Made by a program: the position numbers and the translations under genes | The notes under the pieces: model-generated | Databases searched by the model: none | What the model was told of the DNA's origin: nothing | What the model saw: the letters and a program-made list of their open reading frames with translations, nothing else | Source of the DNA: an uncultured Acidobacteriota bacterium | GTDB lineage: Bacteria > Acidobacteriota > Thermoanaerobaculia > UBA5066 > DATFVB01 | Length of the DNA stretch: 64,000 bases | NCBI GenBank assembly: GCA_963813155.1 | Contig: CAWEYG010000004.1 | Span: 1-64,000, forward strand | Direction of reading: 5' to 3' | In this document: positions 1-64,000 of the stretch, piece after piece | Layout of the letters: every line of letters begins with the position of its first letter | Numbering within the stretch: the stretch's first letter is position 1

Positions 1-1877
1 AGATAGAAGACTTTCGGGAAGCCGGTCCCTGTCCACGCTTCGTCCTCCCACGACCCGTCCTCGGCTTGCCGGGAGGCGAGGTAGTCGACGCCCCGAAGCA
101 CCTCCGGCGAGGAGAAGTCGCCGCCCGCGAAGAGGGCCATCAACGCCCACGACGTCTGCGAGGGCGTGCTCGGCCCCAGGCCCTTGGTTTCCGGCCGCTC
201 GTAGGAGAGGGGGAGCTCGCCCCAGCCGCCGTCGCCGTTCTGGCAACGGCGCACCCATTCCCCGGATCGCCGGAAGGAGGGAGAAGAGAGGTCGACTCCG
301 GCGGCGGCGAGCCCGCGCAGCGCTAGCCACGTGCCGTAAAGGTAGTTGCATCCCCAGCGGCCGTACCAGGTGCCGTCGGCCTCCTGTTTCTTCAACGGGG
401 AACCGGACAGCCCGCCGCACTTCGGCGCGACCCGGATCTATTCGCAGGCAGCGAAGGGCCTCGAGGGTGCGGCCGGTCACGTCTTCGCTGCTCGGGTCGA
501 TCATCGCGTTGTGGTCGGCGAAGGGAATCAGCGTGAGAATCTCGTTGTCGCAACCGCGATCGAACGCCGCCCAGCCCCCGTCGTCGTTCTGCATCGAGAG
601 GAGCCATTCGAGGCCGCGCGAAACCGCCTCCGCGCGCTTTCGGTCTTCCTCGCCATCAGGAAGGCGAACCTTCGCGAGTGTCGTGAGCACCTCGGCCGTG
701 TCGTCGCAATCGGGATAGAACTCGTTCGCGTATTCGAAATACCAGCCTCCCGGCGCCGCGTCCCGATTCGACTTCACCCAGTCGCCGGGCGACCGGATTT
801 CGTGATCGAGCAGCCACCGCGCGGCTCGCGCGAGCGCGGGATCGTCCGCCGCGCTGCCCGACTCGACGAGCGCCTGCATCGCGATCGCGGTGTCCCACAC
901 AGGGGGAAAGCAGGGCTGGATTCGGAGAGCATCGCCGTCCTCGAGCTCGAGCTTTTCCAGCTCCCGGAGCTGGCCGAGGAAGACGGGATCGTCCGGCGCG
1001 TAACCGAGGGAGTGAAGCGCGATCAGCGTGTTGATAATTGGAGGAAAAATCGCTCCGAGGCCGTCGCTCTTCTCGAACCGTTCGAGCGTCCACGATTCGG
1101 CCCGGCCGATCGCTTTCTTCCGAAGCGGGCGGATTCGCAAACGCTCGACGAGCTTGACGCCCCGATCGATCGCGTGGAAGAACGCGACCAGAATCTCTCG
1201 CGGAGGGTCGCGCGCTTCCCGGCACTCGGGCGGCGTCCGGTTCGCAGCTCGGAGATGCCGAGCTCGCCGGGCACCGCGCACGACGGCTTCAACGCCCAGA
1301 CGATCGACAGCGGGACGACGATGTTCCGCGACCACGACGACATCCGGTAGATGTTGAAGACGAACCAGTCGGGAAGCAGGAGGATTTCCGGCGGAACCGC
1401 GGGGCAGTCGCTCCACTCGAACTGTCCGAAGATCGAAAGGTAGATGCGGGTGAACGAATTGCAGGCCTCGATTCCGCCGAGCTCCAGGATGACTTCGCGG
1501 GCCTTCGCCATGTGCGGCGCTTTCGGGTCGTCGCCCGCGAGCTTCAGCACGAAATACGCCTTGACCGACGAGCTCACTTCCGGCGGTCCGTCCGGGTAGA
1601 TCGCCCAGCCGCCGGTCGGAAGCTGCGCCCGCCGCAGGTATTCGGCCGTCTTCCGCAGCTTCGGGTGATCGAGGGCGCGGCCGAGGAAGTAATGAACGAG
1701 CGCGTACTCCGACTCGAGGATCGTGTCGCCCTCGAGCTCGCCGCACCAGTGGCCGTCCTCGTGCTGGATCGAGAGGAGGTAGTCTCTCGCCGCGGCGATC
1801 GTCTTTTCGACGTCGGCCCGAGTCGTGCCCAAGTCGAGGGCGCTCTCTGACGGTGCGTATTTATTGAGCGGGGTCAT
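1..1877 (-). CDS. shc: Squalene-hopene cyclase (3' end runs off the window; apparent frameshifts, first near 1185)
   Basis: N-terminal LLSIQHEDGHWCGELEGDTILESEY. In shifted frames, GGWYFEYANEFYPDCDDTAE (DxDD motif, ~690-750) and the QW-type repeat KQEADGTWYGRWGCNYLYGTW (~330-390). ATG at 1877 is preceded by GGAGG. Confidence 0.92.
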
Positions 1878-1932
1878 ATACCTCCGGAACGCAACGTTCC
1901 CGCCGCGGATTCTCGCTGATGCCTCGCGGGGA

Positions 1933-1949
1933 CGCAAGTTGTTTGCCAG
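1933..1949 (-). promoter_or_regulatory. Putative sigma54 (-24/-12) promoter for shc
   Basis: Minus strand reads CTGGCAAACAACTTGCG, matching TGGCA-N6-TTGC with exact GG-N10-GC spacing, ~55 nt upstream of the shc ATG. Confidence 0.55.
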
Positions 1950-2013
1950 ACGCGATGAACGAGAGATAAACGCCGCATGCGCGACGGTGCTTCGCTCGAA
2001 GGTGGGCTCTAAC

Positions 2014-2184
2014 CCCTGAGCGAAGCCGGGCGGCGTGGCCCGGGGCTTTGGGGCGGCGCGCAGGCGGTTCTGAGGAGCCGAAAAAGAAACGACGCCGAAG
2101 TGAAGCCCGATCTTGCGAGTTCTTTTCGGCGAGCGAGGAACTGCCGAGCGCCGCTGGGGCTCGGGCCGCGACGCCGGCGAGCGA
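2014..2184 (-). repeat. Diverged copy of a dispersed REP/MITE-like repeat (other copies at 8001 and 43591)
   Basis: Reverse complement starts TCGCTCGCCGGCGTCGCGGCC..AGCCCCAGC and ends GCCTGCGCG..CCCCGGGCC..CTTCGCTCAGGG, like the 8001-8147 copy. The centre is longer and different. Confidence 0.7.
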
Positions 2185-2241
2185 GGCTCTCTCTTGCGGC
2201 GCCCACAGACTCCGCGAGATACTGCCGGCGCGAGCCGCTCT

Positions 2242-2318
2242 GGGGCCGTAGCTCAGTTGGATAGAGCGAGAGTTTCCTAAACTCTAGGTCGCCGGTTCGA
2301 GCCCGGCCGGTCCCACCA
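2242..2318 (+). tRNA. tRNA-Arg (anticodon CCT)
   Basis: Acceptor stem GGGGCCG/CGGTCCC, D arm GCTC-AGTTGGATA-GAGC, anticodon arm AGAGT-TTCCTAA-ACTCT, T arm GCCGG-TTCGAGC-CCGGC, encoded CCA end. Confidence 0.97.
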
Positions 2319-2414
2319 GTTCGACTTCGCTACGCTTCGTGCCTCGGCGCTGCGCGCCGACGAACTGGACGTCCAATCTGGGGGAGGCATCCTCCAGACC
2401 CCCTCTGAAGTGGT

Positions 2415-2443
2415 TTGACTTGCGCCTTTGTTACGCCTAGAGT
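2415..2443 (+). promoter_or_regulatory. Sigma70-type promoter of the imuA-imuB-dnaE2 operon, with a candidate operator in the spacer
   Basis: TTGACT (2415-2420), 17-nt spacer, TAGAGT (2438-2443). The spacer holds an 11-bp-period direct repeat TGCGCCT/TACGCCT. GGAG lies upstream of ATG 2464. Confidence 0.65.
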
Positions 2444-2463
2444 GAGCGCCCTGGAGTTGACCC

Positions 2464-3173
2464 ATGGCTCTCCTTTCCCTCTCCGAAAAGCTCGCGACCC
2501 TCGCCGAAGCGTTTCCGCGCGGAACGGGAGTTCTTCGCGCGTCGGAAATCGTGGCGCCGCGAAGGCTTTCGCTCCTGGCGACCGGAATCGGCCGGCTCGA
2601 CGCGCTTCTTTCGGGAGGACTGCCGCGCGGCAAGCTCGTCGAGATCGTCGGGGGGCGATCGAGCGGGCGGCTGGGAATCGCGCTTTCGACTCTCGCGGCC
2701 GCGACCCGGACGGGAGAGAACGCCGCGTTCATCGATCTCGGCGGCCATCTCGACCCGCGCGAAACGCAGGCGGCCGGCGCGCACCTCCCGCGCATCCTCT
2801 GGGTCCGGCCGAAACGCCTCAAGGATGCCGTTCTTGCGGCGGAAGTCGTCCTTTCCGCGGGGTTTCCCCTCGTCATCGCGGATCTCGGCGTCCCCCTCTC
2901 GGACGCCGCGTTCCCGACGCGTCCTGGGTGAGGCTCGCCCGGAGCGCGGAAGGCCATGCGAGCGCGTTTCTCCTGCTCACCCCGTACGCCGTCGCGGGCC
3001 CGGCGTCGGAAGCGGTCGTGACCGTGCGCCGGCGGCGGGCCGCGTGGAGCGGAACGGGAGCTTCGCCGCGGCTGCTCTGCGGAATCGACGCGCGCTTCAC
3101 GCTCGAAAAGAAGCGCGGCGAGCGGCCGGGGAGAACGGAAGAGGCCCGGTTCCAAATGGAAGAAGCGGGGTGA
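2464..3173 (+). CDS. imuA: ImuA / RecA-like mutasome accessory protein (frameshift near 2920)
   Basis: RecA-like N-terminus LATGIGRLDALLSGGLPRGKLVEIVGGRSSGRL with a degenerate Walker A. Continues in the 2415..3173 frame (PDASWVRLAR...). First gene before imuB and dnaE2. Confidence 0.82.
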
Positions 3174-3176
3174 CGC

Positions 3177-4755
3177 GTGCCCTCCCGCATCGCGTGCCTT
3201 CTCGTCCCCCTTTTTCCACTCGCCGCGCGGCTGCGCAGCGAACCGGAGCTCTCGGGCGAGGCGGTCGCGATTCTCGCCGGCAACGGCAATGCGGCGCGGA
3301 TCGTCGCGGCTTCCCGGGCGGCGCGCAAGGCGGGAATTCGTGCCGGGTTCTCGCTTCCCCAGGCGCGCGTCCTGCTGCCGCGCCTGATCGCGCGGGGAAG
3401 CGACCCCGTCTGCGAGCGATCCGCCCAGGAAGCGCTGCTCGAAGCGGCGGAGACGATCTCCCCGCGGATCGAGGACGCGGGCGGCGGCCTCGCTTACATC
3501 GACACGGAGGGAATGGATCGCAGCTTCTCCTCGGAGCGTTCGCTCGGCCAGTCGCTGGCCGCGGCCGTCGAGGCGGCAGGGCTTCCGTCGCGCATCGGGA
3601 TCGCGGGGAGCAAGCTCGCCGCGCGCGTGGCGGCCGACTCGCCCGATTCGCCCTTCTGCGTGCCGCCGGAAAGGGAGGCGGTGTTCCTTTCGCCGCTGCC
3701 GCTTTCGCGGTTGAACCTCACCCCCCGTCCCCCTCTCCAGCTGGAGAGGGGGTGGCCGGAGGCCGGGGGTGAGGTTACGGAAACACTCCGGCGCTGGGGT
3801 CTCAAGACGATCGGGGAATTCGCGAAGCTTTCGGAAGGGGAGGTCGTCGCGCGCCTCGGCGAGCCGGGGAGGATGCTGCACCAGGCGGCGCGCGGGATCG
3901 ATCCGACCCCCTTTCCGCGGACCGCGCCCCCGTCGTTTGCCGAAGGCATGGACCTGGAATGGCCGCTCGTCGCCGTCGAGCCGTTTCTCTTCGTCGCGCG
4001 GGCCGCGCTCGAGCGGCTCGCGGAGCGCCTGTGCGCGCAGGCGCTCGCGTGTTCGCGCCTCTCCCTCGAGTTGAAGCTCGATCCCGACGGGGTCGACGCG
4101 CGCGCCCTCGATCTGCCCGCCCCGACACGCGAAGTGAAGACGCTCCTGACGCTCGTTCGCCTCGATCTCGAATCGAGGCCCCCGGGAGCTCCCGTCGTCG
4201 GGTTTCGATTCGATGCGCGCCCCGACCGGCCGCGCCGCGCGCAGCTGTCGCTCTTCGGTCCCGCCGCGATTTCTCCGGGAGAGCTCGCGACGTGCCTCGC
4301 GAGACTCGCCGCGCGCCTCGGGGCCGGGTTCGTCGGGCAGCCGGCGGCGGCCGACGGCCACCGCCCGGAGCGATTCGCGATCGCGCCGTACGACCCGCCG
4401 CCTCCGCCCGATCTGCGGCCCCCCCTCCGTGCCAGCCGCGGGCTCCTCGCGGTGCGGGTGCTGCGGCCGGCGATTGCGCTCGAAGTAATCGAAGGAGAGC
4501 GGGGCAGCCTGCGCAGCAGACCCGCGCTGGTCCGCGACTTCCGTCCGGATCCGCTGGGAGTCGATCGAGGAGAACGTCGAGATCCGCGGCGACGTGCGCG
4601 TCGCCTCCGGGCCGTGGCGGCTCGAGGAGGAGTGGTGGTCGGAGTCGGGCGCCGACCGCGATTACTGGGACGTCGAGCTGTCCGACGGGGCGCTCTACAG
4701 GATTTTTCAGGATCGGAAAAGCCGCGCGTGGTTCGCGGACGGGATTTATGACTGA
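3177..4755 (+). CDS. imuB: ImuB, catalytically inactive Y-family polymerase-like protein (frameshift near 4520)
   Basis: Y-family fold motifs (IACLLVPLFPLAA, RIGIAGSKLAARVAA, LRRWGLKTIGEFAKL) without the catalytic Asp. Clamp-binding QLSLF. Shifted C-terminus GPWRLEEEWW...RDYWDVEL...WFADGIYD* overlaps the dnaE2 start. Confidence 0.88.
3714..3776. repeat. 63-bp palindromic element inserted in frame in imuB
   Basis: Outer inverted repeat AACCTCACCCCC / GGGGGTGAGGTT, inner perfect palindrome CCCCCTCTCCAG|CTGGAGAGGGGG (3729-3752). Length is 21 codons and it encodes NLTPRPPLQLERGWPEAGGEV. Confidence 0.8.
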
Positions 4756-7700
4756 AGGCCCCCCCACCCGGGATCTCGGGGAGCGCGCGGTCGTCGCGCT
4801 CCACTCCGAGGGCGCGCGAAAGGAGAAGCTGCGGCAGCGCGCGTGGAAGCCTCCCGCCTCCGCTCTCTCTCCCCGCCCGTACGCCGAGCTCCATGCCGCG
4901 TCGGCGTTTTCGTTTCTGGACGGAGCCTCGCTTCCGGAGGATCTCGTCGACCGCGCCGCGGCGCTCGGTCTTCCCGCCGTCGCGCTCCTCGACACGAACG
5001 GGGTGTACGGCGCGCCGCGGTTCTACAAGGCGGCGAAAGAGGCGGGGGTGCGCGCGATCGTGGGGACGGAGGTGGACTGGAGAGGGGGACGGGGGGTGAG
5101 GTTCTCGCTCCTCGTCGGCAGCCGCGCCGGCTACAGGAACCTCTGCAAGCTCCTGACGGAGGCGGCCGCGGGGAAAGAGAAGGGGAAGGCGAGCGCCTCG
5201 TGGGAATCGATCGCGCGGCACGCGGAAGGGCTGCATTGCCTCACCGGAGGTCCCGAAGGCCCGCTCGCCGCGATTCTCCGGAACGAAGGACTGGACGCCG
5301 GCGAAAAATTCCTGCGCCGTCTCGGGGAAATCTTTCCCGGCCGGCTCCATGTCGAGCTTCAGCGGCATCTCGACCGCGCGGAGGAGCACCGCAACCGGGC
5401 CGCGCTCGACCTCGCGCGGAAGCTGCAGTCTGCCGGTCTTCGCCTCCAACGGCGTGCGCTACGCGAAAGCGGGCGACAGGGACCTCCACGACGCGCTCTG
5501 CTGCGTTCGGGAGGGGACCTCGCTCGACCGGGCGGGAAGCCTGCTCGCCGCCGGGCGCGAACGGCACCTCAAGGGCTCCGCGGAGATGTCGAACCTCTTT
5601 CGCGACGTTCCCGGCGCGCTTTCGGCGTCCTTCGATCTCGCGGAATCTCTCGACTTCACGCTCGCGGACCTGGGCTACCGCTTTCCGGGTTACCCGCTTC
5701 CGGCGGGGGAGACGGCGAGCTCCTACCTGAGGAAGATCACCTGGAACGGAGCGCGCGCCCGCTTTCGCCCGCTGACCGCGCGCGCACAGCGGCAGCTCGA
5801 GAAAGAGCTCGCGATGATCGAGAAACTCGACCTCGCCGGATATTTCCTGATCGTCTGGGACATCGTCCAGTTCTGCCGGCGGGAAAAGATCCTCGTTCAG
5901 GGACGAGGTTCGGCGGCCAACAGCGCCGTGTGCTACGCGCTCTCGATCACGGCGGTCGATCCCGTGAAGATGGACCTTCTCTTCGAGCGCTTTCTCTCGG
6001 AAGAGCGGGGCGAATGGCCCGACATCGATCTCGACCTTCCCTCGGGCGACGAGCGGGAGAGCGTCATTCAGCACGTCTACCGGACTTACGGGCCCCACGG
6101 CGCCGCGATGACCGCCAACGTCATCACGTACCGCGACCGCTCGGCCGCGCGCGAGGTGAGCAAGGCGCTGGGGTTTTCCCCCGAGCAGCAGGAGCGGCTT
6201 TCGAAGCAGCTCGCGGGATGGAGCTTCGGCGAGATCCAGGAGCCGCTGCGGGAGCTGCCGGGCGAGATCGCGGCCGCCGGTTTCGACCCCTCCGAAGAGC
6301 GTTCGCGCCTTTTCCTGCGCCTCTGGTGCGCGATCCAGAACCTGCCGCGACACCTCGGGCAGCATTCCGGCGGCATGATCGTCGCGGCGGGGCGGCTCGA
6401 CGAGGTCGTGCCGCTCGAGCCGTGCTCCATGCCCGGGCGCGTCGTGGTTCAGTGGGACAAGGACGACTGCGCCGATCTCGGCATCGTGAAGGTCGACCTG
6501 CTGGGGCTCGGGATGCTCGCGGCGCTGGAAGAGGCGATTCCGATGGTGCGGGAAAACGAAGGAGTCGAAGTGGACCTCGCGCATCTTCCGCAGGACGATC
6601 CCGCCGTCTACAAAATGCTGAACGAGGCGGACACGGTCGGCGTTTTTCAGCTCGAGAGCCGCGCGCAGATGGCCTCGCTTCCGCGGCACGCCCCGAAGCG
6701 CTTCTACGACATCGTCGTCCAGGTCGCGATCATTCGCCCGGGGCCGATCGTCGGCGGCATGATCCGGCCCTTCTTCGACCGCCACCGGGGGCTGGCTCCC
6801 GTCGAGTACCCGCACCCGTGCCTCGAGCCGATCCTCGAGCGCACGCTCGGCGTTCCGCTGTTCCAGGAGCAGCTCCTGCGGATCGCGATGGTCGCGGCCG
6901 GTTTCACGGGGGGCGAGGCGGAGGAGCTGCGCCGCGCCATGGGGTTCAAGCGATCGGTCGAGAGGATGTCGTCGATCGAGAAGCGCCTCCGCGCCGGGAT
7001 GGAGGCGCGCGGCATCGACGCCGGGGCGCGCGACCGGATCGTCAAGGCGATCACCTCGTTCGCTCTGTACGGCTTTCCCGAATCGCACGCGGCGAGCTTC
7101 GCACTGATCGCGTACGCGAGCGCGTACCTGCGCGCCCATCACCCGACCGCGTTCTGCGCTTCGCTCCTGAACGCCTGGCCGATGGGCTTCTACCACCCGG
7201 CGACCCTCGTCAAGGACGCGCAGCGCCACGGCGCGGAAATCCTTCCGATCGACGTCGCCCGGTCGGGATGGAAGTGCCGGTGGGAGAAAGCGGGGAAGGC
7301 GGGCGGCGTTCGACTCGGCCTGCGATTCGTCAAGGGGCTTCGGAAGGAAACCGGGGATGGAATCGAACAGGAGCAGGCGATGCGGCCGTTCGGGAGCCTC
7401 GAGGATTTCGAGCGGCGGGTCCGTCCCCGTTCGGGCGAGCTCGAACGCCTCGCTTTCGCCGGCGCGCTCGCCGGTTTCGGCCTGACGCGCCGGGAGGCCC
7501 TCTGGCAGGCGGCGAGGGTCGCGCGCCCGGCGGGGCCGCTGCTCGACTCCCTGGAGCTCGCCGGCGCATCTCCTCTGCCGGAGATGTCGGCGGCGGAGCA
7601 GACCTCGGCGGATTATGGCTCGACCGAGATGACGACCGGGCCTCACCTGATCGAGCACGTCCGTTCGCGCCTGGCGGCGAGATCGGTCGCAACCGCGGCG

Positions 7701-7997
7701 AGGTTGCGCGAGCTTCCCGACGGGGCCCGCGTCCGCGCGGCGGGGGCCGTCATCGTGCGCCAGCGCCCCGGCACGGCGAAAGGGTTCGTTTTTCTGACGC
7801 TCGAGGACGAGACCGGAATGGCCCAGGCGATCGTGCGGCCCGACCTGTTCCGCCTTCAGCGCGCGCTGATCGTCGGCTCGCCGGGGCTCGTCGTCGAGGG
7901 AACGCTCCAGAAGCAGGACGGGACGCTCTCGGTGAAGGCGGAGCGGTTCTGGAGTTTGCGCGACGTGGATCGCATTCCCAGCCACGACTTCCGCTGA
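4748..7997 (+). CDS. dnaE2: Error-prone DNA polymerase DnaE2 / ImuC (frameshift near 5425)
   Basis: PHP start YAELHAASAFSFLDGAS, then GRGSAANSAVCY, catalytic PDIDLD, KVDLLGLGML, YGFPESHA, OB fold RQRPGTAKGFVFLTLEDETG, and the DnaE2-type C-terminal SHDFR. Confidence 0.95.
5077..5103. repeat. Half copy of the palindromic element inside the dnaE2 PHP domain
   Basis: CTGGAGAGGGGGACGGGGGGTGAGGTT is the exact 27-nt reverse complement of 3714-3740. Confidence 0.8.
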
Positions 7998-8000
7998 AAT

Positions 8001-8147
8001 TCGCTCGCCGGCGTCGCGGCCAGCCCCAGCGCCCCGCTCGGCAAGTCTTCTCGACCCTCGGCCGCAGTTCGCTTTCCCTCGGGTTCTCGAAGACCAGCCT
8101 GCGCGGGACGCGTTGGCCCCGGGCCGCTCCGCCGACTTCGCTCAGGG
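8001..8147 (+). repeat. Dispersed REP/MITE-like repeat between convergent genes
   Basis: A core of ~70 bp (CCGCTCGGCAAGTCTTCTCGACCC...GAAGACCAGCCTGCGCGG) matches 43626-43698 with one mismatch. Internal inverted repeat GTCTTC/GAAGAC. The end CTTCGCTCAGGG overlaps the DJ-1 gene stop codon. Confidence 0.85.
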
Positions 8148-8879
8148 ACGAGCTGTTTTCCACTCCGTGCTGCGGTACTCCAGCCAATCCGCGGTCTGCT
8201 GGGCGACCGGTTCTCCGAAATAGATCGCGGCGACGTGAAGCGCGAGGTCGAAGCCGGACGTCAGGCCGCCGGCGGTGAACGTGTGCGCGTCGCTCTGGAC
8301 GAAGCGCACACCCCGCTGCAACTCGACCTTCGGGAAGTATTTCGTAAAATCGTCGTAGAAGCCGTGATGGGTCGTCGCCGGTTTTCCGTCGAGGAGGCCG
8401 GCGCTCGCCAACCGGTAGGCCCCCGTGCACACCGACATGATCACGTCCGTCTTCGGATTCGCGGCGGCCTTTTGCAGCCAGGCCTTCATTGCGGGGGATC
8501 CGGACTGAGCTCCGACGACGACGATGCGCGGCGTGGGAGCGTCGGCGAAGCTGTATCGAGGAGTGACGGTCATGTCGCCCTCGACCTGCACCGGCCGGAC
8601 GGAGTCGCTCACGAAAAAGACGTCGAAGGGATACTGGTCGTCGCCCGGAACGTCCTCGCCTTTCGAATCTCCGCGGCCCTTGACGCGAACGTTTCCGAAG
8701 ACCGTCCTGGGGCCGACGAAATCGATCAGGTTCGCGTTTTCCGTCACGGCGATCGCGACGGTAATCTTTCCGGTCCTCGGCGCCGAGAAGGCGGACGCGG
8801 GCTTCGTTGCCGGGGAAGTTGCGGCGACGAGCGGTCCGGTCGCGGCGAGAAGGGCGATTGCGATTCGAAGGGTTGTCAT
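8142..8879 (-). CDS. DJ-1/PfpI family protein with signal peptide
   Basis: Hydrophobic N-terminus, nucleophile elbow SVCTGA, LLDGKPATTH, TAGGLTSGFDLAL. Confidence 0.85.
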   Translation of the reverse strand: MTTLRIAIALLAATGPLVAATSPATKPASAFSAPRTGKITVAIAVTENANLIDFVGPRTVFGNVRVKGRGDSKGEDVPGDDQYPFDVFFVSDSVRPVQVEGDMTVTPRYSFADAPTPRIVVVGAQSGSPAMKAWLQKAAANPKTDVIMSVCTGAYRLASAGLLDGKPATTHHGFYDDFTKYFPKVELQRGVRFVQSDAHTFTAGGLTSGFDLALHVAAIYFGEPVAQQTADWLEYRSTEWKTARP

Positions 8880-8888
8880 GGGTTCCTT

Positions 8889-11576
8889 TCAGTTCGACCG
8901 CAGCGCGACCATCGGGTCGACCCGGGTCGCGCGCCGTCCGGGGAGCAGGCACGCGATCGCCGCGGTCGCGATGAGCGTCGCGGAGACCACAAGGAACGTC
9001 AGGGGATCCGTCGGCGCGACCGAGAACAAAAGCGCCGCGAGGACCCGCGTGAACGCGAAAGCGCCGACGAGCCCGATCGCGAGCCCCAGGAACACGGGCC
9101 GCATCGCCTGACGGACGACCATCTGGAGGACGTCGCCCTTCGACGCTCCGAGCGCCATGCGAATCCCGATCTCCCGCGTCCGCTGGCCGACCGAGAACGC
9201 GGTCACCGCGCCGATTCCGGCCGCGGCGATCGCGAGCGCGAGCAGGGCGAATCCGGAGAAAAGCGTCGTCGTCAGGCGCGGCGAATCGAGCGAGCTGTTC
9301 TTGAGACGTTCGAGGGTGTGCACGTCGCTCACGGGAGCCGTCCGGTCGAGCTCGTGAACGGCGGCGACGAGCTGGCGCGAGAGGCGCTCGGGGTCGGAGG
9401 CGGTGCGGATCAGCACCCGCATGATGCTGCCGCCGCCCTGGACGTACGGGATGTAGACCTCTTCGCCGGCGGGCTTGTCCAGCCCGAACTGCTTGACGTC
9501 GCCCACCACGCCGACGATGTCGCGCCACCGGACCGGCTGGCCGCCGATGTTGATCCGGTGGCCGACGGCGGCTCCCTCGCCGCCGAAATAGCGGCGGGCG
9601 AAGGCCGCGTTCACGATCGCGACCAGCGGCGCCGGCGGGCCGTCCGAGCTGCCGAAGGCGGCCGGGACCTCGTGTTCCGTGAAGCTTCGTCCGTGCAGAA
9701 GGGGGATGCCGACGACCGGAAAGAACGGCGGGCTCACGATCTGCGGGTAAACCTGCGGCGGGGCGGCGCCGGCCGGCGACGGCCGGCCTTCGATGTCGAA
9801 CGAGGAGTTCCACGGCGTCCCGCCGGAGAGCGGGAACGCGGAAGCGATCGCGACTCCCCGAACGCCCGGGAACCCGGCGATTTTCTCGAGGAGGCGGTCG
9901 TAGACGGCGCGGGACTTCTCCGGCGTCGTGTACCGGGACCAGTCGAGCGAAACGCGGGCGGTCAGAACGTTCTCGGGCGCGAAACCGGGATCGACGCGCG
10001 AGAGGCGGACCAGACTCTTGACGAGGAGGCCCGCGGCCACGAGCAGGACGAGAGACACGGCGACCTGGGGGACGACGAGAAGCCCGTTGCCGCGCCGCCC
10101 GCCGGCGGCCATGCGGCCTTCGTCGGAGTCCTTCAGTGCCCCGGCGAGATTGCGCGTCCCGCGCAGCGCCGGGATCGCGCCGAAGGCGACTCCGGTTACG
10201 AGGGACACCAGGAGCGTGAAGAGCAACACCCTTCCGTCGATCGAGATCTCCGCCGCGCGGGGCGTGAACCGCGAGGCAAAAGAAACCAGGAAGTGGCGCG
10301 AGAGCGCCGCGATCCCGATCCCCAGCACGCCGCCGGCGAGAGCGATCATCGTGCACTCGGTCACGAGCTGGCGCAGGATCCGCGCGCGTCCGGCGCCAAT
10401 CGCCGCGCGGACGGCGAGCTCTCGCCTCCGGCGCGAGAGCCGCGCGAGCGTGAGGTTCGCGACGTTCGCGCAGGCGATGAGGAGCACGAAGCCCGCCGTC
10501 GCGAGGAGCGCGACGAATGTGAGGCGCGCGTTTCTCGTGAGCTCGTCTCGCAGCGGCCGGGCATCCATGGTCGAGCGCGCGCCGGACGGGTAGTCCGAGG
10601 GATACTGGGTCTTCAAGCGTTCGGCGATCAGCGACAGCTCGCGGCGGGCGCTTTCGGGCGTCGCGCGGGGCGCGAGCCTTCCGAAAACGTTGAGTCCCCG
10701 GCTTCCGCGGCTCGAGTCCCATTGCTTGTCGGCGCGGAACGGGCAGGCGGAAACGGGCATGTAGACGTCGTTTTCGTCGGGGTACTGCGGGACGGCCGGC
10801 AGGACGCCCACCACGAGGTGGGGCTTGTCGTTCATCTCGAAGGTCTTGCCGACGATTTTCGGATCGCCTCCGAGAGTGTTCTGCCAGAAGTCATGCGAAA
10901 GCACGAGCACCGGCGCCGCGCCGTGGCCGTCCTCGCCGGGCCGGAACGTGCGCCCGAGGACGGGGCGGACGCCGAGCAGGTCGAAGAACGACGCCGAGAC
11001 GACGCCCGTCCGGACGCGGATCGGGTCTCCATGTCCCAGGAGGGTGAATTCCATGTTGTGGTACTCGGCGACCGTGTCGAGGGTGCGGCTTTGCGCGGCG
11101 ATGTCGCGAACTTCGGGAGGGGAGAACTGTGCGTCGTCGACGCCGGCTCCCGGCGCCGGCTGCCGCAGGATGAGCAGTCGGCTTTCGTTCGCAAATGGAA
11201 GCGGGCGGAGGAGGATCGCGTTGACGGCGGAGAAGAACGCCGAGTTGACGCCGATGCCGAGACCGAGGGTTGCGATCGCGACGGCGGCCGAGCCCGGGCT
11301 CTTCTGCACCATTCTCCATCCGTACCGGAGATCCTGTGTCAGCGATTCGAGCCGCGGCAGGCCGCGCGAATCGCCGCTTTCGTCCTTCACTCTTTCGACG
11401 CCGCCGAACTCCACGAGTGCCCGCCGCCGGGCTTCGCCGGGAGAAGTCCCCGACTGGACGAGCTGGGCGGTTCGCATTTCCAGATGGAAACGGATCTCGG
11501 CGTCGAGCTCGCCGCGAAGCCTTTCGCGTCGAACGATGCTCAGAATGCGGGAACGCAGGCGTCGGAAGAAGCTCAT
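8889..11576 (-). CDS. Duplicated orphan ABC permease (ADOP-type, two MacB_PCD/FtsX units)
   Basis: ELDAEIRFHLEM prefix, QDLRYGWRM, LLIACANVANL, RTREIGIRMALGA, RATRVDPMVALR. ATG overlaps the PadR stop (ATGA). Confidence 0.92.
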   Translation of the reverse strand: MSFFRRLRSRILSIVRRERLRGELDAEIRFHLEMRTAQLVQSGTSPGEARRRALVEFGGVERVKDESGDSRGLPRLESLTQDLRYGWRMVQKSPGSAAVAIATLGLGIGVNSAFFSAVNAILLRPLPFANESRLLILRQPAPGAGVDDAQFSPPEVRDIAAQSRTLDTVAEYHNMEFTLLGHGDPIRVRTGVVSASFFDLLGVRPVLGRTFRPGEDGHGAAPVLVLSHDFWQNTLGGDPKIVGKTFEMNDKPHLVVGVLPAVPQYPDENDVYMPVSACPFRADKQWDSSRGSRGLNVFGRLAPRATPESARRELSLIAERLKTQYPSDYPSGARSTMDARPLRDELTRNARLTFVALLATAGFVLLIACANVANLTLARLSRRRRELAVRAAIGAGRARILRQLVTECTMIALAGGVLGIGIAALSRHFLVSFASRFTPRAAEISIDGRVLLFTLLVSLVTGVAFGAIPALRGTRNLAGALKDSDEGRMAAGGRRGNGLLVVPQVAVSLVLLVAAGLLVKSLVRLSRVDPGFAPENVLTARVSLDWSRYTTPEKSRAVYDRLLEKIAGFPGVRGVAIASAFPLSGGTPWNSSFDIEGRPSPAGAAPPQVYPQIVSPPFFPVVGIPLLHGRSFTEHEVPAAFGSSDGPPAPLVAIVNAAFARRYFGGEGAAVGHRINIGGQPVRWRDIVGVVGDVKQFGLDKPAGEEVYIPYVQGGGSIMRVLIRTASDPERLSRQLVAAVHELDRTAPVSDVHTLERLKNSSLDSPRLTTTLFSGFALLALAIAAAGIGAVTAFSVGQRTREIGIRMALGASKGDVLQMVVRQAMRPVFLGLAIGLVGAFAFTRVLAALLFSVAPTDPLTFLVVSATLIATAAIACLLPGRRATRVDPMVALRSN

Positions 11577-11932
11577 GAGGCCCTCTCCTCTCCGGCGAGC
11601 CGAAGCACCCGGCCGACGGCCTCGGAGAGGCGGTGCCAGTTCTCCGTCTCCCGCTCCAGCTGGTTTCGGCCGGTTTTCGTCAGGGTGTAGAACTTGGCCT
11701 GTCGGTTGTTCTCGGAGACGCCCCATTCGGCCTGGATCCATCCCGCGACTTCGAGCCGCGCGAGCGCCGGGTAGAGCGAGCCCTGGTTGACCTGCAGGAC
11801 GTCGCGGGAAATCTGCTGGATTCGCTGCGAGATGCCCCATCCGTGCATCGGGCAGAGCGACAGCGTTCTCAGGATCAGCAGGTCGAGCGTACCCTGCAGC
11901 AGGTCGGATTTCGTTTCGATTCGAGGCTTCAT
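11573..11932 (-). CDS. PadR family transcriptional regulator (acidobacterial type)
   Basis: LLQGTLDLLILRTL..PMHGWGI..VNQGSLYPAL..WGVSENNRQAKFYTLT. Confidence 0.93.
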   Translation of the reverse strand: MKPRIETKSDLLQGTLDLLILRTLSLCPMHGWGISQRIQQISRDVLQVNQGSLYPALARLEVAGWIQAEWGVSENNRQAKFYTLTKTGRNQLERETENWHRLSEAVGRVLRLAGEERAS

Positions 11933-11937
11933 CGGTT

Positions 11938-11996
11938 TTCTCCTAGACGTTCTACAGGAGAGAGGGTGCACTGCTCCTGTCGAATGTCAAGAGGAG
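11938..11996 (-). promoter_or_regulatory. PadR promoter with paired inverted operator sites
   Basis: TTCTCCTAGACGTTCTACAGGAG (11938-11960) resembles the reverse complement of CTCCTGTCGAATGTCAAGAGGAG (11974-11996). The second site contains a perfect TTGACA on the minus strand (11985-11990). Confidence 0.65.
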
Positions 11997-12011
11997 AGAA
12001 CGCCGACGTCG

Positions 12012-13355
12012 TTAAGTCTTCTGGACGAACGCGATCGCCTCCGCGATCGGCTTCGGCCGGGCGAGGAGGTATCCCTGTCCGAGCGGGACGCCGAGGTCGA
12101 TGAGCGTCGCGAGCTCTTCGGCGGTTTCGATCCCCTCGGCGATGACTTCCGTGTCCGTTTTCCGGGCGAACGAGAGCATCGCGTCGAGGAGGTCGCGCTT
12201 GATCTTGTGGCGGTGAATCTCGTGGACGAAGACGCTGTCGAACTTCAGGTAATCGGGCTCGATCTCGGCGAGCGAGGAGAACGACGCGTAGCCCGTGCCC
12301 ATGTCGTCGACGGCGATTCGGAAGCCCTCGCGCCGCAGCTCGGTGATGACGTGCTTGAAGAGGTCGTGGTGGAGGGCGTACGTGCGCTCCGTGATTTCCA
12401 GAACGATCCGGGAGGGCTCGAAGTGCTTTTCCCGCACGAGCACTTCGAAGGCGCCATCCAGGAATTCGCGGTCGGACGCGGCGGCGGGCGACAGGTTGAT
12501 GAAGAGAAGCTGGCGTCCGCGAATCGGTCCCGCCTCCTCGAGGATCCGGCGGCGGCAGACCCTCTCCAGGGGAAGCAGGAGATCGGCGACTTCGGCGAAG
12601 GAGAACAGCGACTCGCCATCCTCGAAACCGCTGCCCTGCGGCCCCCAGGAGAGCGCCTCGAAGGCGACCACCTCGCGCGACGAAAGACCGAAGATCGGCT
12701 GGAACACGGGATAGATGCGGCCTTCGGCGATGATCGACCGGAGCACCTCCGTGCCGCGGACTTCCGCCCGCGCGCTCCGGTCGTTTCCCTGGCCGCGGGC
12801 CTCCCGGATGCCGCGGTAGATCAGCCGCTCCACCCGCACTTTCGGGTCCGAAAGGATCACGGAGCTGCCGACGTAGTTGCGGAACCGCTCCGAGCTGGGC
12901 AGGCGCTGAGACAGGAAATCCCTCACGTAGGTGTCGAGAAGGCGGGTTCGCGCCGCGAGGTCGGCGTCGATCGCCTCGCCCCGATCGGAGTCCAGCCGGA
13001 CGAACAGGAAGACCTCGTCGGAACGGACCGCGGGCACGCACAGGATCCCCTCCGGAACGCGGCCTCCGCCCCGGTCGGCCCGAACGGACCGGATGAATTC
13101 CACGACGAGCCGGTCGTACGCCTGCCATCCCCAGGATTCTTCGAGCTGCTGTTCGACGTGGAGCGAGAGGGTGAAGATTCCGACGGGCGAGCCTTCTTCG
13201 AGCTGGCGCCGAAGGTCGTCGACGACGCCGGCGAGAGTCGGCAGACCGGAATCGGGGTCGTGAAGCCGCGCGCGGAATTGGAGCCACTCGGCGCGAAGCC
13301 GCCGGGCGTCCTCTTCCCGCTCGCGCTCGGCCGCGGTCGGCGTTTCCGCGCTCAT
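12012..13355 (-). CDS. EAL-domain c-di-GMP phosphodiesterase-like protein with degenerate GGDEF-like N-terminus
   Basis: PVFQPIF..FEALS, LFINLS, LEITER, AVDDMGTGYAS, YLKFD, IAEGIET, GQGYLLARP. N-terminal DPDSGLP and RSDEV in place of GGDEF. Confidence 0.88.
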   Translation of the reverse strand: MSAETPTAAEREREEDARRLRAEWLQFRARLHDPDSGLPTLAGVVDDLRRQLEEGSPVGIFTLSLHVEQQLEESWGWQAYDRLVVEFIRSVRADRGGGRVPEGILCVPAVRSDEVFLFVRLDSDRGEAIDADLAARTRLLDTYVRDFLSQRLPSSERFRNYVGSSVILSDPKVRVERLIYRGIREARGQGNDRSARAEVRGTEVLRSIIAEGRIYPVFQPIFGLSSREVVAFEALSWGPQGSGFEDGESLFSFAEVADLLLPLERVCRRRILEEAGPIRGRQLLFINLSPAAASDREFLDGAFEVLVREKHFEPSRIVLEITERTYALHHDLFKHVITELRREGFRIAVDDMGTGYASFSSLAEIEPDYLKFDSVFVHEIHRHKIKRDLLDAMLSFARKTDTEVIAEGIETAEELATLIDLGVPLGQGYLLARPKPIAEAIAFVQKT

Positions 13356-13741
13356 GCCGTCTTCCCGAGAATCGCCCGCACCTCGGCCACGATCTCCGCC
13401 GGCGAGAACGGTTTCTCGACGTACGACACGGCTCCCTCCTGGAGGCCAATGATCTTGTCGCGCCCTTCGGTTCGGGCGGAAACCATCGCGACGGGAATCC
13501 GGGCCGTGCGCTCGTCGGCGCGAAGCGCTTTCAAAACCTGCCAGCCGTCCATTTCCGGCATCATCACGTCCAGCAGGATGAGATCCGGGGTCCGGTCGTA
13601 GGCGAGCGTGAGCGCCGTCTTCCCGTCGCCCGCGACGAGCGTCCGAAATCCCTCCTTTTCGAACACGACCGAGAGGAGATCGAGCACGTCGTCTTCGTCG
13701 TCCACGATGAGAATCGTTTGTCTCGCCGGGGTTTCGGTCAT
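13352..13741 (-). CDS. Single-domain response regulator
   Basis: ILIVDDE, LILLDVMMPEMDG, YVEKPF. ATGA overlaps with both neighbours. Confidence 0.9.
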   Translation of the reverse strand: MTETPARQTILIVDDEDDVLDLLSVVFEKEGFRTLVAGDGKTALTLAYDRTPDLILLDVMMPEMDGWQVLKALRADERTARIPVAMVSARTEGRDKIIGLQEGAVSYVEKPFSPAEIVAEVRAILGKTA

Positions 13742-16044
13742 GGGTTTGCCTCCGCGGCGGGGGAGGGCGGCCGGATGATGTTTCGAATCTCGGAGAGCAG
13801 CCGCTCGAGCCCCGCGGTTTTGCCCAGATGGCTTCGGACGCCGAACTGCACGCTTTTCGCGACGTCGGCGGGCGTGTCCCGGGCGGACAGCACGATCACC
13901 GGAATCCCCGCGAAGGAAGATTCGCGGAGCCGGCGAAGAACCTCCCACCCCGTCATTCCCGGCATCATCAGGTCGAGGAGAATCAGGTCCGGCGCTTCGG
14001 TCTCGAGGGAGGAGAGCGCTTCCTCGCCGGAAGAGGCGACCACCACGCGGTATCCCTGGCTCGTCAGAGCGTCGGAGAGGTAACCGGTCACGTCGGGCTC
14101 GTCGTCGACGACCAGGATCGTGGACGGCCGGCGAAGGGATTCGCTCCGCGCGAGGGCCGTCGCAACGGCCTCGACGAGAACTCCCCCCTCGACCGGCTTC
14201 AACAGGTAATTTTCCGCCCCGAGCCGGAAGCCTTCCGCCTTCTCGTTGACGACGGACACCAGGAGCGTGGGAATGTCCCGCGTCCGGGGATCGTCTTTCA
14301 GCGTCTTCAGGACTTCGAACCCGTTTCCATCCGGGAGGTAGACGTCGAGGAGAATCAGCTCGGGCGGCTTCGTTCTCGCCATCTCGATTCCCTGTTCGGC
14401 CGTCGTCGCGACCGTCACGGTCCGGCCCTCGGACTCGAGAGAATCCGCGAGATAGGACAGGAAGTCGGGGTCGTCGTCGATCGCGAGGATCGTCGCGGCT
14501 CGGACGGGCCCCGGGACGGCGGTGGGGATCGCGGCTTCGGAAATGCGGCCCGCCGAAACGGGAAGGGCGAATCGGAACCGTGTTCCCCCTCCCGGCCGCG
14601 CCTCGATGGAGATCGGAATGTTGTGCGCGTCGAGGATGGATTTGACGATCGCGAGGCCGAGCCCGACTCCTCCGAAGCGCCTCGCGGCGCCGGCCTCCAC
14701 CTGGTAGAACTTCGTGAAGACGCGGTCCCGGTCTTCTTCCTCGATGCCGATTCCATTGTCGGCGACGGTCACCTCCACCTCGCGATTGCCGCGGGAGAAC
14801 GACGCTTCGACCCAGACGTCTCCTCCGGGAGGGGTGAACTTGATCGCGTTGACGACGAGATTCTCGACGACCTGCGTCAACCGTTCCCGGTCTCCGAGAA
14901 CCGGCGGAAGGTCGTCCGAGACGCCGACGTGGAACGTGACTTTCTTCTTTCGGACCTCCGTTTCGAGCGAAGTCACGATCTGGCGGATGAGGAGCTCGAT
15001 CCGGAACGGCGCCGCGTTGATCGACACGCGGCCGAGCTCCATCCGCGAAAAATCGAGCAGCATGTTGATGTTCCGGTTGAGCCGGTCGATGTTTCGCAGG
15101 CAGATCGACAGCGCCCGGGCCTGCTCGGCGCTCACCGGGCCGAGGTTGCCGTCTCCCATGAACTCGACGTATCCGCGGATCGCGGAGAGGGGAGTGCGGA
15201 GCTCGTGGCTGACATTGGCGAGAAGGTCGGTTTTGAGCCGGTCGAGAGTCTTCAACTCCTCGTTCGCATGCTCGAGCTTCTGGACGTGCTCCTCGAGGCG
15301 TTTCGCCATGCGGTTGAACGTCTCGGCGAGCTCGTCGATCTCGAAGGAGGTCTCGTCGAGACGAATTTCGAGGTACCGGCCCTCGTCGAACGAGCGCACT
15401 CCGCGCGTGAGCTCTTCGATGGGACGCGCGACGCGGGTCGCGAGGCGGCGCGCGACGATGGCCATGACGACGAGCGACCCCAGGAGAAGGCCGCCGAAGG
15501 GAAGCACCATCGCCCTCATCGTCCGGAAGAGCGAGCGGTACGTGAAGACGTACAGGACCGAATACTGGTGGCGCCCCCATTCTTCCACGTACGGCGAGAC
15601 GATCAGGAGAATCCGCCCGAGGTTCGGATCGCGGGAGTGGAACACTCTCGAGCTGAGCTCGGCCGAGGCGCTGAGCAGCCGGTGGTCCGTCAGCCGGCGA
15701 ACCGGGTGCTCGGGCTGCAGGTTGTAGTCGATGCTCTCGAGGGAGTCGTAGAGGACTTCTCCGGATACGGAAAGGATCAGGATGCGGTGGACGTCCTCGT
15801 TCCACGCCATCGTCCGGCGGATGATCTCGCGAAACTTGTACGAGCCCGAGTGGTAGTAGACGCGGTACTCCTGGCAGATCTGGTCGTCGGTCGTCTGCGA
15901 GAACATGAGAGCGTTGTTTTCCAGGAGCTTTTTCTGGTCGCGGTACCGCACGAACACCATCGTCGCCGCGACGAGGATCAGGAGGACTCCCGTCACCCCG
16001 GAGAGGACGAGCTCGAAGCGGCGCTTCAGAGATCGCGTTCTCAT
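13738..16044 (-). CDS. Hybrid sensor histidine kinase (periplasmic sensor, HAMP, HisKA, HATPase, two receiver domains)
   Basis: Two TM segments around a ~150-aa domain, HAMP (EIDELAETFNRM), VSHELRTPL, NLVVNAIKFT, DNGIGI, GVGLGLAI, and two REC domains. Confidence 0.92.
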   Translation of the reverse strand: MRTRSLKRRFELVLSGVTGVLLILVAATMVFVRYRDQKKLLENNALMFSQTTDDQICQEYRVYYHSGSYKFREIIRRTMAWNEDVHRILILSVSGEVLYDSLESIDYNLQPEHPVRRLTDHRLLSASAELSSRVFHSRDPNLGRILLIVSPYVEEWGRHQYSVLYVFTYRSLFRTMRAMVLPFGGLLLGSLVVMAIVARRLATRVARPIEELTRGVRSFDEGRYLEIRLDETSFEIDELAETFNRMAKRLEEHVQKLEHANEELKTLDRLKTDLLANVSHELRTPLSAIRGYVEFMGDGNLGPVSAEQARALSICLRNIDRLNRNINMLLDFSRMELGRVSINAAPFRIELLIRQIVTSLETEVRKKKVTFHVGVSDDLPPVLGDRERLTQVVENLVVNAIKFTPPGGDVWVEASFSRGNREVEVTVADNGIGIEEEDRDRVFTKFYQVEAGAARRFGGVGLGLAIVKSILDAHNIPISIEARPGGGTRFRFALPVSAGRISEAAIPTAVPGPVRAATILAIDDDPDFLSYLADSLESEGRTVTVATTAEQGIEMARTKPPELILLDVYLPDGNGFEVLKTLKDDPRTRDIPTLLVSVVNEKAEGFRLGAENYLLKPVEGGVLVEAVATALARSESLRRPSTILVVDDEPDVTGYLSDALTSQGYRVVVASSGEEALSSLETEAPDLILLDLMMPGMTGWEVLRRLRESSFAGIPVIVLSARDTPADVAKSVQFGVRSHLGKTAGLERLLSEIRNIIRPPSPAAEANP

Positions 16045-16048
16045 CGCT

Positions 16049-17575
16049 TCAGGGCACGGACACGTCGGGGACCCAGATTTCCCCGTCGGCCCGCGGCTCC
16101 CACGACACGTCCGGACTGAGGACGTAGCGATCTTCCTGGATGAAGAGGGGAATCAGGGGAAGATCGTCGACCGCCATCGCCATCGCGCGCTTCTCGATCT
16201 CGATTCGGGCTCCGGAATCGATCGTCGTCAGGATCTGCTCGATCATCCGGTCCAGCGCGGGGTTCGAATAGGCCGTCCCGTTGTCCCGCCCGAGGCCGCC
16301 GTTCGCCTCGCGGGTGTGGAGGGACGATTCAAAGAGCTCGGCCGAGTCTCCCGACGAGCAGATCCAGCCGGTCACGTGGAGGTCGGAGAGTCCCTTGTCG
16401 ATGCGCTCGAGAAATTCCGCCTTTTTCCAGGTGCGAATGCTCAGCCGAATGCCGGCCTCGCCGAGCTCGCCGACGATCTCCTGGACGACCGGGCTCTGGG
16501 AATCCACCCGTTCGTCGAGAGTCAGGTCGAGTCCGCGCGGGTGGCCGGCTTCGGCGAGGAGCTTTCGCGCCGCGGGGAGATCGCGGGCCGGCGTCGCCAG
16601 CGAAGGGTTGAAGCCGATGACATCGGGAGGGACGTACTGCGTCGCGGGGAATCCGTGATTCGACGCCCCCCGGCTGAGGATTTCCTTGAGATCGAGCGAC
16701 AGGCGGATCGCCTTCCGCACTCGCACATCCGAGAGGGGGTTGTCCGGGCGGGGCGACACGTTCATGCCGATGTAGGACACCGACAGGCTGGGACGGGCGA
16801 TGAGGCGGATGCGCCGGTCTCCCAGGTGCTCCTCCCATCCCTGGCGCGGACCCTCGAGAAGAATCAAGGGGCGGACGTTCGTGGCGACCCGCCAGCGATC
16901 TTCCGGGGAAGAGACGGTGAGAAACTTCACCCGTCCGACGGCCGGCCGGCCGGCCCAGTAATCGGGGAAAGCCGCCATCTCGATCGTGTCGCCCGGACGC
17001 CAGCTCACGAACCGGTACGGCCCGGTCCCGACCGGATGCCGGAGAAACTCGCTTTCGCCCTCCTCCTGCATCCTCTTCTTCGGAAGGATATAGATGAAAG
17101 AGAGCCGGGTGAGAAGCGGGGTCGGCTGCTCGGTCTGAATTTCCACGGTGAGAGGATCCGGGGCAATGACTTCCCGGATCCCGGTCAGGAAGGGAAAAAT
17201 CTCCGATTGGGGATTCTGGAGGACCCGCCGGAAAGTGAACACGACGTCGTCGCTCGTCAGGGGAGATCCGTCGTGGAACCGGACTCCGGGGCGGAGGTGG
17301 ATCCTCCAGGTCTTCTCGTTCGGATTCTCCCAGCGAACGGCCAGGCTCGGCTGGAGAGTCATGTGCTGGTCGAATCGCAGGAGCGAGTCGAAGAGGTTCA
17401 TCGAGACCGTGTCGTTGACGACTTCGAATTTGCTGTTCGGATCGAGGGTCAGGATGTCCGAGCCCTGAACGACCGTGAGGGTCGTCTTCGCGCCACGGGG
17501 AGCGCACGCGGGCGCGAGGGCCAGACATCCCAGCCACAGGACGCGCGCAGCGCTCCTCGCTCCAAATGGTTTCAT
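16049..17575 (-). CDS. Family 5 (DppA/OppA-like) solute-binding lipoprotein
   Basis: Lipobox-like LAPAC, LRPGVRFHDGSPLTSDDVVFT, HPVGTGPY, DVRVRKAI. Confidence 0.88.
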   Translation of the reverse strand: MKPFGARSAARVLWLGCLALAPACAPRGAKTTLTVVQGSDILTLDPNSKFEVVNDTVSMNLFDSLLRFDQHMTLQPSLAVRWENPNEKTWRIHLRPGVRFHDGSPLTSDDVVFTFRRVLQNPQSEIFPFLTGIREVIAPDPLTVEIQTEQPTPLLTRLSFIYILPKKRMQEEGESEFLRHPVGTGPYRFVSWRPGDTIEMAAFPDYWAGRPAVGRVKFLTVSSPEDRWRVATNVRPLILLEGPRQGWEEHLGDRRIRLIARPSLSVSYIGMNVSPRPDNPLSDVRVRKAIRLSLDLKEILSRGASNHGFPATQYVPPDVIGFNPSLATPARDLPAARKLLAEAGHPRGLDLTLDERVDSQSPVVQEIVGELGEAGIRLSIRTWKKAEFLERIDKGLSDLHVTGWICSSGDSAELFESSLHTREANGGLGRDNGTAYSNPALDRMIEQILTTIDSGARIEIEKRAMAMAVDDLPLIPLFIQEDRYVLSPDVSWEPRADGEIWVPDVSVP

Positions 17576-17661
17576 CGTGCCGCTCTGGTGAAGGGAAGTA
17601 TAGCATCGCGCTCTCGAGCCGGGCCGGGTGTAGAATCGCACTCGACGAAGGCCGATCTCAA

Positions 17662-19158
17662 ATGAAATGGAAGGTTCGCTCCGCGGCGATCCTGGCGATA
17701 GCGCTGGCGGTGTGTTCCTGCCGGCCCGGCGGGGAGGCGCGTTCCGACAGCCTCGTGATCGGCCAGCTCGGCTCGGCCGCGATCCTCGATCCCCACCTCC
17801 AGAACGACGAGCGCACGTACTCGACGCTCGATCACTTCTACAACAAGCTCGTGACGTTCGGTCCGGAGCTCCAGATCGTGCCGGAGCTCGCGACGCGATG
17901 GGAGAATCTCTCGGACACCGTCTGGAGATTCCACCTGCGCCGGGGAGTCGTCTTTCACGACGGGCGCCCCTTCGGCGCCGCGGATGTCCTCACGACGATT
18001 CGAAGGGCTCAGTCCGCCCCGGGATCGCAGGTCGACCACTACGTGCAATCCATTCGCGAGATCCGGGTCGAGGACGACGCGACGATCGTCTTCGTGACCC
18101 GGGAACCGACGCCCGTCCTGCTGAACGAGCTCGTCTACATCGACGTCGTGCCCCGGGAGTCGGGGCCGGCCGCGATCGAGCGCCCCGTCGGCACCGGTCC
18201 TTACGAATTCGTGTCCGGAAAGCCAGGCGCTCCGATCGTCGGGAAGCGCTTCGACCGTTACTGGGGGCCGCGCCCGTTCTATTCGAAGGTGACGATCCTG
18301 CCGCTGCCCGACAATGCCGCGCGCGCGCACGCGATCCCGGACGGAACCGCGGACCTGGTCGCGCGGTTTCCCGAGGAATTCTGGCAGTGGGCCGGGAAGC
18401 AGAAGAAGATGCGGGTCCTTCGGCGCCAGGGGGTCTCGGAGATCCTGATCGGTTTCTCGACCGGGCGCGGAGGGCCGTTCGCGGACGTCCGTCTCCGCCG
18501 CGCCGTCGCCCTGGCAATCGACCGGCCGCAGGTCGCCGCTCGCGGCCTTCAGGGCCTCGCGGCTCCTCTCGATCAGCTCGTTCCTTCGACGGTCTTCGGC
18601 TATTCCAACAAGCTCCCGCGGATCCGGCGCGATCCGGCCGAGGCCGTCCGGCTGCTCGCCGAAGCGGGATACCCGAAAGGCCTCGAGGCGAGCGCGCTCC
18701 TTCCCGACTATCTCCAGGGCGCCGCGGCGGAGATCTCCCGGCAGCTGGGCGAAGCGGGCATCCGGCTCCGTCTGGTTCCTCTTCCGTTCGCCCGCTTCAA
18801 CGAGCAGTGGAACCGTGAGGAGGAACCGATCGCGATCTTCAGCTGGGGAGCCGGGACGGGAGACATCTCCGACGTCCTCGACGCCCTCCTGCACTCGCAT
18901 CAGAAAGGATTCGGCACGTCGAATCACTTTGGTTTCGCGAACGAGAAGCTCGACCGGCTCATCGAGATCTCCGATCGGACGCTCGATCCCGCGGCGCGCC
19001 AGGAGCTCCTGACTTCCGCGCAGGAAATCATCCGCGAGGATCTTCCGGTCCTTCCCGTGGTCTTGAGGTTCGATCTCTACGCCGCGCGAAGCGACCTGGA
19101 CTGGTTTCCCCGGCCCGACCGGAGGGTCCGCGCGTTCGACGTCCGTCCGGCCCGGTGA
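17662..19158 (+). CDS. Family 5 solute-binding lipoprotein
   Basis: Lipobox-like VCSC, LRRGVVFHDGRPF, PVGTGPY, DVRLRRAVALAIDR. Confidence 0.88.
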   Translation: MKWKVRSAAILAIALAVCSCRPGGEARSDSLVIGQLGSAAILDPHLQNDERTYSTLDHFYNKLVTFGPELQIVPELATRWENLSDTVWRFHLRRGVVFHDGRPFGAADVLTTIRRAQSAPGSQVDHYVQSIREIRVEDDATIVFVTREPTPVLLNELVYIDVVPRESGPAAIERPVGTGPYEFVSGKPGAPIVGKRFDRYWGPRPFYSKVTILPLPDNAARAHAIPDGTADLVARFPEEFWQWAGKQKKMRVLRRQGVSEILIGFSTGRGGPFADVRLRRAVALAIDRPQVAARGLQGLAAPLDQLVPSTVFGYSNKLPRIRRDPAEAVRLLAEAGYPKGLEASALLPDYLQGAAAEISRQLGEAGIRLRLVPLPFARFNEQWNREEEPIAIFSWGAGTGDISDVLDALLHSHQKGFGTSNHFGFANEKLDRLIEISDRTLDPAARQELLTSAQEIIREDLPVLPVVLRFDLYAARSDLDWFPRPDRRVRAFDVRPAR

Positions 19159-19161
19159 ATA

Positions 19162-20701
19162 TCAGGGAGCCGGCGCGATCTCGCTCGCGAGGATGATGCC
19201 GTCGTTTCGCGGCTGCCAGACGAACCGGCGGTCGACCGCGTAGTCGTCCTGATCTACGAAAAGGGGGATCCACACGAGATCGCGCATCAAGCGATCTTCG
19301 ATCTGCTGCAGGGCGTCGCGCCGGGCGTTGACCGACTGCTTTTCCGCGCTGGCCTCGATCTCCGCGTCCACCTCCGGAGAGGAATAGCCCACGTAGTTGT
19401 GGATGCCGAAGTGCCTCGACGCATCCAGCGAATGGAGAACGTTGTCCAGGATGTCGCTGACGTCGCCCGTGAGGCACCCGAACCGGGAGAGGTGGATCGT
19501 CGTGTCGCGGGCGTCCATCCGGGCGAAGTATTCCGGGTCGGGCAGGACTTCGAGGTCGAGCCGGATTCCCACGGTTTTCAACTGGTCGCAGACGAGGCGG
19601 CCCGCGTCGGCGAGCAGCTTCCGGGTCTGAAGCGTCGCGGAGAATCCGTCGGGCAACCCCGGCCTGGCGCAGCAGATCCCGGGCCCGGCCGCGGTCGACG
19701 GCGGGGGTGCGGATCTTCGGGTCGAATCCGAAGATGAAGGGAGGCACGAGCTGCGAGGCCGGAACCGCGTTGTAGGGGAGCTTCTCCACGAGCGCGTTCC
19801 GGTCGATCGCGATGTTCATGGCCTCGCGGACGAGCGGATTCTTGAACGGGTTCGGGCGGGCCGGGGAGCGCGGAGAAACGTCGCGATCGAGGTCGTAGCC
19901 GAGGAATTTCGTGAAGATGCTGGACCGGTGGAGCGCTCGAAACCGCGAAAGGTCGCGGAGCGAGGGCTCGAGCTTCTTCGTGTTGGCCTGGACCAGCTGG
20001 GACTTCCCGGTCAGCGCGTCGGAAAGGGCCGCTTCGGGCCCGCGATCGAGCAGAAACGTGACGCGCGAGAGCGGGGCCTTCTTTCCCCAGTAGTCCTCGA
20101 ACCGCGCGAGTCGAAGGACTTTTCCCTTCTTCCATTGCGTGACCCGGTAGGGCCCGGTTCCGTCCGGATGCTCCGGGATCTCCGATTCGACGGCGCCCTT
20201 CGGCAGGATCGAGATGAAGCGCAGCTTGTTGAGGAGGATCGCGAGAGGTTTGGTCGTTCGAATTCGGATCGTCAGCGGGTCGAGCGCGCGGACGTCGTCG
20301 ATGTACAGCAGATACCCGGTCATCTCGAGCCCCGTACTCTTCAGGAGGCGGTCGAGGGAGAAAACCACGTCCTCGGCGGAGAACGGCTTTCCGCTGTGGA
20401 ACCGGACGTTCGGCCGGAGGTGAAAGACCCAGGTGGACGGATCGGGGTTCTCCCACCGGCTCGCGAGGCACGGCTGGATCTGCATGTTGGCGTCGGTCGT
20501 CACGAGCGTGTCGTAGAACTGGGAGACGATCGCGAACGACGCGAGCTGGTTGTGGGCGTGGGGATCGAGATCGACGACCATGTGGGGAACGGAGATCTGG
20601 ATCGAGGTCGGCGGCGAGGTGCGGCCGCAGGCGGCCGCGACGAACAACGCGGCTGCCAACAGGAACGCACGGAGCGGTCGCGCGGCCGATTTCAATTTCA
20701 T
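19162..20701 (-). CDS. Family 5 solute-binding lipoprotein (frameshift near 19660)
   Basis: Lipobox-like AAAC, LRPNVRFHSGKPFSAEDVVFSL, DGTGPY. C-terminus continues in ORF 19162..19656 and parallels the other two paralogs (WQPRNDG). Confidence 0.85.
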
Positions 20702-20721
20702 CTCCCGATTTCCCGGAGATT

Positions 20722-21351
20722 CTATCCCGCCGCGATTCGAATCCGGTTCGCGATCTCTCCGATGAATCCGGTCAAGCCGTGGTCTCCCTCGGGAAATTCG
20801 ATCCATTGCGACCCCTCGGCGAGGCGGCCCGTCGCTTCCCATTCCCGCCAGACCCCCTCGGCGACCTCGTACGGAACGCTCTCGTCGCGCCGTCCCATGA
20901 GAACGGCGACGCTCGCCGCCGGCGGCTCGCTCTCGTGCGGCCGAAGCGCCATCTGCTCGAAAAACGCCCGGTGGATGGGCATTTCCCGGCCCTCGCCGTG
21001 ATGAAAGAAGCAAACGGGATCGCCGGGCGGAAGCTTCTCGACCCACCTCCGCCCGAAGCCGAGCGCCGGCGCGACCAGCACGAGCGGCGCGGAGATCCCG
21101 CGTCGGGCCGCCTCGAGGGCGACGAGCGCGCCGAGGGAGCTTCCCGCCAGCACGTCGACTCTCTTTCTTGTCGCCGCTCGCGCAGTTTCGGCGACCATGC
21201 TGTCGAAGTCCAGCTTTTCGAACGACGGGACGTTGAGGTCGGGAGCGTCGATTTCGATGTTCTCGGCCGCAAAGAGGCCGGTCAGCGCCTCGACCTTTCG
21301 GCCGCGTGGGGAAGAGGCGAAACCATGGAGGTAAAGGACCCGCCGGCTCAC
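20722..21351 (-). CDS. YqiA/YcfP-like alpha/beta hydrolase (esterase)
   Basis: VLYLHGFASSP, GSSLG nucleophile motif, DESVP, GDHGL. GTG start overlaps the xth stop. Confidence 0.85.
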   Translation of the reverse strand: MSRRVLYLHGFASSPRGRKVEALTGLFAAENIEIDAPDLNVPSFEKLDFDSMVAETARAATRKRVDVLAGSSLGALVALEAARRGISAPLVLVAPALGFGRRWVEKLPPGDPVCFFHHGEGREMPIHRAFFEQMALRPHESEPPAASVAVLMGRRDESVPYEVAEGVWREWEATGRLAEGSQWIEFPEGDHGLTGFIGEIANRIRIAAG

Positions 21352-22103
21352 GGGGCTGCCGGGCCGAACTCCGCCACGACGACCGCGTGGTCGCTCGTTC
21401 CGAAATCCGCGAGGACCCGGCAGGCGCTCGCCCGCGAGGCGAGGGCGGCGGTGGCGAGGATGTAGTCGATCCGCCAGCCGATGTTGCGCTGGCGCATGTT
21501 TCTCCACGGCGCCCACCAGGTGAACAGTTCTTCGTTGTCGGGATCGAGAGCGCGGCCCACGTCGACGAGCCCGGCGGAGAGGATGTTCTCGAGCAGCGTC
21601 CGCTCCTCGGGGAGCTGGCCGATGACGGGGCGGCGCTCCTTCGGGTGAACGTCCCGGTCGGCCCGCGCGACGTTCAGGTCGCCGCACAGGACGAGGTCGA
21701 GGCCCGCGGCGCGCGTCTCGCGGACGAATCCCTCGAGCGCTTCGAGGAACCGGAGTTTCGCGGGGAAGTCTTTCCCGCCATTCGGCACGTAGGCGGAAGC
21801 GACGAGCACGTTTCCGGCGCGTCCCGTGACGATCCGCGTCTCGTGGTCGAAAGCCGGGTGCGCGAAAAGCGGTTTTGCCGGGAAGACCTCTTTCCGGAAA
21901 TGGAGCCCCACCCCCGAATATGCGCGCTCTCCGTGCCAGTAACACCAGTACCCGTCGATCTCGCAGAGCAGGAGCGGGATCTTGTCGGGCGGCGCCTTGA
22001 TTTCCTGCAGGCAGATGACGTCCGGGCGGTCGCGCGCAACCCATTCCGCGACCTGCGCTTCGCGCGCGCGGATGCCGTTGACGTTCCAGGTCGCGATCTT
22101 CAT
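21348..22103 (-). CDS. xth: Exodeoxyribonuclease III
   Basis: MKIATWNVNGIRAR, DVICLQEIK, YVPNG, CGDLN, FTWW, GWRIDYIL, SDHA. Confidence 0.95.
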   Translation of the reverse strand: MKIATWNVNGIRAREAQVAEWVARDRPDVICLQEIKAPPDKIPLLLCEIDGYWCYWHGERAYSGVGLHFRKEVFPAKPLFAHPAFDHETRIVTGRAGNVLVASAYVPNGGKDFPAKLRFLEALEGFVRETRAAGLDLVLCGDLNVARADRDVHPKERRPVIGQLPEERTLLENILSAGLVDVGRALDPDNEELFTWWAPWRNMRQRNIGWRIDYILATAALASRASACRVLADFGTSDHAVVVAEFGPAAP

Positions 22104-22177
22104 GCCGTCATCCTACGACGAGAGGGGAATCGCGATTGACGAAACGCGAGCCGCGGCGATAGTCTGGCCGCGCGGGA

Positions 22178-23809
22178 ATGAAGAGCAGAATTGGAAAGGC
22201 GAGGGTTCGGCGCGGGCTGGTCGGCGGTGCGCTCCTTGCGGCTGCCGTCTTTTCCTGCGGGGCTTCGGCGGTCCTTCCGGATGCCCAGCGCTGGTGGTCG
22301 CACGTCCTCTTCCTCGCGGACGATCGTCTCGAGGGGCGCGCCCCCGGAAGCGAGGGTTACAAGAAGGCGTCGCGATACGTCGCGGACCGGCTTCGGAAGG
22401 CCGGCGCCGAGCCGCTCGGGACGAACGGGTACTTTCAATCGGTTCGGTTCGACGCGCGGCGGATTCGCGAAGAGGAGTCGAGCGCCGCTCTCGTGCGCGG
22501 AGCGAGCGTCGATCCGCTCGTCCCGGGGCGCGAGTTCGTGTTCGGCCTCCGCGCGGACCCGGCGGAAGAGGTCGACGCGCCTCTCGTGTTCGTCGGCCAC
22601 GGGCTCACGATTCCGGGAGCGCACGAAGACGATCTGTCCGGTTTGGATCTGCGGGGAAAGATCGCGGTGTACCTGACCGGGGCGCCGAAGTCCGTGCCCG
22701 GGCCCCTGGCGGCGGATGCCCAGTCCCAGAGGCAGCGGTGGGCCGCGCTTCGAAGCGCGGGCGCGGTCGGGGAAATCCGGATCGCGAACCCGCTCCACAT
22801 GGAGCGCTCCTGGGAAAAATCCGCGTCCGCCCGCCGGATGCCCTCGATGAGCCTCGCGGACCCGGAGCTCCGCGCCTCGCCGGGGGAGAAGATCTCGATG
22901 GGATTCAATCCGGCCTCCGCGGAAAAGCTGTTCGCAGGCTCCGGCCACACGTTCGCCGAAGTCGTGGACGGCGCGCGCCGCGGCGAGCGTCTCGCCGGGT
23001 TCGCGCTCGGAAGCTCGCTCCGGGCGAAAGTCCGGGTCGACCGTTGGAGCGTCGAGTCCGACAACGTCGTCGGCGTCGTGCGCGGCTCGGATCCGGCCCT
23101 GCGCGGCGAATATGTCCTGCTCACGGCCCATCTCGACCACCTCGGCATCGGGGAGCCGGTTTCGGGCGATCGGATTTACAACGGCGCGATGGACAACGCG
23201 TCCGGGGTCGCGACGCTTCTCGAAACCGCCGAGGCCCTGCGCGAGTCGGGAGAGCGCCCGAAGCGCTCCGTGATTTTCCTCGCCGTGACGGGCGAGGAGA
23301 GCGGACTCCTGGGCTCGGAGTTCTTCGCGGCGCATCCGACCGTGCCCCCCGGGTCGATCGTCGCCGATGTCAACATCGACATGTTTCTTCCCATTTTTCC
23401 GCTCCGCGTGCTGACCGTGGAAGGGCTGGACGAGTCGGACCTCGGGCCCCGTCTCGCCGCGATCGCAAAGTCTGCCGGCGTGGGCGTTCAGCCGGACCCG
23501 TATCCGGAGAGGAACTATTTCATCCGAAGCGACCAGTACAGCTTCATTCGCCGCGGAGTTCCTTCCATTGATTTCGACGTCGGGACCACGCCGGGTTCTC
23601 CGGAGGCGGCGGCCGAGGAGAAATGGATCCGGGAGCACTACCACGCCCCGTCCGACGACACTTCTCAGCCGATCGATTTCACGTGCGCGGCGGCCTACAA
23701 CCGGATCGTTCGGGCGCTCGCGATCGAAATTGCGAACGAGCCCTCGCGGCCGCGCTGGAACGCGACGAGCTTCTTTCGCCAGTACGCGGCCGGAACCGCT
23801 TCGAACTGA
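22178..23809 (+). CDS. Secreted M28 family metallopeptidase with PA domain
   Basis: Signal peptide, LADDRLEGR, TAHLDHLG, IYNGAMDNASG, TGEESGLLGS, RSDQYSF, YHAPSD. Confidence 0.9.
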   Translation: MKSRIGKARVRRGLVGGALLAAAVFSCGASAVLPDAQRWWSHVLFLADDRLEGRAPGSEGYKKASRYVADRLRKAGAEPLGTNGYFQSVRFDARRIREEESSAALVRGASVDPLVPGREFVFGLRADPAEEVDAPLVFVGHGLTIPGAHEDDLSGLDLRGKIAVYLTGAPKSVPGPLAADAQSQRQRWAALRSAGAVGEIRIANPLHMERSWEKSASARRMPSMSLADPELRASPGEKISMGFNPASAEKLFAGSGHTFAEVVDGARRGERLAGFALGSSLRAKVRVDRWSVESDNVVGVVRGSDPALRGEYVLLTAHLDHLGIGEPVSGDRIYNGAMDNASGVATLLETAEALRESGERPKRSVIFLAVTGEESGLLGSEFFAAHPTVPPGSIVADVNIDMFLPIFPLRVLTVEGLDESDLGPRLAAIAKSAGVGVQPDPYPERNYFIRSDQYSFIRRGVPSIDFDVGTTPGSPEAAAEEKWIREHYHAPSDDTSQPIDFTCAAAYNRIVRALAIEIANEPSRPRWNATSFFRQYAAGTASN

Positions 23810-23813
23810 CGCG

Positions 23814-24296
23814 ATGGCACTCGATCTCGGCGACAAGCTGTCCGGACGATTCGCCTCCCGCCTGGCGGCGCAATTCGGGTCATGGGCGCCGATCGCCGGC
23901 GATCTCGACCTTCCGAAAATCGACCGCGCGCCGGCTTCGGGGAAGTGGTCAGCCCGGCTGCACCTCGCGCACATCACGCGAATGCACGAGGTCTACGCCG
24001 CACGGATCGACGCGATCCTTTCGAAGGACGTGCCCGCGCTCGCTCCCTACCGCGCCGAGGCCGACGCCGAGTGGCCGAAATGGAGCGTCCTGCGGGCCCC
24101 CGAGATCTTCGAGCGCGCTCGCTCGCTGCGTGCGAGGATGATCGACGAGCTCCGCCCGCTGACGGACCTGGACCTCGCGCGCGTCGGCGAGCACGAAAGG
24201 CTCGGCCCGCTTCCCCTCTCGATGTGGCTCGAGTTCTTCCTCGTTCACGAGGGGCACCACCTCTACGAAATCTTGAAGCTCGTCCGGGAGCCCTAG
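23814..24296 (+). CDS. DinB/YfiT-like four-helix protein
   Basis: GKWSARLHLAHI and C-terminal VHEGHHL metal-binding histidines. Confidence 0.8.
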   Translation: MALDLGDKLSGRFASRLAAQFGSWAPIAGDLDLPKIDRAPASGKWSARLHLAHITRMHEVYAARIDAILSKDVPALAPYRAEADAEWPKWSVLRAPEIFERARSLRARMIDELRPLTDLDLARVGEHERLGPLPLSMWLEFFLVHEGHHLYEILKLVREP

Positions 24297-24334
24297 GCCC
24301 GGTTCGGAAGGGGGCCGCGCCGGACGCGCCGGCG

Positions 24335-25939
24335 TCAGGACGCTTTTCGCGACAGGTCCGCCGTCTCCGGCGGGGAAGTCTTGCGGGGAAGGCGGGCGAT
24401 TCGCGCCGCGTCGGGAAACGCCTGCAACGCCTTCTGGGCCTGGACGTCGTCTTTCAGGGCGCGTCTCCATCCTTCGTCCGGGCCGTATCGAAGAGTAAGA
24501 ACCTCGGACGCGACGTCGGAGTCGATGCGGGCGCGATCCGTGTCCCGCCGGTAGTCTTCGCGGGCGGCAGCCGCGCTTTCGATTTTCTGGCGCTCGAGGG
24601 ACCGGAAGAATTCCTCTCGAACCGAGTCGTCGGCGGCGAACTCGCGGCCGACTGAGGGATGGGCGGCGACGTAGTCGACCGCGAACGTGAAGAAGGCGCC
24701 CTGCGCCTGGAGCTTCCGTTCGAAGTCCGAGATCGATTCTGGCGCGACGACTTCATCGGGCGTGATTCCTCCCTCGCTTTTCACGGGGCGGCCGGCGTCG
24801 GTCGTGAAGGTCTTCGCTCCCGAGGGGGCGGGCTTTGCCGGTTGCGGGTGAGAGTCGGGGAAGAGGTACGCCGCGCGGTCCGAATAATCCCGCTGGATCC
24901 AGCGTCCCGACGGGGTGAGGTATCTCGCCGTCGTCAGCGCCAGGCCGGCGCCGTACGAGAGCGGGAAGACTCCCTGGACGAGGCCCTTTCCCCACGAGGT
25001 CGTGCCCACGATCCAGGCCCGGTCGTGGTCCTGCATCGCGCCCGCGACGATTTCCGACGCGGAGGCCGACCCGCGGTTGACCAGGATCACGAGCGGAACG
25101 TCGACGTGCTCGACGTTGCCCTCGGCCAGGTAGTCCTCGTTCGAGGCGGTCATGCGGCCGCGCGTCGAAACGATCTTCTGCCCCTTGCGGAGGAACATGT
25201 CGGCGATCTCGAGAGCGGGCTCGAGAGCTCCCCCCGGGTTGCCGCGAAGGTCGAACAGGAGGCTCTTCATGCCTTCGCCCTTCAATTGCCGGACCGCCTT
25301 CAGCGTGTCGTCGGCCGACGTTCGCGTGAACTCCGCGAGCTGAATGTAGCCGACCCCTCCCCCCAGGAGGAACGCGTGGCGCACCGAGCTGGACGGGATC
25401 TCGCCCCGGATCAGGGCGACGTGAATCGGCTCCGCGACGCCCGCCCGGCGCACGGTCAATCGAACGGTCGACCCTTTCGGCCCGCGCACCCGCGACGAGA
25501 CCTCGGCGGTGTCCCACGACGCGTCGGGCGGCTGCCCTTCGATTTCCGTGATGACGTCCCCGGCCTGCAGGCCGGCCTTGCCGGCGGGCGTTCCCGGCTT
25601 CACTTCCATGATCGTGATCCGGCCGTCCCGACGCTGCATCGAGATTCCGACGCCGAAGTAGGACCCGCGCTGCCGTTCCTCGAGCGAGCTGAAGGCCCCC
25701 GGCTCGAAAAACGTCGTGTGCGGATCGAGTGTGGAGATCATGCCCTGGATCGACGCGTAGACGAGCCGGTCGGCGGCGGCGTCGGTCACCGCCCATTCCT
25801 GGGCGGTCGAAACGAGCTGCGCGTATTCGTCGAGCGCTCCGCTCGGCACCGTTTCGGTCTTGTCCCGGCCGGCCGCGCCCCCGAGGAGCGTGACCGCGCC
25901 GAGAAGGCCCAAAGCGGCGAAAATCGATTTTCGGCTCAT
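24335..25939 (-). CDS. ctpA: Carboxyl-terminal processing protease (S41A, PDZ)
   Basis: LDPHT, PDZ (GVGI..GTPAGKAGL), DLRGNPGG, SASASEIVAGAMQD, GKGLVQ. Confidence 0.9.
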   Translation of the reverse strand: MSRKSIFAALGLLGAVTLLGGAAGRDKTETVPSGALDEYAQLVSTAQEWAVTDAAADRLVYASIQGMISTLDPHTTFFEPGAFSSLEERQRGSYFGVGISMQRRDGRITIMEVKPGTPAGKAGLQAGDVITEIEGQPPDASWDTAEVSSRVRGPKGSTVRLTVRRAGVAEPIHVALIRGEIPSSSVRHAFLLGGGVGYIQLAEFTRTSADDTLKAVRQLKGEGMKSLLFDLRGNPGGALEPALEIADMFLRKGQKIVSTRGRMTASNEDYLAEGNVEHVDVPLVILVNRGSASASEIVAGAMQDHDRAWIVGTTSWGKGLVQGVFPLSYGAGLALTTARYLTPSGRWIQRDYSDRAAYLFPDSHPQPAKPAPSGAKTFTTDAGRPVKSEGGITPDEVVAPESISDFERKLQAQGAFFTFAVDYVAAHPSVGREFAADDSVREEFFRSLERQKIESAAAAREDYRRDTDRARIDSDVASEVLTLRYGPDEGWRRALKDDVQAQKALQAFPDAARIARLPRKTSPPETADLSRKAS

Positions 25940-26070
25940 CCTGGTCAGTATACGCACGATCGCCTCGCGAAGTTACAACCGCGTTTCGTGTCCCGTCATT
26001 CCCCGAATCGCCTTGCCGCAGCGCCTCGGCCGGACCGCCGGTGTGCGATGATCGTGGGGGAGGATTCGCC

Positions 26071-27117
26071 ATGTCGTTCCGCCGCGCCGCATCGAGTTTC
26101 ATCGCCCTCGCCGCCATTTCCTTCGCCCTGGCCCGCGCCTCGTCCGGGGCTGAGACTGCGAAGGGGTACCATGTGATTCAGCGCGTCACGCTCGGAGGCG
26201 AGGGGAGGTGGGACTACCTTTCGATCGATCCCGACGCGCGCCGCCTCTACATTTCGCGAAGCAGCCATGTGATGGTCGTGGACGCCGATTCGCTCAAGCC
26301 GGTGGGGGATGTCCCCGGCACGGAGGGGATTCACGGCATCGCGCTCGCGCCCGGGCCGTCCCTCGGGTTCACGAGCAACGGGACGAGCCAGACGTCCACC
26401 GTCTTCGACCTGAAATCGCTGAAGACGGTCGCGACGGTCAAAGTCACGGGAGAGAAGCCGGACGCGATCCTCTACGACCCCGCCGCGAACCGGGTCTGGA
26501 CGTTCAACGGCAAGAGCGGAAACGCGACGGCGATCGAGGCGGGGGACCGCAAGATCGCGGGAACGGTCGCTCTCGGGGGCGCGCCGGAGTTCGCGACGAG
26601 CGACGCGGCCGGCCATATCTACGTGAACATCGAGGACAAGAGCGAGGTCGTGGCGATCGATGCGAAGACCCTCTCGGTCCTGCACCACTGGCCGCTCGCG
26701 CCCTGCGAAGAACCGAGCGGCATGGCCATCGACCGCGCGCACCGGCGGCTCTTCTCCGGATGCCACAACAAGATGATGGCCGTGATGGACGCCGACACGG
26801 GCAGGGTCGTCGCGACGGTGCCGATCGGCGCCGGCGTCGACGCGAACGCGTTCGACCCGGAGCCGGGTCTCGCGTTCAGCTCGAACGGAGACGGCACGCT
26901 GACGGTCGTCCACGAGGATTCGCCCGACAAATACACGGTCGTCGAGAACGTGCCGACCGAGAAGGGCGCGCGCACGATGGCCCTCGACCCGAAGACGCAC
27001 AGGATCTACCTCGTGACGGCGAAGTTCGGCCCGGCTCCCGCGGCGACCGCCGCCGAGCCTCATCCGAGGCCGGCGATGGAGCCCGGAAGCTTCCTTCTGC
27101 TCGTCGTCGGGAAGTAA
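26071..27117 (+). CDS. Secreted YncE/YVTN-like beta-propeller protein
   Basis: Signal peptide, GGEGRWDYLSID, repeated blades, GARTMALDPKTHRIYL. Confidence 0.8.
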   Translation: MSFRRAASSFIALAAISFALARASSGAETAKGYHVIQRVTLGGEGRWDYLSIDPDARRLYISRSSHVMVVDADSLKPVGDVPGTEGIHGIALAPGPSLGFTSNGTSQTSTVFDLKSLKTVATVKVTGEKPDAILYDPAANRVWTFNGKSGNATAIEAGDRKIAGTVALGGAPEFATSDAAGHIYVNIEDKSEVVAIDAKTLSVLHHWPLAPCEEPSGMAIDRAHRRLFSGCHNKMMAVMDADTGRVVATVPIGAGVDANAFDPEPGLAFSSNGDGTLTVVHEDSPDKYTVVENVPTEKGARTMALDPKTHRIYLVTAKFGPAPAATAAEPHPRPAMEPGSFLLLVVGK

Positions 27118-27118
27118 C

Positions 27119-28682
27119 CTAGAAGAAGCCGGTTCTCTCGAGCATGGCGGCGGCCTCTTCGCGCGTCGCGCCGAGTTTCGAAGCGGACCGGAGCAGGTCT
27201 TCCGCGACGACCGGATACCAGTTCCGGCGCGCCGGATCGCAGAGGCCCGGCAACGTTGAATGGCTCGATCGCGCGGCGGACCGATTCGATCAGATCGAGG
27301 CGCCGTTCGGGAGTCCGGCGAGCGTCCGCGGGCCGGCGAGCTTCTGCGCAGATCTTCCGAAGCGCCGGCCCGAACCGGGGCTCGCTCTGGAGCAGGAACG
27401 ACGGTGCGAGCTCCGGCCGTCCCAGCCGGCGCGCGCTCTCGGAGAAGCTCGCCGCCGCGAAGTAAAGCATCGTCAGCGCCGAGAAGACGGGGAAATCGTC
27501 GAAGTTCGCGTAGAGGGCCGCGACGAGGTCCGCGGCGGCATCCGCCTCGTCCAGGCCTCGTTGCGATTCCCCGCCGATCCGGGCGGCGAAACGGGCGGAG
27601 CCCCAGTCTTCTCGAACCACGCGCGCGAATCTCTCGATGCCGAGCAGCGCGAGCGGGATTCCCGTCGAGAGGAGCGGGTCGACGAAGGCCGCGGCCGACG
27701 GGAGGAGCGCCCAGTTTTCCCCCGAGGCGCGGCGGACCCGGAAGGAAAGGCGGGACGAATGCACCCAGGGAAGCAGCGGTTTCGCGCCGGCGAACTGGTC
27801 GCGGACGGTCGGCAGGCGGGACAGCAGCCGCGACCAGGCTACCCCGCCCGATGCCAGATCGAGCTCCTCCGCGAGAGCATCGGTGACCGCGCATCCGGCG
27901 CTCACGATCCCGTTCGAGAACCGCAGCACCCAGATCCAACCGCCGTCGAACACGTGGTGGAGCGCCGCGTCGTCCGCCGGATAAGGCGCGCCCCGAAAAT
28001 CGAGGGAAGGAGTCTCGTCGAGACGCGCGACGCCGTCGAAATGCGTGAAGAGCCCCTGTGTCGCGGGAAAGTTCGGGAATTCCCTTCCGTCGAGATCGAG
28101 GGCGCGCGCCAGGAACCCGCGGGGTCCCGAGGCGTCGAACGCGAATTTCGCCCGGATCGTGAGCGGCTTGCCGAGCCTCTCTCCCGCGATCTCCACTCCG
28201 GCGCCGTTCTCGGCGAAGGCGCGAAGCTCCGCGCGGTCGATGTACTCGGCGCCGAGCGCGCAGGCGTGGCGCATCAGGAAGTCGTCGACGTCGGCGCGGT
28301 ACCAGTGCGTGTCGGCGATCTCGTCCCTCGGGCTCGCCGCGACGAAGAGCTGCCCGCGCCGGTCGGGCGTCGTTCCGAAGGGCGCGCCGGTCGCGTGGCG
28401 GAAGAACGTGAATCCCCGTTTCAGGCCGCAGGCGATTTCCGGCCGCTCGCGCCGCCAGGCCCCCCATTTCGCGAGAGGCCGGAGCTCCGGAAGGTCGAAC
28501 TCGTCCGCGAATTGCTCGAGCAGGACGTTCGCGAGCGGCGAGGAGGATTCGCCGATCGCGAAGCGGGGGTGCGCTCCTTTCTCCAGCAGCACGACGGTTC
28601 GGCCGAGCTTTCGCGCGGCCGCGGCGAGGAGACTGCCCGCGAAGCCGGAGCCGACGATTGCGAGGTCGAACGCGCCCGTCAT
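27119..28682 (-). CDS. Flavin-dependent halogenase family protein (frameshift near 27245)
   Basis: GSGFAG FAD motif, HPRFAIGESS, candidate catalytic Lys in GLKRGF, FDASG, GWIWVL (WxWxI-like), FVDPLLSTG. Shifted C-terminus ..RRNWYPV..TGFF* ends at TAG 27119. Confidence 0.8.
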
Positions 28683-29686
28683 GCCCGGGCGCGTTCGAGC
28701 GCGAGAGTGACTTCTTCCGCCGAGGGCCGGCGCAGGGGAGCCGGCGCGACGGGACGATGGTCCGCGCACGGGAATCTCGCGATTCGCCCGGTCGCGTTCA
28801 GGGCCGCGAGCCGGCGCGTCTTCTCGGCCCGGCACCCGGGGCATCCCGGAAGCCGCTCGAGCGCTTCGTTTTCCGCCAGGAGGACGGGCGTCGGGCCGCT
28901 TCCGTCTCCCGCCGCCTCGGCGCAATCGCAGAGCGTCTCGAAGTATTCGTCGAGCGAGATCTCGGAAAAGAAGCCGGCGCGGCGCAGGGCCTCCATCGGC
29001 TCGTGCTCGGAAACGACGGGAAGAATCGAGACGACGCGGGCGCCCGCGCGGCGCGCCTCCGAGAACGTCTCAAGCACGCCGCGCCGCGCGCCGGCCTCGC
29101 CGACGAACGGCGGTCCCGCCAGAACGAACGTCCTCAGCAGAACGTCGCCGGCCGCCAACGCCGCCGCGGCCCCGCGGAAAGTCGCGGCGCTCGTCGGCTT
29201 GTTGAGGAGACGGAGGAGGGCGTCGTCGGCGGCCTCCAGCCCGATCGCGACCTCGAGCCGTCCCGTGAGGAGCGGGCGAAGGCGAGTTGCCCGCGGCGCG
29301 TTCTCGGATCGGGCTTCGACGACGACGAGATCCAGGCCGGACAGGGCGGCCGCGATCTCGCGCAGACTCGCGTCGCTCTGGTCGATCGAGCGAGGCTCGA
29401 AGAGCGAAGACGCGTTGTAGAGCTTGAGCCCCGAAGCCCCGGGATATTGCCGCCGCGCGGATTCGATCTGCGCAGCGATCTCGCGGCCGGTCGCGGGCCG
29501 CTCGTCCGTCTGGCGGTACAGCGCACAGTAGACGCAGGCGAGAGGGCACTCGCCGTTCCGAAGGAACACCGTCGCGATCTCGCGGGGAACGCCGTCCGGA
29601 AAGATCTCGACTTCGAGCTTTGCCGGCGCGGGACGAGGGTCCTTCGCGGCCCGGAGCGCCCGAACGGCACGGTCGAGCGCGTTCAT
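28679..29686 (-). CDS. Radical SAM protein resembling archaeosine-pathway RaSEA
   Basis: CPLACVYC (CX3CX2C), LKLYNASSLFEP, VVEAR, LEVAIGLE, LNKP, FVLAGPPF, and C-terminal CPGC...C. It is the last ~335 aa of ORF 28679..33127, starting at ATG 29686. Confidence 0.85.
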   Translation of the reverse strand: MNALDRAVRALRAAKDPRPAPAKLEVEIFPDGVPREIATVFLRNGECPLACVYCALYRQTDERPATGREIAAQIESARRQYPGASGLKLYNASSLFEPRSIDQSDASLREIAAALSGLDLVVVEARSENAPRATRLRPLLTGRLEVAIGLEAADDALLRLLNKPTSAATFRGAAAALAAGDVLLRTFVLAGPPFVGEAGARRGVLETFSEARRAGARVVSILPVVSEHEPMEALRRAGFFSEISLDEYFETLCDCAEAAGDGSGPTPVLLAENEALERLPGCPGCRAEKTRRLAALNATGRIARFPCADHRPVAPAPLRRPSAEEVTLALERARA

Positions 29687-31092
29687 GCGTTCGACGAGGC
29701 GTCCTCCCCGGCGGCGGCCGCGCGCGATCCGGCGAGCCCGGCGTCGCCGTCCCGCTCCGCAAAACCGGCGAACCGCGCTTCGTGCAGCCTCCTCAATTCC
29801 GCGCGCGTCGCCGCGAGTCTTTGCGAAAATACGGAAGCGGAAGTCGCGCCCCGCTGGAACCGCCGCTTCGGTGCGATCGGCGCCTCGCGGCCGAGGTCGC
29901 GAAGGCCCGCCCGGACGATCTCGCCCTTGAGGGACAGCAGGCGTTCCGTGTCCTGTCCCACGAGCTCGCGGAGAGGGGCGGCCAGAGCCGCCGCGATCGC
30001 CGGCCGCGAGGCGTGCGGCGAAAGGAGACGGAATCCGAATTCCCTCGCCGGCGCGAAGCCCCGGACGATCCCGCGCGAAAGGCCGCCCGAATACGTCAGG
30101 GAGTGCTTGATCGAATCGACGCCCCAACCCTCGTGGTAGAGCAGGGGATTGTTCAGCACGCTCTGGATCGTCACGTCGGAGTCCTCCGGCGGATACGACT
30201 TCCAGTTTTCGTCTCCTCCGTCGCCGTCGAAGAGGAAAACGAGCCCGGGCTCGACTTCCCGGAGCCTGCCCAGGAAGGCGCGTTCGACCGCCGCGCACTG
30301 AACGTCGAGGGGCCGGTAGTCCTCGATGCAGGCGACCGCCCGCGGCAGGTCGAGCGATTCGGGAGAGGCTTCGACCGCCGTCCAACGGTCGCGCATGCCG
30401 AGCGCGTCGGCGACCGTCTCCGCGGCCGATCGATCTTCCCCGTCCCCGATCGAAAGGGTATAGAGCCGAACGCGGTCCGTCTCGTTCCGGGATTTCAGGA
30501 CCTCTCCCAGGAGGGCCGCGACGGCCGTCGAGTCGGCGCCGCCCGAAAACGCGACGCCGAGGGGCGCGCCGCGCGGAAGGGCCTCGAGAGTGGAGGCGAT
30601 CGAATCTCTCAGGGCTTCGAAGTAGGCGGAGGCGAGCGCCGCCACGTCGGCCCGGCCCGCACCGGCCGCGGGCGAAAAGAACCGGCGATACCGGGGATTC
30701 GGATCGGGACAGCCGACCTGGTCGAGCTCGGTGAGGTAGTGCGCCGGGACGACCCGCGTGTAGGAAGGATGAAACTGCCACTCGATGCCTTCTCGCCGGC
30801 AATAGTCGGCGATCGCGTCGATCCGATCGGCAACGACGAGGTAAGGTCCCGTTTCCCGCTTCGCGACGAAATAGCGAAGCGGTCTTCCGAGGGTCCGGGC
30901 CAGCCGGATCGTCACGCCGTCGCGCGCGGCGGCGGCAAAGTTGCCCTCGACGCGCGACAACGCCTCGACGTCGCCGGATCGGACGATTTCCTCGACCTCG
31001 GCGCGGCCCGTATTGATCAGCAGATCGTCGTCCGGCTGCGACAGGTCGACGAGCCGGGGTTCGGTTCGGCCGGGAACGAAGGATGCGGGCAT
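29683..31092 (-). CDS. Asparagine-synthetase-related N-type ATP pyrophosphatase
   Basis: PP-loop FSGGADS, FDGDGGDE, PKRRFQ. Remnant Ntn domain (EGNFA..RLAR..GRPLRY) without the N-terminal Cys. GGAGG RBS. Confidence 0.85.
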   Translation of the reverse strand: MPASFVPGRTEPRLVDLSQPDDDLLINTGRAEVEEIVRSGDVEALSRVEGNFAAAARDGVTIRLARTLGRPLRYFVAKRETGPYLVVADRIDAIADYCRREGIEWQFHPSYTRVVPAHYLTELDQVGCPDPNPRYRRFFSPAAGAGRADVAALASAYFEALRDSIASTLEALPRGAPLGVAFSGGADSTAVAALLGEVLKSRNETDRVRLYTLSIGDGEDRSAAETVADALGMRDRWTAVEASPESLDLPRAVACIEDYRPLDVQCAAVERAFLGRLREVEPGLVFLFDGDGGDENWKSYPPEDSDVTIQSVLNNPLLYHEGWGVDSIKHSLTYSGGLSRGIVRGFAPAREFGFRLLSPHASRPAIAAALAAPLRELVGQDTERLLSLKGEIVRAGLRDLGREAPIAPKRRFQRGATSASVFSQRLAATRAELRRLHEARFAGFAERDGDAGLAGSRAAAAGEDASSNA

Positions 31093-31170
31093 AGAAAAGT
31101 CCTCCGCCGGGATCGTAGCGTTTTTCGCCGGGTGTTCGGAGAGGATTCTTCGAGCGCGGGCCGGCCGGAG

Positions 31171-33207
31171 TTACGGGTGAATCGGAGCTTTTCTGATCGG
31201 CGCGGGAGCGGGAGAAGTCGTCGCCGTGATCGATCGCGAAGACGCTGCGCCGGAACGGTAGGCGAAAACGCCGCCGCCGTAGGTCCCCGCGTAGATCTGG
31301 GACCCGGGCGCGACGCCCGCCGCGAGAGCGAAGACCGTCGAGTTCGTGAGCCCGGAGTTCATCGATGTCCAGGTGGCTCCGCCGTCGTCGGACCGGAAGA
31401 CTCCCGAGCCCTCCGTCCCGGCGAAAACGACGCCGGGCGTGTTGTGATCGACGGCGACCGAATAGACGACCGCGTCTCCCATGCCGCTGCCGGCCGGTTT
31501 CCAGGTCGCGCCGCCGTCCGACGTCCGGAACGCGCCGCTGTCGGTTCCCGCATACAGGATGGAAGGATCCGCCGCGTCCATCGCGATCGAATAGACCGAT
31601 CCCGTGGGAAGGCCCGCAGTCGCGGCCGCCCAGGACGACCCGGCGTTGAAGGTGCGGAAGACCCCGCTCGTGGTCGCGACGAGGACGACCGCCGGATTCA
31701 GCGGGTCGATCGCGATCGAGAAAACGGTCGTGCTCGCGACTCCGAGATCGAGCGGCTGCCAGGTGGATCCGCCGTCGGTGCTCTGGAAGAGCCCGCCCAT
31801 GAGCGTGCCCGCGTAAACCCGCGAGGGCTGGCCCGGGTCGACGGCAACGGCGTAGACGTTGTTCGTCGCGATGCCGGAGCTCGTCGAGATCCACGTCGAG
31901 CCGCGGTCGCTCGATTTGAAGATCCCCTCGTTCGTGCCGGCGTAGACGACCGGGGACGGCGCTGGCTCGATCGCAAGACCGTATACCGTCGAGTTGCGCG
32001 AGCCCGCCTGCGCCGGCGACCAGGTCGCGCCCGCGTCGTCGCTGCGCATGACCCCGCCGCCTCCGGTACCGGCGTAGATCGTCGGTGTATTTCCGTCCAC
32101 GATCAACGAATTGACGACCGTTCCGCGAACGCCGTCGTTTTCCTGCCGCCACGAGACTCCCGCGTCCACGCTCTTGAGCGTGCCGATGCTGGATCCCGCG
32201 TAAACCGTGGCCGGCGCGGAGGGGTCGAGGAGGATCGCGAAGACCGTCGTGTTTCCCGCGCCGCCGCCGGCTCGGGCCCAGGTCGCTCCGCCGTCGCCGC
32301 TCTTCAGCACGCCGGAATCGAGTGTGCCCACGTAGAGGGTTTGAGAAGCCGGATCGCTCGCGATCGAGAAAACTCGCGAGTTCGCCGGTTCGAGGGCGAG
32401 AGCCGTCCAATGTGCGCCGCCGTCGACGCTCTTGTACGCGCCGGACGAGTAAGTTCCGGCGTAGATCGTGGACGGAGACAGGCGATCGATCACGATGTCG
32501 AAAACGTAGGCGTCGCCGGGTCCGTCGCCGGCGGGCGCCCAGGAGAGTCCGGCGTTCCCGCTCGCGAAAATTCCCCGTCCCGCCGTTCCGGCGTACACGA
32601 GCGAGGGGGCAGCGGAGTTGACGGCGATCGAGTAGATCGGGACGCCCGCGAGCTCCTGTCCCGCAGAAACCCACGAGCCGCCGCCGTCCGCCGACTTGAA
32701 AATCCCTCCGGCCTGAGTTCCCGCATAGATCGTTCCGGCCCGGCCGGGATCCGCGGCGATCGCCAGGACGACCGTGTCGGAGAGACCGTTGTTCGCGAGA
32801 GTCCACGACCGGCCGCCGTTGGAGGTCTTGAGAATTCCGTCGCCCGTCGCCGCGTAAAACGTGCCGGCCGCCTGCAGATCGGCCGCGAGACCGTTGACGA
32901 CCGCGCCGCTCGTGCCCGTGTCGAGCGCGGACCAGGACTGACCCGAGTCGGTGCTCTTGAAGAGCCCGCCGCCGTAGGTCCCCTCGTAGATCGTCGTGGG
33001 CGACGCCGGGTCGATCGCGAGGGAGCTGACGAGCGCTCCTTCCGGTCCGAGGCTCGACCACCCGTTCGGGTTTGCGGTCGCGATCCCGGAAATCAGAGAG
33101 GCCGCCGCCGCTGCCATGACGAGGCACAGGGAGGCCCTTCCGTTTCGCCCGATATTGGATTTCTGGGTTACGTGGCGGAGGGTGCGGAAGAATCTTGCTC
33201 GCCCCAT
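31171..33207 (-). CDS. Secreted BNR/Asp-box repeat beta-propeller protein (start uncertain, 33118-33225)
   Basis: About 14 repeats of YAGT.GG.FxSxDGGxTW with hydrophobic signal-like segment CLVMAAAAASLISGIATA. Confidence 0.82.
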   Translation of the reverse strand: MGRARFFRTLRHVTQKSNIGRNGRASLCLVMAAAAASLISGIATANPNGWSSLGPEGALVSSLAIDPASPTTIYEGTYGGGLFKSTDSGQSWSALDTGTSGAVVNGLAADLQAAGTFYAATGDGILKTSNGGRSWTLANNGLSDTVVLAIAADPGRAGTIYAGTQAGGIFKSADGGGSWVSAGQELAGVPIYSIAVNSAAPSLVYAGTAGRGIFASGNAGLSWAPAGDGPGDAYVFDIVIDRLSPSTIYAGTYSSGAYKSVDGGAHWTALALEPANSRVFSIASDPASQTLYVGTLDSGVLKSGDGGATWARAGGGAGNTTVFAILLDPSAPATVYAGSSIGTLKSVDAGVSWRQENDGVRGTVVNSLIVDGNTPTIYAGTGGGGVMRSDDAGATWSPAQAGSRNSTVYGLAIEPAPSPVVYAGTNEGIFKSSDRGSTWISTSSGIATNNVYAVAVDPGQPSRVYAGTLMGGLFQSTDGGSTWQPLDLGVASTTVFSIAIDPLNPAVVLVATTSGVFRTFNAGSSWAAATAGLPTGSVYSIAMDAADPSILYAGTDSGAFRTSDGGATWKPAGSGMGDAVVYSVAVDHNTPGVVFAGTEGSGVFRSDDGGATWTSMNSGLTNSTVFALAAGVAPGSQIYAGTYGGGVFAYRSGAASSRSITATTSPAPAPIRKAPIHP

Positions 33208-33319
33208 GAGAGGTGGAGATTGCATAAACCGTGCCGTGTTGGTGACGGCGCTACCACCAGCAGATACTTGGGATTAGGAGTTTGCGGCGGCGGGGGCGCG
33301 GATTAGTCTCTCCTCCAGG

Positions 33320-34535
33320 GTGAAAAATCGAGCTCCCAACGCCGATGCTCGGAACGCGCTGATCGCCGGTTTTCTCGGCTGGACTCTCGACGCGTTCGAC
33401 TTCTTCGTCCTGACTTTCGTGCTCGTTCCCGTTGCCCACGAGTTCGGAAAGTCCGTTCCCGCGATCGCTCTCACCCTCACGGCGAGCCTCGCCATGCGCC
33501 CCATCGGCGCGCTGATCTTCGGGCTGATGGCCGACCGGTACGGGCGGCGGATTCCTCTCATGCTGGACGTGCTGTTCTATTCGATCGTCGAGGTTCTCTC
33601 CGGCTTCGCGCCGACGTACACGGTCTTTCTCGTCCTCCGCCTTCTCTACGGCATCGGCATGGGAGGCGAGTGGGGCGTGGGAGCTTCTCTGGCGATGGAA
33701 TCGGTTCCGGCGCGATGGCGGGGATTCCTTTCGGGGATTCTCCAGGAAGGCTACGCGTGCGGGTTTCTCCTCGCGGCGATCGCCTACGGATTCGTGTTTC
33801 CGCGATTCGGATGGCGCGCGCTCTTTTTTCTCGGCGGCGCCCCGGCGCTTCTCTCGCTTTTCATCCGGGCGAGGGTGAAGGAACCGGAGGCGTGGAAGGA
33901 GTCGAGAACCGACTGGACGAGCTACGGGCGATCGATCGCCCGCAACGCGAAGTTGTTCTTCTACCTGGTCCTGCTCATGGCGATGATGAACTTCATCTCG
34001 CATGGAACGCAGGACCTCTATCCCACGTATCTGCAGAAGCAGCGCGGCTTGAGCCCGCACACGACAGCGCTCGTGACGGTGATCTCGATGGTCGGCGCGA
34101 TTTTCGGGGGGTTGATCGTCGGCCACCTCTCGGACCGTTGGGGCCGGAGGCGCGCGATGGTCGCTTCGGTGCTGGCGGCCGTCGTTCTCGTTCCGTTGTG
34201 GATCGCCGCGCCGAACCTGTGGCTGATCGCCGCCGGCGCTTTCTGCATCCAGTTCATGGTGCAGGGAGCGTGGGGCGTCATTCCGGCTCACATCAACGAG
34301 CTCTCGCCCGCTGGCGCTTCGGGGATTCTTTCCGGGGTTTGCGTACCAGGTCGGCGTGCTCGTGGCTTCGACGATCACGTACGCCGAGGCCGTGCTCGCG
34401 GAGCATTTCAGCTACGCGCAGGCGATGGGATCCCTGGCCTGCGCGGTCCTCCTCGTCGGCGCGCTCGTGATCTGGCTCGGGCCGGAGGCGCACGGCGTCT
34501 CCTTTCGAGGCGAAACGAGAGAAACGCCGGGCTGA
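33320..34535 (+). CDS. MFS transporter, SHS (NanT/JEN1-like) carboxylate family (frameshift near 34315)
   Basis: GFLGWTLDAFDFF, ADRYGRR, GMGGEWG, SHGTQDLYPT, GAWGVIPAHINELSP. Shifted tail ..GPEAHGVSFRGETRETPG*. Confidence 0.88.
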
Positions 34536-34536
34536 G

Positions 34537-36789
34537 TCACAGGCGGATACGGCGAGTCACGAAGCTCGCGTCGCCGGTCTGGCTCGGGACCGCGGTCGGG
34601 GGACGCGCCGCGAGAATCTCCGAGCCCGACGCCGGGATTCCTTCCGTGCGATCCACGAGGATGAAAGTCGGGGAGCCGGCGGACACCTCGCCCGCGATCT
34701 CCACTCCGGCTGCCGGAAGGGTGACGCAGGAATAGCTGCTCCATCCGTTGCTACGGGCAAGGGCGCGTGCCGAGAGGGACGGGACGAGGACGCCCCCGAT
34801 CGAGAAGCGCTCGACGCGGGCGGCCGGAGGAAACGAGATCCGCGCGAAACGGGCGCCGCGGGGCGAAACGATCCTTCCGCGAAATCTCACCCGGCCATTT
34901 GCCTCCGTCCTCTCCTCGAGGCGGAACTCCGGCCCCGCCACGACCTCGGGAGGTGCGGCAGCCTCAAGCGCACGCAGCGGCGACCAGGGAAAAGGAGATC
35001 CGGGGACACGGCCGAACTTTCCGGCGGCGGAGAGCGCGAGAGGCACCGGCGCGCCGTCGAGGATCCACTCCGCGCGGCCCGAATCCGCGTCCTGGTGCCA
35101 GAAGATCGTGAGCCGCTCGGGCGAATCGGCGGTATACGGCGCGAGCCCGATCGAGGCAAGGAGCAGCGCCGCGCTTCCCGCGCCGAGACCGAGGAGAAGG
35201 ACTCTCCGGGACGGCGCGCCGAGTCGGGCGGCGAACGGAACGAGAGTCGTCGCGGGAAGTGCGACGGCCACCGCGATCACCGCGACGCCGCCGAAACCGA
35301 GCGCCTCCCACAGGCGCCACGCCATGGGCAGCCAGAGGAACGCCGCGACGGGGGGAGCGACCAGAGCCGTGCCTCTTTCGGGGTCGAGCGCGGAGGGGAT
35401 CCCGACCGCCGCGACCAGCGGAACGAGAAACAGAAAGCTCATTCCCGGGAGCGCCGCCGCGGCGGCGACTCCGAGCAGTGCCCATGCGGTCCAGACTCCG
35501 GCCGAGAGGCCCGCGGGGCGGATCCGCCGCGCGGCCGGAAGCGCGATCGCCCAGACCGCCGCGAGCGCGAGGAGCCACAGGCCGGCGAGCGGCGCGACCG
35601 GATGCGCCGTCCAGGAGGAAGGCAGGATTCCCGCGCTCTTCAGGAGGGAGCCCGCGGCGAAAGCGGCGAGGGCAGGGACGGCGATCATTCCCGCGAACAG
35701 GGCAAGAGCCGCCAGCCATTCCGAGACTCGGAGAGCTTTCCTTCGAAAGAAGAGAGCCAGTCCGAGCGCGAGCAGGAGAGTCGTCGCGACGGCGATGGGC
35801 AACGTCCAGGCTTCCGGCCAGCCGACGATTTTCACGCCGAACACGTCGAAGAAGACGGCATCGCCTTTCGGTCCGGGCCCCGCGCTCTCCGCGGAGAGCG
35901 ACAGCGATTCCACCATGGCGAGCGCATTCTCGCCCTGATGCTGCAGCGTCGCGAGGCTCGCGTGAGCCAGATCGTCCCGCGGCGTGTGGTAGTGGGAGAC
36001 TCCGCCGATGCAGGCGAAATTTACCCCGGCCATTCCCTGCCGCCGGAAGACGGTGAGGTCCGTGTCGTTCGGGAGCATCCGGTAGATCGCCGGAAAGACG
36101 GAGCTCGAGACCGGATGGGGAATGGCGCTCGCCGCCTCGATCAGCCACCGGTTGTCGTGGCTCGTTTCGAAAAGAAGGCTCGCGCCTGACGTCCCTCTCG
36201 CCTCGAGGTTGACGACGGCGGAGATATCCCGGGCCCACGGGTGCTTCGTCGCGAATGCCTCCGCGCCGAGGAGGCCCTGTTCCTCGCCGTCGTCGAGGAG
36301 AAAGACGACGGGCCGCGTGCGAGGGGGAGCCGACCCGAGGATTCGCGCGATTTCGAGCGCGCTGGCGACACCGAGGCCGTCATCGGACGCTCCGGGCCCT
36401 GCTTCGACGGAATCGTAGTGGGCCGAGAGCAGAACGGCCCCCCGCTCTTCCCGTCCCGGCCGGCGCGCGAGGACGTTTCGCACCGTCCCGCAGGTGCCGT
36501 AGCTCCCGCAGACGAACTCTTCCTGGATCGAGGGCGAATAGCCCATTCCGGCGAGCGCCGCGACGATTCGGGACTCGACGAGCGCGTTTTCTGCGCTGCC
36601 CTCGGGATGCGGAGTCTCCGGCTCGAGCACCGAACGAAGAAGATTCCTCGCGCGGGAAGCCGAGAAGAGCTCCGGCGGAGCGTTCGCGGGAGCGGGGGAG
36701 GGCGGACCGTTTCGGGCGAGACCGGCCGTGAAGAGCAGCGCGCAGAGGGCGGAGACGAAGAGGAGCCGGGGGCCGGGTCGCGAAGCCAC
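34537..36789 (-). CDS. Membrane-anchored M28 metallopeptidase (ERMP1/Pff1-like architecture)
   Basis: SAHYDSV..PGASDDG, DGEEQGLLGA, NLEARG, PNDTDL, YHTPRD, followed by multiple TM helices and a C-terminal soluble domain. Confidence 0.85.
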   Translation of the reverse strand: MASRPGPRLLFVSALCALLFTAGLARNGPPSPAPANAPPELFSASRARNLLRSVLEPETPHPEGSAENALVESRIVAALAGMGYSPSIQEEFVCGSYGTCGTVRNVLARRPGREERGAVLLSAHYDSVEAGPGASDDGLGVASALEIARILGSAPPRTRPVVFLLDDGEEQGLLGAEAFATKHPWARDISAVVNLEARGTSGASLLFETSHDNRWLIEAASAIPHPVSSSVFPAIYRMLPNDTDLTVFRRQGMAGVNFACIGGVSHYHTPRDDLAHASLATLQHQGENALAMVESLSLSAESAGPGPKGDAVFFDVFGVKIVGWPEAWTLPIAVATTLLLALGLALFFRRKALRVSEWLAALALFAGMIAVPALAAFAAGSLLKSAGILPSSWTAHPVAPLAGLWLLALAAVWAIALPAARRIRPAGLSAGVWTAWALLGVAAAAALPGMSFLFLVPLVAAVGIPSALDPERGTALVAPPVAAFLWLPMAWRLWEALGFGGVAVIAVAVALPATTLVPFAARLGAPSRRVLLLGLGAGSAALLLASIGLAPYTADSPERLTIFWHQDADSGRAEWILDGAPVPLALSAAGKFGRVPGSPFPWSPLRALEAAAPPEVVAGPEFRLEERTEANGRVRFRGRIVSPRGARFARISFPPAARVERFSIGGVLVPSLSARALARSNGWSSYSCVTLPAAGVEIAGEVSAGSPTFILVDRTEGIPASGSEILAARPPTAVPSQTGDASFVTRRIRL

Positions 36790-36800
36790 GCCTCTTCCCT

Positions 36801-37625
36801 TCAGCGGAATTTTTGGCGCATGCCGAAATCCATCAGGCGATCGGGAAGAAGGCGCTTCGCGAGCGCACCGATTTTCGCGGGCGCCGTCACGAGGATGCGG
36901 GCAGGGGGGTTACGGCTCCGGACGGCGCGCAGGACCTCGCGGGAGACCGCCTCGGGCGGAAGCGCTCCGGCCGTGGTCTCCTTGTGGAACAGATCGAAGG
37001 CGTTCGCGTACGCCGAGTGGTAGGGGGAATGGGGATCGGCGCCGAACGGTTCGGCGCGGTTCTCCGCGGTTTCCGCGAACCGGGTTTGAATGGGCCCCGG
37101 CTCGAGGAGGACGACCCGAATGCCGAACGGGCGCACCTCGAGGCGGAGGGCGTCGGAAATCGCCTCGATCGCGAATTTCGACGCGCAATACGCGCCGCCG
37201 AACGGATAGGAGATCCTCCCGCCGATGGAACCGATCATCACGACGGTTCCGGAACCCTGCCGGCGCATCACGGGAAGCACGGCCTGTGTCATCTCGATCG
37301 TCCCGAACACGTTCACGTCGAATTCCTCGCGCCATTTTGCGATCGGCAGGTCTTCGACCGTGCCCATCTGGCCGTAACCGGCGTTGTTGACGAGAACGTC
37401 GATTCGACCGGCGCGGGAAAGGACTTCCCCGGTCGCCTTCCGGATCGAGGCCGGATCCGTGACGTCGAGCGGCAGCGCCTCGACGCCGGAGAGCGCCCCG
37501 AGCGACTCCGGTTTCCGTGCCGTCGCGAAGACTCGATTCCCGGCGGCCGCCGCGGCCTCGGCGGTCGCGCGCCCGATGCCCGAAGAGCAGCCGGTGATCA
37601 GAAAGACGAGAGGTGGGTTCGCCAT
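36801..37625 (-). CDS. Short-chain dehydrogenase/reductase
   Basis: ITGCSSGIG, LVNNAGYG, YCASK. Confidence 0.92.
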   Translation of the reverse strand: MANPPLVFLITGCSSGIGRATAEAAAAAGNRVFATARKPESLGALSGVEALPLDVTDPASIRKATGEVLSRAGRIDVLVNNAGYGQMGTVEDLPIAKWREEFDVNVFGTIEMTQAVLPVMRRQGSGTVVMIGSIGGRISYPFGGAYCASKFAIEAISDALRLEVRPFGIRVVLLEPGPIQTRFAETAENRAEPFGADPHSPYHSAYANAFDLFHKETTAGALPPEAVSREVLRAVRSRNPPARILVTAPAKIGALAKRLLPDRLMDFGMRQKFR

Positions 37626-37666
37626 GCCCGTAATGTATCGCGAGTCGAAAGTCGTACAATCGGCCC

Positions 37667-38317
37667 GTGACATACGCGGAGAAGCAGCTCGCCCCCGGGG
37701 AGCGCATCCTGTATCGGGCGCGCTACCACTGGATTTTCTTCGGAAAGGCGATCCTCCTGCTGCTTCTTTCGATCGTGCTGTCGGGAATCGACCTGTGGAT
37801 GGCCCAGAAGGGGGTCGACGCCGCCGCCGTCGGCGTCCTGAAATGGGCGGCGGCGACCGTTCTCGTGTTCGCGCTCGTCTTTCTGCTCGCGAGGTCGATC
37901 CGGGCAGCGGCCGACGAGTTCGTCGTCACCGATCGCCGGATCATCCACAAGCTCGGGTTCTTCTCCCACGAAACGCGGCAGTGCCCGCTCGCGCGGGTTC
38001 AGGACATCACCGTGGACCAGTCGTTCGGGGGACGGCTGCTCGGGTACGGAGACCTCGGGATCGAAACCGCATCGGAGGGAGGGCAAATCCTCTTTCCGAC
38101 GATCTCGAATCCCGAAGCGCTACGAACGGCGATCTGGACGCACGTCGGAACGGGTGGTGTCTCTGCCGCTTCGCCGGCGGCGCCGGCCGCCGCGGGGTCT
38201 CCCCACACTCCCGCTCCCTCCGATCGCCTCGCGAAACTGGCGGAATTGAAGAACCAGGGCCTCATCACTCCGGAAGAGTACGAGCAGAAGCGGCGGGACA
38301 TCGTCCGGGAGCTTTGA
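37667..38317 (+). CDS. Membrane protein with bacterial PH domain and SHOCT tail
   Basis: Two TMs, VTDRRII, GRLLGYGDL, C-terminal LAKLAELKNQGLITPEEYEQKRRDI. Confidence 0.82.
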   Translation: MTYAEKQLAPGERILYRARYHWIFFGKAILLLLLSIVLSGIDLWMAQKGVDAAAVGVLKWAAATVLVFALVFLLARSIRAAADEFVVTDRRIIHKLGFFSHETRQCPLARVQDITVDQSFGGRLLGYGDLGIETASEGGQILFPTISNPEALRTAIWTHVGTGGVSAASPAAPAAAGSPHTPAPSDRLAKLAELKNQGLITPEEYEQKRRDIVREL

Positions 38318-38362
38318 TGTGCCGTAAAGATGTGCCGTAAACCCCGGCGCCGCCCGCTCGTC
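38316..38362 (+). promoter_or_regulatory. ECF-type autoregulatory promoter with a 13-bp tandem repeat
   Basis: GATGTGCCGTAAA twice (38316-38341). GTAAAC (38337-38342), 16-nt spacer, CGTC (38359-38362), 8 nt before GTG 38371. Confidence 0.55.
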
Positions 38363-38370
38363 CAAATGGC

Positions 38371-38985
38371 GTGAGGGCATTGAAGATCGTCACCCCTGCC
38401 GAAGCCGAACCCGTCGACGAAAACCGCGTCCTCGAGCGGGTCCTGGCCGGGGACGCGGACGCGTTCGGGTACTTCGTCCGCGCGTACCAGAGGAGGGTCT
38501 ACGGTATGGCGCTCCGGTTTCTCCGGGACCCGGGCGAGGCGGAGTGCGTCGCGCAGGAATCCTTCCTCAAGGCGTACCAGGCGCTCGGCGATTTTCGCGG
38601 CGGCAGCACGTTCGAGACGTGGATCACGAGAATCGCGATCAACGGGTGCCGCGACCGGCTGAAAAGGAAGCGCCTCGTCGTCTATTTCCACCAGGCTGCC
38701 GCGCCCGATCCGGATGGCGACGACCCGGAAGATCGCGCCCCGTCGCCCGATCCGTCCCCCGAGCGCCTCCTCCACGCGAAGCAGATCCAGGAGCGGATCC
38801 GGCAGGCCGTCGGCGATCTCTCTCCGCGCCAGCAGGCGGTCTTCGTTCTGAAGCACATGGAGGAGAGATCGATTCCCGAGATCGCGAACCTGCTCGGGCT
38901 CGATTCCGGAACCGTCAAGTCTCACCTGTTTCGAGCTGCGAACAAGGTCCGCGAGAAACTTCGCGACATGAGGAGAACTCCATGA
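38371..38985 (+). CDS. ECF RNA polymerase sigma factor
   Basis: Region 2 (AQESFLKAY..F.TWITRIAIN) and region 4 (LSPRQQAVFVL..EIANLLGLDSGTVKSHLFRA). Confidence 0.93.
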   Translation: MRALKIVTPAEAEPVDENRVLERVLAGDADAFGYFVRAYQRRVYGMALRFLRDPGEAECVAQESFLKAYQALGDFRGGSTFETWITRIAINGCRDRLKRKRLVVYFHQAAAPDPDGDDPEDRAPSPDPSPERLLHAKQIQERIRQAVGDLSPRQQAVFVLKHMEERSIPEIANLLGLDSGTVKSHLFRAANKVREKLRDMRRTP

Positions 38986-39482
38986 CCGATCGAAGGCCGC
39001 GCGAAGAGCACCTGCGCGCCGAGGACTATCTTTTTCTCGTGCTGTCTCCCACGGGCGAGCCGGAGCCGCTTCCCGCGCACCTGTCCGCCTGCCCGGCGTG
39101 CGCGCGCCGGTTCGCCGAGTGGCGGTCCGCCGCGGAGGGACTGGCGGCGGGCGGCGAGAGCCCGCCGCTCGATTTCGAAACGAACGTGATGGCGCGCGTT
39201 CGGGCGATGGCGATCCCGCGCAGTCGCCGGCGGCAGCGACGCTGGGCCGCCGGCCTTTCGGCGGCCGCGTGCCTTCTCGCCGCGTTCTGGCTCGGCACCC
39301 GCGCCGGAACGAGAACCGGGCCGGGTTCCCCCGCGGTTCGCGTGACCGTCACGTCGATGAGCGAATCGGACCGCGCGGACGACGAGTTGTTGCGCGACGT
39401 TTCGCGTCTCGTCTCGTCCGAGGACGAGACGAACTGGAGGTCGCTGGCGCCGTTGCCGCCGGCGCCGGGAGGAACTTCGTGA
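38982..39482 (+). CDS. Putative zinc-binding transmembrane anti-sigma factor
   Basis: HLSACPAC (HxxxCxxC) plus one TM. ATGA overlap with the sigma gene. Confidence 0.75.
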   Translation: MTDRRPREEHLRAEDYLFLVLSPTGEPEPLPAHLSACPACARRFAEWRSAAEGLAAGGESPPLDFETNVMARVRAMAIPRSRRRQRRWAAGLSAAACLLAAFWLGTRAGTRTGPGSPAVRVTVTSMSESDRADDELLRDVSRLVSSEDETNWRSLAPLPPAPGGTS

Positions 39483-39940
39483 AGCGATTCGCTGCATTCA
39501 CCGCGCTCCTGCTCGCCGCGGCCCTCGCCGCCGCGGGCCCGATGGACGGCATGCCGGACGGAAAGTGGTGGAAGAACCCCCGCGCGGTCCGGCTGCTCCG
39601 TCTCACCGACGCGCAGGTCGACCAGATCGAGAGGATTTTCCTGCGCGTTCGCCCGCAGCTCATCGACCTGCGGGCGGACCTGGAGAAAAAGCGTCTCGTT
39701 CAGAATTCCCTGATGGAGAAGCCGGCCGTGAAGACGGAGGACGCCGCGAAATCGATCGACGACACGGAGATGGCGCGCTCCCGGCTCGAGAAGGCGCGCG
39801 CAATGATGTTCCTCGAGATCCGCCAGGTGCTGACTCCCGAGCAGCGGGCGGCGCTCGTGGAGCGACGCGAGGAGATTCGCGAGCGTCGCATGGACCGCCA
39901 GCGCCGGCTCCGCCCCGGCGAAGCTCGATCGCCGGACTGA
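39479..39940 (+). CDS. Periplasmic Spy/CpxP/ZraP-like helical protein
   Basis: Signal peptide, GKWWK..LRLTDAQ, VLTPEQR (LTXXQ motifs). Confidence 0.8.
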   Translation: MKRFAAFTALLLAAALAAAGPMDGMPDGKWWKNPRAVRLLRLTDAQVDQIERIFLRVRPQLIDLRADLEKKRLVQNSLMEKPAVKTEDAAKSIDDTEMARSRLEKARAMMFLEIRQVLTPEQRAALVERREEIRERRMDRQRRLRPGEARSPD

Positions 39941-39978
39941 CGGAATATCGATTTCACCCTTTCGGTTAAACTCGCGGG

Positions 39979-41715
39979 GTGAAGGACCGGAGCGTTTTTT
40001 TCTCGTTTTTTCGGCCCTACCGCGCGCAAATCGCGATCGGAACGGTCTGCGTTCTCCTCTCGACCGGGATCTCCCTGATCGCGCCTTCCGTCGTCGGCCG
40101 GGCGATCGACGACCTCAAGCACGGGGTTTCGAGCGCGGCGGTGTTTCGATTCGGGGCCCTCATCCTCCTGATCTCCGCCGTGTCCGGCGCGTTCCTCTTT
40201 TTTCAGCGCCGCATCCTCATCGGCATTTCCCGCGACATGGAGTTCGACATCCGCAACGACTTCTTCGATCACCTCACGAAGCTCCCGCTGGATTTCTACC
40301 GCGGGCATCGCACGGGGGATCTCATGTCGCGGGCCGTCAACGATCTCACGGCCGTGCGAATGATGCTGGGGCCGGGGCTGATGCAGTCTTTGAACACGAT
40401 CGTCACGGCGTCGATTGCGATCGCGCTGATGGTGCGGGTCGACTGGTCGCTGACCTTGCTCGCGCTCGCGACCCTTCCCCTCACGGCGGCGTCCACGAAG
40501 ATCGTCGGGCAGAAAATCCACGTGCTGTTCGAGAAGGTCCAGGAGTACTTTTCCGAGATGTCGGCCCGGGCACAGGAGAATTTTGCGGGCGCCCGGGTCG
40601 TGCGGGCATTCACCCGCGAGAACTCGGAGATCGAACTGTTTCGGGCGGCCAACCACGAGTACATGCAGAGAAACCGGAAGATCATCAAGGTGTCGGCGCT
40701 GTTCTACCCCCTGCTGCAGACGCTCGTCGGCCTCTCGTTCGTGCTGGTTCTCTGGAGGGGAGGCCGGCTCGTCCTCGCGGAGAAGATCACGGTCGGCAAG
40801 TTCGTCGAGTTCAACCTCTACCTCGTCGAAATGGTCTGGCCGATGATCGCGCTGGGCTGGGTCGTCAACCTCCTGCAGCGCGGCGCGGCGTCCTGGAATC
40901 GAATGCGCGAGATCCGCGACACGGAACCGTCGATCCGGGACGTGCCGCCCCTGGCGACGGGCTTCTCGCCGAGGGGGGAGATCGAATTCCGGGGGCTGTC
41001 GTACTCGTCCGGGGGCGCGCGAATCCTGTCCGACATCGACCTGAAGATCCGGGCCGGGTCCTTCGTGGGGATCGTCGGTCGGACCGGCGCCGGCAAGACG
41101 ACTCTCGTCTCGCTCATTCCCCGGCTCCTCGACCCTCCGCCCGGGACCCTGTTCTTCGACGGTCTCGAAGTCCACCGGATCCCGGTCGCCGACCTTCGGC
41201 GAGAGATCGGGATGGTCACGCAGGACACGTTCCTGTTCTCGGAAACGATCGCGGGAAACCTCGCCTACGGGGTCCCCGACGCCGAAACCGAGGCGGTCGA
41301 GCGCGCGGGAGAGATCGCGGGCCTGACGCCGGACATCGAGGGTTTCCCGGAGCGGTGGAACACCCAGATCGGGGAGAGGGGCATCACGCTTTCCGGAGGA
41401 CAGAAGCAGAGGGCCGCGATCGCGCGCGCGATCCTTCGGGCGCCGAAGATCCTGATCCTCGACGACTCGCTCTCGGCCGTCGATTCGGAGACGGAAGCGA
41501 AGATTCAGAACCGTTTGCGGGACGTGGTCGCGAAAAGGACGACGCTGCTGATCGCGCACCGCCTTTCTTCCCTGCGGGACGCCGACGAGATCGTCGTGCT
41601 GGAGGAGGGCCGCATCGCGGAGCGGGGCTCCCACCGTGAGCTCGTCGCGCGCGGCGGGCTCTACGCGGGGATGTGGGAACGCCAGCGCCTCGAGGAAGAG
41701 GTCGAGAGCGCGTGA
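39979..41715 (+). CDS. ABC exporter, fused permease/ATPase, subunit A (MdlA-like)
   Basis: RTGDLMSR, GRTGAGKT, LSGGQKQR, ILDDSLSAVD. Confidence 0.92.
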   Translation: MKDRSVFFSFFRPYRAQIAIGTVCVLLSTGISLIAPSVVGRAIDDLKHGVSSAAVFRFGALILLISAVSGAFLFFQRRILIGISRDMEFDIRNDFFDHLTKLPLDFYRGHRTGDLMSRAVNDLTAVRMMLGPGLMQSLNTIVTASIAIALMVRVDWSLTLLALATLPLTAASTKIVGQKIHVLFEKVQEYFSEMSARAQENFAGARVVRAFTRENSEIELFRAANHEYMQRNRKIIKVSALFYPLLQTLVGLSFVLVLWRGGRLVLAEKITVGKFVEFNLYLVEMVWPMIALGWVVNLLQRGAASWNRMREIRDTEPSIRDVPPLATGFSPRGEIEFRGLSYSSGGARILSDIDLKIRAGSFVGIVGRTGAGKTTLVSLIPRLLDPPPGTLFFDGLEVHRIPVADLRREIGMVTQDTFLFSETIAGNLAYGVPDAETEAVERAGEIAGLTPDIEGFPERWNTQIGERGITLSGGQKQRAAIARAILRAPKILILDDSLSAVDSETEAKIQNRLRDVVAKRTTLLIAHRLSSLRDADEIVVLEEGRIAERGSHRELVARGGLYAGMWERQRLEEEVESA

Positions 41716-43583
41716 GCGAAGCCGCCCACCACGAAGAGGAGGTCCTCGGGAAGGCCTACGACGCTCGTCTCGCGCGCCGCCTGCTCCACTACGTTCGACC
41801 CTACCGCGGAAGTCTGATCGCCGGGACCACCCTGATCCTGTTCGGTTCGTTCTTCCAGCTCCTCGGGCCGGCGATCACCGCGGCGGCGCTGGATTTCGCA
41901 ATCGCTCCGAAACCGGGCTCCCGGACCTCGGTCCTGGCGAGAATCGTCGCTGCGCTCGCGACCCGCCTCCATTTGAACGTCGCCGGGAGGGCCGGCCTCG
42001 ATCTGTTCGCCGGAGCGTTTCTGGCGTCGCTCCTGTTGTCGTTTTTCCTCATCTACGCGCAGGTCTGGATCGTCAACTGGATGGGGCAGCGAATCATGTT
42101 CGACCTGCGGGCGGAAATCTTCGAGAAGCTGCAGCGCGCGGACGTGGCCTACCTGGATCGGAATCCCGTGGGCCGGCTCATGACGCGGCTGACGACCGAC
42201 GTCGATGCGCTCAACGAGCTGTTCACTTCGGGAATCGTTTCCATGGTGGGGGACGTCTTCTCGCTCGCGGGGATCGTCGTCGCGCTCTTCCTGCTCAACC
42301 CGCCGCTCGCCTGGGTGACGTTCCTGACGATCCCGCTGATCGTGGGCCTGACCGCCTGGTTTCGAAAGCGGGCCCGCGAGACCTATCGCGACATCCGGGT
42401 CCGGATCGCGCGAATCAATGCGTTCCTGCAGGAGCACATCACGGGAATGCCCGTCGTGCAACTCTTCAACCGCGAGGAGAGGGCCCGCCGCGATTTCGCC
42501 GGCATCAACGACGCGCACCGCGTGGCCTACGTCCGCGCGATCTTCTATTACTCCGTGTTTTATCCCGGCGTCGAGTTCCTGTCCGCGCTCGGCCTCGCTC
42601 TGATCGTCTGGTATGGCGGCTCCGAGGTGATCCGGGGCGCTCTTTCCCTCGGCGTCCTCGTCGCGTTCATCCAGTACGCGCAGCGGTTCTTTCGCCCGAT
42701 CGCGGACCTCTCCGACAAATACAACACGCTGCAGTCGGCGATGGCGTCCTCCGAGCGGATCTTTCGCCTTCTGGACATGGAGCCGGAAATCGTGACCCCG
42801 GGCGGAGCGGACGCGCCGGGGCGAATCGGAAGCCTCGCTCTGGAGAACGTCACGTTCCACTACAAGCGCGGCGAGGAAGTCCTCAGGAACGTCTCGTTCC
42901 GGGTCGAGCCCGGGGAGCGCGTCGCTCTCGTCGGGCACACGGGGGCCGGGAAGACGACGATTGCGTCGCTGTTTCTCCGGTTCTACGACGCGCAGACGGG
43001 CGCCGTCCGCGTCGACGGGATCGACGTTCGCCGTTTCGCCCTCGACGACCTGCGCGGCCGATTCGCGATCGTCCTGCAGGACCCGTTCCTGTTCACGAGC
43101 TCGATCGCGGAGAACATCCGTCTCGGGAACCGGGCGATCTCCGACGAAAGGATTCGATCCGCCGCCCTCGAGGCGCGCGCCGCGGGCTTCATCGAAAAGC
43201 TCCCGAAGGGATACGACACGGTTCTGCAGGAGCGCGGCGGAGGCCTTTCCGCCGGGCAGAAGCAGCTGATTTCGATCGCGCGGGCCTTCGCGTTCGATCC
43301 GGAATTCCTCGTCCTCGACGAGGCGACGGCGAACATCGACACGGAGACCGAGCTGGAGATCCGCGAAGGCCTATCGCGCCTGTTGAAGAGCCGGACGTCG
43401 CTCGTGATCGCGCACCGGCTCTCGACGATCCGCCAGGCGTCGCGGATCGTTGTCCTGCACAAGGGAGAGGTCCGGGAAAGCGGGACCCATGCGGAGCTGC
43501 TCGAGCGCGACGGGCTGTACGCGAAGCTCTACCGGCTGCAGTACCGCGACCAGGAGCTCCGGCCCGAGGCAGTCTCGGAGTAA
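41712..43583 (+). CDS. ABC exporter, fused permease/ATPase, subunit B (MdlB-like)
   Basis: EEEVLGKAYD, PVGRLMTRLTTD, GHTGAGKT, LSAGQKQL, LDEATANID. Confidence 0.92.
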   Translation: MSEAAHHEEEVLGKAYDARLARRLLHYVRPYRGSLIAGTTLILFGSFFQLLGPAITAAALDFAIAPKPGSRTSVLARIVAALATRLHLNVAGRAGLDLFAGAFLASLLLSFFLIYAQVWIVNWMGQRIMFDLRAEIFEKLQRADVAYLDRNPVGRLMTRLTTDVDALNELFTSGIVSMVGDVFSLAGIVVALFLLNPPLAWVTFLTIPLIVGLTAWFRKRARETYRDIRVRIARINAFLQEHITGMPVVQLFNREERARRDFAGINDAHRVAYVRAIFYYSVFYPGVEFLSALGLALIVWYGGSEVIRGALSLGVLVAFIQYAQRFFRPIADLSDKYNTLQSAMASSERIFRLLDMEPEIVTPGGADAPGRIGSLALENVTFHYKRGEEVLRNVSFRVEPGERVALVGHTGAGKTTIASLFLRFYDAQTGAVRVDGIDVRRFALDDLRGRFAIVLQDPFLFTSSIAENIRLGNRAISDERIRSAALEARAAGFIEKLPKGYDTVLQERGGGLSAGQKQLISIARAFAFDPEFLVLDEATANIDTETELEIREGLSRLLKSRTSLVIAHRLSTIRQASRIVVLHKGEVRESGTHAELLERDGLYAKLYRLQYRDQELRPEAVSE

Positions 43584-43590
43584 GCAAGGC

Positions 43591-43725
43591 TCGCTCGCCG
43601 GCGACCGGGGCCAAGCCCCAGCACTCCGCTCGGCAAGTCTTCTCGACCCTCGGCCGCAGTTCGCTTTCCCTCGGGATCTCGAAGACCAGCCTGCGCGGAG
43701 CGCGTTAGCCCGGGCCGCTCCGCCG
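43591..43725 (+). repeat. Dispersed REP/MITE-like repeat (copy of 8001-8134)
   Basis: Near-identical core to the 8001 copy. Starts 7 nt after a stop codon, between convergent operons. Confidence 0.85.
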
Positions 43726-43730
43726 TTTTC

Positions 43731-43848
43731 GCGGGCGGGTGGCGTGGGAGGAGACCCCTGTTGCCGCTCGCGGCGCGGAGTCGTAGCAAAGTCCTCAAAC
43801 CGCAGCGAGCGGAACAGCGGGTCGAGTCCCGTGACAGGACCCGCCCGC
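43731..43848. other. Long imperfect rod-like hairpin
   Basis: GGCGGGT/ACCCGCC, GGGA/TCCC and GACCC.CTGTT.CCGCTCGC / GCGAGCGG.AACAG.GGGTC pair around a ~25-nt loop. Confidence 0.5.
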
Positions 43849-43853
43849 CGGAT

Positions 43854-44726
43854 CTAGTCCGCGCGCCCGAGGTCCGCGGGAGCGAGGCGCTTCCCGGAGA
43901 AACCGGCGAGCGCGACGATCGAAAGGACGTAGGGGAGGAGTAGAAGGGCCTGCGAGGGGAGATGGAAGAATCCCGCGGCCTGGAGCTGGTACTGGATCGC
44001 CTGGAGAACCCCGAAAATCAGGGCCGCTCCCGCAACCGCGATCGGATTCCAGCGCCCGAACGCGACGAGCGCGAGGGCGAGGAAGCCGCGGCCGGCCGAC
44101 ATTCCCTCGACGAAGGAATCGGAGAGCTCGAGCGCGAGTGAGGCGCCCGCGAGACCGCTCAGCAATCCGCCGGCGAGCGCCGCGCCCGTTCGGTAGGCCG
44201 CCGCCGGGATCTTGAGCGCCGAGGAGTCGCCGAGCGACTCGCCGACCGCCCGGAGGCGCAGTCCCCAGGAGGTCCGAAAGAGAAAAGCAAACGCGGCGAA
44301 GGGAATCGCGAGCGCGGCGAGATCGAGCCCCGTCAGCGGCCCGAGCCGCGGCGTGAGGAGCACCGGAGGGCGGAGCACCCATCGCTCCGGCATGGCGCGA
44401 AGGAGGAGACCGGTCGCGCCGAGCGCCAGAAGGTTCACGGCGGTGCCCGTGACGATCTGATCTCCCTTCCAGCGGATCGACGCGATCGCGAAGATCGCGG
44501 ACGCGAGGACCCCGGCGGCGGACGCGGCGACGATCCCGGCGGCCGCGGAGCCCGTCGCGCGCGAGATGCCGAAGGCGGCGAACGCGCCGAAGAGCATCTG
44601 GCCCTCGATTCCGATGTTGATCATTCCGCCTTTCTCTCCGAGCGTCTCGCCCGACGAAGCGAAGAGCAGCGGCGTCGCGGCCGTCACGCCCGACTCGAGA
44701 ACGGCCAGCAGAAGGGAAGCGCTCAC
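43854..44726 (-). CDS. Nucleoside/sugar ABC importer permease 2
   Basis: ATPLLFASSGE..EKGGMINIGIEG, GLRLRAVGE, MSAGRGFLALA..FGRWNP, LPYVL. Confidence 0.88.
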   Translation of the reverse strand: MSASLLLAVLESGVTAATPLLFASSGETLGEKGGMINIGIEGQMLFGAFAAFGISRATGSAAAGIVAASAAGVLASAIFAIASIRWKGDQIVTGTAVNLLALGATGLLLRAMPERWVLRPPVLLTPRLGPLTGLDLAALAIPFAAFAFLFRTSWGLRLRAVGESLGDSSALKIPAAAYRTGAALAGGLLSGLAGASLALELSDSFVEGMSAGRGFLALALVAFGRWNPIAVAGAALIFGVLQAIQYQLQAAGFFHLPSQALLLLPYVLSIVALAGFSGKRLAPADLGRAD

Positions 44727-45593
44727 GACGCGGCCCCGGGCCGCAGGGCCCGCCTCCAGCGGGGCAGGCCGAGGACGGCGAGCAGCAGCAGGGCTTCCGC
44801 GGCCATCGCCGAGACGGCCGAGATCCCGAGGCGCCGCTGGACGAGAGTCGCCGCTCCCTGCAGAAATCCGAACGCGAGCGACGCCGCCGCGGCGCCGCCC
44901 GGCGAGAGCCCTCCGACGACCGCGGCCGCGAGGCCGATGAAGCCGTATCCCGACGAGAATGAGTCGAAGAGCCTTCCCGTGACGCCGAGGAGCTCGGCGG
45001 CGCCGCCGAGCCCCGCGATACCCCCCGCGGCGACGAACGCGAGTGACCCGGACTTTTCGCACCGGGATCCCGGCGACTTCGGCGGCGGCGGGATTCGCCC
45101 CGGTCGCGCGCAGGCGAAACCCGCTTCGGGTTCGGAGACGGAAGATCGCAAGCGCCGCGCAGAGGACGGCCGCGAGGGCGATCCCCGCGTGAACTCGCGT
45201 GCCGGCCCACAGAATCGGAAGCCTCGCGGCGTCGGGAACCGGATCGCTCTGGGGAAAGGTTCGCGCCCGTTCCTGGAGAAAGCCGTGGACGGCGATCGAG
45301 ACGGCTCCCGCGGCGATGAAATTCAGCAGGATCGTCGCGAGGACGTCCAGCACCCTGCGCTTTTCGGCGAGCCAGGAAGCGATCGCCGCCCACGCAGCGC
45401 CGCCGGCAGCTCCCGCCAGGAGAGTCAGCGGCGCTCCCGCCGAAAATCGCGTGCACGCGAGCGCGGCCGCGAGAGCGCCGGTCAGGAACTGCCCCTCCGC
45501 TCCGATGTTGACGACCCCCGCGTCCCGCGCGAGCAGAAACGAAAGGGCGCAGAAGAGGATCGGGGCGCCCTTGACGGCCGCGTCCGCGATCAC
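44723..45593 (-). CDS. Nucleoside/sugar ABC importer permease 1 (frameshift near 45045)
   Basis: AGVVNIGAEGQ, TILLNFIA, GFRLRATGANP, then in the shifted frame SGYGFIGLAAA. Confidence 0.85.
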
Positions 45594-47017
45594 GGAAGGC
45601 CCGCCTGCGCGGCCGAAGCCGCTTCGGCGCGGCGAAGGCCCGCCATCGCCCGGCCCACGGCCGCGGAAGGTTCGTCCGGCCGAAACGGACCGGCGAGCCG
45701 CCCGCGGTACAGGACGAACATCGTGTCCGCCAGCTCGCGGGCTTCGTCCAGATCGGAGGTCACGAGCAGGACCGCCGCTCCCGAGCCGGCCGCGTCGCGA
45801 ATGGCGCCGCGCGTCATACGGGTGCTCGCGAGATCGAGCCCGCGGGTCGGCGAGACCGCGAGCAGGAAGCGCGGTTCCCGCGAGAGCTCGCGCGCGAGCA
45901 CGACTTTCTGCTGGTTTCCTCCCGACAGAGACCGGGCCGGCGCGCCGGGCGCCGGCGGATCGATTCCGAATCGCTCGATGAGGGAGCGGCTCCGTGCCGG
46001 TTCCCGGACGGGGATGGGCTCGGCAAGCCTCAGATTTTCCTCGACGGTGAAATCGAGAATCAGTCCCTCGCGCCGGCGGTCGCCCGGGATGACGGAGGTC
46101 TTCTGCCGCCGAAACTCCCGCGCCGGAGACCGGCCGCCCGAAGAGGGTCGCGGAAAACGGAGCCGCGCCCTCGCGGCCGGCGACCGCGCGGGTCGCTTCT
46201 TCTTGCCCGTTGCCGTCCACGCCGGCCAGCGCGACGATCTCACCCTCGCGAACGACGAGCGGAACCTCCGAATCCGAACCGAAGCTTCGGAAGCCGTCGA
46301 GCCGGAGCACGTCGGAGCCCGGAGCCCGCGGCGAGGAGCGGGGGGAGCGTCCCCCTCGAGGAACTCGGCGGCGAGCGACGCGGGGGTCGCTTCGGAGGCA
46401 AGGCGGCTGGAGACGAGCCTTCCGCGCCGCAGGACGGACACCCGGTCGCAGAACCCGAAGATCTCGGCGAGCTTGTGGGTGATGAAGACGACGGCGGCGC
46501 CGTTGGCCGCCGTTTCCCGCACGGACACCATGAAGCGATCGACTTCCGGAGGCGCGAGAACGGCAGTCGGCTCGTCGAGGATCAGAAGGTCGGGGTTGCT
46601 CGCCCGAGCCCGGGCGAATTCCAGGCGCTGGCGCGCGCCGACGGCCAGGCGCGCCGCTTCGGCGTCCGGCCGCCCGAGATCGAGCCCGACGCGGGCCTCG
46701 ATCTCTCGAAATCGGTCGCCGAGGCGCGCCGGGGTCGCCAGGCGGAGTCCCGGTTCTTCGAGCGCGAGGCACTCCGCGGAAGTGAGGCCCGGCGGGAGAG
46801 CGAAGTGCTGGTGAACGTGGCCGACGCGGCCGGCGATGCGGACGCGGCCCGAGTCGGGAACGAGAATTCCCCCGAGCACGTTGCCGAGCGTCGACTTTCC
46901 GGCCCCGTTTTCGCCGAGAAGGGCATGGACCTCTCCGGGCCGGAATTCGAGCGAGACTTCCGAGAGGGCAACGGTCTCTCCGAAACGAACCGAGATTTGT
47001 TCGACCGAAAAGGTCAG
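45590..47017 (-). CDS. Nucleoside/sugar ABC importer ATPase, two NBDs (internal frameshifts ~46100-46320; probable CTG start)
   Basis: LLGENGAGKST, LDEPTAVL, FITHKL, LAGVDGNGQ (other frame), LSGGNQQK, PTRGLD. Confidence 0.85.
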   Translation of the reverse strand: MTFSVEQISVRFGETVALSEVSLEFRPGEVHALLGENGAGKSTLGNVLGGILVPDSGRVRIAGRVGHVHQHFALPPGLTSAECLALEEPGLRLATPARLGDRFREIEARVGLDLGRPDAEAARLAVGARQRLEFARARASNPDLLILDEPTAVLAPPEVDRFMVSVRETAANGAAVVFITHKLAEIFGFCDRVSVLRRGRLVSSRLASEATPASLAAEFLEGDAPPAPRRGLRAPTCSGSTASEASVRIRRFRSSFARVRSSRWPAWTATGKKKRPARSPAARARLRFPRPSSGGRSPAREFRRQKTSVIPGDRRREGLILDFTVEENLRLAEPIPVREPARSRSLIERFGIDPPAPGAPARSLSGGNQQKVVLARELSREPRFLLAVSPTRGLDLASTRMTRGAIRDAAGSGAAVLLVTSDLDEARELADTMFVLYRGRLAGPFRPDEPSAAVGRAMAGLRRAEAASAAQAGLP

Positions 47018-48003
47018 AAGTTTCCCCGCGGGACGATGAGTTGGCCGGCCGCAATCTTTCCCTTCGCGTCTTCGACGAGATCGCTGACGTCCTTCGGCAC
47101 GCGGGAGGCGAGGCCGGGGTTCCACACGAACGAAATCACGCCGTCGTGGAGACCGAAGCGGATCGATCGCGGGCGGAACGATCCGCCGCGGACTTCGCGG
47201 GCGACCTCGACGAACGCTTTCGGAATGTCGATCACTGCCGACGCGAGCACCGTGTCGGGCGCGATCGCGTTTTGATCCTTGTTCGTTCCGAATGCGTAAA
47301 TCTTTCGCTCGCGGGCGGCCTGAAAGACGCCCGCTCCGGCCGCGTCCGCGTTGTGGATCAGGAAGTCGCAGCCCTGGTCGGCGAGGGCGAGAGCCGCCTG
47401 CCGGCCCGCGGCCACGTCGTCGAACGAGCCCGTGTACACGACCTTCACGCGCGCCGAGGGATTCGCCGCCTTCACGCCTCCCTCGAACGCGAGGATCGTC
47501 GAGGCGACCGACGGAATCTCGGTGCCGCCGACCGCTCCGACCGATCCCGTTCGCGTCATCTTTCCCGCGACGAGACCGCACAGGTAGGTGGCCTGCTCCA
47601 GCTCGAAGACCATCGGAGAGAGGTTCGGCCCGATGCGCGAGCCCGACGTCGTGATGAAGACCGTTTTCGGATAGGCCCGCGCGGCGCTCGCCGCGGCGTC
47701 CTGGAATTCGAATCCGTGTCCGAAGACGAGCCACGCGCCGTGCGAAGCGAAATCGCGGAACTGCTCCTCGAACTCCGACGGCGTCTTGACCTGGACGTGC
47801 GCGACCGGGACGCGAAGCTGATCCCGGATCTCGATGAGGCCTTCGTAGGCGGCGGCGTTCCAGCCGCGGTCGGAGATCGGGCCCGGGGTCAGGAGGCCGA
47901 CGCCGGCGGATTTCCCCCCGCAGGAGGAAAACGCTAGGGCGGCGGCGATAGCGGAGGCGGCGGCGAAAATTCGGGTCTTCAAGATTTCCGCGCAGTTTAG
48001 CAC
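47014..48003 (-). CDS. BMP/PnrA family nucleoside-binding lipoprotein (start may be TTG near 47982)
   Basis: Lipobox FSSC, GPISDRGWNAAAYEG, GHGFEF, GSFDD. Confidence 0.88.
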   Translation of the reverse strand: MLNCAEILKTRIFAAASAIAAALAFSSCGGKSAGVGLLTPGPISDRGWNAAAYEGLIEIRDQLRVPVAHVQVKTPSEFEEQFRDFASHGAWLVFGHGFEFQDAAASAARAYPKTVFITTSGSRIGPNLSPMVFELEQATYLCGLVAGKMTRTGSVGAVGGTEIPSVASTILAFEGGVKAANPSARVKVVYTGSFDDVAAGRQAALALADQGCDFLIHNADAAGAGVFQAARERKIYAFGTNKDQNAIAPDTVLASAVIDIPKAFVEVAREVRGGSFRPRSIRFGLHDGVISFVWNPGLASRVPKDVSDLVEDAKGKIAAGQLIVPRGNF

Positions 48004-48047
48004 TGCGCGCTCCGGCCGGAATCGCGGAGCTTGATAAGATCGGGAAA

Positions 48048-48593
48048 ATGAATTCGATCGGCGACTGGCTGCGAAAGATCGCGCGAGCTCTCGAGCTCGA
48101 CCGCCTGTTCGACGGCGAAACGGGGTTTTTCGTCCGACATGGGGGTTCGCCGCGTCCTTCGCCGGAACCCGGAGAAGGTTCGGCCTCCTCTTTGGAGCCT
48201 CCCTCGCTCGAGATTCGCGTCGGGTCGCCGTTCATTTCGCCGGCCGTTTCCCCGGCTTCGGACGGCGCATCGCGCTCGGGCTCGCCTTTCGCAACGAGCT
48301 TCGTCGCGACCTGGCGTCCCGTGCCGACCCCGCCGGATCGCTGGATCCAGTTCCTGCGGGAGGCGCCGTTCGGAACTCAGACCACGACTGCCCGCGAGCT
48401 CCGCTGGAACGGAAAGGAGATCTCGATCGAGCGCGTTACCGAAGGGGAGATCGAGGCTTTCGTCTCCCGGATGGACGAGTGGGCCGAATACGCGAATCGC
48501 GAGTTCGCCGGCTGGCAGGCCACGCCCGAGGTCCGGGCGAATTTCGAAGCACAGTCCCGCGCCCGCCAACTCCAGGAGAAGCTCCGGCGCTAA
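48048..48593 (+). CDS. Hypothetical protein
   Basis: Fills the gap with protein-like composition, has TAAGAT 7 nt upstream of the ATG, and ends 5 nt before the next gene. No family recognised. Confidence 0.65.
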   Translation: MNSIGDWLRKIARALELDRLFDGETGFFVRHGGSPRPSPEPGEGSASSLEPPSLEIRVGSPFISPAVSPASDGASRSGSPFATSFVATWRPVPTPPDRWIQFLREAPFGTQTTTARELRWNGKEISIERVTEGEIEAFVSRMDEWAEYANREFAGWQATPEVRANFEAQSRARQLQEKLRR

Positions 48594-48598
48594 TCGGG

Positions 48599-49150
48599 AT
48601 GGACGAGTCCGGGCGCAAGCAGGTCCTCGACTACGTCAAGCCGCTGTCGGTCGGACTGGACGGAGTCACGAATTTCGGCGACGTCGAACGGATCGTGCGG
48701 GCCTGCCTGGCCATCGCGGCCGATCGGTCCGATCTCGACGGGGACCGGCTTTTTCTGCTGGCCGTGTTTTCCGGTCAGGACAAGTGGGTGGGGAAGTTCG
48801 GGCATGGCACGCGAACGGAGCTGTTCCTTTCTTCGGTCGGCGTTCCGGCGGAGGAATTCCGGCGGCTGCTGCGCTCCCTGTCCCGCTTTCGAGAGGACCC
48901 CCGCACAGGCGAGGAAGAGGTCGTTCACGACGCCGTCCGGCTGGAAGAGCTCGGCGCCTACGGGATCGCTCGCATCGTCGCGGAGGGCGCTCACGACCGG
49001 ATGGACTTCCGGGAGCTGGCGGGCGCGATCGAGAGTGACGCGCGCGACGACTTCCGAACGGAGCGCGGGCGCGAGCTCGCGACTCCCCGGATCGCGCTGA
49101 TGCGGCAATTCGCCGCGCGGCTGCGAGGAGAAGTCGAAGAGTTCGGTTAG
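48599..49150 (+). CDS. HD-domain-like (YedJ-type) protein lacking the metal ligands
   Basis: EEEVVHDAVRLEELGAYGIAR and FRTERGRELA..R mirror the HD/YedJ C-terminal motifs, but the HD position reads SG. Confidence 0.7.
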   Translation: MDESGRKQVLDYVKPLSVGLDGVTNFGDVERIVRACLAIAADRSDLDGDRLFLLAVFSGQDKWVGKFGHGTRTELFLSSVGVPAEEFRRLLRSLSRFREDPRTGEEEVVHDAVRLEELGAYGIARIVAEGAHDRMDFRELAGAIESDARDDFRTERGRELATPRIALMRQFAARLRGEVEEFG

Positions 49151-49903
49151 AACAGCGAGCGGCCGCCGTCGAGGACGACGACCTGGCCGGTCAGGAAGCG
49201 CGGGCCCCTCGCAGAGAAAGCGCACGGTCTGGGCGACTTCCTCCGGCGTTCCGAGGCGCTGCAGCGGAATCTGGGCGACGAGCTTCTCGGTCTCGGCTTT
49301 CGCCATGGACTCCGGCGGCAGGATCGTGCCGGGCGCGATCCCGTTCACGGAAACTTCGGGCGCCATCTGGCGCGCGAGAACGCGGACGACCATCTCCAGG
49401 GCCGCCTTCGAGATCGCGTGCGCGGAATAGTCCTTCCAGACGCGGTGCGCGGCCAGGTCGGAGAGGAGCACGATTCTTCCTCTCCGCTTCCGGAGCTCCG
49501 CCTCCGCCGCTCGCGCGAGGAGGAAGTTCGCTCGCGCGTTGACGTTCATCGCTTCGTCCCAGACGAGCGCGGTCGTTTTCGAGAACGGAACGCGAAGGAA
49601 GTTCGCGGCGGAGCCGACGAGAACGTCGAGGCGCCCCATCGAGCGAAGAGCCCTGTCGACGAGCCGGGGAGCCTCGCTCGATTTCGCGAGGTTCGCTTTC
49701 ATTTCCGCGGCGCGCGCTCCGAGGGCGCGAACCTCGCGCGCGAGCTGCTCGGCGGAGGCGGACGAGGACCGGTAGTGGAGGACGAGGTCGTAGCCCGCCG
49801 TCGCGAGCTCGAGCGCGATCGCTCGGCCGACGCGGACGGCGCTTCCGGTCACGAGTGCGACCTTTCGGGTCCCGGGTCGGGCGGGCGCGCGGACGGAGCT
49901 CAT
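49147..49903 (-). CDS. SDR, pteridine-reductase-like (frameshift near 49200)
   Basis: LVTGSAVRVG, VNGIAPG, PLQRLGTPEEVA, shifted tail FLTGQVVVLDGGRSLF*. Confidence 0.85.
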
Positions 49904-51646
49904 TTCCAGAAACTATAGGCGTATCCGGGCGCCGCGTAGGCCGCGTCCGAAATCGCGGTCAGGTCGGCGTCCCGGTCGTGGTCCATTTCCTTGAGACTGC
50001 CGACGATGCGGTGCCGCGCTTCGCGCACGAAGACCTTTGCGAGCCGGATCTCGTCGGCGGCCTTTTCCGCTCCCTTTTGCCGGATCTCGGCCGTCACCCG
50101 GGACAGCGTCGCGAAGCCGGCGAAGAGCTCGATCGCGGCGCTCGCGAGCCGTTCCTGGTGGTACTGCTTTTCGACGACCCGCTTGCCGTATTTTCGCAGG
50201 AGCGTCTCGACGGCGTTCGCGAGCGCGGCCGAATACCGCACGAGCATCTCTCCCTCCGCGGCGAGCTCGGGCGCGACGCCGGCGAGGTGGCCAGGCTTGA
50301 CGACCCGCTTGATCCGCGTTCCGGCGAAGCTCGACAGGATTCCAAGGGAGCTGAGCGGCGCCTTGAGCGCTTCGCCGACGCCTTTCATGTACTCGCCGAC
50401 GTCGCGCACGCCGGACAGGGCGATCAGCATCCGGAGAATCTCGTTCGTCCCCTCGAAGATCATGTTGATCCGCGAGTCGCGGAGGGCCTTCTCGTAGGGA
50501 TATTCCTCCATGAAGCCGTTGCCGCCGGCGATCTGCAGCGCGTCGTTGATGTTCCTCCAGACGATTTCCGTCCCGAAGACCTTGCAGCAGGCGCCTTCGA
50601 GCGAATAGTCCTCGACGCCCGAATCGATGAGCCCCGTGGTGAAGTACACCATCGATTCGAGCGCGTAGGTGTCGACGACCATCCGCGCGAACTTCGTTCG
50701 GATCATTTCGAAGTGTGCGATCGGCTTTTGAAACTGCTTTCGCTGAGTCGCGTGGAGCGCGGCCGCGCGGAGCATCGCCTTCGATCCGCCCACGCACCCG
50801 GCCGCAAGCGACGTCCGGCCGGTGTTGAGCACCTCGACGGCGATCTTGAACCCCTGTCCGCGGGCGCCCAGCACGTTGGCCTCCGGCACGCGAAGGTTCT
50901 CGAAGTGGATCTGGCACGTGGAGGAGCCCTTGAGGCCGAGCTTGTTTTCCTCCTTGCCGCGGGTCAGCCCGGCGAGGTCCGACGTCACGACGAATGCGGT
51001 GATCTTTCGGTGCGCCTCGGCCGCTTCGAGGTTCTCGTCGCGAGCGAAGACCGTGAAGAAGGAGGCAAAGCCGCCGTTCGAGATCCACTGCTTCGTTCCG
51101 TTGAGGACGAACTCCTTCTTCGCGGCGTCGTAGACCGCCGTGGTTTTCTGCGCCGCCGCGTCGGAGCCGGCTTCCGGCTCGGTGAGGGCGAACGCGGCGA
51201 TGAGCTCGCCCGAGGCGAGCCGGGGAAGCCACTTCCGTTTCTGTTCCTCCGTGCCGAACAGCATGAGACCCTTGCATCCGATGGACTGGTGGGCTCCGAC
51301 GACGATCGCGAGCGAGGCGTCCGCGATGCCGACCTCCTCCATCACCCGGCAGTAGGCCGACGCCGAGAAGCCGTATCCGCCGTACTCTTCGGGAATCGAC
51401 ATTCCCATCAATCCAAGCTCGGAGATTCCGCGGATGACGTCGTCTCCGACCGTGTGCTCGCGTTCGATCCTCGCCGGATCGACGTTCGCCGCGGCGAACT
51501 GCCGGAACGAATCGATGAACGTCGAGACCGTCTCGCGCTCCTCCGGGCGCGATCGCCGGGTAGGGGAACAGGACGTCCTCGTCGATTTCGCCGGCGAACA
51601 GCGACCTCAGGAACGTGCCGGAGCGGGTCGGCGTTTTTCGCGGCAT
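49900..51646 (-). CDS. Acyl-CoA dehydrogenase, VLCAD/ACAD9-like (frameshift near 51550)
   Basis: GAHQSIG, FALTEPEAGSD, LNGTKQWISNG, RKQF, AGGNGFM, IFEGTNEILR, with C-terminal extension. N-terminus TFLRSLFAGEI lies in another frame. Confidence 0.92.
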
Positions 51647-51657
51647 CCGGGCCTCCT

Positions 51658-53797
51658 TCAGGCGTCGGGGTGGAACTTTTTCTTGTCGTTCGCCATCCGA
51701 ACGAGAAGCGGCGACGGCTCGAACCGGGGGCCGAGCCGCTCTTCGAGATCCTCGAGGCGGTTGACGACGCGGTCGATTCCGAGATCGTCGGCGTAGCGGA
51801 GCAGGCCCCCGCGAAACGGCGGAAACCCGGTTCCGAAGATCATCGCGAGGTCGAGCTTGGCCGCGGAGGGCACGATCCCGTCGTCGAGGCAGAACGCGGC
51901 TTCGTTGACCATCGGCATGAGCAGCCGGGCCTGGAGGACCTCCGGGGGGAGAGGCGACTCGCTCGGCGGCCGCAGATTCAGCAGGCCGTAGGCGGACCGG
52001 TCCGGGCCGGTGCGCGTGGAGCCTTTGTAGAGGTAGAAGCCGCGCCCGGTCTTTCGGCCGAGCCGCTTCGCGTTCGCGAGGCTCTCGAAGTTGTCGGCGA
52101 CCGGAAGGCGTTTCGGAAACGCCTCGGCGAGGGTCTGCCCGGCCTTGATGGCGACGTCGATCCCGACGTCGTCGAGCAGCGCGAGCGGTCCCACCGGCAT
52201 TCCGAAATCGACCATCGAGGAATCGACGTCTTCGATCCGGCAGCCGTCCTGGAGGAGCCGCACCGATTCCGACAGGTACGGCGCGAGAATCCGGTTGACG
52301 AGAAACCCGGGGGCGTCTCGCACGACGACCGGGGTCTTGCCGAGACGGCGGGCGAGGTCGAAGACCGTCGCGATGGCCTCGTCCGAAGAGCGCTCTCCGC
52401 GGATCACCTCGACGAGCGGCATCTTGTGCACGGGATTGAAAAAATGCATCCCCACGACGCGCGCCGGCTGGGCGGCCGCGCTCGCGATTCGCGCGATCGG
52501 AATCGTCGACGTGTTCGAAGCGAAGATCGGATCGTCGCCGGCCGCGCGCTCCCATTCCCGAAGAACCGCCTGCTTGACCGCGAGCTTTTCGACGACCGCT
52601 TCGATCGTCACCTCCGCGGCGGCGAATCCCGAGTAATCGAGGCCTCCCGAGAGAAGGTCCATCTTTGCCCGGAACTGCGACGGCGTGAGGCGCCGCCGCT
52701 TCATCCGATCTTTCCAGACGGCCGCCGCGGCCTGGAACCCGTGGGCGAGCGGCTCGGGCGCGATGTCTTTCATCCGGGCGGGAATGCCCTTGTCGGCGGC
52801 GAGCTGGGCGATTCCGCCTCCCATCACGCCGGCTCCGAGAACCCCGACGCGCGTGACGGCGCGGGGCGAGAAGCCGGGATCGAGGGTTCCGGTCTCCTTC
52901 TTGATCTCCTCGGTCCAGAAAAAAATCCGCATGAGGTTCTTCTGGATCGGCGTGCCGATCAGATTGCCGAGATGAGCGTTTTCGATCGCGAGCGCCTCGC
53001 CGATCTTTCGCGGGTATCCCTCTTCGACGGCGGCGAGGGCCTCGAGCGGCGCCGGGTAGTGGCCGTGCGTCCGCGCGAAGACCGCCTGGCGCGCTTTTCG
53101 AAACACGAGCGCGCGGCCGAGCGGGTTTCCCTCGAGAACGAAAAGGGCGGGCGACGGCCGGAGCCTCCGGCCCCGCGGCTTGCGGGTTCGAAACTTCGAC
53201 CGCGCGAACTTCTCCGTCCATTCCCCGAAGATCGGCTCCGGGACGACAGCGTCGGCGAGCCCGATTTTCAGCGCGCGCTTACCGTCGAGCGCTTTGCCGG
53301 TCAGGATCATGTCGAGCGCCGCGGACACGCCCACGAGGCGGGGAAGGCGCTGCGTTCCGCCCCATCCGGGGAGGATGCCCAGGTTGACTTCCGGCAGGCC
53401 GATCACCGCTTTCGGGGAGTCCGACACGACGCGGTAGTCGCACGCGAGCGCGAGCTCGGTGCCGCCGCCGAGGCACGCGCCGGCGATCGCGGCGACGGTC
53501 GGAAAGGGGAGGCGGGACCATCGGTCGAAGATCTGCTGGCCGATCGGCGGACTTCATCCTGCCTTCCTCGGGCGAACCGATGTTCTCGATCTCGCGAACG
53601 TCGGCGCCGGCGATGAAGATGTCCTTCTTCGCGGAGAGAAAAAGCAACGCCGCGATTCCGTTCGCGGCGGAGAGCCTGTCGGTCAGGCTGCTCAGCTCTT
53701 CCATCACGGACGTGGAGAACTTGTTGACCTTCTCGTCGAGATCGAAAGTGACGACGGCCAGGGAATCGATGAGGGCCAGGCGGAAGGCGTTGCCCAT
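51658..53797 (-). CDS. fadJ: Fatty acid oxidation complex alpha subunit (enoyl-CoA hydratase / 3-hydroxyacyl-CoA dehydrogenase; frameshift near 53545)
   Basis: [67 protein letters not shown]. Confidence 0.9.
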
Positions 53798-53820
53798 CGT
53801 CCGGCAGTATATCCGCACGC

Positions 53821-53848
53821 AAAAGAACGCCCCGGCGAAACCGGGGCG
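53821..53848 (-). terminator. Intrinsic terminator after the FecR/DUF6600-like gene
   Basis: Minus strand CGCCCCGG-TTTCG-CCGGGGCG followed by TTCTTTT. Confidence 0.75.
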
Positions 53849-53873
53849 AAGGAGATCTCGAAGGTCGCGCCGG

Positions 53874-55844
53874 TCAGCGGTGCGGCCGGTCGTCTCGGCT
53901 TGGCGGAGCGGAACGCTGCTGGGCTCTCGGCGGCGGCGCTGCGGAACGCGGAGCCGGACTTTCATGCCGCGGGGCCGCCTCGGAGCGTGGACGGGGCGGA
54001 GGCTCGAAGTTTCGCGGCGAACCCTCGATCCTCCGCGGAGACTCGTAGCGCTGAGGCGGAGGCCCTTCGAATCGTCGCGGCGAGCCGTCGTACCGCTGCG
54101 GGATTTCCCGCGGGTTCGGTTCGACGCGCCTTCCGCGGTCGATCCCCTCGATCACTCGCTGGGCCGGAGGGGCGCTGGAGCGCCCCCTCCAGCTCTCGGT
54201 GGAAAACGTCTCGGCCCGGGAACGGGAATCCGGTCGGGGCGACCCGGGCTCGAAGCTGCCCGGTCCCGCGGGAGCGATGCGCGAGGAGGGACGTTCTCGC
54301 CAGTCGGACCGCGCCGCGAGATTCCGCGGCGCCGAAGGAACTGCCCGGGTTCTCGGATCGAGCGCGCGATCGTCTCCCTGCAGCGTTCTCCAGGCCTCCT
54401 GCCGGGGGCCCGGGATCGAGCGCGGCGAATCGGATCGCGGGCTGCCGACGCGCGCGGAGCTCTCCTGCGCGAGCGCCTGGATCGTCGCGGGCGGCAACGT
54501 TCGTTCCCTCGCGAGGAAGGGCGTGAGCGCGGCCGACTGAGTCGACGTGGTTTGCCGCGAGATCGCCTGGGGCGCCGAGCGAGCGAAGGACTTGAGCAAC
54601 GCGGGCGCCATCCCGGCCCTTCCGGAAATCGGCACGACGGCGGGTTGCGAAGTGACCGCGAGACTCGTGCCGAGCCGTCCGGCGATCGACCGCCCGGAAA
54701 GAATGGACCGCCGGTCGAACGGCTGGCCGAATTTGTCGACGCCGAGGAAACGCCATCCCCGGCCGATGTCGATGCGGGCGGTGTCGAAGACCCCGTTGAT
54801 CGGGACGTTCCGGCCCCACCGTCTGCCGTTAGAGCCCCCGTAGTAGCCGGCCGGGCACCATCCCACGTAAGAGCCGGTATAGCCCCAGTAGACCCACGCG
54901 GGAGAGAACAGATACGCCGGGGACCAGCACCACGAGTTGAAGGCCGCGTCGAAGAACCAGTTTCCGTAGTGATGGGGAAACCATCCCCACGGCTCGTACG
55001 AAACCCAGGAAGCGCCGACCGGCGTGTAGTACCAGTATCCCGAGCTGTAGGGCGACCAGTCCGCCGAGACGGTGGGCCGCCACACTTCCTGCTGGTAGGT
55101 GGGGGAATAGTCCCACTGGCCGTAGTCGTCGAGGACCGCCACGTCTTCGTCGTAGTCGCTGCCTTCCACGTATTTGGCCGACGCGGAGTTGTACGCCGCG
55201 AGCGTCGAATCGGTCCGGTCCGCGACCCACACGTCGAAGCGATCCCGCGAGAAGGATCCGCGCTCGACTTCCGGCTGCTCGCCGCCGCGGATCAGGAGAT
55301 AGCTGCCCTGATCCACCGTCGTCGAGCCAGCCCGCGTTCGGATTTCCGCGGAACCGCGCCGGACGACGACCGAGGTGCCCCGGGCGGCCTCGATGTTGAT
55401 CCGGGCCTGCGACTGCGCGGGGAGATAGACCGATGCGTCGGGTGTGTCGATTCGAAGCGCCGAGTCGCCCCCCGTGAGGGATTCTGCGGCCACGGAGCCT
55501 TCCAGGACGTTGAGCGACGATTCCGACGCCGAGGATCCCTCCTGGCTCGCAACGGCGTCGAGGCGAACGCGCGACTCGCCGGCGACCTGGAAGCGGTTGC
55601 CGTCGGCGAGCTCGATTTCGGCCCGGCCGCCGGCGTTGGTGACCACCTGGTCGCCTTCGGCGAGCGGAAGATTCACTCTGGCGTCGACTTCTCCGTTCGC
55701 CTCCGAAGTCACGGAAGCGGACCCCTCGACGGCGGTCAGATGGGAATAGCCGTTTCGCTGGGCGCGCGCGGGCAGCGCGAAGAGCCCGAGCGCAACAAGA
55801 ATGACGAGGACGAATGCCGGGCGCTGAAAGAATTTGCTGCTCAT
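53874..55844 (-). CDS. Secreted FecR-like + DUF6600-like protein with low-complexity Pro/Arg tail
   Basis: Signal peptide, FecR-like LAEGDQVVT..GRAEI, aromatic repeats WSPYSSGYW..WVSYEPWGWFPHHYGNW, disordered C-terminus. Confidence 0.78.
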   Translation of the reverse strand: MSSKFFQRPAFVLVILVALGLFALPARAQRNGYSHLTAVEGSASVTSEANGEVDARVNLPLAEGDQVVTNAGGRAEIELADGNRFQVAGESRVRLDAVASQEGSSASESSLNVLEGSVAAESLTGGDSALRIDTPDASVYLPAQSQARINIEAARGTSVVVRRGSAEIRTRAGSTTVDQGSYLLIRGGEQPEVERGSFSRDRFDVWVADRTDSTLAAYNSASAKYVEGSDYDEDVAVLDDYGQWDYSPTYQQEVWRPTVSADWSPYSSGYWYYTPVGASWVSYEPWGWFPHHYGNWFFDAAFNSWCWSPAYLFSPAWVYWGYTGSYVGWCPAGYYGGSNGRRWGRNVPINGVFDTARIDIGRGWRFLGVDKFGQPFDRRSILSGRSIAGRLGTSLAVTSQPAVVPISGRAGMAPALLKSFARSAPQAISRQTTSTQSAALTPFLARERTLPPATIQALAQESSARVGSPRSDSPRSIPGPRQEAWRTLQGDDRALDPRTRAVPSAPRNLAARSDWRERPSSRIAPAGPGSFEPGSPRPDSRSRAETFSTESWRGRSSAPPAQRVIEGIDRGRRVEPNPREIPQRYDGSPRRFEGPPPQRYESPRRIEGSPRNFEPPPRPRSEAAPRHESPAPRSAAPPPRAQQRSAPPSRDDRPHR

Positions 55845-55885
55845 CTCTCTCTCCCCGGACGCCGGAGCGTCCATGGTATCGATGG

Positions 55886-55902
55886 AGCGAGATCAATGCC
55901 AG
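55886..55902 (-). promoter_or_regulatory. Possible sigma54 promoter
   Basis: Minus strand CTGGCATTGATCTCGCT (GG-N10-GC) with an AT-rich tract just upstream. Confidence 0.35.
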
Positions 55903-56006
55903 AGTTTATCGTTTGTTTTCTGATGATTAGACAGCGCCCTCGTCCTGTATTCGTGACAGCCGCGGATCGGGGAGGACACGGACGGCGGCCTGCTAAGATC
56001 CGGGGA

Positions 56007-56714
56007 ATGGCCGAACAAGAAGGTCCGGGGAGGGCGGCGCTCGAGCGCTCCGCCGAAGAAGCGAGACTCGCGGGCCGCGAGAAGGAGGCCCTCTCCCTTT
56101 TCGAGGACCTCGTTCGGGCAGACCTGCGGGCCGGGCAAATCGCGCGGGCCGTGTCGGTCTATCAAAAAATCGTGCTGTGGAAGCCGGAGCTCCGGGACCT
56201 GCATCGCCGCCTTGCGCAGCAGATCGGAGACGCGCGGGAATCCACGCTACCCGGAAGGCCTTCTGCGGCCGCGCCCGGTTCCGCGCTTCCGGAGAGCCCC
56301 CTTTTCCAGGGAATTCCGGCCGAGCAGCTGCCCGATGTGCTTCAGAGCATGCAGCCGAGGAAATTCGCCGCCGGCGACGAGGTCGTCCGCGAGGGCGATC
56401 CGGGCGACTCCCTCTTTCTGATCACGGAGGGAAGCGCGTCGGTGCACACCCGGGACGAAGAAGGGCGGGAGGTCCCGCTCGCCACGCTCGGCATCGGGGA
56501 TTTCTTCGGGGAGGTCTCGCTGCTCACGTCCCGGCCCCGGACGGCCACCGTGCGCGCGGACTCCGCCGTCGGCGTCCTCGAGCTCGACCGGGAGCGCCTC
56601 GCGCTGCTGCGCGCCCGATTCCCCGGCGTGGACCAGGCCCTTTCCGACTTTCACCGCCTGCGCGCGCAGAGGACGATCGAGTCGATCCTGGCCCGGCGCC
56701 GCCGGCCGTCGTGA
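56007..56714 (+). CDS. Cyclic-nucleotide-binding domain protein with TPR-like N-terminus
   Basis: VVREGDPGDSLFLI..FFGEVSLLTSRPRTATV, N-terminal helical repeat ARAVSVYQKIVLWKP. Confidence 0.85.
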   Translation: MAEQEGPGRAALERSAEEARLAGREKEALSLFEDLVRADLRAGQIARAVSVYQKIVLWKPELRDLHRRLAQQIGDARESTLPGRPSAAAPGSALPESPLFQGIPAEQLPDVLQSMQPRKFAAGDEVVREGDPGDSLFLITEGSASVHTRDEEGREVPLATLGIGDFFGEVSLLTSRPRTATVRADSAVGVLELDRERLALLRARFPGVDQALSDFHRLRAQRTIESILARRRRPS

Positions 56715-56727
56715 AGCTGCCGCGGCC

Positions 56728-57228
56728 GTGATTCGCGAGATCGTCAAGTACGGGGACCCTCGCCTGCACGGGAGGAACGAAGAGGTCGTGGATTTCGGCG
56801 CCGACCTCCGGGAGCTCGTCCGCGATCTCGTCGAGACCTGCCATGCCGCGCCCGGCCTCGGTCTGGCGGCGCCGCAGATCGGCGTCAACCTTCGTGTCGC
56901 GATCGTCGATCTGTCGATCGGAGCGGAGCCCTCCAGCGTGGTCGTTCTCGTCAACCCGGTGCTGCTCTCGTCCGAAGGAGAAATTCGAGAGGACGAAGGA
57001 TGCCTGTCGATCCCGGGCCTCTCCGAACCGTTGACGCGCCCGGCGAAGGTGGTCGTCGAGGCCGCGGACGCGGGCGGGACGCGAAGAAGGGTTGAGGGGG
57101 AGTCGCTGTTCGCGCGGGCGCTGCTCCACGAAACCGATCATCTGGATTCCCGCCTTTTCGTCGACCGGCTCCGCGGGCTGAAGGGGGAGCTCGTCCGGCG
57201 CAAGATCGCGCGCAAATTCAGGCGATGA
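56728..57228 (+). CDS. def: Peptide deformylase
   Basis: GLGLAAPQIG, EGCLS, HETDHL. Confidence 0.95.
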   Translation: MIREIVKYGDPRLHGRNEEVVDFGADLRELVRDLVETCHAAPGLGLAAPQIGVNLRVAIVDLSIGAEPSSVVVLVNPVLLSSEGEIREDEGCLSIPGLSEPLTRPAKVVVEAADAGGTRRRVEGESLFARALLHETDHLDSRLFVDRLRGLKGELVRRKIARKFRR

Positions 57229-57970
57229 CGAGGCGGCTCGGGCCTTCCGCGGGCTCGGCCCGCCGGATCCCGGCGAGGAGCAGCTCGCTCAATTCGACGA
57301 GCCGCGAGGATTCGTCCGCGTCGCAGGGCGCCTCCCGGTGGAGCCGGAAGATGGAGTCGCCGGCCCGGGGGATCTCGACCGCGACCGGCGCGGCGAGGTT
57401 GCCCCAGGAATAGATCGGCCGGCCGTGGGCGGAGATCGAAACGCCGTCCGCCTCGTAGGCTTCCGCGATGTCGGCCATCAGCTCGGCGATTCGCGGCGCG
57501 AGCGAGCCGAGGTCTTCCTGCTGGGAGAGCGACCGCGAGATGCGGAGGCATCGCTCGTAGAATCGGCCGCGGATCCGCAGCTCTTCGAGGAGCGACCGCG
57601 TCCGAAGCGCGTTGCGGAGACGGGCGCGAAGCTCGCGCGGCCGGAAGGGCCGCACGAGAAAGTCGAACGCGAGCGACGCGAACCCCTCCAGCACGTCCTC
57701 GGCTCGGTGCCGCGCCGTCACGAACAGGATCGGGATCTCGGACATCGCCGGGTCTGCCTTGAGAGAGCCGCAAAGCTCGTAACCGGAATTGTCGGGCATG
57801 AGGATGTCGAGGACGATCGCGTCGAACTGCCGCTCCGCGGCGAGCCGCCGGCCCTCGGCGCCGGACCCGCACCAAACGAGCTCCGCGGAGAGCCCCTCGA
57901 CGATGGAAGAGACGAGTTCCTGTTCCGAGTTGTCGTGATCCACGACGAGGATGCGGCGCCGGGACTTCAT
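57218..57970 (-). CDS. Atypical response regulator (REC plus small C-terminal domain)
   Basis: RILVVDH, VLDILMPDNSGYELC, IPILFVTA, DFLVRPF. Confidence 0.8.
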   Translation of the reverse strand: MKSRRRILVVDHDNSEQELVSSIVEGLSAELVWCGSGAEGRRLAAERQFDAIVLDILMPDNSGYELCGSLKADPAMSEIPILFVTARHRAEDVLEGFASLAFDFLVRPFRPRELRARLRNALRTRSLLEELRIRGRFYERCLRISRSLSQQEDLGSLAPRIAELMADIAEAYEADGVSISAHGRPIYSWGNLAAPVAVEIPRAGDSIFRLHREAPCDADESSRLVELSELLLAGIRRAEPAEGPSRLVIA

Positions 57971-58006
57971 TGAATTCAGAATAGCACAGGGTAAACTTCC
58001 GGGGAG

Positions 58007-59413
58007 ATGCCGACACTCGAAGTTTTCAACACGTTCGGGCGAAAGCTCCAGCCGCTCGTTCCGATCGAGCCGGGTCACGTTCGGATGTATACGTGCGGGC
58101 CGACGATCTACAACGACGTGCACATCGGGAACCTCCGGACCTTCCTCTGGGAGGACGTCCTGCGAAGGACGCTCAGGCGATTCGGGTACCGAGTGACGCA
58201 GGTGATGAACCTCACCGACGTCGACGACAAGACCATTCGAGGAGCGTCGGAAGCGCGGATGGATCTGCGCGCTTTCACCGAGAAGCACGCCGAGTCCTTC
58301 TTCCGGGATCTCGAGACGCTCGGCGTCGAGCGGGCGGAATTCTACCCGCGAGCGACGGATCACATCCCGGAGATGATCGCGATAGCGGAGAAGCTTCGGG
58401 ACCGCGGCCACACGTACGAGAGCGACGGCTCGCTGTGGTTCAAGATCTCGACGTTCGCGCCCTACGGCCGCCTCTCGGGGATCGACCTTTCGCAGGCGAG
58501 GCAGGGGTCCCGCGTCGCGGACGACGAATACGAGAAGGACGACCCGAAGGATTTCGCGCTCTGGAAGGCCGCGAAGGAAGGGGAGCCGGCGTGGGACTCG
58601 CCGTTCGGCCGAGGCCGGCCCGGATGGCATCTCGAATGTTCCGCGATGTCAATGAAGTATCTCGGCCCGCAATTCGACATTCATACCGGCGCCGTCGACA
58701 ACATCTTTCCGCACCACGAGAACGAGATCGCCCAGAGCGAGGGAGCGACGGGCGAGCGCTTCGTCAACTTCTGGCTGCACGCCGAGCACCTGATCGTGGA
58801 CGGCGAGAAAATGTCCAAATCGAAGGGGAACTTCTATCTCCTCCGCGACGTTCTCGCGAAGCGAAACGACCCCTCCGCCCTGCGCTACATGTTCCTCTCC
58901 GTTCCCTACCGAAAGAAACTCAACTTCACGTTCGAGGCGCTCGCGGGAGCCGGGACGGCCGTCGAGAGGATTCGCGCGCTGGATCGGCGGCTCGGCGATC
59001 TCGAACACGCGGCGGGCCGCGCCGCGGCAGCGCCGTTCGACGCCGAGTCCCGGGCCGCGAAGTTCGAAAGCGACTTCGACGAGGGGTTGGCCGACGATCT
59101 CAACACGGCGCGGGCGCTCGCCTCGCTGTTCGACTTTCTTCGGGACGTCAATCTCGCGGCCGACGGGAATGCGCTCGACGCCGCAGGCGCGGCGATGTGC
59201 CGGGCCGCGCTGCGGCGTTCGGACTCGGTGCTTGGAATTCTTCCGGCGGGAGACGATTTGCTGCCGGCCGAGATCGAGCGCCTTCTCGCGGAACGGTTGG
59301 AGGCCCGGAGAAAGCGCGATTTCGCCCGCTCCGACGCGATCCGGGACGAGCTCGTCGGCAACGGCATCCTCCTCGAGGACACTCCGCAGGGGACGCGCTG
59401 GAAGAAGGCGTGA
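58007..59413 (+). CDS. cysS: Cysteine--tRNA ligase
   Basis: MYTCGPT..HIGN, DFALWK, GRPGWHLECS, FPHHENE, KMSKS. Confidence 0.97.
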   Translation: MPTLEVFNTFGRKLQPLVPIEPGHVRMYTCGPTIYNDVHIGNLRTFLWEDVLRRTLRRFGYRVTQVMNLTDVDDKTIRGASEARMDLRAFTEKHAESFFRDLETLGVERAEFYPRATDHIPEMIAIAEKLRDRGHTYESDGSLWFKISTFAPYGRLSGIDLSQARQGSRVADDEYEKDDPKDFALWKAAKEGEPAWDSPFGRGRPGWHLECSAMSMKYLGPQFDIHTGAVDNIFPHHENEIAQSEGATGERFVNFWLHAEHLIVDGEKMSKSKGNFYLLRDVLAKRNDPSALRYMFLSVPYRKKLNFTFEALAGAGTAVERIRALDRRLGDLEHAAGRAAAAPFDAESRAAKFESDFDEGLADDLNTARALASLFDFLRDVNLAADGNALDAAGAAMCRAALRRSDSVLGILPAGDDLLPAEIERLLAERLEARRKRDFARSDAIRDELVGNGILLEDTPQGTRWKKA

Positions 59414-59418
59414 GGCTG

Positions 59419-59504
59419 GCTGTCATTGCGAGGAGCATCGCGACGAAGCAATCTGACCTTCGGATCAGATCGCCACGCCCGCTTCGCGGGCTCGCGATGA
59501 CAGC
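59419..59504. repeat. GTCATTGCGAG-type palindromic (REP/RPE-like) element
   Basis: Terminal inverted repeat GCTGTCATTGCGAG / CTCGCGATGACAGC with internal hairpins ATCTGA-CCTTCGGA-TCAGAT and CCCGC-TTC-GCGGG. Confidence 0.8.
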
Positions 59505-59507
59505 GCC

Positions 59508-62111
59508 ATGACCCTCTCCGCCGGGACCCGGCTCGGGCCCTACGAGATCGTTTCGCCGCTCGGCGCGGGCGGCATGGGCGAGGTGTACAAGGCGCGCGAC
59601 ACGCGACTCGGGCGCGAAGTCGCCGTCAAGGTCCTGCCGGAGACGTTCGCGCGGGATCCCGAACGTCTCACGCGCTTCGAACGCGAGGCGCGCGCGGCGT
59701 CCGCCCTGTCCGATCCGCACATCGTCGCGGTGTACGACGTCGGCCGCGAAGGCGAAACGCACTTTTTCGTGAGCGAGCTCGTCGAGGGCTCGGACCTTCG
59801 AAGCCGGCTGGAATCGGGAGGCCTGCCGGCGAAAAAGGCTCTCGAGCTGGCCGAGCAGATCGCGAGCGGCCTCGCGGCCGCCCACGAGAAAGGAATCGTC
59901 CATCGCGATCTCAAGCCGGAGAACATCCTGATCACGAAATCCGGACTGGCCAAGATCGCCGACTTCGGGCTCGCGAAGCTCACGGAGTCTTCGGAGGCGG
60001 GCGTTTCGGAGCTGCCCGACTTCCGACGGGCATCAGACGACGGCCGGCGTCGTCATGGGAACGGTCAGCTACATGTCGCCGGAGCAGGCTCGCGGAGGGA
60101 CGGTCGATTTCCGGTCGGATCAGTTTTCCTTCGGGTCGATCCTCTACGAGATGCTGACCGGAAAGCAGGCCTTCAAGAGGGGCAGCGCGCCGGAAACGAT
60201 GTCCGCCATCATCCGGGAGGAGCCGTTGCCCGTGGCGGAGATCGCGCCGGGCGTCGCGGCGCCGCTGGCCTGGCTCGTCGAGCGATGTCTGGCGAAGGAC
60301 CCTCAGGAGCGATTCGCCTCGACCCGCGACCTCGCGCGCGACCTCGCGAGCCTGAGTCAGCATTTGTCGGCATCGGCCACCGGTCTCCGCCGACGCTCGC
60401 CGCGGCATCGAATCGACGTCCGCTCGCCCTGCCTCTCGCGGCGGCGGCGATCGTCGCGGCCGGCTGTTCTCGGCGCGCTTCTCGCGCGGCAGCAGCGGCG
60501 CGCCCCGACTGCCGACTCTCCAGCAGCTCACGTTTCGCCGCGGAGTCGTGACCGGCGCCCGTTTCACGCCGGACGGCCGGAGCATCGTCTACTCGGCCCG
60601 CTGGGGCGGCGGCCAGAGCGGCGATCTACTCGGTCCGGCCCGCGAGCCCGGAATCGCGGTCGCTCGAGATTCCGGGAGCGACACTCCTGGCCGTCTCGTC
60701 GAACGAAGAGCTCGCGATCAAGCTTCGCCCGAAGCTGTGGAGCGGGTTTCTGCACGGCACGCTCGGGCGCGTGCCGTTCGGCGGCGGCGTTCCGCGCGAG
60801 GTGATGGACAACGTTCAGGACGCCGACTGGACGCCCGACGGCAGCTCTCTCGCCGTTCTTCGTTTCGGTCTCTCGGCGGCGGTGCGCTGGGTGATCGAGC
60901 TTCCGCCCGGGAAAACGCTCTACGAAGATCCCTCCGCGCCCGTCATCGGGGTCCGGATATCGCCCGACGGCTCACGCCTCGCGGTGGCGGAGGGAGGGTT
61001 TCTCGGGCTTCCGACGGCGATCCGTCGTCGTCGACCGAAGCGGAAAAGCCCGCGTGCTCGCGGAGGCGGTCGTGACCGGCGTCGCCTGGTCGGCTGGCGG
61101 CGGAGAGATCTGGTTTTCGCAGGACGACGGCGTCGGCTCGAGCAGTTTGTGGGCCGTCGACTCTCTCGGGCAGGAAGCGCCTGATCCTTCGCCACGCGGG
61201 AGCGATGATCCTGCGGGACATCTCCCGCGACGGAGCCGTTCTCGCCACCGTCGGGCATCCGCAACTGAGCGTGATGTTCAAGGGCCCGGGCGACTCGGCG
61301 GAGCAGGATCTGGCGTGGCTCGACGGCTCGCAGGCCGTGGCGATCTCGGAGGACGGGAAGACGCTGCTTCTCAACGAAACGGGTGTCGGCGCGGGACCGG
61401 GGGGAGCCTTCTATCTTCGGAGCCACCGACGGCTCGCCCGCCGTCCGGCTCGGCGAGGGCATCGCAAACGCGCTCTCGGCCGACGGAAAATGGGTCACGG
61501 CGAGGCCTCGGGAGTCTCGCGACCGCGTCATGGTCGTGCCGACCGGCGCCGGGCAGACCCGCACGATCCGGCTCCCTTACGGCTGCGATCAGTGGTGGTT
61601 CTTTCCCGACGGCAAGCGGCTTCTCGTCAACGGCGTGCTTCCCGGGAGCAACGCGCCCGGGATCAGCTCGATCGGGCTCGACGGGCAGAATCCGAAGCGA
61701 ATCGCGCCGGATGGATGGGACAGCTTCTTCGGCGAGGTGCCGATCTCGCCCGACGGGAAATGGATCGACAGCCAGAGCGGCGGGTTGGACGACGTTTCCC
61801 TTCGGCTCTATCCGACGGACGGAAGCCTCGCTTTCCGGACCGTGCCGGGCTTCGAGTCGGACGACGTCGTGATGCGCTGGACGCCCGACGGCCGGGGCCT
61901 CTACGTTTTCAAGCGCAACGAGCTGCCGGCCAGGGTCTTTCGCCTCGACATCGAAACCGGAAAGAGGACGCTCCTGTTCGCTCTGAAACCGGAGGACGGC
62001 GCGGGCGTGACGAGGATCCCGATCGTCGTGATGACTCCCGACGCAAAGTCGTACGCCTACAACATCACGCGCGAGCTTTCGGACCTGTATTTGATTCGAG
62101 GGTTGAAATGA
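59508..62111 (+). CDS. Hanks-type Ser/Thr kinase with TM segment and TolB-like beta-propeller (several frameshifts)
   Basis: [41 protein letters not shown], and repeated SPDG/TPDG blades to ..[10 protein letters not shown]. Confidence 0.88.
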
Positions 62112-62151
62112 CCCGTCTTCGCGATCCTCGCTTCGGCGCGGCGAGCCCATC

Positions 62152-64000
62152 ATGAGCCTATCGGGCGGCACACGTCTCGGACCTTACGAGATCCTCTCGC
62201 CGCTCGGCGCCGGCGGGATGGGCGAGGTTTACCGGGCGCGCGACACGAAGCTCGATCGCGGCGTGGCGATCAAGATCCTCCCGGAGCGCCTTGCGACCGA
62301 TGAGGACGCCCTCGAGAGGTTCGAGCGCGAGGCGAAGGCGGTCGCGGCGCTCAACCATCCCAACATCCTGGGGATCTACGACTTCGGAAAAGAGGGGAGC
62401 GTCTCGTATGCCGCGATGGAGCTTCTCGAAGGCGAAACCCTTCGGGAGAAGCTCGGTTCTCCTGTTCCCGTTCGAAAGGCGATCGAATACGCGGTCCAAG
62501 TTGCCCAGGGCCTCGCGGCTGCCCACGAAAAGGGGATCGTTCACCGTGACCTAAAACCCGAAAACCTGTTCGTCACAAACGACGGCCGCGTCAAGATCCT
62601 CGACTTCGGTCTCGCGAAGGTCGTTGCGGCCGAGATTCCGGGAACCAACGCGCCGACCGCCGCCCTCGGCACCGAACCCGGTGTCGTGATGGGGACGGTC
62701 GGCTACATGTCTCCCGAACAGGTGAGGGCGCGGCCGGCCGACCACCGCTCGGACATTTTTTCCTTCGGCGCGATCCTCTACGAAATGCTCTCGGGCAAGC
62801 GTGCCTTCCGCGGCGACTCCGCCGCCGAGACGATGGCCGCCATCGCGAACACAGACCCGCCGGAGCTTTCGACGACGAGTGCGAACGTCTCGCCGACGCT
62901 CGACGGGATTGTCCGGCACTGTCTCGAGAAGAGCCCGTCGGAACGCTTTCAGTCGGCTCGCGACCTTGCCTTCGACCTGCAGGCATCCTCGACATCATCG
63001 GCGCGAAGCGGAACCACGGCGCGCTTCGCGGGCCGCGGCGTTCGCATTCCCACGCTCGCGGCGGCGGTCGCGGCGGTCGCGGTGGTTCTCGCGCTCTCGG
63101 CGGCGTTTCGGGTGGGGTCGGCCGTCGGCGAGCGGCGGGCCCGGTCGCATCCTCCGAGTTTTCAGCGGCTGACGTTCCGCCGGGGGACGGTCCTGGACGC
63201 GAGATTTTCGAGCGACGGAAAGACTCTGGTGTATTGCGCCGCGTGGCAGGGAGAGCCTCCGTCGCTCTACTCGGCTCGCGCGACGGCCCCGCAGTCCCAG
63301 AAGCTCGATCTGCCGCCCGCGACTCTCTTCTCGATTTCGCGGTCGGACGAAGTGCTCGATCGGCCTCGGCTGGCACTTCACGATCGGCTACACGTCCGAA
63401 GCGACGCTCGCGCGGGCGGGGATCTCGGGGGGAGCGCCGAAACCGATTGCCGAGCGCGTCGTTTCGGCGGACTGGAGCCCGGATGGCCAGACGATGGCGA
63501 TCTCCCGGTTCGTGGGCGAGAGCAACGTTCTCGAGTATCCGATCGGGCACGTCCTCTATTCGACGGTCAACTGGATCGACAACGTTCGAGTTTCGGCCGA
63601 CGGAAATCGGGTGGCTTTCGCCGACCACGACGTCCGGGGCGACAGCGCGGGAGACGTGGTCGTGATCGACCGGCAGGGCAAGACAAGGAAGATCATCCGG
63701 GCGGCGAAGAGCATCGCCAATCTCGTGTGGTCGCCCGACGGACGCGAGATCTGGTGGAGCGGCGACCGAACGGGCAACGCCAACGTGGTCGAAGCCGTCG
63801 ATCTCTCCGGCCGCGAGCGCGCGGTTTTTGGGAGCGGAGCGAGCAGTGTCGTGTCGGACATTTCCGCGACCGGGGGAGCGCTCATGATTCAGTCCAGCGC
63901 CCGGCGCGAGTTGAGTCTGGTGACGCGGGAGTCGCCCGCCGAGCGCGACCTGTCGTGGCTCGACTGGTCCTTCCCGACCGATCTCTCGGCGGACGGCCGC
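62152..64000 (+). CDS. Second Ser/Thr kinase-propeller paralog (partial, frameshifted, runs off the window)
   Basis: [64 protein letters not shown], later WSPDG repeats. Confidence 0.88.

What the first reader, a model, noticed from the sequence alone, without database searches (positions are those of the whole stretch)
27119..31092. Coupled operon of an amide-ligase-like enzyme, a RaSEA-like radical SAM enzyme and a flavin halogenase: candidate undescribed pathway
Seen: three co-directional genes joined by ATGA stop/start overlaps (29683-29686 and 28679-28682), with a GGAGG RBS and a TACGAT box upstream of the first. Known: N-type ATP pyrophosphatases adenylate carboxylates to form amides, RaSEA cleaves a lysine adduct during archaeosine synthesis, and FADH2-dependent halogenases chlorinate aromatic rings. 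Inference: the three act on one substrate, for example by ligating an amine or amino acid, cleaving a C-N bond by radical chemistry and halogenating, giving a small halogenated metabolite, cofactor or base/protein modification. No NRPS/PKS, carrier protein or precursor peptide lies nearby, and I know of no characterised pathway with this trio.
Basis: partly seen in the sequence, partly recalled or inferred. Interest (0 to 1): 0.82.

Follow-up and report, generated by a model that had tools for sequence, protein, structure and literature searches.

The report
Conserved amide-ligase, radical-SAM, halogenase operon
Three tightly coupled enzyme genes form a widespread, still unnamed cassette that travels through bacterial evolution together with one large secreted propeller protein, which suggests an undescribed pathway whose product is unknown.

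Summary
Three minus-strand genes (29683-31092, 28679-29686, 27119-28682) are joined by ATGA overlaps behind a GGAGG site. One correction: the window has an extra base at 27244 that breaks gene 3. Related contigs from three runs lack that base, so an assembly slip is likely.

Gene 1 has the beta-lactam-synthetase/AsnB fold, a PP-loop and no glutaminase cysteine. Gene 2 is a radical SAM enzyme, nearest to RaSEA but far below its family cut-off. Gene 3 is a PltM/CtcP-like flavin halogenase with an invariant lysine and an altered WxWxIP motif.

The order is kept in 18 of 20 kin loci and 56 of 80 loci from several phyla. Genes 1 and 2 are the core; Flavobacteriaceae loci lack the halogenase.

New here: the pair co-occurs with a ~1100-aa secreted TPR/FG-GAP/ASPIC (CRTAC1-like) protein. 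The same 14 of 251 Bacteroidota genomes carry both, and the two lie within 5 kb in 17 of 80 loci.

I found no paper on this cassette. My best reading is that it makes or tailors a small amide or lactam compound linked to that protein (confidence 0.45). The main rival is maturation of the protein itself. The product is unknown.

The parts
31112..31117 (-). TACGAT, a weak -10-like word upstream of gene 1
   Evidence: Read. The sigma-70 consensus scan reported no promoter-like site here.
31101..31105 (-). GGAGG ribosome-binding site, 8 nt before the ATG of gene 1
   Evidence: Sequence read.
29683..31092 (-). Gene 1 (P0001, 469 aa): ATP-dependent amide/lactam synthetase of the AsnB / beta-lactam-synthetase fold. 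It has the PP-loop SGGADS and no N-terminal glutaminase cysteine.
   Evidence: PF00733 at E 3.9e-13. The model has pLDDT 87.4. The best fold match is beta-lactam synthetase 1mbz at E 4e-14, TM 0.62, 455 columns. The family alignment A3 has 55 sequences and 48% mean identity.
28679..29686 (-). Gene 2 (P0002, 335 aa): radical SAM enzyme with CxxxCxxC at C47/C51/C54 and a conserved C-terminal cysteine triad (C282, C285, C307). Its start overlaps the stop of gene 1 in ATGA.
   Evidence: TIGR01210 (RaSEA) scores 54.6 bits against a cut-off of 212; PF04055 scores 25.8 bits against a cut-off of 29.5. Alignments A1 and A4. The model has pLDDT 95.9 and a generic radical SAM barrel; the best match is MgmA at TM 0.50.
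27119..28682 (-). Gene 3 (P0003): PltM/CtcP-like flavin-dependent halogenase, 520 aa once the extra base is left out. As written in the window, its frame runs on to 27060.
   Evidence: Best solved relatives are PltM at E 4.6e-47 and tetracycline 7-halogenase at E 5.6e-45. PF04820 scores 33.8 bits against a cut-off of 21. The lysine in GLKRGF is invariant in 40 of 40 sequences. Frame analysis.
27244..27244 (.). One extra base that shifts the frame of gene 3. It is probably an assembly indel.
   Evidence: Contigs of runs X1, X2 and X4 (three studies) leave it out. All homologues read the C-terminus in one frame.

Best explanation
This is a real, translationally coupled, widely conserved enzyme cassette with no described function.

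The core is a pair. Gene 1 has the beta-lactam-synthetase/AsnB fold but no glutaminase nucleophile, so it should adenylate a carboxylate and close an amide or lactam bond without glutamine. Gene 2 is a radical SAM enzyme that then performs a radical step on that adduct. By analogy with RaSEA this may be cleavage of a C-N bond, which would leave the nitrogen behind. In many phyla, including this genome, a third enzyme follows. It is a PltM/CtcP-type flavin-dependent halogenase, which would chlorinate or brominate an electron-rich ring of the same free small molecule.

The cassette works in the cytoplasm, but it is functionally tied to one secreted ~1100-aa TPR/FG-GAP/ASPIC (CRTAC1-like) protein with an undescribed C-terminal domain. 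In this genome that protein is encoded on another contig. I therefore read the product as a small amide or lactam compound, halogenated where gene 3 is present, that serves that periplasmic protein as ligand, cofactor or signal.

Shown: the gene structure, the folds and motifs, the conserved order, and the co-inheritance. Inferred: the substrate, the order of the steps, halogenation as opposed to hydroxylation, and the nature of the link to the secreted protein.
For: Coupling and families.

Gene 1. The full-length fold matches beta-lactam synthetase, carbapenam synthetase, AsnB/ASNS and TsnB9. The PP-loop and a DGDGGDEN block are invariant, and no N-terminal Cys is conserved (the protein starts MPAS).

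Gene 3. The solved relatives that score far best act, as recalled, on free phenolic substrates: PltM and CtcP at E about 1e-46, against PltA at 1e-18. The lysine aligned with the PltM catalytic lysine is kept in 40 of 40 sequences.

Conserved order. All three genes are present in order in 18 of 20 kin loci and 56 of 80 loci from Acidobacteriota, Gemmatimonadota, Armatimonadota, Planctomycetota, Rhodothermus and delta-proteobacterial MAGs.

Co-inheritance in a sample of 301 Acidobacteriota. Gene 1 is present in 27 genomes. Gene 3 matches at E <= 1e-30 are also present in 27 genomes. Of these, 24 lie in genomes with gene 1, and 23 of those lie within about 3 kb on the same contig. The other 3 are 27-30% identical paralogues.

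Link to the secreted protein. In 251 Bacteroidota genomes, gene 1 and the protein's C-terminal domain are each found in 14 genomes, and these are the same 14 handles. In G340, G345, G373 and G521 the two genes lie more than 200 kb apart. Among 41 kin, 32 have both, 5 have neither, 3 have the protein only, and 1 has the radical SAM gene only; that last genome is 51% complete. The domain lies within 5 kb of gene 2 in 17 of 80 loci, and FG-GAP/ASPIC genes of any kind do so in 31 of 80. In Flavobacteriaceae the secreted-protein genes and the pair form one co-directional array.
Against: No product, substrate or transporter is identified, and no flavin reductase lies in the operon.

The halogenase motif WxWxIP is never intact. 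IP is replaced by LR, LH, LQ or LG in 40 of 40 sequences, and the second W is Y in 11 of 40, so hydroxylation or another flavin reaction is not excluded.

Gene 2 fails the RaSEA cut-off and has no close solved relative, so its chemistry is a guess.

Strict co-inheritance with a single secreted protein fits a protein-maturation system at least as naturally as a small-molecule pathway. Gene 3 also gives weak hits to the protein-modifying flavoenzymes QhpG, LodB and GoxB.

In this genome the cassette is not next to any ASPIC gene; all 11 hits lie on other contigs. As assembled, gene 3 is frame-shifted in the window.

Kin genomes are not independent, so the co-occurrence counts overstate the support.
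Confidence: 0.45

Rival explanations
1. The cassette is a protein maturase. The two or three cytoplasmic enzymes modify the TPR/FG-GAP/ASPIC protein, or a partner of it, before export. Gene 1 would activate an Asp or Glu side chain to form an isopeptide or amide link, gene 2 would add a radical cross-link or cleavage, and gene 3 would halogenate or hydroxylate an aromatic residue. This would build a protein-derived cofactor or cross-link.
For: The pair is present or absent together with one near-single-copy secreted protein in exactly the same genomes (14 of 14 and 0 of 237), even where the genes are unlinked. The two are often adjacent (17 of 80). Gene 3 gives weak hits to QhpG (60.5 bits), LodB and GoxB, which are flavoenzymes that modify a residue of a secreted quinoprotein. 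AsnB-fold enzymes that act on peptides exist (lasso cyclase family hit of 21.6 bits). Recalled precedents are anaerobic sulfatase-maturing radical SAM enzymes and QhpD/QhpG.
Against: The closest solved relatives of genes 1 and 3 all act on free small molecules. No peptide-binding (RRE-like) domain was found in genes 1-3, and no fused long form of gene 2 was found. Bacteroidota do without gene 3, so any halogenated or hydroxylated residue would not be essential. No conserved linear target motif was identified in the protein; the alignment shows only scattered invariant residues.
Confidence: 0.25
2. The cassette is a salvage or catabolic pathway. A compound captured at the cell surface by FG-GAP/ASPIC proteins and imported through TonB-dependent receptors and binding-protein transporters is processed in the cytoplasm by the pair, and by the flavoenzyme where present.
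For: TonB-dependent receptors lie beside the cassette in 10 of 80 loci, and an NMT1-type ABC system in 4. The Flavobacteriaceae array holds two periplasmic binding proteins and a RidA-like protein. A radical SAM lyase used in salvage (queuine lyase 6p78) is among the fold matches.
Against: An ATP-consuming amide ligase is unusual in catabolism. The transport genes are seen in a minority of loci and not in the window. The co-inheritance is with one specific protein and not with transporters.
Confidence: 0.1
3. The cassette modifies a nucleoside or tRNA, as with ArcS/RaSEA. Gene 1 would attach an amine donor to a base, and gene 2 would trim it.
For: The nearest curated family of gene 2 is RaSEA (E 9.4e-15). 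PP-loop ATPases include tRNA-modifying enzymes, with weak fold hits to NcsA and LarE. RaSEA converts preQ0-lysine in tRNA to archaeosine, and its partner ArcS does not use NH4+, Asn or Gln as nitrogen source (passages of PMC11298593).
Against: The score is a quarter of the family cut-off. No RNA-binding domain was found in any of the three proteins. The distribution is patchy (27 of 301 and 14 of 251 genomes), and the tie to a secreted protein is not what a translation-related function predicts.
Confidence: 0.06
4. The three genes are only neighbours and share no task.
For: None beyond the lack of direct functional data.
Against: The stop and start codons overlap. The same order is kept across at least five phyla. 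The gene 3 matches of 38-62% identity were found only in genomes that carry gene 1 in the Acidobacteriota sampled.
Confidence: 0.02

Closest known systems
Beta-lactam synthetase / carbapenam synthetase (AsnB-fold enzymes without glutaminase activity)
   Same: The full-length fold matches, including a degenerate N-terminal domain (1mbz at TM 0.62 over 455 columns; CarA 1q19). The PP-loop is present and the N-terminal Cys nucleophile is absent. Recalled: these enzymes adenylate a carboxylate and close an amide bond with no external nitrogen donor.
   Different: Sequence identity is only 16-20%. The family has its own invariant motifs: GCPDP, EGWG, KHS and PKRRFQxG. The context is also different, because there are no clavam or carbapenem genes and the enzyme is always paired with a radical SAM enzyme.
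ArcS-RaSEA (archaeosine synthesis with lysine as nitrogen donor)
   Same: A radical SAM enzyme whose nearest curated family is RaSEA sits directly after an enzyme that should make a C-N adduct. In archaea ArcS adds lysine and RaSEA converts the adduct to the amidine, and the two proteins form a complex (passages of PMC11298593).
   Different: Gene 2 scores 54.6 bits against a cut-off of 212. The partner is an ATP-dependent AsnB-fold enzyme and not an ArcTGT-like ArcS. The hosts are bacteria, and there is no sign of an RNA substrate.
PltM and CtcP (tetracycline 7-halogenase), flavin-dependent halogenases of free phenolic substrates
   Same: These are the best solved relatives, at E 4.6e-47 and 5.6e-45 over about 405 residues. 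The GxGxxG motif and the lysine aligned with the PltM lysine are kept in 40 of 40 sequences.
   Different: WxWxIP reads W-x-W/Y-x-L-R/H/Q/G and is never IP. The C-terminal 100 residues are family-specific. The enzyme is encoded only behind the gene 1/gene 2 pair and not in a polyketide cluster.
CRTAC1-family FG-GAP/ASPIC proteins beside hydrazine-synthase-like haem proteins (Hagglund et al. 2025, PMC12758564)
   Same: One Flavobacteriaceae genome carries the pair at the end of an array with HZS_alpha-like, propeller plus dihaem peroxidase-like, CRTAC1-like and two binding-protein genes. This is the same kind of cluster that the paper describes (passages).
   Different: The paper does not mention an asparagine-synthase-like or radical SAM gene (0 occurrences of each). 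The window's genome has no PF18582 match, so this link is not general.

Membership tests
Asparagine synthetase B (glutamine-hydrolysing, TIGR01536) | N-terminal Cys nucleophile of the class II glutaminase domain | tested here: not met
   P0001 begins MPASF. No Cys is conserved before position 128 in 55 sequences.
Asparagine synthetase B (glutamine-hydrolysing, TIGR01536) | PP-loop SGGxDS and the synthetase-domain fold | tested here: met
   SGGADS lies at residues 183-188, and S183, G185, D187 and S188 are invariant. The fold matches ASNS and AsnB.
Asparagine synthetase B (glutamine-hydrolysing, TIGR01536) | Curated family score | tested here: not met
   44.8 bits against a cut-off of 267.1.
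Beta-lactam synthetase / carbapenam synthetase | AsnB fold with an inactive N-terminal domain | tested here: met
   1mbz at E 4e-14, TM 0.62, 455 aligned columns; 1q19 at E 1.7e-11.
Beta-lactam synthetase / carbapenam synthetase | Catalytic Tyr/Glu and Lys residues of lactam closure (recalled) | not tested
   No residue-level superposition was made.
RaSEA (TIGR01210) | Radical SAM CxxxCxxC motif | tested here: met
   C47, C51 and C54 are invariant.
RaSEA (TIGR01210) | Curated family score | tested here: not met
   54.6 bits against a cut-off of 212.15, and the match covers only profile positions 12-209 of 313.
RaSEA (TIGR01210) | Encoded with, and acting with, ArcS on preQ0-lysine in tRNA | not tested
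   The neighbour is an AsnB-fold enzyme. I did not search the genome for ArcS or ArcTGT.
Flavin-dependent halogenase | GxGxxG flavin-binding motif | tested here: met
   GSGFAGS lies at residues 11-17 and is kept in 37 of 40 sequences; two have GAG and one has GGG in place of GSG.
Flavin-dependent halogenase | Catalytic lysine (PltM K87 and PrnA K79, numbers recalled) | tested here: met
   The K of GLKRGF aligns with the K of PltM CGIKLGF and is invariant in 40 of 40 sequences.
Flavin-dependent halogenase | WxWxIP motif (recalled) | tested here: not met
   The motif reads GGWIWVLRF. IP is absent in 40 of 40 sequences and the second W is Y in 11 of 40.
Flavin-dependent halogenase | Pfam Trp_halogenase score | tested here: met
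   PF04820 scores 33.8 bits against a cut-off of 21. The specific NCBIfam model for CmlS is not met, at 63 bits against 900.

The most novel reading that the evidence does not exclude
The gene 1/gene 2 pair is a new, bacterial, glutamine-independent nitrogen-installing or cofactor-building system. It would be the ATP-dependent counterpart of ArcS/RaSEA. An amino-acid amine is ligated to a carboxylate and then trimmed by radical chemistry. The product, halogenated in most phyla, is the dedicated cofactor or a covalent modification of a so far function-less family of secreted CRTAC1-like TPR/FG-GAP/ASPIC propeller proteins. This would give the first biochemical handle on bacterial CRTAC1 homologues.
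Probability: 0.2. Interest if true: 0.85.

Novelty: new variant of a known kind. Interest (0 to 1): 0.68.

Why it matters
The gene 1 family alone fills at least 7998 sequence clusters at 90% identity, and every source name listed among the best 120 is generic. It occurs in soil and marine phyla that are poorly studied biochemically: Acidobacteriota, Gemmatimonadota, Armatimonadota, Planctomycetota, Verrucomicrobiota and Bacteroidota.

A fixed pairing of an amide or lactam synthetase with a radical SAM enzyme, often followed by a halogenase of its own clade, is a compact and testable candidate for new chemistry.

Its co-inheritance with one secreted CRTAC1-like protein gives a concrete experimental entry to a very large family of bacterial FG-GAP/ASPIC proteins. 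My searches turned up no report of a bacterial function for that family.

Cultured carriers exist (Maribacter and Sunxiuqinia), so the question can be tested directly.

Tried and rejected
Complex of genes 1 and 2 (complex prediction). The answer was no verdict, with run scores of 0.33, 0.01 and 0.00. It is no evidence either way.

Expression. No RNA holder was listed for the stretch, so nothing can be said about expression.

Fused forms of gene 2. A search among longer proteins found none, which is weak evidence.

Sequence search of gene 2 against solved structures gave 0 hits. The fold search gave only generic radical SAM barrels.

ESM Atlas for genes 1 and 2 gave only generic cluster names.

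C-terminal domain of the secreted protein. There was no PDB sequence hit at E <= 1 and no Pfam family beyond the ASPIC edge. Two rows of alignment A5, at 20-21% identity, were probably out of register.

RnfD/NqrB-like membrane protein. It lies beside ASPIC genes near the cassette in 8-9 loci, but it was not found in the window's genome with one query. I dropped it as a general partner.

Hydrazine-synthase-alpha-like domain PF18582. It lies beside the pair in one Flavobacteriaceae genome and has no match in the window's genome. I dropped it as a general partner.

ASPIC domain in general (PF07593). All 27 Acidobacteriota and all 14 Bacteroidota genomes with gene 1 have it. However, so do 137 of 274 and 98 of 237 genomes without gene 1. 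The general domain is therefore necessary company, not specific company. The specific partner is the long form with the C-terminal domain.

Precursor peptide. The window has only 78 bp between gene 1 and the upstream gene, and a convergent gene abuts gene 3. I did not scan other loci for small ORFs.

Literature. Searches found no paper on this gene combination. A 2026 preprint on sponge halogenase clusters concerns halogenase plus AMP-ligase clusters, not this cassette (passages).

Unpublished genomes. G002 and G008 are counted (loci L003 and L019). G087 and G183 are counted. Leaving them out changes no conclusion.

Full report
OBSERVATION

The window is high in G+C (0.64-0.72). On the minus strand three ORFs follow one another:
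- 29683-31092 (P0001, 469 aa);
- 28679-29686 (P0002, 335 aa);
- a third that starts at 28682.

The junctions read ATGA at 29683-29686 and 28679-28682. GGAGG lies 8 nt before the first ATG, and TACGAT a few bases further up. The consensus scan found no sigma-70-like promoter, and terminator-like sites were not above the shuffles.

The upstream co-directional gene is a BNR/sortilin-like propeller that ends 78 bp before gene 1. The downstream gene is convergent and abuts gene 3. Further neighbours are M28 and S41 peptidases and an MFS transporter. There is no NRPS, PKS, carrier protein or precursor gene. The upstream gene is kept only in close kin.

Read in one frame, gene 3 runs to 27060 and ends in an Arg-rich tail. 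That frame encodes a C-terminus (…NWYPV…AEDLL…GFF) which all six homologues inspected carry in a single frame.

The shift lies where the window has one base more than its relatives. Contigs assembled from 3 of the 4 public runs laid, from three studies, leave out one base at 27244. One of these contigs differs from the window at 13 positions and one gap over 1731 bases. The fourth run does not cover the place.

With that base left out the gene is 1563 nt and 520 aa, is open, and ends at the TAG at 27119-27121. The sister genome (87% identical proteins) has frame breaks of its own at other places in genes 1 and 3. Assembly indels are the simplest explanation. A private mutation is not excluded.

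WHAT THE THREE PROTEINS ARE

Gene 1 matches Pfam Asn_synthase (E 3.9e-13) but no specific curated family. The AlphaFold model, built on 55 homologues, has pLDDT 87.4. It matches beta-lactam synthetase over its whole length (1mbz, E 4e-14, TM 0.62, 455 columns), followed by human ASNS, carbapenam synthetase, E. coli AsnB and TsnB9.

The PP-loop is invariant. The protein starts MPAS, and no N-terminal cysteine is conserved. It therefore has the adenylating half of an asparagine synthetase and a dead glutaminase-like domain, as the lactam synthetases do (recalled). The family is unusually conserved, at 48% mean identity across phyla, and has its own invariant blocks.

Gene 2 has the radical SAM CxxxCxxC motif and three further conserved cysteines near the C-terminus. 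Its nearest curated family is RaSEA, but the score is 54.6 bits against a cut-off of 212. It has no sequence relative among solved structures. Its confident model (pLDDT 95.9) matches only generic radical SAM barrels.

Gene 3 is closest to PltM and to tetracycline 7-halogenase (E about 1e-46), far ahead of PltA, CmlS and other halogenases. The flavin motif and the lysine aligned with the PltM lysine are kept in 40 of 40 family members. The WxWxIP motif is never intact.

IS THE TRIO A UNIT?

Yes.
- A gene 2 match was found in 34 of 41 genomes of the same order; one of these is only a weak match at E 1.7e-4.
- In 18 of the 20 loci fetched, all three genes lie in the same order. The other two have genes 1 and 2 only.
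- A scan of one genome per species found 224 relatives. Of the best 80 loci, 56 hold all three in order, 16 hold genes 1 and 2 without gene 3, 5 hold genes 2 and 3 without gene 1 (some of these are cut by contig ends), and 3 hold gene 2 alone.
- The 56 come from Acidobacteriota, Gemmatimonadota, Armatimonadota, Planctomycetota, Rhodothermus and delta-proteobacterial MAGs.
- The loci without gene 3 are mostly Flavobacteriaceae, other Bacteroidota and Verrucomicrobiales. One such genome has no gene 3 homologue anywhere at E <= 1e-10.

In 301 sampled Acidobacteriota, gene 1 is in 27 genomes from 18 of 192 genera. Gene 3-like matches are also in 27 genomes. Of those 27:
- 24 are in gene 1 genomes. 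In 23 of these, gene 3 lies within about 3 kb of gene 1 on the same contig. In the remaining one, the two genes lie on different contigs and gene 1 is at a contig end.
- 3 are distant paralogues (27-30% identity) in genomes without gene 1.

Three gene 1 genomes gave no gene 3 match. The cassette is patchy and accessory, not housekeeping.

A NEW LEAD: A SECRETED PARTNER

I clustered the ORFs of the 80 loci. The commonest neighbour family, present in 31 loci, consists of FG-GAP/VCBS propellers with the UnbV_ASPIC domain, which are CRTAC1-like. All 8 members scanned carry these domains. They have signal peptides.

In Flavobacteriaceae they stand directly before the pair on the same strand.

The general ASPIC domain is company rather than a specific partner:

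| Sample | Genomes with gene 1 that have ASPIC | Genomes without gene 1 that have ASPIC |
|---|---|---|
| Acidobacteriota | 27 of 27 | 137 of 274 |
| Bacteroidota | 14 of 14 | 98 of 237 |

The specific partner is a long form of about 1100-1190 aa. It has a signal or lipoprotein peptide, TPR repeats, an FG-GAP propeller, an ASPIC domain, and a conserved ~440-aa C-terminal domain with no Pfam family and no solved relative.

I searched with that C-terminal domain alone:
- It is found in 14 of the 251 Bacteroidota genomes, and these are the same 14 handles that carry gene 1. In four of them the two genes lie more than 200 kb apart on one contig.
- Among the 41 kin, 32 genomes have both this domain and gene 2, and 5 have neither. 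Three have the domain only. One, which is 51% complete, has gene 2 only.
- The domain lies within 5 kb of gene 2 in 17 of the 80 loci.

The window's genome has one copy, on contig C2 (P0184, 1089 aa). It lies in a cluster of FG-GAP/ASPIC genes, not on the window's contig.

Kin are not independent, and two samples are not a census. Even so, co-inheritance of unlinked genes in two phyla is strong evidence of a shared function.

HOW IT MOST LIKELY WORKS

Shown: three coupled cytoplasmic enzymes, their folds and motifs, conservation as a unit, and co-inheritance with one secreted protein.

Inferred:
- Gene 1 adenylates a carboxylate and forms an amide or lactam without glutamine.
- Gene 2 carries out a radical step on that adduct. 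The only functional analogy is RaSEA, which converts a lysine adduct made by its partner into an amidine, so that lysine serves as the nitrogen donor. ArcS does not use NH4+, Asn or Gln (passages of PMC11298593).
- Gene 3, where present, halogenates an electron-rich ring of a free substrate, as its nearest solved relatives do (recalled).

I favour a small-molecule product that serves the secreted protein (0.45), because the closest solved relatives of genes 1 and 3 act on free small molecules.

The main rival (0.25) is that the enzymes mature the secreted protein itself before export. Strict one-to-one co-inheritance is typical of maturase and substrate pairs, and gene 3 has weak similarity to QhpG, LodB and GoxB.

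A salvage pathway fed by TonB-dependent receptors and binding proteins is a further rival (0.1). Such genes are seen beside the cassette in some loci and in the G336 array.

RNA modification is unlikely (0.06).

COMPARISON WITH WHAT IS KNOWN, AND NOVELTY

Each enzyme belongs to a known superfamily, but none passes the cut-off of a characterised family. The combination matched no paper in eight full-text searches. Every name that public sources give the listed gene 1 relatives is generic, and at least 7998 clusters at 90% identity score E <= 1e-40.

One paper (PMC12758564; abstract and passages read) describes CRTAC1-like genes beside hydrazine-synthase-like genes. One Flavobacteriaceae genome shows the pair at the end of such an array. 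The paper does not mention the pair, and the window's genome lacks that haem-protein domain.

I rate the cassette a new variant of a known kind, namely a compact tailoring or biosynthetic operon. It has a partner relationship that is new.

VERDICT

Its interpretation is partly right. Interest is 0.68. The product and the chemistry remain unknown, but cultured carriers make the question directly testable.

Noticed in passing
L101:267-19999 and L102:448-1395 (G336, contig C2, Flavobacteriaceae MAG): This is a co-directional array of 13 genes: two FG-GAP/ASPIC proteins, an HZS_alpha-like protein, a propeller fused to a dihaem peroxidase-like domain, another propeller, a RidA-like protein, two periplasmic binding proteins, a DAHP/KDO8P-synthase-like protein, the long TPR/FG-GAP/ASPIC protein, a short ASPIC protein, and then the gene 1 and gene 2 homologues. 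It resembles the hydrazine-synthase-homologue clusters described in PMC12758564.
   Followed up: partly
L106:238-1896 (G000 contig C2, beside the FG-GAP/ASPIC cluster that holds the partner protein): This ORF has a partial match to a voltage-gated chloride channel (CLC; PF00654, E 2.9e-18). The position is curious given a putative halogenase elsewhere in the genome, but it may be coincidence.
   Followed up: no
L052:2709-3584, L036:7490-8368, L072:8116-8994, L095:9382-10281 and others: A ~290-aa integral membrane protein of the NqrB/RnfD family (PF03116 above cut-off in 3 of 4 scanned) lies next to a ~600-650-aa ASPIC gene near the cassette in 8-9 of 80 loci. It has a conserved APITGPMYQLFxFFMITDP motif. 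It was not found in the window's genome with one query.
   Followed up: partly
L021 (sister MAG, 87% identical proteins), about 4180-7600: The gene 1 and gene 3 homologues are each split over two frames at places other than in the window. This fits indel errors in long-read assemblies.
   Followed up: partly
window 21348-27117 and 31171-36789: The surroundings are rich in secreted or degradative proteins: two M28 peptidases, an S41 peptidase with a PDZ domain, an endonuclease/exonuclease/phosphatase-family protein, a BNR/sortilin-like propeller directly upstream of the operon (kept only in close kin), and a propeller gene whose stop abuts that of gene 3.
   Followed up: partly
P0002 residues 282-307 (window about 28766-28843, minus strand): A CxxC…C triad is nearly invariant in 58 homologues. 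It may bind a second iron-sulfur cluster or zinc.
   Followed up: no
G000 contig C2, L106:8193-10000: An FG-GAP/ASPIC gene appears split over two overlapping frames (8193-9074 and 8477-10000). This may be another indel in this assembly.
   Followed up: no
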